Below, one piece after another: positions 1-64,000 of a DNA stretch of 64,000 nucleotides. Each line of letters begins with the position of its first letter. Position 1 is the first letter of the stretch. The notes under the pieces were generated by a model, which ran no database searches, was not told the DNA's origin, and saw only the letters and a program-made list of their open reading frames with translations. The DNA is from Tubiluchus corallicola. Its lineage: Eukaryota > Animalia > Priapulida. Position numbers and translations under genes: made by a program. The stretch lies in the NCBI GenBank assembly GCA_030141605.1, contig JAQGDQ010000206.1, positions 1-64,000 on the forward strand. The letters are read 5' to 3'.

Positions 1-13
1 ATTCAAAATTGTA

Positions 14-820
14 TCTATTCTATTATATTAATATTCTTGGTATCTTAATATATATATATATAAGATTCGAGGCTACAGCTTCGACGAGGGCACCATTTGC
101 GGCGATCTATATATCAAACGAAAGGTCTCGATCTAGTGTCGTGCCATTGGGGGTTTATTTTTCGAATTGGGCCCACAGCGAGGAAGGGGAGGCGAAAAAC
201 CTCCAAAAATGGCCATTTTCGGCCGTTTTTTGCAAAAGTTATACAGCTGAGATGTAGAGAACGGGAACGGGCCGAGGGGGGTGCTGGGTATGGATAGATA
301 GCCCGTTCAGCGGTGGGTGTGGTAGGCATATCTAGAATTCCCGAGAGGGCCACGGGGTCCCGTAACGGGCGTTTTCGCGGACCCAACTCGCGACTTTTTC
401 GAAATTTTGACCAAACAGCCTGCGGTAAAAACGTTCTAGCGCCGCCCAGTGGGACTCTCGGAAGGAGATATATAGCTCCTTACAAAGAGGAAGGACAGGA
501 CTACACGATGATGTGGGTTATATTTTAGGGCAGGTCCACCGAGAGGAGTATCGACGAGTTAATTAGAGGTTCCATTTTCGGCAATTTTCGCTTAGAAAAC
601 TGCTGACGCAAAGGCATTGTTGTGACGTCATCCATTGTATTCTGTCTATAATCTTATAACTTTAATTCAGTAAAAGCTGCTACAGGCTTTGCGTTAGTTA
701 AACAAACTGTAGGCATGATGTTACAGGCTTTGCGTTATAAATGTGGACTAGGTAGGATGTTCGCGTGTTATTGATTATACGTGGTTTTTTACGCAAAATC
801 TTTTGCGGGGCCTTTGCTAG
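14..820 (+). mobile_element. Non-autonomous Helitron family A, copy 1
   Basis: 5' A|TCTATTCTATTATATTAAT; 3' hairpin CGCAAAA-TC-TTTTGCG (792-807) followed by CTAG|T; no TIR or TSD; five ~800-bp copies in the window. Confidence 0.8.
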
Positions 821-1633
821 TCTTATATATTAATATTCTTGGTATGGGCTTAATTTATTTATTTATATATATATATATATATAAGATTCGAGGCTACAGC
901 CCGGACGAGGGCACCATTTGCGGCGATCTATATATCAAACGAAAGGTCTCGATCTAGTGTCGTGCCATTGATGGTTTATTTTTCGAATGGGGCCCACCGG
1001 GAGGAACGGGGGGCGAAAAACCTCCAAAAATGGCCATTTTTCGGCCGTTTTTTGCAAAAGTTATACGGCTGAGATGTAGAGAACGGGAACGGGCCGAGGG
1101 TGGTGCTGGGCATGGATAGATAGCCCGTTCAGCGGTGGGTGTGGTAGGCATATCTAGAATTCCCGAGAGGGCCACGGCGTCCCGTAACGGGCGTTTTCCC
1201 GGACCCAACTCGCGACTTTTTCGAAATTTTGACCAAACAGCCTGCGGTAAAAACGTTCTAGCGCCGCCCAGTGGGACTCTCGGAAGGAGATATATAGCTC
1301 CTTACAAAGAGGAAGGACAGGACTACACGATGATGTGGGTTATATTTTAGGGCAGGTCCACCGAGAGGAGTATCGATGAGTTAATTAGAGGTTCCATTTT
1401 CGGCAATTTTCGCTTAGAAAACTGCTGACGCAAAGGCATTGTTGAGACGTCATCCATTGTATTCTGTCTATAATCTTATAGCTTTAATTCAGCAAAAAGC
1501 TGCTACAGGCAAAGTAAACAAACAGTAGACACGATGTTACGGGCTTTGTGTTATAAATGTGGACTAGGTAGGATGTTCGCGTATTATTGATTACACGTGT
1601 ATTTATACGCAATCTTTTGCGGGGCCTTTGCTA
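821..1633 (+). mobile_element. Helitron family A, copy 2 (head-to-tail with copy 1)
   Basis: Starts TCTTATATATTAATATTC directly after the CTAG of copy 1; same body; damaged hairpin and ends CTA(T). Confidence 0.78.
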
Positions 1634-2715
1634 TTTATTATATTATAGCACATAGTTTCAACTTTGTGAAAAATGTTTGGAATGGTTTTGTTGTAATGCT
1701 GTGCTGTTGGTGCTTGTGCTATAGGTGTTGTCATCGTTGCCACCATCATCATCATCATCATCAACATCATGATCACCACGTGAGGTGGTGGATTTGATGT
1801 GGTGTGGTGGTGGTGTGCTTTGTTTGTTGTGCTATGGATGGTGTGGTGGGGTGACAGGGTGTGTGGGGTGTGGTGTGGGTAGTGTGGTATGGAGTGGGTG
1901 GCGTGGTGTGTGGGTGGGTGGGTGTTGTGGTGCGGTGTGGTGTTATGGTGTGGTGCAGTGCGGTGTGATGTGGTGGAGTATTATGGTGTGGGTGGTGTGG
2001 TGTGTGGGTGGTGCGGTGTGGTGTGGTGCAGTGGTATGGTGTGGTGCAGTGTGGTGTGATGTGGTGGAGTCATATGGTGTGGTTGGTGTGGTGTGGTATG
2101 TGGGTCGTGCGGTGTGCTGCAGTGGTATGTTGTGGTGCGGTGTGGTGTGATGTGGTGGAGTGGTATGGAGTGGGTGGCGTGGTGTGTTCATGGGTGGGTG
2201 TTGGGTGGGTGTTGTGGTGCAGTGTGGTGTTATGGTGTGGTGCTGTGCGGTGTGATGTGGTGGAGTCGTATGGTGTGGGTGGTGTGGTGTGGTGTGTGGG
2301 TGGTGCGGTGTGCTGCAGCGGTATGGTGTGTAGGTGGGTGGGTGGTGTGGTGCAGTGTGGTGTTATGGTGTGGTGCTGTGTGGTGTTATGGTGTGGTGCT
2401 GTGCGGTGTGATGTGGTGGAGTATTATGGTGTGTGTGGTGTGGTGTGGTGTGTGGGTGGTGCAGTGGCATGGTGTGGTGCAGTGTGGTGTGATGTGGTGG
2501 AGTGGTGTGGTGTGTAGGTGGTATGGTGTGGTGTGGGTGGTGTGGTGTGTAGGTGGGTGGGAGGTGTGGTGCAGTGTGGTGTTATGGTGTGGTGCTGTGC
2601 GGTGTGGTGTGGTGGAGTGGTATGGTGTAGTGCAGTGTGGTGTGATGAGGTGGAGTGGTGTGGTGTGGGTTTTGTGTTGATTTGTGCACAAAATTCTTTT
2701 TGTGGGGTTTGGCTA

Positions 2716-2716
<1 letters not shown>
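1634..2716 (+). mobile_element. Helitron family B module with GT-rich (GTG/GTGTG) simple-repeat body, copy 1
   Basis: Starts TTTATTATATTATAG; ends with hairpin CACAAAA-TTCT-TTTTGTG (2687-2704) plus GGGTTTGGCTAG|T; repeated at 4121 and 6581. Confidence 0.7.

Positions 2717-2780
<64 letters not shown>
2717..2780. repeat. (ATT)n microsatellite
   Basis: About 21 perfect ATT units. Confidence 0.95.
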
Positions 2781-2781
<1 letters not shown>

Positions 2782-3285
2782 CCACTTCTTAGCTTTGCAA
2801 GTACAGACCTGTATTTTCCTTGCATATTAATATAAACATATGGTTCTACTCCAAAGCTGTTCTTATACAATATATATGTTCTAAGTTTAGGGTAATCTGC
2901 ATTTTTTGCTTTCCAATCAACACATTGTTTCTCATACAGCTGTGCCCATGCTCTGCTAAGAGGTACAGTATCCATATTAACAAAAGCTTGCTGGAACCCT
3001 GCTTCCTCTAGAACTTTAGAAATTTCATATGACCAACCAACGTTGGTATTACGGTCCCAAAGAAATATTCTCTTAACAAGTCTAGAATTATCAAGTGTTA
3101 AAAGACGATTCCAATACCTTATCATAGATGACTTTCTTCTAACTGAAGATGGTGACCATCCCATATCACCCTGTATACATTGATTAGCAGCAAAATTATG
3201 AACACCAAGAAATATTCTTAATGCCTTATTCTGGACAGTATCAATTTTAGGGTACTTGTTATATCCCCATACTTCTGAACCATAA
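2781..3285 (-). mobile_element. Non-LTR retrotransposon ORF2 C-terminal fragment (RTE-X/CR1-group-like)
   Basis: Open frame YGSEVWG..QNKALRIFLG..GDMGW..YWNRL..KLRTY..K..EPY..RSVLAKLRSG, typical of the region downstream of the LINE RT domain. Confidence 0.75.
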
Positions 3286-3302
3286 TATATTATATTATAT
3301 CA

Positions 3303-4120
3303 TCCCTTATATTAATATTCTTGGTATATATATTTATTTATATATTTATTTATATATAAGATTCGAGGCTACAGCCCGGACGAGGGCACCATTTGCGGCG
3401 ATCTATATATCAAACGAAAGGTCTCGATCTAGTGTCGTCTCATTGGGGGTTTATTTTTCGAATTGGGCCCACCGGGAGGAACGGGGGGCGAAAAACCCCC
3501 CAAAATAGCCCTTTTTCGGGCGTTTTTTGCAAAAGTTATACGGCTGAGATGTAGAGAACGGGAACGGGCCGAGGGGGGTGCGGGGTATGGATAGATAGCC
3601 CGTTCAGCGGTGGGTGTCATAGGCCTATTTAGAATTCCCAAGAGGGCCACGGGGTCCCGTAACGGGCGTTTTCGCGGACCCAACTCGCGATTTTTTCGAA
3701 ATTTTGATCAAACAGCCTGCGGGAAAAACGTTCTAGCGGCGCCCGGTGGGACTCTAGGAAGGAGATATGGGGTTCTTTACAAAGAGGAAGGACAGGGCTA
3801 CACGATGATGTGGGCTATATTTTAGGGCAGGTCCACCGAGAGGAGTATCAACGAGTTAGTTAGGAGTTCTATTTTCGGCAATTTTCACTTAGAAAACTGC
3901 TGACGCAAAGGCATTGTTGTGACGTCATCCATTGTACTCTGTCTATAATCTTATAACTTTAATTCAGCAAAAAGCTGCCTGCTACGGGTTTGCGTTAGTT
4001 AAACAAACAGTAGGCATGATGTTACGGGCTTTGCGTTATACATGAGGACTAGGTAGGATGTTCGCGTATTATTGATTACACGTGTATTTATACGCAAAAT
4101 CTTTTGCGGGGCGTTTGCTA
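3303..4120 (+). mobile_element. Helitron family A, copy 3
   Basis: A|TCCCTTATATTAAT start; hairpin CGCAAAATCTTTTGCG; ends CTA(T). Confidence 0.78.
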
Positions 4121-4958
4121 TTTATTATATTATAGCACATAGTTTCAACTTTGTGAAAAATGTTTGGAATGGTTTTGTTGTAATGCTGTGCTGTTGGTGC
4201 TTGTGCTATAGGTGTCGTCATCGTTGCCACCATCATCATCATCATCAACATCATGATCACCACGTGAGGTGGTGGATTTGATGTGGTGTGGTGGTGGTGT
4301 GCTTTGTGTGTTGTGCTATGGATGGTGTGGTGGGGTGATAGGGTGTGTGGGGTGTGGTGTGGAGTGGGTGGCGTGGTGTGTGGGTGGGTGGGTGTTGTGG
4401 TGCAGTGTGTTGTTATGGTGTGGTGCAGTGCGGTGTGATGTGATGTGGTGGAGTATTATGGTGTGGGTGGTGTGGTGTGTGGGTGGGTGGTGCGATGTGG
4501 TGTGGTGCAGTGATATGGTGTGGTGCAGTGTGGTGTGATGTGGTGGAGTCGTATGGTGTGGGTGGTGTGGTGTGGTGTGTGGGTGGTGCGGTGTGCTGCA
4601 GTGGTATGGTGTGGTGTGGTGTGGTGTGATGTGGTGGAATGGTATGGTGTGGGTGGTGTGGTGTGGTGCAGTGTGGTGTGCGGTGTGATGTGGTGGAGTA
4701 TTATGGTGTGGGTGGTGTGGTGTGCTGTGTGGGTGGTGCAGTGGTATGGTGTGGTGCAGTGTGGTGTGATATGGTGGAGTGGTATGGTGTGGGTGGTGTG
4801 GTGTGGTGCAGTGCGGTGTGGTGGTATTGTGTGGTGCAGTGTGGTGCGACGAGGTGGAGTGGTATAGTGTGGTGCAGTGTGGTGTGATGAGGTGGAGTGG
4901 TGTGGTGTGGGTTGTGTGTTGATTTGTGCACAAAATTCTTTTTGTGGGGTTTGGCTAG
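4121..4958 (+). mobile_element. Helitron family B module, copy 2
   Basis: Same start and same hairpin plus CTAG end as 1634-2716. Confidence 0.7.
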
Positions 4959-5763
4959 TCTCTTTTATTAATATTCTTGGTATCTTAATATATATATAAG
5001 ATTCGAGGCTACAGCTCGGACGACGGCACCATTTGCGGCGATTTATATATCAAACGAAAGGTCTCGATCTAGTGTCGTGCCATTGATGGTTTATTTTTCG
5101 AATCGGGCCCACCGGGAGAAACGGGGGGCGAAAAACCTCCAAAAATGGCCGTTTTTCGGCCGTTTTTTGCAAAAAATTGCAAAAGTTATACGGCTGAGAT
5201 GTAGAGAACGGGAATGGGCCGAGGGTGTTCCTGAGTATGGATAGATAGCCCGTTCAGCGGTGGGTGTAGTAGGCATATTTAGAATTCCCGAGAGGGCCAG
5301 GGCGCCCCGCAACGGGCGTTTTCCCGGACCCAACTCGCGACTTTTTCGAAATTTTGACCAAACAGCCTGCGGGAAAAACGTTCTAGCGTCGACCGGTGGG
5401 ACTCTAGGAAGGAGATATGGGGCTCTTTACAAAGAGGAAGGACAGGGCTACACGATGATGTGGGCTATATGTTAGGGCAGGTCCACCTAGAGAAGTACCG
5501 ACGAGTTAATTAGAGGTTCTATTTTCGGCAATTTTCGCTTAGAAAACTACTGACGCAATGCCATTGTTGTGACGTCATCCATTGTACTCTGTCTATAAGC
5601 TTATAGCTTTAATTCAGTAAAAGCTACAGGCTTTGCGTTAGTTAAACAAACAGTAGGCACGATGTGAAGGGCTTCGTGTTATAAATGAGGACTAGGTAGG
5701 ATGTTCGCGTATTATTGATTACACGTGGTTTTTTACGCAAAATCTTTTGCTGGGCCTTTGCTA
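4959..5763 (+). mobile_element. Helitron family A, copy 4
   Basis: TCTCTTTTATTAATATTC start directly after CTAG; homologous body. Confidence 0.78.
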
Positions 5764-6580
5764 TCTACTATTATATTAATATTCTTGGTATATATATATA
5801 TATATTTATTTATATATAAGATTCGAGGCTACAGACCGGACGAGGGCACCATTTGCGACGATCTATATATCAAACGAAAGGTCTCCATCTAGTGTCGTGC
5901 CACTGATGGTTTATTTGTCGAATTGGGCCCACCGCGAGGAAGGGGAGGCGAAAAACCTCCAAAAATGGCCATTTTTCGGCCGTTTTTTGCAAAAGTTATA
6001 CGGCTGAGATGTAGAGAACGGGAACGGGCCGAGGGGGGTGCTGGGTATGGATAGATAGCCCGTTCAGCGGTGGGTGTCATAGGCCTATTTAGAATTCCCA
6101 AGAGGGCCACGGGGTCCCGTAACGGGCGTTTTCGCGGACCCAACTCGCGATTTTTTCGAAATTTTGATCAAACAGCCTGCGGGAAAAACGTTCTAGCGGC
6201 GCCCGGTGGGACTCTCGGAAGGAGATATGGAGCTCTTTACAAAGAGAAAGAACGGGGCTACACGATGATGTGGGCTATATGTTAGGGCAGGTCCACCGAG
6301 AGGAGTATTGGCGAGTTAATTGGGAGTTCCATTTTCGGCAATTTCCGCTTAGAAAGCTGCTGACGCAATGCCATTGTTGTGACGTCATCCATTGTATTCT
6401 GTCTGTAATCTTATAGCTTTAATTCAGCAAAAAGCTGCCTGCTACGGGTTTGCGTTAGTTAAACAAACAGTAGGCATGATGTTACGGGCTTTGCGTTATA
6501 CATGAGGACTAGGTAGGATGTTCGCGTATTATTGATTACACGTGTATTTATACGCAAAATCTTTTGCGGGGCGTTTGCTA
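5764..6580 (+). mobile_element. Helitron family A, copy 5
   Basis: A|TCTACTATTATATTAAT start; hairpin; ends CTA(T). Confidence 0.78.
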
Positions 6581-7282
6581 TTTATTATATTATAGCACAT
6601 AGTTTCAACTTTGTGAAAAATGTTTGGAATGGTTTTGTTGTAATGCTGTGCTGTTGATGCTTGTGCTATAGGTGTCGTCATCGTTGCCACCATCATCATC
6701 ATCATCATCAACATCATGATCACCACGTGAGGTGGTGGATTTGATGTGGTGTGGTGGTGGTGTGCTTTGTGTGTTGTGCTATGGATGGTGTGGTGGGGTG
6801 ATAGGGTGTGTGGGGTGTGGTGTGGAGTGGGTGGCGTGGTGTGTGGGTGGGTGGGTGTTGTGGTGCAGTGTGTTGTTATGGTGTGGTGCAGTGCGGTGTG
6901 ATGTGATGTGGTGGAGTATTATGGTGTGGGTGGTGTGGTGTGTGGGTGGGTGGTGCGATGTGGTGTGGTGCAGTGATATGGTGTGGTGCAGTGTGGTGTG
7001 ATGTGGTGGAGTCGTATGGTGTGGGTGGTGTGGTGTGGTGTGTGGGTGGTGCGGTGTGCTGCAGTGGTATGGTGTGGTGTGGTGTGATGTGGTGGAATGG
7101 TATGGTGTGGGTGGTGTGGTGTGGTGCAGTGTGGTGTGCGGTGTGATGTGATGTGGTGGAGTATTATGGTGTGGGTGGTGTGGTGTGCTGTGTGGGTGGT
7201 GCAGTGGTATGGTGTGGTGCAGTGTGGTGTGATATGGTGGAGTGGTATGGTGTGGGTGGTGTGGTGTGTAGGTGGTATGGTG
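6581..7282 (+). mobile_element. Helitron family B module, copy 3 (3' truncated)
   Basis: Same start as the other B copies; GT-rich body ends without hairpin or CTAG. Confidence 0.65.
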
Positions 7283-7533
7283 ACCTTTGTAGTTCCAAAC
7301 TTCCAGTATAAGTAGATCTTCCATTTCAGTATACAAAATATCACATTTTGAAATTCAAGCAAACACTGTCTTGAAGTAAAAGTATATAAAAGAGATGCTT
7401 GATTTTATGAACTAGTCAACTTACTCAAATATTTGATAGGCCAATAGTAGACTAATTTCAAATTTAGTGTTACATTAACAAATTTAATTCTTAAAATTTC
7501 AAATTTAATTGTTAAGCATCTCGATAAGCATGT

Positions 7534-8138
7534 TTGTACTGTATAACAATTTGTATTTTAACTGGTTAAGCAATATATTTAAAAATCACGTTGAAAACAC
7601 CAGTTCTTGTCTGATCACCGAAGTTAAGCAACGTAGAGCCTGGTTAGTACTTGGATGAGTGACTGCCTAGGAATACCAGGTGCTGTAGGCTTACGGGATG
7701 CCCACACTTTATCTCGACACTAGGCGGAGGAGCTGCACAAGCAGCCAGCGGCTAGAGGGCGGAGGAGGTCAAGTGACCCAACAGCCATGTGTAGAGGAGT
7801 AAACCTTCCAAATCAGGAGTGGAGCCCCGAAGGCGGACTAGTGCATCATGCCCACTGACTCCGGCAGCTAGCTCCTGCAGCCAACCTGGTGCCAAACGTA
7901 TCGCTCCACTTTCCTTTGAACTACACCAGCGAGGAAAAGAGGGGGTTCCTGTTGTCTGGGCAACTCAGGATCTCCATACACCTTGCCCAGGCGTGCGCCC
8001 TGGAGAGGCCACTCCAGTGGTTCAAGGATCGCACTGCTCAGCCACAGTCGACGCTGCAGCGCCATCAATGTGATCAATAACTGACTCTCTTGGCGCACAC
8101 TCCATTGTCTTCCGAGACAGAAGGATGCCAACAACAAT
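7534..8138 (+). mobile_element. 5S rRNA-derived SINE (SINE3-like), copy 1
   Basis: 7585-7692 is 5S rRNA-like (GATCACCGAAGTTAAGC..GGTTAGTACTTGGATG..GGAATACCAGGTGCTGTAGGCTT) lacking the first ~12 nt and the oligo-T terminator; followed by a ~440-bp body and (CAA)n-like tail; second copy at 44559-45147 (-). Confidence 0.8.
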
Positions 8139-8529
8139 AAAATTTTTGCATAATGCTGTTGTTGTGTTCGTACATTGTAACTTCCATTCAGATTGTATGG
8201 TGTGAAATCGTAAATTAACAATGTCAACTTTTGAACTGCAGTTTTGAGAAAGAACGGTTTTCGTTTATTATTCCATTCACTTCGATAGAGAAAATAATTT
8301 TGTTTCCTAGTCCAAAGTGCAATGACAACAAAGTTATGTTTCACTTTATGCCAAATTTCAGAGGCACCACAGCTCTCTCCATTTTGCCACCTTCCTCTGT
8401 TCTGTGTCTCATCCTTTTTCTAATGCCTGAACTGTTTTAATACCGGTTACTACGCATTATTACACTAAAGATGTAAACACAGATGAATATACTCTAGATT
8501 CGAAGAAGATAGATGAAGATACGAACAAG

Positions 8530-9042
8530 AGGACAAGGTGGCGCCTGTGTATGGCGACTTGGTTTCACCTGCTCTTATCTTCTTCAGTCTTTTATCATTA
8601 ATTATTATTAATTCATCAGTTACGTACACTTATGATAAAGAGGATCTGTTTTGCTTCAAAAATTGTAGGAATTCAATGGCATATTTGTATGAAACTAGGG
8701 TGGTAAAGAGAGTGCAAGTTATCATGAAAGTTGAATTCCATCCAGCTAATAAATATTTTGAAATGCTCGCCTCTGGTCACAGGTACCGCTCAATTAATGA
8801 TAAAACCACAAGAACTTTAAATTCTTTCTATCCCGCTGCAATTCGCACCATCGACAGTAAATTTCAGTAAATCTCCAATATTAATTCTCTATCTCGCCGT
8901 ACAACTGATTGAATTATTTGTGTTAATCTCCTTGTTGTTTCCATAAGTTATTGCAGTACGTAAAACCACGTAAATTTCATTGTATGTATTAGTGATTAGT
9001 GTTATGCAACAGTGACAATAAATTGCTTGTTTACTTACTTAT
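8530..9042 (+). mobile_element. Internally deleted Rex1/Babar-like LINE derivative
   Basis: Translation HPANKYFEMLASGHRYRSI..KTTRTLNSFYPAAIR resembles the Rex1/Babar ORF2 C-terminus; AATAAA plus (ACTT)n tail; CAAGGTGGCGCC 5' motif. Confidence 0.6.
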
Positions 9043-9713
9043 TGTGACGTTTCACAATGGTCAAACCTGATGCAATACTTAGCGGAAATAGCGGAATCGT
9101 ATCCTACAGAGAATAAAGCTTAAATACAAAACCGAAACATACAAGATTGACCATTAAAAATCAATAACTCTTTAACTACATGTCCTGCTTTCCTCATCTG
9201 CAAATTTCTGCGTTAGTAACTAATACTACAGCTATGTCACGTATTATTTATCTAGCTAAGTTTATTTTTAGATACCCCTTGTGCGTAATAGTTGTTTATC
9301 CCACGTGAACGTGATTTGTGATCGTGTTTTAGGTATCGAACTGTACGGGAAGACTGGTTCGTATCAGTAATTACGAATCTGGATGCTTTTTTGCAAAAGC
9401 ATGGCTTCTCTTTGATAATTTTTGTAAACTAAATTCACTTATTTTTTGCACAGACGATACTAATTGAATTTTTTTTCACTAGTGCTTCAGCCGGGCACTA
9501 ACAAAGTTTTAGTTAGAACTTTGCTTCTCTTGCTGCTGGTGTTTAAATTGCATATAAGAGACATAATAATATTTTTGCATTGTACATATTCAACTGCTTA
9601 ATTAATTTAGTTACATTATAAATGCTGTTTGGTGCATTATTAACTAATTTTTAATAATGATTTTAAAACAATGTTATGCATTTGTAAATTGCGGATGGTG
9701 ATGATGTTTACGC

Positions 9714-10196
9714 CGAAGGTGTGCAAATGATTTGACTAGCCGGGCCACATTAAACTTTCCCGCAATTCCTGCGGGCCACAGGCAGTTTGATGAAGGTGCC
9801 AAGTACAGAAGGGCCTAATAACGATTTTTTTTGCATCCGACCTGCGTACATCATTAGTACTACACTCAAGAAACTACATTAGAAGTTATTAAAATTTATA
9901 TTACAAACCATATATTTCTACTTTCAGGACAGATAGTGGTAATTTCATTACAATGCATAGTAGTAATGTGTATCACACAGTCTGTGTAGTACAGTGACAA
10001 TAAGCTACAACCGTCTTGTAAGGGTTAGTGGCATCCGATCTAGTAGAAAAAACTACACGCACTGTCTTTGGGATTGTGGCACGGACTTCAGCTGGATACA
10101 CTCAATTAATCGCCTGGGCCGCACTTTCATTAGATTGACAAATCTCTTTGCAGGCCGCACAAATTCTCTCGGCGGGCCGCAATTTACACACCCCTG
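9714..10196 (+). mobile_element. hAT (Charlie-like) MITE
   Basis: Degenerate CAGGGGTGTGCAAAT TIRs; 8-bp TSD GTTTACGC; GCGGGCCAC/GCGGGCCGC subterminal motifs; same family at 39155 and 54692. Confidence 0.85.
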
Positions 10197-10617
10197 GTTT
10201 ACGCCTTTTTATGTATTAATTATTTTCATTTTAAGCATATCAGACTGAGGTTTTGTACTATTTTTTCTGCATCGTATTTTTCTAATTTAGGGTTAAGTTG
10301 CATGCGTGGCAAAGTGGAAATTTTTCTGATTTTTTCTCCAGAAAATACTAGTGCTTCCGCGTTTAAAAATTTCATGTTTTGTCACTAACGAAGTTTCGTG
10401 AAATACAGATTATACGTGTAGTTGAAAATCCGTGCTGTTTATGAGTTGCTAAGATTCTTTTCAAGGAAACCAGACTCAGTGAATAGAAAAGTGATATCTG
10501 TTCAGATGTTGTAAAGAGGCTAAACTTTTCTCCCAAATGAAAGAGCATGTAACTTGCTGAGGGGAAACCTCATGTAGTTATTTTAGAAGTTCTTTCCACT
10601 ATCATTTGCAAAATCGG

Positions 10618-11456
10618 AATATGCATTTCCAAATGAGCGGAACGTTGTGTGTGCATTGTAAATCTTGGGTTTGCAATCAGGGTAGTCTTAACACACGGCA
10701 TGCAGTACAGCTACAACATGCATTTCCAAATGAGCGGAACGTTGTGTGTGCATTGTAAATCTTGGGTTTACAATCAGAGCAGTCTTAACACACGGCGCGC
10801 AGTACAGCTACAATATGCATTTCCAAATGAGCGGAACGTTGTGTGTGCATTGTAAATCTTGGGTTTGCAATCAGAGCAGTCTTAACACACGGCATGCAGT
10901 ACAGCTACAATATGCATTTCCAAATGAGCGGAACGTTGTGTGTGCATTGTAAATCCTGGGTTTACAATCAGGGTAGTCTTAACAGACGGCACGCAGTACA
11001 GCTACAACATGCATTTCCAAATGAGCGGAACGTTGTGTGTGCATTGTAAATCTTGGGTTTACAATCAGAGCAGTCTTAACACACGGCGCGCAGTACAGCT
11101 ACAATATGCATTTCCAAATGAGCGGAACATTGTGTGTGCATTGTAAATCTTGGGTTTGCAATCAGAGCAGTCTTAACACACGGCATGCAGTACAGCTACA
11201 ACATGCATTTCCAAATGAGCGGAACGTTGTGTGTGCATTGTAAATCTTGGGTTTACAATCAGAGCAGTCTTAACACACGGCATGCAGTACAGCTACAATA
11301 TGCATTTCCAAATGAGCGGAACGTTGTGTGTGCATTGTAAATCCTGGGTTTACAATCAGGGTAGTCTTAACAGACGGCACGCAGTACAGCTACAATATGC
11401 ATTTCCAAATGAGCGGAACATTGTGGGTGCATTGTAAATCTTGGGTTTGCAATCAG
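10618..11456. repeat. 97-bp tandem repeat (~8.6 copies)
   Basis: Near-identical units; ORF track repeats at 97-bp offsets. Confidence 0.95.
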
Positions 11457-11767
11457 GCAATCTTTGCACATGCCCAGGCAGAGCAGTTACCTCAGGGGCC
11501 CCACGAGCATGGGGACCCATTGTTAATCCATGTACATTGTTTTCAAGATTAATGTTACATTGTGCAAACGTCTGTGTTGATTCATCTTTGCTGTACAGCA
11601 TATTTTTTAATGTTTAAACACTTATTTTGTTCAAAGTACCAGTACAATAAATATATGTTTAATTTTATCGACTATTTACATTTTTATTCCTGTGAGTGGT
11701 TGTGTAGGTAAGGGTCCCCAGTGCACTGCTTTGTCCGGGGACCTATAACGCTGTTAAGACGGCCCTG
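11454..11767 (+). mobile_element. hAT (Tip100-like) MITE
   Basis: Right TIR GTTAAGACGGCCCTG matches the CAGGGTAGTCTTAAC motif in the adjacent repeat units; flanks TTTRCAAT / TTTACGAT form an approximate 8-bp TSD. Confidence 0.6.
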
Positions 11768-11876
11768 TTTACGATAAATCGAGTATATACAAATACGTAA
11801 AAGCAATTTAAAATTTACCTACTTACATGTTTTTATAATGTTTTAACTTGAAAATTTGTTGTTTTATTTTTTCTAG

Positions 11877-11982
11877 AATGTGAAGATTTAGTGGTGAAAG
11901 CGCAGGTGTTGGCCGGCGGAAGAGGAAGAGGCCATTTTGCTGCGCCCAGCAGATTGAAGAGCGGAATTAAGATCGTATTTTC
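11877..11982 (+). CDS. SUCLA2: SUCLA2 exon ([20 protein letters not shown]...KIVFS)
   Basis: ttctag acceptor, gtaagt donor; ATP-grasp N-terminal motif. Confidence 0.92.
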
Positions 11983-12536
11983 GTAAGTGATTCTCTTGTG
12001 TTCAAACTTTGCCGTCTTCATTTGTCCGGAAACTTCCATGCTAAACGGGAAGAAAAGGGAATTTTACAGAGAGTTTCAGCAAGCTTTTCGTACAATTCTC
12101 TGTGTTGCTGTCTACTGTAGACATCACATCATTTTCATATCATTTTCTAACATATTTCTTTTTCTTTTTTCTCTTGCCCGTATTGTATTAAAAAGCAGTA
12201 ATTTCTTCAAACCATTTTAGACTGGATTATATAACATCCTTCATATTGTATAATGAAATATGATGATTATATAATGAAATATATAATGATTATATAATGC
12301 ATGTTACTTAGTATTACGCTTACCTGTTTGAAAGATTTATGTAACTAGAAAAGAAAATTGTTAGCCATTTAAAATATTCGTACTAGCGGTTAAGATATCA
12401 CTGTTTCACTATCCCAGTGTGCAACACCGCACCACGAAAGAACACCGCACCAAAGATTTTACCAAATTAGAATACTTATTTCACAATGCATAACAACCAT
12501 AAAATACATATTTATCATTTTTATATACATATATGC

Positions 12537-12574
<38 letters not shown>

Positions 12575-15500
12575 TTATATACATTAACATTATTTTATAT
12601 TATAAATCTTACTCACAAAATACCATAATTTAAACTTTTGTTTAGTTAATGAAGCGTGCGCTATAAATGCTCTGATTATTATTTCACACTTTACGCAAAG
12701 TTATTTAAAATTTTCAAACTACCTGCCATTAAAACAGCTGCACCTAACGGTCATCGCGAGAGTTAAAATATTAAAAAAAATTGTGTTTCATACAGTGTCG
12801 CTGCTAACACAAGCTTTGTGCGCAATAAGACAACATGTAAATCATGAAGTATTTCAAGACAAACCCTTTTTGCTTTATGTAAGTAAAGGATTTTCTTGTC
12901 GTGGAAAAGAAAGTTTCTGGCATATAGTGTTTCCTCACTTATCGCGGGTGTTCGTTAGTTTGTGATGTCATCAATAGTTGGGCTCGCCCGCCGTTATCAG
13001 AATTTAATTAATTCTAATTCTAATCCTATTATTTAATTATCAGAAACGCTCTTACGGTATTATTGGCATTAAAATGTATACATTTTAAAATTCTTGAGAA
13101 TGGTGTAGTATATGAAAAATCATCCTGTCTTCCTTTAAATTATGGTATATTTCAATAATTATCGTATAAACGGCAACATTGGATATCGTCCATCACTAGC
13201 TATCGCACTATTAAAAATGCAGATTAAACAACTTTTGAAAGAATTAGGGTGCTTCATTTAAAGTACATAATATGTAATATTAATATACAGCGTTCCCTCA
13301 CTTATCGCGGGTGTTCCGTTTCAGGTCCACCCGAGATAAGGGAATTTCCGCGAAGTAGGGAGGCTATACTTATTTTAGTAGTTATACATTGTTTTAAGTC
13401 TTTATAAACCCTCCCCACCGCAGATGAAAACTACGCACACGCGACAGTCGGATGCTAACGTGAAATGGAAGAGCTGAGAGGGGGTAGCTGCGCACAGCAA
13501 AAGAAAACAAATTGCACGGTACCTGAGCCAATCAGCGACTAGGATACAGAGCAGCATTCTCTGGTTGGTCACTTTCCATTAATCAACCAATCGTGTGTTG
13601 TGTACAATCTCACGTCGGCAAGTAGCATCTCAAGCGGGCGCAAGTACTACATTTCGTTTTTGGTGTGTATTCATCCGCCAAATAAATACACTGTTTACTG
13701 TAAATGATAATTTTTTTATGATTTATAATATTTTTTAATGTTAGAATTAATATTTTTAATATATTTTTATACATTTTGTGATTTTTTTATGCAAAATTGA
13801 TCAAATCTATACATTACTGTACAATACGTACTACGCATGAGCAAAAATGCTTTAGACGGAGTACCGCAAAAACCCGCGAAACAGCGAAAATACCGCGATA
13901 AATATTTTACATTAATATTTTTGAAAACCCGCGAAACAGCGAGTCCGCGATAAACGAACCGCAAAGTAGCGAAGGAACACTGTACACTTTAGAATTACCA
14001 TTAAGTCAAAATCATGTTGCAGCAACTTGAGTTCATTATTAATGAACTCATTAACAGTTTCATCATCATCACCGTCATCACCATCAGCATCATCATTTGT
14101 GTGCTTGCAAACCAAAACCGTCCATAAGTCGCCATAGCTAAACTACGCTACGATGCTTCAAAGTAGATGGCACCAAAAATTTGGTCAAATGTCAATATTT
14201 TGTATTTTACAAAAACCAACGCGAAATATATTGGACTTTTATATTCCATCATCAAATTATCAAGAAGCTAGAAAACACTAAAAATTTAATTTTACAACTG
14301 TTTATCCACTTTTCTGACAAAAGACTAGTACTACAATTGTAAAAAACTTGCATTTTCAAACTCACTTTCAAACATTTTCAATAGTAGCTTGCTTCGGGTT
14401 TTTTCTGATGCCAAGCCCAGATCTTTGTCAGGAAGTGCCATCTACTGGATTTATAGATAACATCAATGTGTTCTTGCAAAGTCCATAGCAACCAACATTT
14501 CTGTGGTTGCTAAGTTTTTTTTGGAGATGCCGGGTTTTTTCTCAAGGTTATGTTTTTCAGTGCATAGCCTGCACCTCAACTTCAACGCAGATTATCTCAG
14601 CTTAGATGTAGCATAGAACGATAAGCTTGGTATAAAATGATCCTCATGAAATGGAGATTCGGGTTATGTTATGGGCAAATTACCCAATTACCCATATAAT
14701 TTTGTTTTTTATTTTTCCCGCATGAGGGAGCCAAAAACTAAAGGGGACAAGTGGGCAATTGCTGACAGACTTGACTTGTTATTGCAGAGACTAATTTGTA
14801 ATATGGATAATGCAATTTTTATATGAGAAATTTAATGTCATGTTTCAACCATAAACAGTGTGCTCTTTTTAGCCGGATGAAGTAAGTGATTTTTGTAAAT
14901 CTAAGTATATTTATTAGATAGCAATTTTCTGTGTAATTTTTTTGTTCAAATTTCTGTATTTTTTGTTCAAATTGCATTACTGCAAATTTTATGTATTCTT
15001 TTGTTTTTCTCCTTTAGAAAATAAAGACTGCAGTAAACACCTTATGAAAGGAACTGTCGTGTTTTGCTAATCTAGAAAAGCTTAATTGCCGACTTATGGA
15101 CGATTTTGCTATGCAAACACACGTTTTATCCTGTTATCATTAATTATCATTATTGTTGTTACTATTCATAATCGCAATTGCTTAAATGATGTTGCAAAAA
15201 ATTACTACGAAAAATACCTGCTGTACATTACTCAAAATTTATTCTTTTATGAAGCCCGGACGAAGCCCGGGAGATTGCATCACAGATGATTGGTTACAAG
15301 CTGATCACGAAGCAGACAGGAGAACAGGGCCGCATCTGTAAACAGGTGATGGTGTGCGAGAGGCGGTACACGAGGCGGGAGTACTATTTCGCCATTACGA
15401 TGGAGCGGAAATATGTGGTACGTTGCTATACTTTCAGTGTGTAGTATGTCTGCGAGAAATACGCTGTTATCGACTCGGCATCGTTCTCATTAAATCTGTC

Positions 15501-18500
15501 GTTCTGTGTTATTTGTTTGTGTGTTGCATACACTTCTGTTGTTCTGTGTTATTTGTTTGTGTGTCGCATACTTGTTATTGTTTTGGTTTCTGTTATATAC
15601 AGGGTGGGCACAAAAAGTAAACCCACTTCTGTCATTCTGTGTTATTTGTTTGTGTGTCGCATACTTGTTATTGTTTTGGTTTCTTTTATATACAGGGCGG
15701 GCACAAAAAGTAAACCCACTTCTGTCGTTCTTTGTTATTTGTTTGTGTGTCACATACTTGTTATTGTTTTGGTTTCTTTTATATACAGGGCGGGCACAAA
15801 AAGTAAACCCACTTCTGTCATTCTGTGTTATTTGTTTGTGTGTCGCATACTTGTTATTGTTTTGGTTTCTTTTACATACAGGGTGGGTACAAAAAGTAAA
15901 CCCACTTCTGTTGTTCTGTGTTGTTATTGTTTTGGTTTCTTTTACATACAGGGTGGGTACAAAAAGTAAACCCACTTCAAAATGGCATAAAGTCTGGAAT
16001 TTCTAGTGACTTTAGTTAATTTGATTATAACTATGAATGCTAGTATGTTCGTAAACCATTGAGCTGAAGAAAGGAGTATTAATTCCAGGTCTCCGGTTCA
16101 AATTCCGGCTGGTTCACAATTTTTCAGCATCTCCTTTTTTCATTACTCAATTCGCGTAGTGAGTTGGAGAAAGAAAAGAGATCTTCAAATTTTGCATTTT
16201 TCCTTTTGAAAACTTGGTATTATTCGTAATACATGCATCTATTTTTGCGCAAAAAAGTTTTAAAATTTCAGATAAATTTGAAAAATTTTAAAAGTGTTTG
16301 CTATTTTGTGTCCACCCTGTATACGATCCTTCATTGTTTGGCATCTATCGTGCATTTTAAAACTATGACTAAAGCCTTCTTTTTTATCTTTGGCTGAAAT
16401 TGTTTTCAGAAGATTGCGAAACTTGTTCAAGTTCATTTTTACACGTGCATGTAATTGGTAACGGCTAAACGGCTACGGCTAATCGACTGCCTGGCTGAAC
16501 TAGCAGCTGGCTGAAAACTTTTTCGGCAACAACAAGTGCATGCTTACATACTTCTTGGTTTTCTCAAGTTTATTTCAATGCCGCTAATGGCTCTCTGTTA
16601 ATTGCATTAATTGTGCATATGAAAAGGAAGATATCTGGAACTTTGATTACATCTCTGCTTGGCTGCGCAGTATTTTTGCATAAAGTTTGAGCAGTATTTT
16701 TACCTCGGGGATTGCACTTAAAAAATAAAATAAGAATAGTTATTTCACACTGCATAACAACCATAAAATACATATTTATCATTTTATATACATATATGCA
16801 TTATATACATTAACATTATTTTATTAGAAACCAACACATTCGTATAATAATTCAATTTTCTATCGTCGTAAATGGCAAATCTGATAATTTTTAATTACCT
16901 GGTACATGCACATTAATTAATTAATTATATTAGTAACAATCCTGAGAGGGTGGCTGACCTCGATAAGTTATAGTTCTTTCGCCATATTAGTAAAAATTCT
17001 GAGAGGGTGGCTAACCTCGATAACTCATAGTTCTTTCGCCACCCTTTCACCACTAATCAATAATTACTTTTGCGCTTTGTAATATTATTGTATGTTGTAC
17101 AGAATTATAAATCACTTAGTTGTGTATATTGCTATTTTAAAAATGGTGGTAAACTAATAAACTTGCTTACTTACATATGCAAAAATGGTGTCACTTTAAA
17201 TAAAACTTAGATCACATTGTGAGGAGGAAGAATGAGTAATCTGTCTAGTCTCCCGCAGAGCAATTATTATACAGTAATTTATGTAACTTAAAGAATTACA
17301 CAGACTAAATTTGAGCTAGTATTTTATACTAAACACGAACAATTGTTTCAAGAAATAACAAGTATCATTTAATTTATGCTCGAGCAAATATGGCATGTAA
17401 TATTTAGAAAGAGCAACACTTGGTCTTTTCACATATCTCTTTGCCTCTGTTCTTAATGATTATTTTCCACATCCCGAAACCAAACATCTGATTCTCTTTC
17501 ACTTTTTTCATCTTTCTGTTGCACTCTCTTAATGTTTGGAACTTTTGTGTTTTAGTTGTTACATTATTGATTTTTGAGTAACTTGCATTTCTTTCTCTCA
17601 TTTTGCATGCGGTGTGTGACTCGCGGGAAACTTCCGGATTTAGAACGGGCAAGAGATAAGTATTTCCCACTTTGTCGTCTGCGGTGGCGTGCAGTGACTT
17701 AGCGAAACAACGCATGCAATAACAACTAGGGGAACACGGGGGAGCGCTGTACGCTTCTAAGTCGGTGTACGATGCGTTTTCCGTGCTTTAGAGATCGTTT
17801 TAGTAACTAAAAATCTAAAAATTCCTACTGTTTCGTATTCTAAAGTTAAATAATTGATCTAGAAATTCCTACTGTTTCGTATTCTAATGTTAAATAATTG
17901 ATCTAGAAATTCCTACTGTTTCGTATTCTAAAGTTAAATAATTGGTCTAGAAATTCCTACTGTTTCGTATTCTTAAGTTAAATAATTGATCCTGAAATTC
18001 CTACTGTTTCGTATTCTAAAGTTAAATAATTGATCTAGAAATTCCTACTGTTTCGTATTCTAAAGTTACATAATTGATCTAGAAATTCCTACTGTTTCGT
18101 ATTCTAAAGTTAAATAATTGATCTAGAAATTCCAACTGTTTCGTATTCTAAAGTTAAATAATTGATCTAGAAATTCCTACTGTTTCGTATTCTAATGTTA
18201 CATAATTGATCTAGAAATTCCTACTGTTTCGTATTCTAAAGTTAAATAATTGATCTAGAAATTCCTACTGTTTCGTATTCTAAAGTTAAATAATTGATCT
18301 AGAAATTCCTACTGTTTCGTATTCTAAAGTTAAATAATTGATCTAGAAATTCCCACTGTTTCGTATTCTAAAGTTAAATAATTGATCTAGAAATTCCTAC
18401 TGTTTCATATTCTAAAGTTAAATAATTGATCTAGAAATTCCTACTGTTTCGTATTCTAAAGTTAAATAATTGATCTAGAAATTCCTACTGTTTCGTATTC

Positions 18501-21500
18501 TAAAGTTAAATAATTGATCTAGAAATTCCTACTGTTTCGTATTCTAAAGTTACATAATTGATCTAGAAATTCCCACTGTTTCATATTCTAAAGTTAAATA
18601 ATTGATCTAGAAATTCCTACTGTTTCGTATTCTAAAGTTAAATAATTGATCTAGAAATTCCTACTGTTTCGTATTCTAAAGTTAAATAATTGATCTAGAA
18701 ATTCCTACTGTTTCGTATTCTAAAGTTAAATAATTGATCCTGAAATTCCTACTGTTTCATATTCTAAAGTTAAATAATTGATCTAGAAATTCCCACTGTT
18801 TCGTATTCTAAAGTTAAATAATTGATCTAGAAATTCCCACTGTTTCGTATTCTAAAGTTAAATAATTGATCTAGAAATTCCTACTGTTTCGTATTCTAAA
18901 GTTAAATAATTGATCTAGAAATTCCTACTGTTTCGTATTCTAAAGTTAAATAATTGATCTAGAAATTCCTACTGTTTCGTATTCTAAAGTTAAATAATTG
19001 ATCTAGAAATTCCCACTGTTTCGTATTCTAAAGTTAAATAATTGATCTAGAAATTCCTACTGTTTCGTATTCTAAAGTTAAATAATTGATCTAGAAATTC
19101 CTACTGTTTCGTATTCTAAAGTTAAATAATTGATCTAGAAATTCCCACTGTTTCGTATTCTAAAGTTAAATAATTGATCTAGAAATTCCTACTGTTTCGT
19201 ATTCTAATGTTAAATAATTGATCTAGAAATTCCTACTGTTTCGTATTCTAAAGTTAAATAATTGATCTAGAAATTCCTACTGTTTCGTATTCTAATGTTA
19301 CATAATTGACCTAGAAATTCCTACTGTCTTGTATTCTAAAGTTAAATAATTGATCTAGAAATTCGTTCCCTGTATCGTATTCTACAGTTAAATAATTGAT
19401 CTATTTTCTAAATACAGTTTTTTTTTATTATGATGAGGGTTTTGCTCCCGTAATCCTGGAAGATAAACTTGTAACGCGGAACTTTTGTTGTACACCACAA
19501 AAGCTAATAATAAACCTTTGATATGTGGAATTCATTATAATTAAATATCCACTAATAAAGTCTAATTAAATTTTTAAATTATTAATACAGTTCAGTACTG
19601 AATAATCTATTAATGCACTTTCTAAGTTGCACGTTCGGAAAAATTTAGACACTCGTTCCTCTTGTCTACTGTACTAATACGCAAGATTTCGATAAACGCA
19701 TATGAAATTTTATAATCCTTGTAAAAATTCGCATTAGATATTGTAAAATCAGCTTGGAAAGTCGAAAATTGCATGCGTTGGATGCGAGTGAGAGACTGCA
19801 CGCCACTGAATGTCTGTCTAGAAAGCTCCGTACGATCTCTACGCTTTGTCGTCTTTGTCTTATCCATTTCGCTAGTTTCGTTTGCCGGAGATGGTCGTGG
19901 ATAAGTGTCGCCCCCTTTTAACATTTTCACTTTCAGGTCGTGGGCTTGTGATATGCTGATGGTTTACTGCTTGGTATTGCTGTGCTCTGATTTAATATTT
20001 AATTATTTAATGTTAATGTTAATAATTATTTAATTATTAATGTTTAATTAGGCTGCATTCACAATTTAATTCAGCTAGGCTTCTTTAATTTTTGCATTAG
20101 CGCTTTAAAAAACTGTTGTCTAACATGCTTCTACTGGGCATTTTTTAAAGGAAAGACCAAGTCTTCTGGCAAGTTAGGTTTATTTCCATGTTAAAAAATT
20201 GTTAGAGGGATTTAGTAATAAAAGTTTGATGAACGTGCCTCGTGTTATTAGTAAAATTATTTTAAAGTTGCGATCATTTCATGCTTAATGCTAGGTGCTC
20301 CCATTTTGGTGCCTATTCTTCCACCAGTGACGTCATTTTTTGGCTGAGCAAGAGCAGCGCACTGTCAATTTTCATCAAAAGTATAATGTGCTTTTACAAA
20401 AAGATAAAAACGTTACGATGTTTTTGCATTAACATTAGGCAAACCGCGGAAGTTTGAATTGGCTTAAGCAGTGTGCGCTTATGGAAATATGTGATGTGCT
20501 TAGGGAATGCCACTAAGTCATAATTTTCAAGTGAGCGGCAGCTGCCCTTGCGCCTAAAAATTTCTATACGGCGGCAGTACAAATTAACTTTGCACATTAT
20601 AGACTGCTTTGTTAGATTTTTCTAAGTTTAAGTGCTAACAGTAAAGTAAACCCAACATGCTAAATGACTTGTCTTTTCCTTTAATCTTACAGTTCTGCTG
20701 CAGTTTAGCTTTTTACTTTCTAACTTGCATAAATTAAACTACATTAATTCGGCCTTTTTATTCTCACCTGCGTGTAGGTGCTTTATTATCTGTGCTTTGC
20801 TTTTACAAAATTCGATTTTTTTAACTCAAACTCAGACGGTGTAATTTGTATTGATGTATGATTTACAGATATCTATAAATCAGATAAATTTGTTTATTAT
20901 CATGCCAAAAGCATCTTATATAAAGTTTATTAATGTTTAACTTGTCAAGTACTGAAATATTAATAATAAATTTTTTTTCAAAATTCTCCAAATATAATAG
21001 GAAGAATGATAGCAATTGTGATTTCGTCAAAGTTTCATTTCTTTTGGAAAACAGATTAAAATTTATGACTGCTTCATTTTTGCTAATCCCAGTTACGCCA
21101 AGAAATCATAGCATTTTCATTTTTTCATTTAATGTGGATTCTGTATACTGTTGACTATGCTAGTTGCTTATGTATCGTATTTTTTAATTTGAGGGTCCGG
21201 TGTTGGTCGGCAGCACCACCGGCGGGGTGAACATAGAGGAAATAGCTAAGGAGAACCCGGATGCGATCATCACGCTTCCGATCGACTTCATGAAAGGTCT
21301 TCAGATGGAGGACGCTCTAAGTTTTGCGGAAAAGATGGGCTTCGGGCACAACCAACAGCAAAAGGTAAGTTTTGAATTTTTGTAGTAAAAACTTTAAATT
21401 TTGGTAATAAATGTTAAATTTTGATTAGTAAACATTGAATTTCAGTAGTAAACTTTAATTTTTGGTTAGTAAGCTCTGCATTTTGCTTAGTAAACTTTAA

Positions 21501-24500
21501 ATTTTGGTTAGTAAGCTCTGCATTTTGCTTAGTAAACTTTAAATTTTGGTTAGTAAGCTTTGTATTTTCCTTAGTAAACTTTAACTTTTGGTAATAAATG
21601 TTAAATTTTGATTAGCAAACTTTGAATTTCGGTAGTAAACTTTAAATTTCGCTTAGTAAGCATTGCATTTTGCTTAGTAAACTTTAAATTTTGGTAATAA
21701 ATGTTAAATTTTTATTAGTAAACATTGAATTTCAGTAGTAAACTTTAATTTTTGGTTAGTAAGCATTGCATTTTGCTTAGTAAACTTTAAATTTTGGTAA
21801 TAAATGTTAAATTTTGATTAGTAAACTTTGAATTTTAGTAGTAAACTCTAAATTTTGATTAGTAAACTTTGAATTTCAGTAGTAAACTTTAAATTTTGGT
21901 TAGTAAGCTTTGCATTTTGCTTAGTAAACTTTAAATTTTGGTAATAAATGTTAAATTTTGATTAGTAAACTTTGAATTTCAGTAGTAAACTCTAAATTTT
22001 GATTAGTAAACTTTGAATTTCAGTAGTAAACTTTAAATTTTGGTTAGTAAGCATTGCATTTTGCTTAGTAAACTTTAAATTTTGGTAATAAATGTTAAAT
22101 TTTGATTAGCAAACTTTGATTAGTCACATACATCTCGCATCACTGAAGGAGTTTCTTACATACCGTTTGCACTGAATGTGTAGCAATAATCCATAAAAAT
22201 ATGGGTAAAAGTACAGGCCTAGATACACCCTCTAGATATGACTCAACTTCGGCTATAAGGGATGGTTTTTCCCGGTCCGGAGGTGTCCCTTATATCCGAG
22301 GTTGACTGTATTACAATAGCGTTGGCTGCGAGCCACACAAACTGCATTGTCTGGTTCACTTAACCTATGACCTTTTCACTTACTTATTCAATTGGTAAGT
22401 TTTGAATTTCATTTTACATGAAATATTTATTTATCCAGGCCGCTGAACAGTTTATGAAGCTGTATGAGCTATTCATGAAGTACGACGCGACGATGATCGA
22501 GATAAACCCGATGGCAGAGGACGTCACGGGAGAAAGTGAGACAGAATATTTTCAATGCGAATAAGTTAATTAAGTGTTAATAAATGTCATGATTACGTTA
22601 GATTTCAACAAGTTTATTCAGAGACGATCGTTTCGGCTACTGTAGCCATTATCAAACTATAAATCAAGTTAAAGAGAAGAAGAAATAATACATTAATGAT
22701 ACAAAAGCAGAAACTGAAACTGCAAACAACAGATTAGAATTTAATTTATCAACTTATGAAGCCACTCAGTTTTTAATACGCAGCTGTCATCTGCGGTGCT
22801 TTGTCCCACTTTATCTGCTTCCGTGTTTCGAAATTTGTTTGACTACATTCCACGGGGTCTGTAGTGGTCCTGGTGGATTTAATCTCTTGTCACTTTCACT
22901 TTGACATGCTGCTGGTTTCCCATATTGTAGTTCGCACGTGTTGTAAATTATGCAAAATGTAGATGTTGTGTTTTATTCTTATAACGCTTACTGCTGTGGT
23001 TGTTCATTATTTAGACCTGACTAGCTCTTTTCCTGTTGTGTTCTTTTTTGGTTCTCATGTGTTAGGTAAAAATTTTGTATGTTTCTTTGCAATTTATTCT
23101 GTTACAATCAGTTTATTTTGATAAGTTAAATTCTATTTTTCTTTGTGCCTTTATATCATTAATTGTTTTTTTTTATTCTTCTTTTTGGCTTGATTTATAG
23201 CAGGATAATGGCTTCAATCTGAAACGATCGTCGCTCAATAAACATGGCTGGCCCTTTTGTTTACATTGGATTTTATTGTATGTCTGTAAAGGCATTGTAT
23301 AGAATCAGATTGAAAAACTTTTCGAATCGAATCGAGTTTGATTGGAATAAGAATTCCCATTCCTTGTAATCGCAATCCCGGTGGATGTATTCGGAATCTG
23401 GATCTGGGTGGATGTATTCGGAATCTGGATCTGGGTGGATGTAATCGGAATCTGGATCTGGGTGGATGTAATCGGAATCTGGGTCTGGGTGGATGTAATC
23501 GGAATCTGGATCTGGGTGGATGTAATCGGAATCTGGGTCTGGGTGGAGGCTGTTACACCTCCTAGTTTTTAAACTGATATTTTTGAGTATCGATTTTGAT
23601 GACTTTTAGCTTAGAGTCAGTGGCGCTTTGAAATGTATTTTTTGGTGATTGTTTAGCCGTCAAACGAGTTAATTTTTTGAGCAAATGGAAGTGAAAACTA
23701 CAAATTACGTCGCACATTTTTTATGCCTTAGTATAAAAACAGTTTCATACCCTGGTGTTGTTACAATCTTTAGTGTATTGTGGTGTTATGCTAACCTTTA
23801 TGCTGTAATGTGTAAATATTCAATCTTTATAATTGCAAAAATAATCTGAATCTGATTCTAAATTCTAAATTATTTCTTCAGTCTTATGCATGGATGCCAA
23901 GTTCAATTTTGACGACAATGCCAGCTACCGGCAGCAGGACTTATTTAAGTTGAAAGACTGGAGTCAGGATGATCCGCGTGAAGTGGAGGCGGCTAAGCAT
24001 AATTTGAACTACATCCATCTAGACGGAACGATAGGATGCCTTGGTAAGCGACGTATAGTAAGTCGCTTAACGATGATAAAACATGAAATATCCAACACTC
24101 ACTGACAGACTTAATTTATGTAAATTCCTGCATTTAATTGCTTCTAAGATGAAACTGTAAGATATTAAAGTGCCAGTAATATTTTAGCCACATTCTTTTC
24201 AATTAGGAAAACAGCGGACGGCTGTACAGCAGACATAACCTCACACAAGCAGTTTTCTCAGCAATAACTACCCATTCATTTAGCAGGCTTAACTTATTAG
24301 GACAAATACATACTGTGACCGTGTGACAATTTAGCTACATTTACGCGTGTGCATGCCAGTACAGTTTCACTTCAGTCTGTGTAACAGTCGCTACAGTTAA
24401 CAGTTGATCATTGGGTGTTGTGGCTCAGAACTGTGCTCCAGCAAAACACGAATTTAAGCGAAACATCGTCAAACGAATCACGTCAGCCGTTAATCTGGAA

Positions 24501-27500
24501 GCAAAAACATGGAAATAAGTGTACTGTTTTACATTACTAGTGCTTTCTTAGAACGGAAAGACGCAATATGTGCCGTTTTAGTGGTTTAAATAAGGTAGAA
24601 ATGTTGTTGATAAACTAAAACGTTAGTTTGAGCAAAGTAAAAAAATCTGCGTTGAAATGAAACATCGCTGAACGGGGGAGTCGTTAAGCGAGAACTTACT
24701 GCAAATATAATTCGTGCAGCATAGGTTTAAATCAGAGATACTTTTCATAACTTTACTGCTTACTGAATATAAAGAAGTGCTTATAAATCCAGTTCCTTAC
24801 ATCGCAGTGCCATTTCTGTAATTTCTGTGATGTGAAAGTAACGTCAGTCGTTAATCGGGAAGCAAAAACATGAATAAGAATTGTACGGTTTTACATTATG
24901 CATTAGTTACTAGTGCCTTTTTAAAACAGGATAACACAATATGTACCATTTTTAATGCTTTAAATTAGGTAGAAATGTTGTTGATAAAATAAAAAATTAG
25001 TTTGAGCAAAGTAAAAAATTATCATTGACATGGAATATCCATCATTGACTGAGAAAAAAGTGTCAAATTTTTAGCGTCGTTAAAACAAAATGTCGCTAAA
25101 TGTTGAATCTTAAGCGAGAACTTATTGTAGATATAATTCGTGCAGCATAGGTTTAAATCAGAGATACTTTTCATAACTTGACTGCACTAAACAGCTGCTT
25201 ATAAATCCAGTTTTTCCCCCGCAGTGCCGCTTCTGTGCGGTGCTTTATTTCCTCATAATTGTTGTTATGTTAGTTAAAACCTCGGTTGTTTCAAGAAGAA
25301 GGAATAGACTCTTCGTGTCAGTAGGAAATCGATTATAACGTTTTTATTTCTCTGGATACGTGTTCCATAGAAGTAGCAATATAAAAGGCAAGAAGACCTT
25401 CAATAAGCCTTTTCATAGTTTTGTTGTACACAAACGCAGTTGCTGTAGGTCAAAGGTTAAGTGTGCCACAGCAACGCATCTTAACTACAATCATCACGTG
25501 ACATGTGGGTAAAGCAAAACATCAGTTCAGCACTGTCAGTTGCTCTACGTGGACTTTACTTAATTATGCATTTGTCTATGTGTAGAGTAATTTACTAGCA
25601 GGATCTTGCTGGGTAAAGCAAAGTCATCTGCTGCTCCATTCAGTAAGTTCAGTTGTTTTACATGGGCTTTACTTAATTATGCATTAGTCTGTGCATAGTG
25701 TTATTTACTAGCAGGATCTTGCTTGAGAACAAGAAAAAATGTACTAGGTAAGGTTCTAGCTAACTGTGAAAACTGTTACTATTACAATAGCAGGGTCTGT
25801 GAGACGTTGTAAAGTGTACACAAATGCGTTGTCTCATACACTTAACCTTTGACCTTTTAACGATCATCATCAATCACTGCAACTGTGAAAAGGCTTATTA
25901 ACATTTTTACAGTGACTAATGTTAGATGTGTTATTATAGTCAATGGTGCTGGTCTGGCCATGTCCACTATGGACATCATCAAGTTACACGGAGGCAGTCC
26001 GGCCAACTTTCTGGACGTCGGCGGTGGTGCTACCTCGGAGGCTGTAACGGAGGCGTTCAAGTTGATTACGTCTGACAAACAGGTTAGTTTAGCTGCTAAA
26101 CGTGCCTTTCTTACTGGCCAGCAGTTTTTCCAGGATTATGATTGCATAACCTGATACTGAAGGAAAGCTAGGGAGTTCTGCTTGTAGTTAGCGTCGTAAT
26201 GTCTCTTGGGGCGGCTTACAAGTTCAAACGTTATTGATAAATGAATTAAAAATCCCACATTTAACCCTTTCACTGCAGAAGGCGGTAGAGTGCCGCACGA
26301 GCTCAGCACTAAGCGCGGTCACCCAGGTCTGTTTATTTCACTGCTACGGCCTCGCAAAAACATTATAGAAAAGTTTAACAGCCGTGGGACAAGTAATGCT
26401 AACCAGCCAATCGGCATCTGGTGCATAGCATAATACTGTACTGTGTCGTATGTTCTCGTGCGAAATTGCTTGTTGATAGTTTGTGAAACGTACGTTTAGT
26501 CGATTGTTCTGCATTCTTATAAAATAATTGCGTATTATGACTTTTGTGCAAATATAAGAATGTGCTTATTTGTGTGGGTGTGCGTGTGCGTGCATGCATG
26601 AGTGCATATATGTGTGCACGGATGTGTGTTCGTGTGTATAAATAAACTAATATTCAATATATTTAATGGTTCAATAACAAATGGCTATTTGTTTATTTAC
26701 AAGATTCTGTTTTAGTAGCAAGAAGTTATTGTCAAATATGCAATAGGCGTTTAAGCAGTAACACTTACGCAAACGTGCTTGACGCACAAGGGAAGATGCC
26801 TGCCATTGCACAAACTGTGGTTAGTTTCTGACATAAGCAATAGCTGTGTTCGGTTGCCGATAATTAACTTTCTAAGCTAATTAGTCAAATATAAGGAACA
26901 GTTGTTAAATTTTATAGGCAAGAAAACGTATATTTTGGACAGTAAATTAAAATGAGATTGAGTCTAAACAATCGTCCGGTTTTCCTTTAACGGCTGTGTA
27001 GTTTAGCACGCTGTACTCTTGTGGTTTTGCCAGAAGTCTGAGTGTTCCGAGTACCATCCTAGTTCATATTCTGATTTATAGAGTCATGCAATATTTGTTC
27101 AGGTTCAGTTTTGTGAACATTTTTTGGCCGTTCAATATAGTTTGCGTGTTCAAGCAATGTTGTTGAACGTCTTTCAGGTTCAGCAATACTGGTGAGCATC
27201 TTTATTAGCCGTTCTTTATTGTCACAGGTTCAAGCAACGTTACGTTGAACACTTTTGCAGGTTCAGGCAATATTGGTGAACATTTTCGGAGGGATCATGC
27301 GCTGTGATATCATTGCTCAGGGTATCATCGCCGCAGCTAAAGAATTGCATCTCAATATACCAATAGTGTGCAGGTTACAAGGTACGAACAGCTGTGTTTA
27401 CTGCTCTGTTTCAGAACATGTACATTCCGCGGGTGCCACTTACCGTATTTTCCCATGTATAAGAGACCCTTTTTTGCTCAGAATTTTCACTTTAAAAATA

Positions 27501-30500
27501 GGGGGTCTCTTATACATGGGAGTAAGTCTTTTCAATAAGATGCATAAATTGTGACACTAATGATTTTAAAGAAATAAGTGCTCTACAACTGTTTTATTTC
27601 GAGTAATTATAGTTTCCTTTCAATAAATCTTCTCCATGGCTAAATTCTAATGATAAAATTAATGTACCGGGTAAGTTATTATTTTTTTAAATGTCTCTTT
27701 GGTATTGGAGAGAAATCGATTGTTCTGCAGCCAATCAACGCATCTGCATAAGCTGCATCTGCAGTTGATATTTTTGATGAGAGTGATGAGGAATTTAATG
27801 ATTTCTATGATGAATAAAGTTATTCATTTCCAAAAAACTTTTTTCCAGAATTTTTGCCTAAAAATTGAAGGGGTCTCTTATACACAAGGGTCTCTACATG
27901 GGAAAATACGGTAATAGACTCACTCTGGGTTGAATACATTTTGACCCAATTAACCGACCGAATCTATAGCCAGCAGGTATAATAACTGTAGTATTACTAC
28001 TATGGAAGTACGAGTCATCACCCATCGCCTTAGTGTGCACTACAAAGGCTTTAAATTAATTTAAAAAACAAACGAATGTCAAAATTCCCACATGCAATTA
28101 TTTTTTGAAAACTAATTTATACAAGTGAATTAATAAAAAACGAGAAAAAGTCGCACAAATCTTGATTATTACTTCTAGAAATTACAAAAAATCGTTCAAG
28201 GTCATTTGCTCCATTTCATGACGAAAAAGTTGGTTTGTGAAATTCTCGTACTGATAAAAACATTGACCATCTGTTGCTGTATGCTGTATATATTCATGCA
28301 AAACACCTGGTCACCTAGTGCTTGAGCTGCAGTTGGTAATGATGTAAATTTTCTTCTGATTCAGGTACACGAGTAGACGACGCTAAAGCGTTGATAGCTA
28401 CGAGCAACTTGCGCATACTCGCTTGCGACAACCTAGACGAAGCGGCTAAGATGGTGAGTTTGATTTGGAAGCTTTAATATGTTTAAAGTGACATCATGAT
28501 TGACAGTGAAACATTGAATTTACCAACCAGTTCATTGGTCGCAGCCGTGGTTAAATTGGCTAGCTAGGTCGAAATCTCAACACATTCGGTCACCTTTTAA
28601 CAAAAAGTATAAAGTACACTTTTAGTTGGTCAAATTGATTTACGTGAGTAACGTGCATCGAGAGAGGTGCTACAGATCTAAGTGCCAATCGTGTGCAGAG
28701 AGAGATCGCTAAGTTCTCGTAAAAAGTGGCCATCGTGTTTTAATACAAGTCTTATGGTATGTTGTGTGGCAAACAATGGGTGCCATGTTCTAATACAAGT
28801 TCTGTGGTATGTTGTGTGGCAAACAATGGCTGCCATGTTCTAATGCAAGTTCTATGGTATGTTGTGTGGCAAACAATGGGTACCCTTGTTCTAATACAAG
28901 TTCTATGGTATGTTGTGTGGCAAACAATGGGTGCACATTCTAATACAAGTTCTATGGTATGTTGTGTGGCAAATAATGGCTGGCATGTTCTAATACAAGT
29001 TCTATGGTATGTTGTGTAGCAAGCAATGGGTACCATGCTCTAATACAAGTCCTATGGTGGTATGTTGTGTGGCACACAATGGCTGCCATGTTCTAATACA
29101 AGTCCTATGGTATGTTGTGTGGCAAACAATGGCTGCCATGTTCTAATGCAAGTTCTATGGTATGTTGTGTGGCAAGCAATGGCTACCATGTTCTAATGCA
29201 AGTTCTATGGTATGTTGTGTGGCAAGCAATGGGTACCATGTTCTAATACAAGTTCTGTGGTATGTTGTGTGGCAAACAATGGCTGCCATGTTCTAATGCA
29301 AGTTCTATGGTATGTTGTGTGGCAAACAATGGGTACCCTTGTTCTAATACAAGTTCTATGGTATGTTGTGTGGCAAACAATGGGTGCACATTCTAATACA
29401 AGTTCTATGGTATGTTGTGTGGCAAATAATGGCTGGCATGTTCTAATACAAGTTCTATGGTATGTTGTGTAGCAAGCAATGGGTACCATGCTCTAATACA
29501 AGTCCTATGGTGGTATGTTGTGTGGCACACAATGGCTGCCATGTTCTAATACAAGTCCTATGGTATGTTGTGTGGCAAACAATGGCTGCCATGTTCTAAT
29601 GCAAGTTCTATGGTATGTTGTGTGGCAAGCAATGGCTACCATGTTCTAATGCAAGTTCTATGGTATGTTGTGTGGCAAGCAATGGCTACCATGTTCTAAT
29701 GCAAGTTCTATGGTATGTTGTGTGGCAAGCAATGGCTACCATGTTCTAATACAAATTCTATGGTATGTTGTGTGGCAAACAATGGCTGCCATGTTCTAAT
29801 GCAAGTTCTATGGTATGTTGTGTGGCAAGCAATGGCTACCATGTTCTAATGCAAGTTCTATGGTATGTTGTGTGGCAAGCAATGGCTACCATGTTCTAAT
29901 GCAAGTTCTATGGTATGTTGTGTGGCAAGCAATGGCTACCATGTTCTAATACAAGTTCTGTGGTATGTTGTGTGGCAAGCAATGGGTACCATGTTCTAAT
30001 ACAAGTTCTATGGTATGTTATGTGGCAAACAATGGGTGCACATTCTAATACAAGTCCTATGGTATGTTGTGTGGCAAACAATGGGTGCACATTCTAATAC
30101 AAGTCCTATGGTATGTTGTGTGGCAAACAATGGCTACCTTGCTCTAATAAAAATTCTATGATATCTTGTGTGGCAAATAATGGCTGGCATGTTCTAATAC
30201 AAGTTCTGTGGTATGTTGTGTGGCGAACAATGGCTCCTATTTTCTAAAACTGCATTTGATTGTCAGACAAAAACTGTTACAGCTCTGGAGTGGCACTTTT
30301 AAAGTATTATTTAATACTCAGGCTGGTAATCTCCCTCTGCACATGCACGGCTTCGAGAGGTTCATGGCACAGAAGTCTCATCACTAGGCCATGCATTCCC
30401 TAGCAGTCAAGACACTCCAAATTTCATTCCTTATAGCTGGCTCACCAAATTCAGCATTTCCAGTTTTGCTCGCTCCGATTTCAAATTAGATCAATTTGTT

Positions 30501-31076
30501 TTTATTATGATTAATTTGGAACCAGAAATTTCTGTTCGTGAAGAATTTATAATTTTGTGTTTAGAAGTACAGTCAACCCTCGTTAAACCGGACTAATTAT
30601 GGGGTGGGTGATCCCGTTTAGCCGATTGTCCGATTTATCCGATATGCCTATATATGGTCTATATTATACAGGAATAATCACCTTAATAAGGCCTATATAC
30701 ATTGCACTATATACTATACTGTATATTACTTTAAAATAGTTAACCTGTGAGGATAAAGAAATTATTATACAGTTGGTAGGCCGTGTTGTGTTTAGCGCTC
30801 GGGCTCGGACGGAAATCGGTCAGTTTCCTTTACCATGGATGACGTCCGTCTTATCCGATATCCGGGCTAACGGGGTCCGGTTTAACGAGGGTCGACTGTA
30901 GTTGTTTGTACGAAATGTTACCGCATTTTTAATTTAACCATTTCACAACTTAAGGCGTCTGATATTTACATTCAATTTGATAAATTTTCTTTCCTTTTCA
31001 GGCGGTCAAATTGTCTCATATTATAGCAATAGCCAAGGAAGTGGACGTCAACGTGAATTTTGCATTGCCAATTTAG
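11877..31076 (+). CDS. SUCLA2: Succinyl-CoA ligase [ADP-forming] beta subunit, mitochondrial; 9 coding exons, 5' part not identified
   Basis: Exons 11877-11982, 15255-15417, 21194-21364, 22439-22535, 23882-24043, 25940-26082, 27261-27381, 28365-28453, 31002-31076, all GT-AG and phase-compatible. Motifs [65 protein letters not shown]; C-terminus VNFALPI* is SUCLA2-like. Confidence 0.93.
13288..13982 (+). mobile_element. Tigger/pogo-like MITE family 1
   Basis: TA|CAGYGTTCCCTC..GAAGGAACACTG|TA; other copies at 46240, 49181, 55652. Confidence 0.85.
14670..15065 (+). repeat. Dispersed repeat (uninterrupted copy of 47457-48220)
   Basis: Near-identical to the flanks of the MITE at 47672-48011. Confidence 0.8.
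15255..15417 (+). CDS. SUCLA2: SUCLA2 exon ([28 protein letters not shown]...MERKYV)
   Basis: aag acceptor, gtacgt donor; conserved sequence. Confidence 0.92.
15495..15978. repeat. 93-bp tandem repeat (~5 copies) containing a Tc1/mariner TIR
   Basis: Each unit carries TACAGGGYGGGYACAAAAAGTAAACCCACTT. Confidence 0.9.
15949..16319 (+). mobile_element. Tc1/mariner MITE
   Basis: TA|CAGGGTGGGTACAAAA ... TTTTGTGTCCACCCTG|TA. Confidence 0.75.
16810..17175 (+). mobile_element. Retroposon 3' fragment with (ACTT)n tail
   Basis: Second copy at about 59068-59400 with a longer (ACTT)n tail. Confidence 0.6.
17400..17760. repeat. Dispersed repeat, inverted copy at about 43300-43680
   Basis: Near-identical spurious ORFs on opposite strands. 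Confidence 0.8.
17818..19403. repeat. 44-bp minisatellite (~36 copies)
   Basis: Unit CTAGAAATTCCTACTGTTTCGTATTCTAAAGTTAAATAATTGAT. Confidence 0.97.
20149..20680. mobile_element. Kolobok-like MITE
   Basis: TTAA|AGGAAAGACCAAGTC ... GACTTGTCTTTTCCT|TTAA; similar TTAAAGGA ends at about 13135, 26985, 31915, 52260. Confidence 0.7.
21194..21364 (+). CDS. SUCLA2: SUCLA2 exon ([16 protein letters not shown]...QQQK)
   Basis: gag acceptor, gtaagt donor. Confidence 0.9.
21365..22120. repeat. AT-rich ~21-22-bp minisatellite starting at an exon donor site
   Basis: Units such as TTAGTAAGCTTTGCATTTTGC and GTAGTAAACTTTAAATTTTGG. Confidence 0.9.
22439..22535 (+). CDS. SUCLA2: SUCLA2 exon ([32 protein letters not shown])
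   Basis: ccag acceptor, gtgaga donor. Confidence 0.92.
23378..23547. repeat. 27-bp tandem repeat (~6 copies)
   Basis: GGTGGATGTAATCGGAATCTGGATCTG units. Confidence 0.92.
23882..24043 (+). CDS. SUCLA2: SUCLA2 exon ([17 protein letters not shown]...DGTIGCL)
   Basis: ttcag acceptor, gtaagc donor. Confidence 0.93.
24480..25225. repeat. Diverged tandem duplication (~360-390 bp x2) including a Tigger-like right TIR
   Basis: CGTCAGYCGTTAATC..TTAAGCGAGAACTTAYTG..ATAATTCGTGCAGCATAGG occurs twice. Confidence 0.8.
25940..26082 (+). CDS. SUCLA2: SUCLA2 exon ([31 protein letters not shown]...SDKQ)
   Basis: tag acceptor, gttagt donor. Confidence 0.93.
26265..26745 (+). mobile_element. piggyBac-like MITE fragment; related copy at about 42235-42590
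   Basis: TTAA|CCCTTTCACT start here, AGTGAAAGGG end in the second copy, shared ~300-bp interior. Confidence 0.5.
27261..27381 (+). CDS. SUCLA2: SUCLA2 exon ([21 protein letters not shown]...CRLQ)
   Basis: ttttgcag acceptor, gtacga donor. Confidence 0.93.
27443..27911. mobile_element. pogo/Tc1-type MITE
   Basis: TA|CCGTATTTTCCCATGTA ... TACATGGGAAAATACGG|TA. Confidence 0.85.
28365..28453 (+). CDS. SUCLA2: SUCLA2 exon ([30 protein letters not shown])
   Basis: ttcag acceptor, gtgagt donor. Confidence 0.92.
28738..30235. repeat. 50-bp minisatellite (~30 copies) with a 453-bp higher-order duplication
   Basis: Unit TTCTAATACAAGTTCTATGGTATGTTGTGTGGCAAACAATGGCTGCCATG; identical ORFs 453 bp apart. 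Confidence 0.96.
30570..30898. mobile_element. Tigger-like MITE family 2
   Basis: TA|CAGTCAACCCTCGTTAAACCGGAC ... GTCCGGTTTAACGAGGGTCGACTG|TA; inverted copy at 47672-48011. Confidence 0.88.
31002..31076 (+). CDS. SUCLA2: SUCLA2 last coding exon ([24 protein letters not shown])
   Basis: Long polypyrimidine tract plus cag; TAG stop. Confidence 0.9.
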   Translation, partial: AVKLSHIIAIAKEVDVNVNFALPI

Positions 31077-31499
31077 AACTTTATAAGCGCAGTAGGAATC
31101 CGGGTGTGTTCCCAGATAAGAGTGAGCAGTGCTCCTGTTTTTTTTTGTCCAAGTTGTACCTGCATTATAGACTTAAAGTCATTTGCCATTCGCAAAGAGA
31201 GTCCCAAGATAGCAAGAATCGAGTCTGTATCATGATGTAGTTCAGAAAGTAGTTAAGAACATGCTCGCGTTGTATGCGTCTGACATTCGAGTATGTATCA
31301 TGATGTAGTTCAGAAAATAGTTAAGAACGTGCTCGCGTAGTATGCGTCTAACATTCGGAATTAATTTGCATGATGCACACTTTACCTGCAGCGAAGGTAT
31401 TAAATTATTATCTAAACTATCTATCGTGTTGAGGCACAAGGTTTTTCCGCTTTTCGTGATAGCGCTTATTTTGCATGAATGTTCTTCCCGTACCTAAAA

Positions 31500-31920
31500 G
31501 AAAACCAGATTCAATCTTAAACTATAGCTCAAACAATCTACCCCATAAAATATTGAAATAGTACATTTTTTTTTTCAAGAATGGTTTACATGAAAGAATT
31601 ATTGCCGCACAAATGCAATTTTGCTTTCACGTGGCTAGTTCTCTGCCGTTACATGCATCTTGCCATTTGTTATTTAAATGGGCACTAGCGCCTGCATCTC
31701 AGAAATGCATTGCACAAGAATCAGGTGCTGTACCTTTCAGTTCAGAAGTGTTCGTTTGTGATGTAGTGTACATGTTCAAGAGTTCCCATGTGAGCACAAT
31801 GATAAAGTTGAAATTTGTACATCACACTGACTGTTGTACAGTGGCACTGTACTTCAATTTTAGCTTTCGCAAACTGCAAAAACGAGGCACGATATGAAAA
31901 ATCATCCCGTTTTCCTTTAC
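31500..31920. repeat. Dispersed repeat (Kolobok-like end); inverted related copy at about 52260-52840
   Basis: Similar sequence on opposite strands ending AAAAATCATCCCGTTTTCCTTTA. Confidence 0.6.
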
Positions 31921-33208
31921 CTGCCTACTTGTGCGTTGATACTCGTTTTGCTATAAGCTAAATTTTACTGCATGCTATATGATAAGACTGGATTCCAAAT
32001 TGCTTTCTCCTAACTATTGCCTAGTAGGGCAGTTTATCTGAATTTTTTACGACGTCGTTTACTGTAGTCGAAAATTTTGACGTAATCTTTTGTTTTTAGT
32101 GAACCGTTGCTGTAGTTATTTAGTAAACAGCAAGCGTTACAAAGTGTTCGTGTAAAATAAGTTACTTTTATGGCTGTTACTATTTAAGTAAGCAAGATGG
32201 CATATTGTTACAGTAATCATTATTTAAAGTGAAGCCATTTGTTGTAGTAGTTACACAGCAAAATGGCACCCAAAATGGCTTCCTTCGAGCAAAGGTGCAG
32301 TCTCAATCTTAGCTAATCAAAGAGGTTTGTTGGTACTAGCTGTAGTTAACATAGAAGCGCATAGTAGTTTACACTGCCAAGTTGCTTACTGGTGCTTAAT
32401 CTCTAAGGTATTGAAATCTCCCCAAACACTCTGTTTTTGTGTAATATGGTTAAAAGGGCAGAGGCCCCTCAGCTACCATAGGAAATAGCAGCCTTTATCA
32501 GACCTGCCAGTCATTTGATGTAAAAATTTGAGTGAGAAACGTAGAAATTTATCATCAAAATCAAATTATTAAGAAATAAAGGCAAAAACGTTGAGGTAAT
32601 TTTTGCGTATTACTGAACATACTTATGTTGCTATGCAGTTCACTGCGCTGTATATATACAATATACAGAGTATATTATACATATAATATACTGTATAATA
32701 TACGTATATAAATATGTTGTTTTGTATACAGTAAGTCCTCGCTTAACGACTCCCCGTTTCTTTTTAACGACACTGAATATTTTATTGACTAGCAAATGCT
32801 ACAGCGTTACATTTCGGGTCGTAATCTTGCCAATCATCGCGCTAGGTAAATTCAAACAAAGCTAAAGGATTCCCAAAAAAACTGCAAATGCTATTGAATT
32901 TATTTGCCTGTCCCTGTAAAATTTAAACGTATCTGCATTTCTAGGGATTGTTATGACTTCGTTTTGACTGACTTTAGTCTGATTCTGGTGACGACCTGAA
33001 ACGTAGCATTGAAGCATTTGTCAGAGAATAAAGACCGTTACTTCCTACAGTAGCTGCGGTGTTGCTTCTATTTTGTATATTGTATTTGCATGCATTTAGC
33101 ACTAGCTTATCTTATTTTGTTTTATAATTCTAGAAAATGTAATGTATAATAGTTTTTGTTGTGTCAATGTTTACTTGCACATGAGCGAATTGCTGTTGTT
33201 GTTCTAAT

Positions 33209-33935
33209 CAGGGTCAGATTGGGGCTCCTAGGCTGATGAGATGTGGGTCCCCTCAGACAGAGCCACCGTCAGACTCGCCCGGACCCATATTTTAGCAACA
33301 TTTACATAGCTTGTTGTTCACTTTGCAAATTCATTCAACGAATGAAAGAATTTGCAATCTTTCGTCTGCAATAGATGTATTTTTAATACGAATAATTCAG
33401 TATTTATTGCGAAACAATTTAGCGCATATTTCAACACAGCCGTAGTGCAAAAACGGATTTTTTATCAATTGTTACCAAAGCTTGAGGGGTCCTAGGCTGT
33501 AGCCTACAGGATAATGTAGCCCTGCTACCAAAGCTTGAGGGGTCCTAGGCTGTAGCCTATATTAGCCTACAGGATAATCTAGCCCTGCTACCAAAGCTTG
33601 AGGGGTCCTAGGCTGTAGCGTATATTAGCCTACAGGATAATCTAGCCCTGCTACCAAAGCTTGAGGGGTCCTAGGCTGTAGCCTACAGGATAATGTAGCC
33701 CTGCTACCAAAGCTTGAGGGGTCCTAGGCTGTAGCCTATATTAGCCTACAGGATAATCTAGCCCTGCTACCAAAGCTTGAGGGGTCCTAGGCTGTAGCCT
33801 ATAGGATAATCTAGCCCTGCTATCAAAGCTTGAGGGGTCCTAGGCTGTAGCCTATACTAGCCTACAGGATAATCTAGCCCTGCTACCGAAGCTTGAGGGG
33901 TCCTAGGCTGTAGACTATAGGATAATCTAGCCCTG
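33209..33935. mobile_element. hAT MITE whose right end is tandemly amplified (8 units of 53 or 63 bp, 33473-33935)
   Basis: TIR CAGGGTCAGATT / AATCTAGCCCTG; TSD GTTCTAAT / GTTATAAT. Confidence 0.75.
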
Positions 33936-36825
33936 GTTATAATACTGTGTTATTGAAATCAGTTTTATTAGTCTGTAAAAAAAATGGAAAACAGAATGTA
34001 GTGTGAACCATTTTGCTGTCAACTTTGTTGGTTAATCTCAAAGATTAAGTGATCTGCTAGGCTTACAGAGCTTCCACGAAAATTTTGCGGTACTTTATAA
34101 TTTTACTTACAGCTTTTTTTGCTTTGTTAGTATTTATATAAAGTTAGTACCTGTTGCATAATGTTTAGTATTTATCATTTGTTTGCATGTTTTTATTTCG
34201 TAATTATTTATGCTTGTTTTATCATGTAATCTTGTTTTTTATTTACTCTTTTAATGCAGATAGAATTAACATTTTACGGTTATTATGCTTGTAATATTGC
34301 TGCTAATTTACATTAACTGACTTTTGTTATCTATTGTAACGCTTTCGTTTGTGGCACAGGCCTACAGTGAATGCTCAATGATACTATTTCAAAGAAACAA
34401 AAAAATATGGAAATGATCTGACCCGAACTTTTATTCGAAGTGAACGAGTTATATTTATTGTTTGTCGATGATGTCAAAAAATTTGTTTGTTTAAAACTTT
34501 ATCGCTGTTATGTATTTTTTTGTAAATACGAGTTAAAATGCAATATTGAAATTAACAAACTAAGTCTGTGGTTATGACAAAATTTATTTATAGTAATAAT
34601 AATAATAATTACATGTAACAAAAATCACGTAAGATTTACACACTGTACTGAGACGTACATCAGCTAATTTTGGTGAGTTTTTATTTAACTGACTGTCAAT
34701 CGACAAAATGCAAAGCTTCAAAAACTACAAATATCTTCAATCCAAAACAAATAAGTTGCCAACTAACGAGTTAATAGTGATGTTTTTTATTTTCGTTCTT
34801 TGTCGAGTAATCACTATTATTGTAGTTGCATTTTGTCTCCATAAGCTCAATCTCTTGAGCAACAAAGACAAAACAATCACAGTGCTGCCATCTGTGTTCA
34901 AATTAGCAATCATAACCAAAACAATCACCGTACTGCCATCTCTGTTCAGACTAACAATCATAACAGTATCAAAAAGCACAGTATCTAACGATTCTAGTAG
35001 CTCCAGTAAATAGCAAAAATCAATATTTTCTTGAAATAATTGTGCAAAAATTTAATTCCTACAGCCAAAACAAAGCGTGTGTCCCAAAAAACTTTCCGCA
35101 GAAAGTTATATTATTTAGCATTACGCTGAAATTCTTAGCAATTTAAAATATTGGCGCCACTTGGTAGAACAGTGCTGTAGCATCCCCTTCCCAGTGTGCA
35201 CCACTGACTCACCAAAAACATACTATTAATCTTATTGACAAGATACAGTGATTTAAAATTTTGCTTAGTTGGCGAAGAGTGTGCTACGAACGCTCTGATA
35301 ATTTTTTGAACTTTACACAATGTTACATAAAGTTGTTTCAAATGACTTGCCGTTAAAGTGGCTCCACCTAACGGTCATCACAGGAGTTTGAATTTACAAA
35401 TTTTATACAATGGTACTGCTAACTAACACAAGTTCTGTTCGCAACAAAATATCACGTAAGTACACAAAATATCAAAACAAATTTTTTAATTAGTTTAATA
35501 TACAAAAGTGCCGGCAAAATGTTTATGTTTTTTTTACTTAGAAGTACAAAATCTATCCTGAAGTGTACATCCGCACAGAAACTTTGCTTACAAACATAAA
35601 AAGTCCACAGCTTTTGGAGCCATTCTGTACAGAAATGCAACGATATGCCTGTTCTACGACTCTGGGCACACTGCTCTATCTAAACATGGCCGAATTTTTT
35701 ATTTGTAAAATTTTATTTGTAAGACGTACCAGTGAAAAAAATTGGGGATTAACGGAAACAACAACATCACGACGAAACAGACCACGTCATGAGTTATCTT
35801 GCAACCGAGTGACCTTTTACAATCAAATCTTGTCATAATGCCCCCCTCTGCAGTGCCAACCTCGCTTAACGACCTGTCGAATCGCGTTATAATGTCCCCC
35901 TGATTAATGCAAACTTGTATTAATGCTCAATTCTATATTTGCACAGACATGCATGTATTAATGTACCTCGTTATAACCGCAATCTAGCATAATACCAACT
36001 TTTTTCAGCCGTCTCAAAGCAGGCCATATATCGAGGTTTGACTGATGCATTATAAATATTTATCGCTGGCAAAGTTTGATAACAAACGTCTATATCAGCT
36101 CATAATTACGACAAACAGAGGCTTCCATTATGGTCATTATTAGTGCTTAAATTACAGTAGCTGTATAGTATTCAAATCCTAATCCAGAATGCGACGACAC
36201 TATACAACAAAATGGCAACCTTTTCGCTAAACGTACAAAAATACATTCGTTCTTATCTTATAATATACAATATCTAACAATATAAATTCAAACTGGGGGC
36301 ATATGCAAACATACAAGAGAAGAAGCTTTAAATCATCATTTTATACAGTTTTTCCTACATACAAATGTACAAATAGAATTTTAAACATATCAACAAAAAA
36401 GAATATAAAAACTGATATCTAATATAATATAATGAAACCTAAATATTACAGACAGGCTACAAAATGATTTCAGCGTATTTTATCGGTCTCGTTTTGGCAT
36501 TTTATTTCGACATTTTCTACAGTTACATAAAAATCAAGTTTAAACACACCGCTACAATTTAAACAAAATCATTTCCTGTCTTATCTTTCCATACCCAAGT
36601 ACGAGTAAAAGTTAACGTATATAAACAGTAGTAGTACTCGAAAATTAACCACACAATACGACGAGCTAAGCACAAGCTACAACATTATAGTGATTTCATT
36701 CAATTAGCTAACACTAGAGGCTATTCCTAACTTGCAAATCTAAATTACTTGCTCGATATTCGTAACATAAATTGTGATTAACTCATAAATTTAAGATCAC
36801 AGACAAGGAACATGACTTCATTATA

Positions 36826-37387
36826 CAGTCAAACCTCGTTATAACCCCCTCTCCCTCCCCTCCGCCCCTGAAATGCCAACCTCGCTTATTAATGTCCAAG
36901 TTTTTGACAAAACAAAATGCACCTATCTGCATGGATAGTCACACAGTCAGTCAATCAGTCAGTCAGTCAGTCAATCAGTTAGTCAGTCAGTCAGTCAATC
37001 AGTCAGTCAATCAGTCTGTCAGTCAATCAATCAGTCAGTCAATCAGTCTGTCAGTCAATCAGTTAGTCAGTCAATCAATCAGTCTGTCAGTCAATCAGTT
37101 AGTCAGTCAGTCAATCAGTCAGTCAATCGATCAAGGCAATCATCAGTTTATTTCATACATGAAACTGCACATAGAAAATAAAAGACTATCATCTTAAATA
37201 GATAAAAATGTTTCTCCACAGTACTGGTCATGTGATGCTGACATGATATAAACATAAACTTGCTTTTTAACTTTTGTCACCCAAAATGGTTGTGGTCATC
37301 GATTAATGCACCTTGTTATAATGCCAAACTCCCTTAACATCATCTGTTTTTCTACCCCAAAGTAGGCGGTACAAGGAGGTTTGACTG
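36826..37387. mobile_element. Tigger-like MITE containing a (CAGT/CAAT)n microsatellite (36944-37130)
   Basis: TA|CAGTCAAACCTC ... GAGGTTTGACTG. Confidence 0.65.
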
Positions 37388-38553
37388 CATATGCCTTAGA
37401 TGAGAGAAGCTACATGCTTTTAACAATACAACGTTTTTAAGCTAAATATTAAAAACATCCAAAAAACAATAACATGTTTCAACATGCGTCTCCGATTATC
37501 GCATAACATTTATTACAAGTCTTATAACGGCACCACTTTTTCCATGAGAAATTATTAAAGTTTAGGCAACAGTTTACAATTCGCACACACAAGAAATTAG
37601 TCCGTGAAGCGAATTAGGATTAGGGTTAGGGTTTGGATTAGGGTCAGGGTTAGGCTTAGGATTTAAATTGTGTGGAGACTTGGAAGTTCCTTCCATAACT
37701 TACACACGTGACATACTTATAACAAAACTAATAACATATTATGAGGAACAATTACGATAACGCAATGGACAAACATCTATTTCGTCAAACACTCGTTTCA
37801 CTGCACTTTCTCACATACACGCCACGAATCAAACGCCATCTTTACTTTAGCAAACACCCTTGTTTTACACTTGAACTGTTGCACAGTGGAAAAATGACCA
37901 AATGTTGCAAACTTAATTCATTCCTCATCGGCAGGAGGAATGCACGAAAACCAGTCTGTGCTCGCATAATGTCGACCATACAGGGTGTCTCAAAAGTCAC
38001 CACACACTTTGATTTCCGTTTTTCTTTTTATACTATTTAATTTACTGGAACCCTGTTGCTATGGCGATGACAGTAATGTTAGAAAAGAGGTCCAAAATTG
38101 GCCTTGCATGAAGCCCTTCGACCATCAACTGAAGTTGGCATAAATTCACAGCACTATATGAATCACGCTATTTTCTCACTATTAATAATGTAGTTCTTCA
38201 ACGAGACGCAGCCCTTGCTCACTGCTTATGTGACTTTTTAATGCAGAATATTTGATCTGCCTATGACTTGCTCTGTGAATCTCTTGAGTGAAAATAGCAA
38301 AGCTTACAACCGCAGTAGTTCTTTTCTGATTTGCGTCTAATTTTATTAAAAGAACTTCCAAAGGTTTTAGTTCATCTATACAAATTTTATAACATAAAAC
38401 CATTGTTTGTTAAAAAATGTAGAAAATGTAGTGTATAGTGACTTCTGAAAGAGTTCAGTAATTGTTAAACTATGGCTTTACTTGTCATCTGACTAAAATC
38501 TTTCAGTTTGTGTTTGCAGTTACTACGTCATTAAAAAAAATTGTTTTTGTTAC

Positions 38554-39052
38554 GGCACGTTCAGAATACCGAGTTTTCTCGCCAAACTTGCTGTGAGCTA
38601 CTCTCCGACATTAAGTGCGAGTTGACATTCCGCTGCTCACTGCGAGAAGTGTCGAGAGTAACTCGCCGAGATGTTCACACTAGACAGTAACTCAACTCCT
38701 GCAGCAACTGTCGAACAGTATACAATAACTTGCCGACAGTAACTCGCACAGCCGTTCACACTAGACAGTAACTCAACTCCTGCAGCAACTGTCGAACAGT
38801 ATACAATAACTTGCTGACAGTAACTAGCACAGCCGTTCACACTAGACAGTAACTCACCTCCTGCAGCAACTGTTGAACAGTATACAATAACTTGCCAACA
38901 GTAACTCGCACAGCCGTTCACACTAGACAGTAACTCAACTCCTGCAGCAATTGTCGAACAGTATACAATAACTTGCCGACAGTAACACGCACAGCCGTTC
39001 ACACTTGCGAGTTTGCTGCTTCAAAGAGAAAACTCACTAGTCTGAACACGCC
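38554..39052. mobile_element. PIF/Harbinger-like MITE with internal 81-bp tandem repeats (~4 copies)
   Basis: Imperfect 27-bp TIRs GGCACGTTCAGAATACCGAGTTTTCTC / GAGAAAACTCACTAGTCTGAACACGCC. Confidence 0.6.
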
Positions 39053-39154
39053 TTTAGTTTCAATAATGATTTGAGTAATATTCGTGTGTTTCCAAACATT
39101 GACCTATTAATAATGACAGCTATTAAGTTTGGCTCAGTAAACTTCACTCTACAC

Positions 39155-39655
39155 CAGGGGTGTGCAAATTGCGGCCCGCGGGCCACTTGCGGCCCGCCGA
39201 GAGAATTTGTGCGGCCCGCGAAATGATTTGTCAACCTAATGAAAGTGCGGCCCGGGCGTTTAATTGAGTGTATCCAGCTGAAGTTCGTGCCACGATCCCA
39301 AAGATAGTGTAGGTAGTTTTTTCTACTAGATCCGATGCCATTAACCCTTACAAGACGGCTGTAGCTTAATGTCACTGTACTACACAGACTGTGTGATGCA
39401 CATTACTAATATGCATTGTAATGAAATTACCACTATCTGTCCTGAAAGTAGAAATATATGGTTTGTAATATAAATTTTAATAACTTCTAAAATAGTTTCT
39501 TGAGTGTAGTAGTGATGATGTACGCAGGTCGGATGCAAAAAAAATCGTTATTAGGCCTTTCTGTGCTTGGCTCCTTGATCAAACTGCCTGTGGCCCGCAG
39601 AAATTTCGGGAAAGTTTAATGTGGCCCGGCTAGTCAGATAATTTGCACACCCCTG
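39155..39655 (-). mobile_element. hAT (Charlie-like) MITE
   Basis: CAGGGGTGTGCAAATT TIRs; perfect 8-bp TSD CTCTACAC. Confidence 0.92.
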
Positions 39656-40528
39656 CTCTACACACTACTGCACTGTCCATAAGAGTAAAGCAAGGGTGCA
39701 ACTAAACCAGTCAAAAACGTTACATACTATCACAGCAAAAACGCACGACCAATTCAACTCATGGAAAATACGGCTTACTCACTCGAAATACCTGAAAATT
39801 ACAACTTGGTAGTGCATACGTCAACACATTTACTTTAAACACAAGCTCATGCAAGACGTAATTTGACAAACTAAGTTTAAAGCAGACAGTTTGACAACTG
39901 ACACATGAAATCCCCTTGTGTGAGAGAAAACATATTCAAATTAGCAATGGTTATAGATCTAGATAAACTAAATAAACCAAATATCACGTTTGATTCAAAC
40001 CTAGCTGTATTACTGATACAATAACACCCAGAAGTATACTGAAATAGTCAGATGGCTACAAGGAACTATTTATTAATAGATAAACTGGATATTTCGACTG
40101 TCTAAAGGTAATCATTCTCATCAGATGTACAAATTGATCTACACAATTCACATCTAAACTTGTAATTCTTTTGAAAATAAGTTAGGAAGTTGAAATATCG
40201 TGTTTATCTGTAATGATCATCAATTTTAATTATTTCGCGCTTAATTATTACACATTAAACATACAGACGTAGTCGTATCCTCGTGTTTATATTATACTGC
40301 CCTCTTTTTATGCCAATTTCTATTTTTTATTACTCGATTAACGACAAAAACTAGCAGAACATTACCTTGCAATTGAACTACGACAAAACAGGAAACTACA
40401 AAGCCTCAAACGCAAAACTGAACAACGTTTTATTTCATCGTTTTATACAAAATTTACGCGTAAATAGACACCGACATTGATTTCTGCGAATACGTTTATA
40501 CAAACCCTCTGGTGCAGTAGCTCGTTCA

Positions 40529-40672
40529 TCATACATTCTGCGGGCTACTGTGATTACTGCTGCTTTCCGCCGTTTCCGTGTTGTTTATGGGAGGAGGGTA
40601 AACATTGACCGTTACCACTTGTTCGGTGCTCTGGCCAATTGAGTCGTCGGTACTTGTAGAAGCGTCGCTCGT
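40529..40672 (-). CDS. RNF13: RNF13 last coding exon (TSDASTSTDD...SPQNV*)
   Basis: tttcag acceptor, phase 0, TGA stop. Confidence 0.72.
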   Translation of the reverse strand, partial: TSDASTSTDDSIGQSTEQVVTVNVYPPPINNTETAESSSNHSSPQNV

Positions 40673-43600
40673 CTGAAACCAATAGTTACACTTGTTAACT
40701 GTACTTAACCTAGCCACTACTAGGGGGGGGGGCAAGCCAGCCCAACTCAGTGCCGGTCCCAAGCCTGGATAAATAAGGAGGGTTAGGGTCAGGAAGGGCA
40801 TCCGCCTGTAAAAACTGAGTCAAAACCTTCTATGAATGAGTCGGTGAGACTTAAAGGTAACGTCCACAAAGATAGTGGTCAGACCCGCTCTAATCTATGG
40901 GCTGGAAGCAGCTTCTCTAAAGAAGACCGAAGAGAAGAAAATGGGTGTGGTGGAGATGAGCATGTTGAGATGAATGGTGGGAATAACAAGAAGAGATAAA
41001 ATTAGAAATAATAATATCAGAGGAATAGTAAAAGTAGTGGAAGCCTCGCAAGATTGCGATGGTATGGACACCTGAAAAGAAGAGTCGGTGAAGATCATGT
41101 GGGAAGGGAAGACATAAATGAAGAGATGGTCAACAACAGGAATGCGTGGAGAAGACTCATTCACAACGGCGACCCCGCATAGGGAAAAGCTGGGAAAAAG
41201 AAGAAGACATTTGTTAACTGTACTTGATGCTGGTAGGTTTTTAAGTTGTAAATTTTCAACTCCCTCTATGCTGGATTATTAATTTTCAATGCTAATTCAT
41301 ATTAACAGGGATGAGAATGACAAATTGCAAAAAACTCTGAAACAGGCCGGGGGTTTTGGGGCCGCCTAGACCCCCAATGGGGTTGGGGGGCAAAGCCCCC
41401 CTAGGGGTTCAAAGCCCACTTGCAACCAGCAACAAATTGCAATTTTGTGACTTAAAATATCAATTACCTTGTTTCATGCATAATTTAAAATACCCAACTA
41501 TCAAGGATATATGATACCTAATTGTCTCAAAAACGCCCAAGTACTGGCCGCTCCTATGCAAAAGTATATAAAAACCGTCTGCAATTGACTCAAATAACTC
41601 CTCACAATTGATTCTCTATTTTTATACATAGAGATATACACGTTGTTACACTGATGTATGTGATGTATACAAAGTGGCGGGCCGCCAACTAGCGGTCAGC
41701 TTGCGAAATAATGTACTGGGTCCGTAAAAATTTACTCAACGAATTTACGCGTTTTACAAAAATGGCACTACTGGTCTTCCAAAAACTCGGAATTCCGCGT
41801 ATCTGCGGAAACTTCTCATCGCCGTATTAAAGGAGAACTGAACTCAGGGTTAAATGGTTAAATCATAGCTGACAGTGATCTATTGTATAAAATAATGAAA
41901 AGTAAAACATTGTTTTTTCAATAATGACTAGTATTGCCATTCATTAGTTAGAAGGCAACAGCAAATGCATTTCGAAAACGCGTTACGCAAAAAAGTAGAC
42001 AATGTAACTTTCAGTTCAGTTATAACGCGGCACACTGGCATCGCTAATAAACGGAAATTTTGCAGTCCGTTGCGGGTTGTCATCATCATCATCATACGCC
42101 CGTCACGTCTATTGTATACATTGGGCAGGCAGAATTCTAAAATAAAAGAAATCTGCCTTCAAACAGGTAAACGCAGCAGTAATCCAGCAAAAAAACTAGA
42201 CACTGCTACGCCAGTGGCTTGTCAGCACCACTTCCGTTTTCCCACGCAAATTGCTTGTTGATTGTTGGTGAAACGTGTTTAGTCACTTGTTCTGCATTCT
42301 TATAAAATGACTGCGTATTATGGATTAGTAATATGGACTTTTGTATAAATCGGCTTCTAAATACAAGTATGTTCTTATTTGTGTGGGTGTGCGCGTGCGT
42401 GCATGCAGGTGTGCACAGATGTGTGTGCATGTGTATAAATAAAACTAATATTCAATATTAGTGTTTAATAACAAATGGCTATTTGTTTATTTACAAGATT
42501 ATGTTTTAGTAACACACCACAAGAGGTTATAGTCAAATGTGTAAAAGCCAATGCGACCCTGTTAAAAAGCAACTACGTAGTGAAAGGGTTGAGCAGCATT
42601 GATTTTTGCTTCAGGGACATATCTCACTTGTTTTACGTTACTTTTTACGGAAGTCTTGGTTTCGTTTAACGACGTTGCGGGTTGCTTCCTTAGCGTAAAC
42701 ATTAGCAATATGCAGCACTCTTCGGTCATTAAAGTTTCTGTAATAGCAATATAGGGAGCGCATTTTTCTGTATTTTGTTAGGATTATTCGATGATTTTTC
42801 ATTGCGAAGAGTGTTGCATATTGCTAATGATTACAAAGAGGGAGCAACCTAGAATGAGCTGCCTATCAACTCACCATGCTAAGAGCATCGACAGCTCCAC
42901 CTACTGGCACTGCAGTGAAGTAATTGTTCTCCAACTGTGGCGCTGGGGGCGCTCTGTGTCCAATAAACTCCGGTGGCCCAGCAGTATCTGTACTAGCCAA
43001 CGTGTCGGCCGATTCTGTTGACATGGAGGACTGATAAGATGAGATTGGGTGGTCAACCGGACGCCCTAAATAATGCAAATAACGGCTGTGAATTATCTTA
43101 CAATTTAAGTAGAAATAAGAACTAAAGTATGAACAATAAAAGATTATTAAATCATATCAAACCATTAGTGATTTGGTATTAGAAAAATCTTACACTTAAC
43201 ATAGGACTCTATGTACACGTAATGCCTAATCCACGATAAGAAATGCGTGTATGCAACAGTTTGTATTGAAAAATGTGGAACTGTTTCCATGTTTACATAA
43301 TGTAGAAGCGTACAGCGCTACCACCACCGCCCCCCACCCCCCGCTTTCCCCTAGTTGTTATTGCATGCTTTGTTTCGCTAAGTCACTGCACGCCACCGCA
43401 GACGACAAAGTGGGAAATACTTATCTCTTGCCCGTTCTAAATCCGGAAGATTCCCGCGAGTCACACACCGCATGCAAAATGAGAGAAAGAAATGCAAGTT
43501 ACTCGAAAATCAATAATGTAACAACTAAAACAAAAAAGTTCCAAACATTAAGAGAGTGCAACAGAAGATGAAAAAAGTGAAAGAGAAGCTTGGTTTCGGG

Positions 43601-46600
43601 ATGTGGAAAATGATCATTAAGAACAGAGGCAAAGAGATATTCGAAAAGGCCAAGTGTTGCTCTTTCTACATGCCCATACATGGTAACAGCATGACTCCAT
43701 GTGTGTATAATGTATGGTGTGTGATCCATAATGCAAATAGAACAGTTTATATTTAAACATGTATAAGAGTTTCCATGTAGCTGTAATCCGTAATGGGTGA
43801 TCCGTATTCACTCGAAAGTGATCGCTATCATTCGAATATGCAACACGCAGCAATACGCGGACGGGAACGGCCACTGCGCCTAGGTGATTTGACGAGCTTT
43901 CAAATTTCCAGTGACGATTTTCACTGATTAGCTTCCTGGTCAGGTGAATTTTGGTCACTTCAGAACTTACACAAAATACTATTTCTTTCAGCATGTAATT
44001 ATAAGTTCGGTATCTAATCGCAGTTCCCTGGCCTCCTTCCCTAAGTGACACATATCATGTTGGTCTCTTCTCTCCCCTGCAAAATATTATGCCTGTGCTT
44101 TTTTTGATTTTGTCGTATATTAGTCTGCCGCAGTGTAATTTCGACATAAGCATGGTTCCAAAAAAATATTACTTCCAAATTTCCATGAACAAGCAACCAC
44201 AAATAGCGGAGCATTATGTACGCACTTTCGTTACGCGAATTATAAGTTTATGCTTCATTTATGCTAGAAAATGTTTACCACCATCTACAAAATAAGCCAA
44301 CAAGTTTTCAATTGCTAATAGCATATTCATATTCATATTCATATTCATATCATATTCATTAATGGTCTGGCTTTTCAGTTGCGCCCGAATTGTACTGCAT
44401 GTCTAAGATGAAAAAAAAATGGCGGAAAGAGCACCGTGAGTTTTGTTAATATGCATAGCGTTCACGGACACACGGAAACAATCAATGTTACGCATTACGC
44501 ACATATGGAGCCTTTTCAAAAAGCAAAATTTTACACTGTTAATAGTAAACTTAAATATGTTTGTTGGTTGGCATCCTTCTGTCTCGGAAGACAATGGAGT
44601 GTGCGCCAAGAGAGTCGGTTATTGATCACATTGATGAAGCTGCAGCGTCGAATGTGGCTGAGCAGTGCGATCCCTGAATGTCTCCTGGGCGCATGCCTGG
44701 GAAAGGTGTATGGAGATCTTGAGTTGCCCAGACAACAGGAACCCCTCTCTTCCTCCCTGGTGTGGTCCAAAGGAAAGCGGAGCGATACGTTTGGCACCAG
44801 GTCGGCTGCAGGAACTGCCGGAGTCAGTGAGCTTGCTGCACTGGTCCGCCTTCGGGGCTCCGCTCCTGATTTGGAAGGTTTACTCCTCTACACATGGCCG
44901 TTGGGTCACTTGACCTCCTCCGCCCTCTAGCCGTTGGCTGCTTGTGCAGCTCTTCCTCCCAGTGTTGAGATACAGTGTGGGCATCCCGCAGGCTTACAGT
45001 ACCTGGTATTCCTAGGCGGTCACCCATCCAAGTACTAACCAGGCTCTACGTTGCTTAACTTCAGTGATCAGACGAGAACCGGTGTTGTCAACGTGATTTT
45101 TAAATATATTGGTTAACTAGTTATAATACAAATTGTTAGAGTATAAAACTGTCACAATCTAGTACGTTCTAGTAATTATTACGCAAAGGTTCCGAGTTCA
45201 TATCCTAGCTCTGCCAATCATTAAGTACAAACTACCTGGTATTATTTGACACAATGATTTGTTCTACTCGAAGAAAACACAAGCATAAACAAAAATTACA
45301 GCGGTAGAGAGACAATCTTACTGTCAGCACTAATAACCAGTCAGCTTACCTGAGGTATAAAAAGTAGAGGATCCAATGGCACGAGCGTTTTGTAGCAAGG
45401 GCGTGGTCTCGCCCTCGCCCTCCCCTCCGCTGTCGCTGTCAGAATTGTCGGACTCCTCACCTGGAATTACCTGTCGTTTGCACACCGGGCACGTTTTCTT
45501 GTTATTGGTCAGCCACGGGTCAATGCACTTCACGTGATATGCTATAAGAATCAGCAATTAAAATTAAAATTATATTTTCAAGCAAAACTAGAAAGCAACA
45601 ATGAATTCAGATCCAAATCTGCAAGCATAATGCCGTGATTGTGTATATATGTGGTTATACCTGGTCGAGTGCGGTTAACTCACGTCAATACTTGCAGACT
45701 GCTATGCTCAAGCTTGCATGACACTCGCGACTAAGTTGAAATTTCGCCCAAAAAACACGCACAAACGAGTAATCATATGTTTAGTAATATTTAAGAAAAT
45801 TTCTTTGTTATCTAAACTTTGTAACAGTCGAAAAATCATACTACTACAAACAATTAAAACGATTTTATTACACAACATCCATAAAGGTTTAAAAGCAAAC
45901 GACGTACCGTGCGTGCACGGCAATATTCGCAGCTTTTCACCGTCGTCGTACTCGTCCAAACATATGGCACACATGTCATACTCGTCGCCCTTTTTAAATT
46001 TCTTTGTGGGGATCCGTTTCAAGTGTTGCACCGACAGGCGGGAGCGACGCTTGCGACGGTGATCACGCACGCACTTCGCCACCTGCAAATTAAATACGAA
46101 CCCGTAATATCAAGAACAACAGAAATATAAATGTAACAAACGTATTCAAAAACTGAAAGCAGTAAAAGATCTTCATATTAGATGTAATTTTTTACGAGTT
46201 CAAAATAATTTTTACTTATTAGTGGTGTCTATGTGAGTACAGTGTTCCCCCACTTATCGCGGGTGTTCCGTTCCAGGCCCACCCACGATAAGTGAATTTC
46301 CACGAAGTAGGGACACTATTCAGTCTCTAACGAAAATTTCACAAATAGCGTACACAAAACCGCAGATGAAAACTACGCACATGCGACAATCGGATGCTAA
46401 CGTGAAATGGAAGAGCTGAGAGGGGGGTAGCTGCGCACAGCGAAAGAAAGCAAATTACAATCTCACGTCGGCAAGTAGCATCTCAAGCGGGCGCAACTAC
46501 ATTTCGTTTTTCGTGTGTTTTCATCCGCCGAATAAATACACTATTTACTGTAAATGGTAATTTTTTATGATTTATAATATTCTTTCAATGTTAGAATTAA

Positions 46601-49148
46601 TATTTTTAATATATTTTTATATATTTTGTGATTTTTTATGCAAAATTCATCAAATCTATACATTAATGTACAATACGTACTACGCATGTGCAAAAATACT
46701 TTAGACGGATTACCGCAAAAACCCGCGAAACGGCGAAAATACCGCGATAAATATTTTACATTAATATTTTTGAAAATCCGCGAAACAGCAAGTCCACGAT
46801 AAACGAACCGCGAAGTAGCGAGGGAACACTGTACTTCCAAATCTGTACCTCTAAAAATTCTTCACCGATTTTCCCGGGGCTGTTTTAACGGCATTATAGG
46901 TCCCGGGGGCAAAGTTTGAAAGGCGTTGCTAAAAAATTTTCATATATAATTTAATTTTCAAAAATAAGTGTAGTATTTTAAAATTTTGCTGAATAATTCA
47001 TTTGACTTGAAAAAATAAAATTTAAATAGTAAAAAAGGCAGTCCGGGAGTCTGATTCTAATTAATAGAAAAATATTCGGTTTTAGACAAAATGAAAACAT
47101 CAAATTGTTAATGTACCTTCGTGACGAAAATTAATGTAAGTCGTTAATGTACTCGAAAACTCAATTTTAAAAAAGTGGCCCTTGTTTTGCCCTATAATCT
47201 CATTAGCCTAGGTACCTCAAAAGAACATAGTCTAGCCCCTGCACAAGCCCATCAATTTCTTCAGTACTAGTCAAAAATTTCGTCAGGCAGAACAGTAGGA
47301 AACAAATTTGTAACCGTATGAAAAGAATTGTACTAAATGTCAGTTACATATACTAATCATTGAACTTTGATCCGTAAACAGACCCACAGGATTTTTCAAA
47401 TATGATTTCAGTAACAGTTAATACCAACACCCACACATTTTACAAGTGTAGCTGCTATGGGCAAATTACCCAATTACCCATATAATTCGTTTTTTATTTT
47501 TCCCGCATGAGGGAGCCAAAAACTAAAGGGGACAAGTGGGCAATTGCTGGCAGACTCGACTGGTTCTTGCAGAAACTTGTAATTGGTGGATAATGCAATT
47601 TTTTATATGAGAAATTTAATGTCATGTTTCACAAACCATAAACAGTGTGTTCTCTCCAGCCAAATTAAGTACAGTCGACCCTCGTTAAACCGGACCCCGT
47701 TAGCCCGGATATCGGATAAGACGGACGTCATCCGTGGTAAAGGAAACTGACCGATTTCCGTCCGAGCCGGAGCGCTAAACACAACACGGCCTACCAACTG
47801 TACAATAATTTCTTTATCCTCACAGGTTAACTATTTTAAAGTAATATACAGTATAGTATATAGTGCAATGTATATAGGCCTTATTAAGGTGATTATTCCT
47901 GTATAATATAGACCATATATAGGCATATCGGATAATTCGGACAATCGGCTAAACCGGACCACACACACACACACCCCCCCCCCATTAGTCCGGTTTAACA
48001 ATGGTTGACTGTAAGTGATTTTTTTGTAAATCTAAGTTTATTAATTAGATTTAGTAATTTATTAATTAAATTAGATAGCAATTTTCTGTGTAATTTTTTC
48101 GTTCAAATTTCTGTAGTTTTGTTCAAATTACATTACTGCAAATTTTATGTATTTTTTTTTCTCCTTGTTTAGAAAATAAAAACTGCAGAAACACCTTATA
48201 CGAAGAACTTTCGTGTTTGCTGTGTTAACAGTAGCAAAATATTTAAATCACAAGGAACACTCTTCATAAATAAAGCTTTAAAAGCTTGTCTTGAAATTTT
48301 ACGTCACTTAAATGCTGTCTCTATTGCATATGGGGCTTGCACTAGCAGTAATGCCACAGAAAACTTGTAAATTTAAATGTTAAATTATGTCTCGCAAAAC
48401 CTTTCACGCAAATCTATATTACTTAGCATTTTGCTTATCTGATGGAGAGACTTGTGTAACTAGAAATAATAATGCAAAATGTCCGTGCTATTTGGTAAAA
48501 TCTCGCTGGGGTCACCCTCCAGGGTGCGCCACTCAATAACCAGAAACATATTTTTAATCTTATTGACAAGATACAGTAATTTAAAATTTTACTTAATTAG
48601 CAGCATGTATGCTACGGATGCTCTGATTATTTTTTCAAACTTCACCTAATGTTATCAAAACTTGTTTCAAATGACTTTCGATCAAAATGGCGGCACCTAA
48701 CAGTTGCGCATGTTTAAATTTATAAGTTTTATACAACGTTACTGCCGACGCAATCCCTGCATGCAAAAAGACAGCAAGTGGTATAAAATGTCAGCACAAA
48801 GGGTTATCTCCTGCATTAAACATTTTTGTTGTCAACAGAATCCTTGTGTTCTTGTGCAGTTACAATCGTTGACATAAAGTTCCGTGCAAAAAGATCATGT
48901 CACGCAAACAAAATCAAAATTAATTTATAAAACACAACAACCACTAAATGAACATTGTCTACCGAAAAGCAAATTCCAATCGGATTGAATTTGTAACTTT
49001 CAAACTCGAATCAAACCGAATTCTTTGTACATTTGTACCACGTACTTTTGTACATTTTGCACAGTAATGGCACTATTTTCTGGATGGGCAATAAATAAAG
49101 ACCAAAGCAAACTGAACATGAACTAAGATAAGATCATTATACAAGACG

Positions 49149-49183
<35 letters not shown>

Positions 49184-52100
49184 TGTTCCCTCACTTATCG
49201 CGGATGTTCCATTCCAGGCCCACCCGCGATAAGTGAATTTCCGCGAAGTAGGGACGCCATACTTATTTTAGTAGTTATACATTATTTTCAGTCTTTATAA
49301 ACCCTCCCCACACTCACACGTCGGCAAGTAGCATCTCAAGCGGGCGCAATTACATTTCGTTTTTGGTGTGTATTCATCCGCCGAATAAATACACTATTTA
49401 CTGTAAATGGTAATTTTTTATGATTTATAATATTCTTTCAATGTTAGAATTAATATTTTTTAATATATTTTATATATTTTGTGATTTTTTTATGCAAAAT
49501 TCATCAAATCCATACATTACTGTACAATACGTACTACGCATGTGCAAAAGTACTTTAGACGGAGTACTGCAAAAACCCGCGAAACGGCGAAAATAACGCG
49601 ATAAATATTTTACATTAATATTTTTGCCGCGAAACAGTGAGTTCACGATAAACGAACCGCGAAGTAGCGAGGGAACACTATATATATATATATATATATG
49701 TATGTATATATGTGTTTGTATATATACACATACAGGTTTCACATATGTAAACATTTAAACCAAGACGAAACCACATCTGCCATAGCCCAGCATCTACACA
49801 ACAATCAGCCATGTACAGATAATTACAATGATTCAACTTTCAAAATTATATACAAGTACAGATCAGATTTTCACTTTAAAATTTTGGAAGCAATAATCGT
49901 AAATTTTAAAGATCCGATTTCAGGTAGACAAATAGAACACGTTACTAACTTGTCTCTGTTTTAGTTACTGAATCTAGTACTAATTTTATTCAGTAACAAA
50001 CATGGCGGCTTTCAGCAGCAATTTTAGTTTTGCACTTTTACCTAATATTTTGATAAAATTGCAGAAGTAGACACTGAAGAGCTCCACTGAAAACTCTTAT
50101 CCAATTTAGTTACTGTATGACTGTATATACCTTTACACTGTGCAATAAGTGCTGAAACTATACCATCATGGTCTTAGTATTATTTAAAGCATATATGTTT
50201 CAAAGAGAAACGCAATGCAACTAAAACTGTACTGATCCTAAGATGGAAAGCCTAACTGGAGTTTAGTTACAAGCTTGAGATTCATTTGGTATCGAAAATA
50301 AAGAGTATAACGTGGATTTGGATTCGGTCCGGTTTCGGAAACCGTAAAATGTGAGATTTGGATTCAAATCGGTTTCGAAAATGAAGCAAAAATCATCTTC
50401 AAATTCGATTCAGTTTCGAAAATTTAAGCTTCGTGCCACCCCACCCACCCCAAACATTTCTCGTACCCCACTAGCTGACACAACCCTACAATACTTACGG
50501 TAACTTGTAACCTAGTTACAACACGTAAGGCCGGCCACAAAAAAAACTGTTTCGGTCTTGTCACATGAGTTCAAAAGATGTCAGTAGGAGGGAGGGAAGA
50601 AAAAACTTTTTGAAAAAACTTTTTAAAGCATTTGGAATGTTTAAAGCTGAATCGTGGAATATTTAAAATCAGTGGAAACCAAAGTTTGTTTATTTCCCAC
50701 TGGTTAGCAGTAATGTTTTATATTTTTCCGATGTACATTTGTCACGCTGCGTTTTTTAGTTTTTTTTGTTTCGCGTTACAAAATTATCGTATAATTATCG
50801 ATTATCGCATGGTCTCTTTTTTGTACGGTATGAACGTGTATTCTGATAATTATGGTACAAGCAACTGAACTACTCAGATGTTAAAAATGTTGATTTGGCA
50901 GAAAATACGATACTTTTCCACCGCCAATGGCATAATCAGCATCATACAGAACAGCAAGCCTAGCCGAGAGTTAGTCATAGAAAAACAAAGCTGCATTCTC
51001 ACTGAAACATCGACGTTATAATAATTGTTGAGTCTTACGCTTTAAATTTAAAAACACGCTCTTATATGGCTGCATCAGGTAAGTATATATGAACGTGCAA
51101 AAAAATTATCAAATTCCCAAACGAGTATGTGATAAAAAAATATTACTCGGACGATTAGACGGAAAGTATTTTTATAGTCGGCCTTTAACGAATCAAATCT
51201 AGCGACACACAACGACCCTGCCACCTTACCAACATTAAACCGAATGACTCACCATTCCTACGCCTAGTAAAAATATCCCCAGGGCGGAGACGGCGAGGGC
51301 TAGCAGGAAGGGCAACAGATAAGAGAGAACATCGAAATCATTCCAATGCCAACCAAGCTTAACATAGCACCTAGAAGTATGCAAACGCAATTACGACGTT
51401 AGTCCCCGGTTCAACTTACCATGAAGACGAGCATTATAACAAAGCAAATGCCAACGACAACGGCAAACGGTAGCAAGTAGCTATCGAAGTTGAGCGGCGG
51501 GTCGGGCGTCAGAGTCAGATAATACCTACAGCGAAAAGAAACACAGCTGTAAAGGAAAAGTGCGAAAAGATAAAGACTGAAAATTCATGCAATTCGTGAA
51601 CAATGCAAAAAGTTTTTGCAAGTGCAATAGTACCAGTGGCGGCCCATAGTTCAAATTAGCGGGGGTACTGCTTCAGAAAATTTGTACTAATTGTTTTAAT
51701 ACTGTGTAAAATGAAATAAACATATGTAATTTCAATGTTGTAATTTGTAATTGTAATTTTAAACAAGCAAACCTACAAAAGCTTATATATAAACTTGATA
51801 AAATTCTAAACAAAACAATTATTTTTTGCTTACTAATAGCCTACATTGTGGCAGTTCAAGCTTGACAACAAACTGTGTGAGTGACAGTACTTTCTCTACC
51901 TGGGCTCAGATATGTGCGCACGACAGCCAAACACCACATCGCTGGAGCGCACTGTGCTGGGCTACAAAGCAAACCATACTACCTTCACGTACTACGGTTC
52001 CGCACAGGTATAAAGAAAGAAATAAAGAAAAAAGACTTATTATACTGAATATTATCGATAATAGTTACTGAATGAAAGTAGGGTACGACGGAGTTCCACA

Positions 52101-55100
52101 GTACCTACACACGAGCCGCCACTGAATAGTACAGTCTTTTAAAGACACATGTATTATGACCAAAGGTGGCCACTTGTTATCAGCAGTTGTTATGGTAAAG
52201 CTGCTCCACTTTTAGCAAGCACAGTATGACAGTTTAAAGATGAAAAATGAACAATCAGTTAAAGGAAAACACAACGATTTTTCACACTCTACCGCATTTT
52301 GAAGTACGGTAACACCTATAATAATGCCAAAGCACTTTCGATGATTAACTAATTAATGGGTTAAAAACTTAATTAACGGCAGGCGAGCCCAACTAGTGAT
52401 GACATCACAAATGAACAACAGCACATTTTATGAGCCTGTTACACATGTTTGTGGAAATGAAAATTGAAGTACTACAGTGCAACATTCAGTATGATACCCA
52501 AACTCTGCAAATTTTCAAAGTTTAAAATTCAGACTTCAAGTTTATTGCTATGCTCACGCATGAACTCTTGAACAAGTGCACTACCTCAACACTGAACGTG
52601 TCTGAACTGAGAAGTAGAGCACCAGTTTTTTGTGCAATGCAATTCCATGATGCAGGTGCTAGTGACCGTCCAACTAGCAAATGATGAAATACAAGTAACA
52701 GCGAAGAACTGACAGCAAAAATACGTTTCTGTGGTAATAATTCCTTCACATAAGTCATTCTTGAAAAAATAGTGTTTCGTTTCAATACTTTATAGAGTTG
52801 ATTGTTTGGGCTACCGTTTAAGAATGGGTCTGGCTTTCCCTATAAGAGTCTAAGAATTTTCTAGATTTTGAAGCATATGTAGTGAAGTAAATACAGTCTA
52901 GTCTCGTTATCTCGCCAATGTCCGTCTAGGGCAAATTTTTGGCGAGAGGCGAGTATGGCGAGATAACGGGAATATAACGAAGTTAGTCTATATGTATATA
53001 CATAATACTGATTAACATAGTGTTCCTCTGTGTACATATAAAATATATTTCGCATTATGATACCAATCAACATTAAATCAGAAATGAAAAAATGTCATAA
53101 AAATAATCTTAGAATGTTACTTTTTTATTTAAAAAACCTTTTTCGAGTATACACTTAAATGCAATAAACTTAGCAAAAGATTGGTGTTATACACACCTAA
53201 ACGCAGCTTTGGTGTCATAGAGTAAGGATATCGGTGACGCTTTAGTTTCTCTGCGCATTAACTAACCACAGCACTCCTAATCTAATCCTGGTGAGACACA
53301 CACTAGATTAATTATGTCTGTCTATCGAGTACAGCAGCATTGTCTACATACCGCGGTTATATTGGTCGACACGCGGTATATGTATTGATCGATTCACCTC
53401 TGAGTTTGTCTGTTTGTCGACATAACGAACATAGTTTTACATAAGCACTCATCCTAGCATGACGTGGCGAGGGCGAGAAGCGAGGGTGGCGACTTAACGA
53501 GGTAAATATCAAAGCAGGAAATCCGTCCTGGTACTTTCTATGGCGAGAGACGAGTTTGGCGGCATAACGAGGGGCGAGATAACGAGGCTAGACTGTATAC
53601 AAGTTGTAACTCCCTTTGAAGTCAAAAGCATGAGCACCTGTTAGTATGAACATCAGCAATTCAGAACAATAAAAAGTTAGTCAAAGCAAAAGCCAAAGTT
53701 TCTCGAGAAGTTGAGCGTATTTTAATATTTGAGAAAAATGTTTGAAAGTTTCACTTCAAACTTGGCCCGCTCATTTTGAACGAAACATGGACTCGTCTGC
53801 AATACAAACACTTATCCTGCCAGGTGCTTGAGCAAACTCTTTCGCAGCTAAGTTACTATTATGAACTTCGGAAAATACGAAGCATTAAACAAGAGATTTT
53901 TTTCATCATAATACTATTTTTTGCTTTTTCATTTATCCTGTTGCGCACTATGTGATTAAAACCAGTTTCCGACAACAATAGAATAACCGTCAACTTGGCT
54001 ATTTAATGCCAATGAAGTAACAGAACAATTATTTTAACCCTCATAGGGTCACAATTTTTTACAACCAATTTTGGTAACCGGGGGGTAAAAATTACTCAGA
54101 AGGGGCCTGAATTAAAAGTTACGAAACTGGACAAAGTCTTACCGAGTCATATACTGATATTGCATCATCAACTGCAAGCCATCATTTAAACCTACGAATA
54201 CTGAGGGAATAGTTACATCCTGCGGATCTGCAAACATGAAAGTTATCATGAATTATACCATTAAACAATATTCTATGAACTATAAACTATGAATTTTATT
54301 TCACACATCAAAAAATACAATATCAAACACATTAATATACTTTAAATAAAATAATTTGAGTAGTGCGAGGTGAATGTACGACCATACGATCATTAACACA
54401 CTCACCTAACTTAAATGAAAAAATGATTATAGTTGTGCATACTTCTGTAGGTAACTTAATGTAAATAAGGATGAAGTAAATGATGTAATAATAGCAATGG
54501 TATAACAGCAAATGGTATCACAAAATTGAGTGAAATTTTTTTTAAATAATTACGAATATGAATTATGTGATTATCTGTCAATGTACCACTTACTTGTATT
54601 ACAATGCACCATATTGCTTACTTGTATATACAATGATATACATATACACATATATGTACCCAAATTTAAGTCGGGGGCGAAGAGATTAAATCAGAGGTGT
54701 GCAAATTATCTGAATTCCTGCGGGCCACAGGCAGTTTGATCAAGGAGCCAAGTACAGAAAGGCCTAATAACGATTTTTTTGCATCCGACCTGCGTACATC
54801 ATTACTACTACACTCAAGAAACTATTTTAGAAGTTATTAAAATTTATATTACAAACTATATATTTCTACTTTCACGATAGATAGTGGTAATTTCATTACA
54901 ATGCACATTAGTAATGTGTATCACACAGTCTGTGTAGTACAGTGACATTAAGCTACAACCGTCTTGTAAAGGTTAATGGCATCCGATCCGAGAAACTACC
55001 CACACTATCTTTGGGATCGTGGCACAGACTTCAGCTGGATATACTCAATTAATCGCCCGGGCCGCACTTTCATTAGGTTGACAAATCTCTTCGCGGGCCG

Positions 55101-58100
55101 CACAAATTCTCTCGGCGGGATTAAATTATACATTATACTTGTAGTAATAACTATCATTGTATAGAACATTTAAATATAATTGATGGTAGTAATGTAGCCA
55201 TCATAACATTCTAAAATACTTTTTCTAATAGTACCTATTTGCGGACAGTATTACAAAACAAAATATTACAATAAAAATGAAATTACAACAAAACTGTGAT
55301 ATGTAAATGATTAGTTTGATCAAACAGCTAACTTATGACTTACCATAAGAATACATTGGAATGAGTTCATTTGACTGGTCATTAAATACAATAGCAGCGT
55401 CATACCCCGCCCTCTGCGCAGCTATCACCTAAAGAGAAAAACAGAATTTCAAAAAAGAAATGTTATTAAAATCGAGAAATAAAACCTGAATATAGTACAC
55501 CGGTGACAAACGAAACAAAGTCAAACAAAACAGCTTTAGGAAGTCGTCGACTAACGACCACAGTCAGTCGGTTCACGCGGATTACCCCTACACGTAGGAC
55601 ATTGCGTGTAAATGCGCATTAAGTATGGTGCTGCATATGACGAATTTATTACAGTGTTCCCTCGCTACTTCGCGGTTCGTTTATCGCGGACTCGCTGTTT
55701 CGCTGCTTTTCAAAAATATTAATGTAAAGTATTTGTCGCGGTATTTTCGCTGTTTCGCAGGTTTTTGCGGTACTCCGTCTAAATTACTTTTGCGTAGCAC
55801 GTATCGCACAGTAATGTATAGATTTGATGAATTTTGCATAAAAAATCACAAAACGTATAAAAACATATTAAAAATATTAATTCTAACATTAAAACAATAT
55901 TATAAATCATAAAAAATTACCATTTACAGTAAATAGTGTATTTATTCGGCGGATGAATACACACCAAAAACAAAATGTAATACTTGCGTCCCTACTTTGC
56001 GGAAATTCACTTATCGCGGGTGGGCCTGGAACGGAACACCCACGATAAGTGAGGGAACACTGCATTATTATTATTTTATTTGTATGAAAAAATTTATACA
56101 GCAATGTAGTTTTAGTACAGATAATTATACAATAAAAAATAGTTTTTGTTAGTAATTAAAAAAGTTAAAGGATGATGAAATCCATACAGACGCATCGCCA
56201 TCATGTTACATGTAGTTGTTGACACATTCATAGAATGATTTTCTAACTTTCTTTTCACATTAAAATAAAAGCAAGGAGTACAATAATTCTTTATTCGTAA
56301 ATCAACATCTGAGTCATTCATGAAATACAACCTTTTTGGTATAATAAGTGTTGTGGAGATCGCTGGCATCTAGTAGAATTAAATAGAACATTGTAGAATG
56401 TTCCATTAGAATAATCGTCTTACCTTGTAGAATGTTCTAGAAGGAAACGTCTAGAATGTTCCCTGGCACGCTGTATAAGGCGAAGCAGGCCGCTGAGACA
56501 GACACACGCAGATTTCGCACGGACGTATACTTACACATTCTCTTGTATACTTGTATTTTCAGATACACTTAAACGTTTTCCAGATTTTCACGTTTACTGT
56601 AAACATTTCGCGTTCCTTCATACTTTTGTGTTGTAGAATTCTCGCTTAATAAACTAGTTTAATTTGACGAAGTGTTTTCTGGTTTTCTCTACGAGCCTTC
56701 CGAGAGAAACAAAACACAACAATAAGTGCTGCGGAATTTTAAAAATCTCAATTTACAACTGTTTATCAAAAAATTTGCTGGCAATAATACATAAGTAGTT
56801 TTACACCTTCGTTTTATTTATAATGTCAGTTATTTTACTCAGCTTACTTATTTATTAGAAAAGACAAAAGACTTAAAAGTTAATTGGCTTAAGAAATAGA
56901 AGGAAATATAGTTGGTTTTGTACAATTCATTAATTAAGTTGCGATCAGGTCGTAAAGTTGAACAGTCATAAGACGACAATTACCTATATATTAAACACGT
57001 ATTCTATATTGTGCAATCATTATGTGTCGGGTTTGCAACTTAATTATCTCACAAACATTATCTAAGGAAGCAAAGAATTAATAAATATATCTATAAATTA
57101 CTTACAACTTGCAACCAGCAACTTCATTGTCAGGAACGTTGCCGAAACGAAATTTTCTTTTCAGTTTGCACTTTCGGTTGTGGCGAAATTTTGGATAATT
57201 TTCGGTAACATTTTCAGAGGTTTTACTAGTATTTATCCAATTTACCTTTTCTTTTCTCCTAGATGTCAAAAACCTCTGAAAATCTTGGCTAAATTAGTTC
57301 AAATAAAGCGAAAACTTTGTTTACATAACAGTTTGTGACATGCATTTATCTTCAAGGCTTTTCTCTTTACCAATGAGGTGTACCTTCAGTGCTGACCTCT
57401 GTGAAGTTTTAGGGTCTCCAGGCCCAATCAACCGATTACCAATGTGGTGACCTTCAGTGCTGACCTCTGTGAAGCTTAGGGTCTCCAGGCCCAATCAAAC
57501 GATTACCAATGAGGTGTACCTTCAGTGCTGACCTCTGTGAAGTTTTAGGGTCTCCAGGCCCAATCAACCGATTACCAATGTGGTGACCTTCAGTGCTGAC
57601 CTCTGTGAAGCTTAGGGTCTCCAGGCCCAATCAAACGATTACCAATGTGGTGTACCTTCAGTGCTGACCTCTGTGAAGTTTAGGGTCTCCAGGCCCAATC
57701 AAACGATTACCAATGTGGTGTACCTTCAGTGCTGACCTCTGTGAAGTTTTAGGGTCTCCAGGTCCAATGAACCGATTACCAATGTGGTGTACCTTCAGTG
57801 CTGACCACTGTGAAGTTTTAGGGTCTCCAGGCCCAATCAACCGATTACCAATGTGGTGACCTTCAGTGCTGACCTCTGTGAAGTTTTAGGGTCTCCAGGC
57901 CCAATCAACCGATTACCAATGTGGTATACCTTCATTGCTGACCACTGCGAAGTTTTAGGGTCTCCAGGCCCAATCAACCGATTACCAAAGTGGTGTACCT
58001 TCAGTGCTGACCACTGTGAAGTTTTAGGGTCTCCAGGCCCAATCAACCGATTACCAATGTGGTATACCTTCATTGCTGACCACTGCGAAGTTTTAGGGTC

Positions 58101-61100
58101 TCCAGGCCCAATCAACCGATTACCAATGTGGTGTACCTTCAGTGCTGACCACTGTGAAGTTTTAGGGTCTCCAGGCCCAATCAACCGATTACCAATGTGG
58201 TGACCTTCAGTGCTGACCACTGCGAAGTTTTAGGGTCTCCAGGCCCAATCAACCGATTACCAATGTGGTGTACCTTCAGTGCTGACCACTGTGAAGTTTT
58301 AGGGTCTCCAGGCCCAATCAACCGATTACCAATGTGGTGTACCTTCAGTGCTGACCACTGTGAAGTTTTAGGGTCTCCAGGCCCAATCAACCGATTACCA
58401 ATGTGGTGACCTTCAGTGCTGACCTCTGTGAAGTTTTAGGGTCTCCAGGCCCAATCAACCGATTACCAATGTGGTGTACCTTCAGTGCTGACCACTGTGA
58501 AGTTTTAGGGTCTCCAGGCCCAATCAACCGATTACCAATGTGGTGTACCTTCAGTGCTGACCACTGTGAAGTTTTAGGGTCGCCAGGCCCAATCAAGCGA
58601 AATATCAAGCGTTTGAATTTACTTGAGCAAAATTACATTTAATTTTATAATTTATGAAATGTAGGCTACGAGATTTTTGCAAAACAAAACTTGTTTATTT
58701 TTAATGAAGCATTCTGATCATTAGACATTAATCATCAAGGATACTTCAATTCAAAAACATTATAACACATTTTCTAAGAGAAGCCACTCCGTCAAACTCA
58801 ATTAAAACTTCCCCGTCCTTTTTCTACTAGAAATTTTCATCGCAGCAAATAAACAAAAAACAAAATATTTACTTTTTTTAGAATTTTTTCATTTTTTCAG
58901 TTTTAGTAGTGGTTGGGTTTGCAAAAATGTTTCGATTTGTAAATTCGGTTTCGGTTACATCTCTGGTCATTGTTGCCGTTTTACTTAATTACACTTTGGT
59001 TAAATTATTATTTAAAGATAGTCACGTGTGTCTCTTCTTTCCCATTATTGAACATTATTTTTTTATAAACTAACACATTCGTATAACGTTCAATTTTCGT
59101 TCGTCTCAAATGCAAAATCTGATCATTTTTTATTACCCGATACATGCGCATTAACTAATTAATCATATTAGTAACAATCCTGAGAGGGTGGCTGACCTCG
59201 ATAACTTATAGTTCTTTCGCCTCCCTTTCACCACTAATCAATAATCACTTTTGCACTTCGTAATATTATTGTATGTTGTACGAGATTTATAAATCTGTTA
59301 GTTATGTATTTTGCTATTTTAAAAATGGTGATAAATTAATATACTTACTTACTGACTTACTTACTGACTGACTGACTTACTTACTTACTTACTTACTTAC
59401 TTTGGCTGAAACAATAGTGCTGTGTCTCTACAATCTACATCAAGGCCAATTAGTGCTCTTACATTGATAATTGCATACCTGTTACTAAAGATACACCAGC
59501 AGAATCAACATCAAGATTAGTGACTCCTAAATGAATTAGAAAATTTAAATTTACGCACCTTTTTATCGAAATCGCAGTTGCCTCGCCTTATGAGAGCCAC
59601 CCATGGCCTCGCAGCGGTGAAGTTTTTGGGCGGTGGGCTGACAGGGTCACAGGCATCTCTTGGAAATAAGTAAACTACATAACCCTGAAAATTACAGATT
59701 AATGTGATGATATACCATATATATATATATACCATACCATATATATATATATGGTATATCATCACATTAATATATATATATATACATATATATATATTAT
59801 ATATACTGGTTATTTATGGTAACAGCTATGTATATCATATTATACTCACGCATAAACATCATTTACATTCATAAATTCATATTTATAACAACAACAACAA
59901 AAGGTATTCAGTTAGTTACAAGGGTTAGTGACATTTGATATTGCAATGATGCCGAGTCTGTCGCCAGGGGCTCTGATTGGTCGATATTTCCTCATGTTTT
60001 AGGTGCCAAGTGGTGCGGGTTCAATGCCAGGATCATGATAAACTTTCTACATATGTGCTTTGCACGAAAACAAACAGGGATTTGTAGTAGAAGTAACTCG
60101 CCAGTAAACTTGTCCCGTATACTTCATGCTAGTTGTGCTTAACGAATAGGTGCTGGGATGACAAAAACACTTGTCAGTTTACCTACAGAACTAACGAGGC
60201 CATTCCATATCAGCAGTTTTATACCTAATGCGCTGTGCTAATATGCAATGGCTTCATAATAGATTGAACGATCACAATATGGGGGTTAGAGGTGAAAATA
60301 AATGACGTTTTGCCGTTGTAACAACATTAATACGTCGTGTAAAGCCGGGGATATGAAATTCACTGTGAGCAATCCAATCTAAATCACCGGAGACATATCA
60401 CAATATCACTATAACAATTACCAAGATTTTGGTTATTGCTCTTTGATTAAAATCCACCAAAAAATACTATTCGTATTTAACATTAGCAACGAAATTCTGG
60501 AGTTATTTACTGAGCTACGATATTTTTCAGGACTGCGCAAAGTTTTCATCAAAATTTTTATACTGCAGTGTAATTTAGCGAAGCACTATAAAACTGACAC
60601 TACAAAAAGGTACATAAGAATTTCAATGCAGGTTAAAAACCACAGTACCGATCAACGAGAGAGACCTGTCACTCACCGTCATGCCGTTGGTAGGTAGTTG
60701 AGGCCCAAACTGAGCCGGCAAATCTTTAAAGATCTCAACTGTCTCATTACTAGGTGTGTTCTAGAAAAAAAGAATGCACCAGCTTTATTAGAACTACATT
60801 TACTAGAATTAACAAAAATTCGAATATAAAAAAGTTAGTCCAGAATGCGAAGCATCAGATTACTCACTTATTGATTTTTTTCCACTTGATACGACTTTTA
60901 GAGCACCATTTAGTGTTACCACGGCATTATTAAGCACCATTAAAGGTTTTAAAATGTATACTTTCACCCGTACTAAGTGGGATAGGATGTGAAAAAACAT
61001 CCTGTTTTCCCATAAGTATCGGAAATTAAACTTTCCAGACATTAACTCCTTCCCGATGGGTACACATATTTACCCGTCATCTGTGATGGGCAAAAACAGA

Positions 61101-63388
61101 ACCTTATTAACCCTTTCAGTCCCAAATTATTTTTTAAAAAGAAAAATGTTTTTTGGCTTGGTACTTTTGTTCAGTATGTCCATCTTGTTTACACATAATT
61201 ATTTTTTTTCTACCCGTGCCCGCATGCTAAATATAGTCTGTGTCCCACGGGATACATTGGGATTCAATGGAAGCATAAAATGTGCTTCATTTTGGAACTG
61301 CTGATGATTTTTTAAAGTATTTAAGACATTTAGTATGCATGCTATGCTGATCTGTACAAAGTCGTCTCTAAAGTACTGTACCTTGCACAGTTTTTTATGC
61401 TATGTAGATTTTTTAGTTTGCCATTTTATCACCATTTTAGTCTATTGTTGTTGGCTTAAATCAAAATAACTATTACCAGATCAAATAACTGTCAGTTTTA
61501 CAATTTTATTAATTTTAAAGGCAGAAAATATTCTTGTATCCCACGGGATACAATGGGTATGAAAGGGTTAACTAAACTCATAATTCAACGAAATTTGGAA
61601 AAGAAACGACCAATATACAAGTAAATCATATAAGAACGAAATAAGTTCTACTGTTTAAACGCTTTCAGTACATGAACAAGCTTTTGCAGACCATTGGATA
61701 ACACTTTTGCATTGCACTTGTACTGGTCACCTGCAAGCCAAAGGTCACCTATTAGCTCAGGCTATTGTTAGCACGCTAAGGTAATTTTGCTGCACCTGGG
61801 CATGTATTCAGAGAAAGAAACAGCAGACAGCACAGAACACAACTGTAAGACTTTGTCATTTATTTGCGTAATGGCCACTCGGAAAGACTGAAACGCGAGC
61901 TCCCATATTTGGTACTCAAGAGAGTGAAATTATTTTGGACGATAATTCAACTGACTTGTACTGTACTTGGAAAATATAAAACCTGTTTTACTATAATTAG
62001 TATCGTGGCATTTATTAATGTTATGTTATAGCGTGAAATGAATTCACGCTATACGTTGAATGCTGTACGCTATACGCTGAATTACTTGAACTTTGCACCC
62101 ATCTATCCACTGATCAACCTCGCCATGGCTTAACTTCGCTTGTGAAACATGTATGATCATTCCCTCCCTAAATTTTGATTAACCTGTTAATTAATAATGT
62201 TATAAATATCATTTTACACATTTTATGGTAAACCGATCTTTGTGTTAAACATTTTTGTGTCATTTTTCTTTAATTTTTGCTAATTAAGACTCTTCCTACT
62301 TGACACTACATTTTTTTGTTTAAAGGACAAGTAAACGATTTTTGGCACACATTAGTTATTTGTTATGTTTAACCATGCTTTTATTATGATATTTTAGGAG
62401 TTAAGACATTGTGCATGCAGCAGCTGGCTAGTTGCAGTTAAACTTCACCTTTCTATCAACTTCATGCCATCTAATAATTAATTAAAGGAAAAATCAACAC
62501 TTGAACAACATTCATTGTATTTTGTGAATACATTCTTCTTTTAAATTTGTAATGATTTCTCAGTTTGACAGACAAGCAGTTGCAGTTGCTGGTCAGATTA
62601 GGACAATAACCCATTAGATGCGTGTAGCGTAGTCATTTCTGTACTTTCCACTTGGTAGCACTAAGTATGCTGTCAGGTTTTGCATTTCAACCAGTACAAA
62701 TTTATCGCAAGTAAACAAATTCAGTACTTGACTAAACCAGCAGGTAAATAAATGTGCACTATATGTGGGGATGGTGGCTGTAACTTCAACAGCGCACAGG
62801 CCCAGCGTTTTAATCAGCTGCAACCAGCACAGGGCAGACCCACGTGCAGGGGTTACGTTCCTGTACAAGTTTCATAACACCTTAGTGCGTTTGAACGGCT
62901 ATCAAATGTACATGCTTGGAATGACTTCAATACTTTTTGCAAAATCTTATGCAGAAAAAAATGCTCTGCAGTTTCTGTTAAACAGTTCTAAACATAAGTT
63001 AACACTTGGAAACTAGAAGGTTTTGAAATGAAAATTTTGTGAGTAATTAACAGGATGATATGAAAGTATGCAACTTTTCATATCATCCTGTCAATTACTC
63101 CACCAAAAAAAAATTAAGCATTTTATTTACAGTGCTAGAAAGGAAATTTAATTCTCTTTCAGAAAATATATAATTCTGTACTAGTATCTCACGCAATTAG
63201 GCCTTTATGGGCATTTTTGTAAGGGGACGTCAATACTACACAAATATTCGTCGCCGTGAAAGAGTTAATGTAAAAAACAACAAAAATTTCTTTACCACGA
63301 TTACGTCAGCATCGACGAGGGTGACGTGGAATAATGCCACGAGGTTGACAACAGTAAATATATACAGCACTGTAATGTGGCATGGCAT
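40529..63388 (-). CDS. RNF13: PA-TM-RING E3 ubiquitin ligase, RNF13/RNF167 (Godzilla/Goliath) family; 426 aa (TM exon A) or 430 aa (TM exon B)
   Basis: Exons 63296-63388, 60677-60760, 59559-59684, 55344-55428, 54143-54227, [51420-51525 or 51253-51370], 45908-46082, 45350-45541, 42875-43065, 40529-40672; all GT-AG and phase-compatible. Signal peptide, PA domain (DLPAQFG, DAC, LIRRGNCDFDKKV, AQRAGYDAAIVFN, IPSVFVG), TM helix, RING-H2 (CAIC..[16 protein letters not shown]..CPVC). Confidence 0.92.
40707..41206 (+). mobile_element. Internally deleted RTE-clade LINE derivative
   Basis: 5'-UTR-like GTCAGGAAGGGCATCC..TAAAA; degenerate YGLE..EMSMLR*MVGITRRDKIRN; (GAA)n tail; ~19-bp TSD ACA(C/T)TTGTTAACTGTACTT. 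Confidence 0.8.
42875..43065 (-). CDS. RNF13: RNF13 exon, low-complexity C-terminal tail
   Basis: tttag acceptor, gtgagt donor, phase 1 to 0, GC-richer open frame. Confidence 0.75.
44559..45147 (-). mobile_element. 5S rRNA-derived SINE, copy 2
   Basis: Reverse-complement homolog of 7534-8138; 5S part at about 44990-45097. Confidence 0.8.
45350..45541 (-). CDS. RNF13: RNF13 exon, RING C-half, acidic Ser-rich region and ETTPLL dileucine motif
   Basis: [21 protein letters not shown]; tag acceptor, gtaagc donor. Confidence 0.94.
45908..46082 (-). CDS. RNF13: RNF13 exon, basic juxtamembrane region plus RING N-half
   Basis: VAKCVRDHRRKRRSRL..CAICLDEY..LRILPCTH; ttgcag acceptor, gtacgt donor. Confidence 0.94.
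46240..46831 (+). mobile_element. Tigger/pogo-like MITE family 1
   Basis: TA-flanked CAGTGTTCCC TIRs. Confidence 0.85.
47672..48011. mobile_element. Tigger-like MITE family 2 nested in a dispersed repeat (47457-48220)
   Basis: TA TSD; empty site visible at about 14882. Confidence 0.88.
49181..49680 (+). mobile_element. Tigger/pogo-like MITE family 1 flanked by (TA)n
   Basis: TIRs flanked by TA runs on both sides. Confidence 0.85.
49740..49964 (+). mobile_element. Penelope-like element fragment (GIY-YIG C-terminal region)
   Basis: SAIAQHL..C..F.II.....FKILEA.I..DP...Q..LSLF pattern. Confidence 0.55.
51253..51370 (-). CDS. RNF13: RNF13 alternative transmembrane exon B (CYVKLGWHWNDFDVLSYLLPFLLALAVSALGIFLLGVGM)
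   Basis: 118 nt, same phases as exon A; ttctag acceptor, gtgagt donor; open frame; shares SYLLPF and terminal ATG|gt with exon A. Confidence 0.8.
51420..51525 (-). CDS. RNF13: RNF13 transmembrane exon A (YYLTLTPDPPLNFDSYLLPFAVVVGICFVIMLVFM)
   Basis: 106 nt, phase 2 to 0; tag acceptor, gtaagt donor; canonical YLxPF..VGIC TM segment. Confidence 0.92.
51634..52124. mobile_element. hAT MITE
   Basis: TIR CAGTGGCGGC / GCCGCCACTG; perfect TSD AATAGTAC. Confidence 0.9.
52894..53595. mobile_element. Tigger-like MITE family 3
   Basis: TA|CAGTCTAGTCTCGTTATCTCGCC ... GGCGAGATAACGAGGCTAGACTG|TA. Confidence 0.88.
54143..54227 (-). CDS. RNF13: RNF13 exon (PQDVTIPSVFVGLNDGLQLMMQYQYMT)
   Basis: ttgcag acceptor, gtaaga donor; IPSVF motif. 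Confidence 0.9.
54692..55118 (+). mobile_element. hAT (Charlie-like) MITE lacking the right TIR
   Basis: Same family as 9714 and 39155; TSD GATTAAAT on both sides. Confidence 0.8.
55344..55428 (-). CDS. RNF13: RNF13 exon, PA domain (VIAAQRAGYDAAIVFNDQSNELIPMYSY)
   Basis: ctttag acceptor, gtaagt donor. Confidence 0.92.
55652..56062 (-). mobile_element. Tigger/pogo-like MITE family 1
   Basis: Inverted copy with CAGTGTTCCCTC TIRs. Confidence 0.85.
56349..56721 (+). mobile_element. Solo LTR (373 bp)
   Basis: TGTTGTG...CACAACA termini; 5-bp TSD ATAAG; TATAA at 56474; AATAAA at 56648. Confidence 0.85.
56429..56443 (+). promoter_or_regulatory. Heat-shock element (nGAAnnTTCnnGAAn) in the solo LTR
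   Basis: AGAATGTTCTAGAAG is a perfect 3-unit HSE; further GAATGTTC two-unit sites at about 56396 and 56454, just upstream of TATAA. Confidence 0.55.
57368..58595. repeat. 67-69-bp minisatellite (~18 copies)
   Basis: Unit CCAATGTGGTGTACCTTCAGTGCTGACCACTGTGAAGTTTTAGGGTCTCCAGGCCCAATCAACCGATTA. Confidence 0.96.
59559..59684 (-). CDS. RNF13: RNF13 exon, PA domain (GYVVYLFPRDACDPV...LIRRGNCDFDKK)
   Basis: ttttcag acceptor, gtgcgt donor. Confidence 0.92.
60677..60760 (-). CDS. RNF13: RNF13 exon (NTPSNETVEIFKDLPAQFGPQLPTNGMT)
   Basis: ttttctag acceptor, gtgagt donor. Confidence 0.88.
61111..61567. mobile_element. piggyBac-like MITE
   Basis: TTAA|CCCTTTCAGTCCCA ... TGGGTATGAAAGGG|TTAA. Confidence 0.8.
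63296..63388 (-). CDS. RNF13: RNF13 exon 1, signal peptide (MPCHITVLYIFTVVNLVALFHVTLVDADVIV)
   Basis: ATG, hydrophobic core, VDA-D cleavage-like site, gtaaag donor, phase 0 matches the next exon. Confidence 0.8.
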
Positions 63389-63559
63389 TCTCTGATAGGG
63401 AAACATGTTTTCCCCGGCTAGTCACCTAGCTGCGCGTTACGTCCTGCAACGTGTCACATTTCACTGACTGAAAAATATTAAAATACGGATATATTAGGCC
63501 TAGATTTTAAGATACAAGATCTATGTGCTGATTGGTACTAATCAGCAGTAAGTAATAAT

Positions 63560-63916
63560 CAGGGATGAGCATTGAACATTCGAATCCGAATGAGTTTTTT
63601 TTTGTTCGAATTCGATTCAAACCTAAAATTCATTTGAATAATTCTGCATTTCAGCCACACATGTTCCTTATCATTAAAATGTTTGAAACATCGTGCAATT
63701 AACACAATTTAGCTGCAGTTTCTATGCAAAATTTTTAACAAACTAATAGTGGTTTTACTGCAGAACAAAATGAAGTAATATGCATGATCTTTGTAAGACC
63801 AGTTTTTACGACTGGTTCGAGAACGTGTTCGAAAATCTTTCAAACTCAATTCGAATTCGAAATACTGAAATTTCGTTCGATTCTAATTCGCTTTCCGGTA
63901 GAGAATGCCCATCCTG
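63560..63916. mobile_element. hAT MITE just upstream of the RNF13 start codon
   Basis: CAGGGATGAGCATT / AATGCCCATCCTG TIRs; TSD GTAATAAT / GTAATAAC; repeated TTCGAA motifs. Confidence 0.7.
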
Positions 63917-64000
63917 GTAATAACACACATAGCAAAAACACGATTTAAGTCAATTTAAGTCTCGATTTCAAAAAATGTTTGTACTAGAAACACTGTAGCT

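Follow-up and report, generated by a model that had tools for sequence, protein, structure and literature searches.

Examination of a 64,000-nt stretch of Tubiluchus corallicola DNA (the window) revealed, on the minus strand, a gene whose coding exons run from 63406 down to 40529 when mapped against the RNF13-like protein of Priapulus caudatus (Table 1). Judged by its encoded protein, the gene is a PA-TM-RING ligase of the RNF13/RNF167 type, for which E3 activity and an endosomal/lysosomal location are predicted only. The exon map recovered the order signal peptide, PA domain, single transmembrane (TM) helix, and RING-H2. The named database matches were RNF13 or RNF167, the others being hypothetical proteins, and the best overall protein match was P. 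caudatus RNF13-like (65% identical overall). Pfam assigned PA and RING to both Priapulus isoforms, RING to window exon 7, and a weak PA match to exon 3, and the modelled Priapulus RING matches that of human RNF13 (5zbu) with 68% identity. RNF13, RNF167, and Drosophila Godzilla likewise combine a signal peptide, a PA fold, one TM helix, RING-H2, and an acidic di-leucine motif; the motif in exon 8 was typed by the di-leucine motif described for RNF13 (PMC8834447).

Table 1. Coding exons and splicing elements of the RNF13/RNF167-type gene in the window.
Feature	Position	Strand	Basis
Coding exon 1, signal peptide	63296..63406	-	86% identity with P. caudatus residues 1-37
Coding exon 2, start of PA fold	60677..60760	-	P. 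caudatus alignment
Coding exon 3, PA domain	59559..59684	-	P. caudatus alignment and Pfam
Coding exon 4, PA domain; one version in the window, two in mollusc models	55344..55428	-	
Coding exon 5, upstream exon shared by both isoforms, left in phase 2	54143..54227	-	P. caudatus alignment
Exon 6A, 35 aa, presumed ancestral type; predicted last strand of the PA fold, stalk, and TM helix	51420..51525	-	
Intron between 6A and 6B, 49 nt	51371..51419	-	
Predicted branch site GACTAAC, branch A at 51399	51398..51404	-	Sequence only
Exon 6B, 39 aa, diverged copy; stalk with Trp, TM helix longer by three residues, small-residue face	51253..51370	-	
Coding exon 7, basic juxtamembrane segment; RING-H2, first half	45908..46082	-	P. 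caudatus alignment, Pfam
Coding exon 8, RING-H2, second half; acidic ETTPLL motif of di-leucine type	45350..45541	-	
Coding exon 9, Ser/Thr-rich tail	42875..43065	-	P. caudatus alignment
Last coding exon, up to the stop codon	40529..40672	-	P. caudatus alignment

Several other elements accompany the gene. The intron after exon 3 holds a 69-bp tandem repeat (57367-58600; 18 copies, 95% matches), and Rfam identified two dispersed 5S rRNA-like copies, one at 7573-7691 on the plus strand and the other in an intron of the RNF13 gene. A succinyl-CoA ligase beta-type gene has exons at about 23869-27554 on the plus strand (Pfam Ligase_CoA in two of three pieces). Judged by the open reading frames and tblastn output, positions 1-7400 and 28750-30100 are repetitive, with a recurring unit that carries CAC-rich low-complexity tracts and, in addition, a short-period tandem array.

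The original prediction placed two alternative TM exons side by side in this gene, and mapping bore out their anatomy. Exons 6A (106 nt) and 6B (118 nt; hereafter A and B) are both open, of 3n+1 length, entered in phase 2, and left in phase 0, and the junctions proposed for them at 54143 and 46082 coincide with the exon map. Their splice sites are good, with acceptors ctgtag (A) and ttctag (B) and donors ATG|gtaagt (A) and ATG|gtgagt (B), and the two share 11 identities, SYLLPF among them, which marks them as tandem homologous exons in the same phase. The 49-nt GT-AG intron between them contains GACTAAC at nt 16-22, placing the predicted branch A at nt 21 from the A donor and 28 nt from the intron 3′ end. 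The other nine introns of the gene span 366-5170 nt; among all ten, CTAAC occurs near the 3′ end in this one alone. When both strands of the 64 kb were scanned for splice-flanked open 3n+1 exons of 91-136 nt, only four candidates appeared, namely A, a version of A whose acceptor lies 21 nt further upstream, B, and a single piece that is not hydrophobic. Since three of these four are A or B, the pair is more than a chance occurrence. A third copy of the TM exon was not found within the window.

The frame behaves as had been anticipated. Inclusion of A alone gives 432 aa and of B alone 436 aa, each with the full PA-TM-RING plan and the natural stop. Inclusion of both ends the frame at 202 aa, 664 nt ahead of the last junction, and omission of both ends it at 184 aa, 494 nt ahead of that junction. 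Two further sites lie next to the pair. An in-frame second acceptor 21 nt upstream of A (51526-51546, minus strand) would add seven residues that are absent from both Priapulus models. A strong donor-like G|GTAAGG at 51229 (minus strand), 23 nt past the B donor in a GU-rich stretch, would lead to an in-frame stop if used, and it may be a decoy or a regulatory site.

Comparison with P. caudatus disclosed that exon B is neither missing nor disrupted in this relative. Two isoforms of its RNF13-like protein, X2 (XP_014663643.1, A type) and X1 (XP_014663642.1, B type), are identical outside the swapped segment. Exon A matches the X2 segment at 30 of 35 residues (86%) and exon B matches the intact X1 segment at 21 of 39 (54%), so that exon B is, at the level of protein comparison, conserved in this related species, although it is less conserved than A and evolves faster. 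Exon B was matched by tblastn from X1 only (E 1e-8), and in a tree the window and Priapulus B segments group at 100/95. Their BLOSUM score was 105, the next best among 39 segments compared being 39. The Priapulus isoforms, like those of the echinoderms discussed below, are computed RefSeq models and were compared as proteins; alternative RefSeq models usually rest on transcript alignments. One contig spanning both exons, from a DNA run (run X1), differed at two positions in B and one in A, all of them synonymous, which for B is a weak test (p about 0.06, about a quarter of changes in B being synonymous). Splice junctions were seen in no RNA read or contig; run X2, which is guessed to be RNA, reached intronic repeats only and neither of the two exons, and carries no information on expression.

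Taken together, A and B are diverged tandem anchor exons that are probably spliced one or the other, yielding two full-length ligases that would differ in their membrane partners or substrates. This reading builds on the anatomy, the frame logic, and the conserved counterparts, and we infer that exclusivity is achieved by a steric block combined with nonsense-mediated decay (NMD). Joining of A to B would be prevented by the 49-nt intron because its 21 nt from donor to branch A fall far below the approximately 50 nt needed in human extracts, where distances of 35-46 nt abolished splicing (PMC6692369). Both PMC5740500 and PMC7969005 define mutually exclusive exons by the same limit of about 50 nt; the predicted branch A in the window lies within it, though the criterion is mammalian and may not suit this lineage. 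The proposed proximity of donor and branch was correct as a distance, but the branch keeps the usual spacing from the acceptor (28 nt) and comes near the donor only through the shortness of the intron. Transcripts with A and B together, or with neither, would meet an early stop and be removed by NMD, so the frameshift would back up the steric block. Exon A would be the ancestral default and B the regulated alternative.

Two other explanations compete with this one. Exon B could be an unused or decaying duplicate in this species, and its faster evolution would fit that idea, as would a direct search in which the query was exon B together with five residues encoded by the intron and 0 of 246 candidates scored. 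This search missed the Priapulus isoform too, however, which leaves the blank uninformative. Against decay stand the open frame, good splice sites, and best branch motif of the gene, the differences in run X1, all of them synonymous, and the intact counterpart in a species whose protein is only 65% identical overall. We regard decay as very improbable. A stronger competitor, still unlikely in our view, holds that exclusivity comes mainly from NMD and regulatory proteins, with the 49-nt intron spliceable and the steric block incidental. The A-B intron does have a canonical donor, branch, and acceptor, and with both exons of 3n+1 length the A+B product would be truncated after 202 aa. C. elegans introns are spliced down to about 40 nt, a length also given there as the steric limit, and 14 C. 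elegans clusters lean at least partly on NMD (PMC4165533). Human introns of 43 and 49 nt are spliced as well (PMC4463651), and such short spliced introns in both species count against a steric block. On the other side, 21 nt from donor to branch is far less than the 35-46 nt at which splicing was abolished (PMC6692369), and the other introns of the gene, at 366-5170 nt, do not suggest a genome adapted to introns this short. We retain one-or-other splicing enforced by steric block and NMD as the preferred reading.

An RNA structure was also considered and found no support. A duplex between exon A and the GU-rich stretch past the B donor reached -30 kcal/mol, the best of seven pairs, but failed its controls: dinucleotide shuffling equalled it in 15 of 300 and in 1 of 100 sequences, synonymous recoding did so in 19 of 300, and among 90 pairs two control exons gave better values. 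The local RNA fold around the exons gave a z of -0.8.

Neither mutually exclusive TM exons nor steric exclusivity is new. Alpha-tropomyosin's mutually exclusive splicing is said to operate through donor-branch proximity, and Yue et al. (2013) reportedly named steric hindrance in a title on Dscam1 exons 17.1/17.2. Like A and B, these Drosophila exons form an exclusive pair for the TM and juxtamembrane segments of a type I membrane protein; Dscam1, however, is an adhesion receptor with a 252-bp intervening intron for which RNA structure is invoked (PMC7685093), whereas the window encodes an enzyme and the intron has 49 nt. A donor-to-branch distance of less than about 50 nt is likewise found in the steric cases alpha-tropomyosin, OGDH 4a/4b, and C. 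elegans egl-15 and let-2. In OGDH the branch points are distant and lie 25-41 nt from the donor (PMC7969005), in contrast to the branch 28 nt from the acceptor here. The present case lies nearer to the short-intron clusters of C. elegans, with introns below 40 nt and exons of 3n length (PMC4165533), whereas here the 3n+1 exons cause a frameshift.

To describe what the exchange changes in the protein, we turned to the Priapulus isoforms. AlphaFold models of both place a beta-strand at residues 166-170/171, and the swapped exon starts at 165. The model of the B isoform aligned with the GRAIL PA structure 3icu over residues 31-177 (Z 16.4, rmsd 3.0, 140 aligned), and the Pfam PA profile ends ahead of this strand. 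The swapped exon is accordingly predicted by the models to supply the last PA beta-strand together with the stalk and the helix. The expectation that the PA and RING domains would be kept needs a corresponding amendment: both isoforms share the PA core, RING, and tail, which would be left as they are, but the last PA strand is predicted to change along with the stalk and helix.

The composition of B was likewise anticipated in part. Its Trp recurs in Priapulus B, but the first Cys and the His that B had been said to add are not conserved, and B is without the intramembrane Cys found in the A helix and in nearly all other helices. B has 6-7 Gly/Ala/Ser against two in A; in both species an Ala-Ser-Gly-Gly series occupies positions i, i+4, i+7, and i+14 of the B helix and likely forms a packing face. 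From the PF motif to the exon end there are 20 residues in both priapulid B exons, three more than in A, compared with 17 in all other motif-bearing segments (36 of 38).

Altered choice of an intramembrane partner or substrate is our first guess for the function of the exchange, plausible but tentative. It draws on the Ala-Ser-Gly-Gly face shared by the B helices of both species, and on the fact that both isoforms largely share the di-leucine motif and the PA domain, which are reported to determine how RNF13 is sorted (PMC8834447). It also draws on an engineered TM swap between RNF43 and ZNRF3, which redirected the down-regulation of FZD5 with localisation unchanged; the same work found the down-regulation of FZD6 unaffected, which counts against this guess (PMC11231576). 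That swap, too, exchanged the TM segment of a PA-TM-RING ligase and shifted substrate preference, but it was made in the laboratory between paralogues, whereas here it would be a natural splice switch inside one gene.

Altered sorting ranks behind partner or substrate choice, as a possibility we consider rather doubtful. Under the same exclusive splicing, the longer B helix and its new stalk would direct the protein to another membrane or compartment, like TM1/TM2 of Dscam1. TM length steers sorting, and the 20 residues that follow the PF motif in priapulid B, as opposed to 17 elsewhere, would suit this role. Dscam 17.1/17.2 encode alternative TM and juxtamembrane domains (PMC7685093), which also speaks for it. 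The di-leucine motif and the PA core are nevertheless present in both isoforms, the RNF43/ZNRF3 swap left localisation as it was (PMC11231576), and the alternative helices of echinoderms keep the 17-residue length and mostly add Ser/Thr. Altered cleavage or stability comes after sorting and appears improbable. Partner or substrate choice remains the function we would place first.

The echinoderm segments were found through cluster look-ups and pairwise comparison. Eight species from four classes have two to three alternative segments with the same boundaries. S. purpuratus, L. variegatus, L. pictus, and D. antillarum have three types apiece; Amphiura, Acanthaster, Asterias, and the crinoid Anneissia have two. 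The second Asterias type comes from an unnamed protein with identical flanks, the Patiria cluster is left out of the count, and D. setosum has one sequence only. One L. pictus type had no match in other species, so the genus may have four types. Tandem presence of two segments in one protein was seen in none of these echinoderm and Priapulus models. In the tree, 10 of 11 echinoderm alternatives group together at 88/87. AU tests on 35 columns rejected neither a grouping of priapulid B with the echinoderm alternatives (p 0.32) nor one of priapulid A with B (p 0.19). Because B and the echinoderm alternatives give poor BLOSUM scores (6-24) and differ in length, we lean towards separate duplications in the two lineages.

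Outside these groups, no TM swap was found among the cluster members of Branchiostoma (8), Glandiceps (2), Liolophura (3), Haliotis (2 and 6), Pomacea (4), Limulus (2), and Artemia (3), absence from models being weak evidence. Unlike the gene in the window, the 173 proteins with the vertebrate-style RNF13/RNF167 pattern (two evidently non-vertebrate), surveyed as cluster representatives only, showed no second alternative TM segment; four of them are without the usual TM segment. A metagenome scan returned 80 loci, none of them close to the window, with best values of 38-64% on segments. Among 17 contigs scanned with a TM-exon profile, one match was present in 14, none in three, and two in none; this profile included Priapulus B, and its match to window B (E 5e-4) is not independent.

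In the literature covered, with most subscription papers and bioRxiv supplements outside its scope, alternative TM exons were not found for RNF13 or any PA-TM-RING ligase, and neither RNF13 nor RNF167 occurs in a human mutually-exclusive-exon catalogue (text and ten supplements). The Priapulus and echinoderm isoforms already stand in RefSeq, unremarked; a mention elsewhere is possible.

A TM swap has apparently been built by evolution into one gene in two distant phyla, with the rest held constant. Substrate choice by PA-TM-RING ligases is partly open, and the TM helix is implicated by one exchange made in the laboratory (RNF43/ZNRF3). A broader and speculative proposal is that invertebrate RNF13 uses splice-encoded anchors as substrate selectors, two in priapulids and up to three or four in sea urchins, in place before crinoids parted from the other echinoderms, with molluscs varying the PA exon instead. 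Their origin could even go back to the bilaterian ancestor, since the tree test does not reject a single origin. If true, splicing would do what vertebrates did by duplicating RNF13/RNF167, and the isoforms would offer a natural test of how E3 ligases recognise substrates within the membrane. Embryos of sea urchins and starfish are tractable, and the role of the helix in choosing substrate or location could be tested there.

Variation at the PA exon was seen in the models of Pomacea, Liolophura, and Haliotis, each with two forms of the PA segment that corresponds to exon 4 of the window (P0290/P0416, P0142/P0258, and P0145/P0266). These versions likely represent a second, independent mutually exclusive pair in the gene family, as judged from protein models. 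One RNF13 protein, P0292, has two such PA segments in tandem; in the window, exon 4 is single. Odd TM segments were noted in RNF13 proteins of a millipede and a tick, in two unnamed arthropod-like proteins, and in four gastropod-like ones (P0297, P0288, P0321, P0303, P0274, P0292, P0309, and P0328). Six of these eight were looked up and all proved to be single-member clusters; their TM segments may be alternative exons or divergent single exons.
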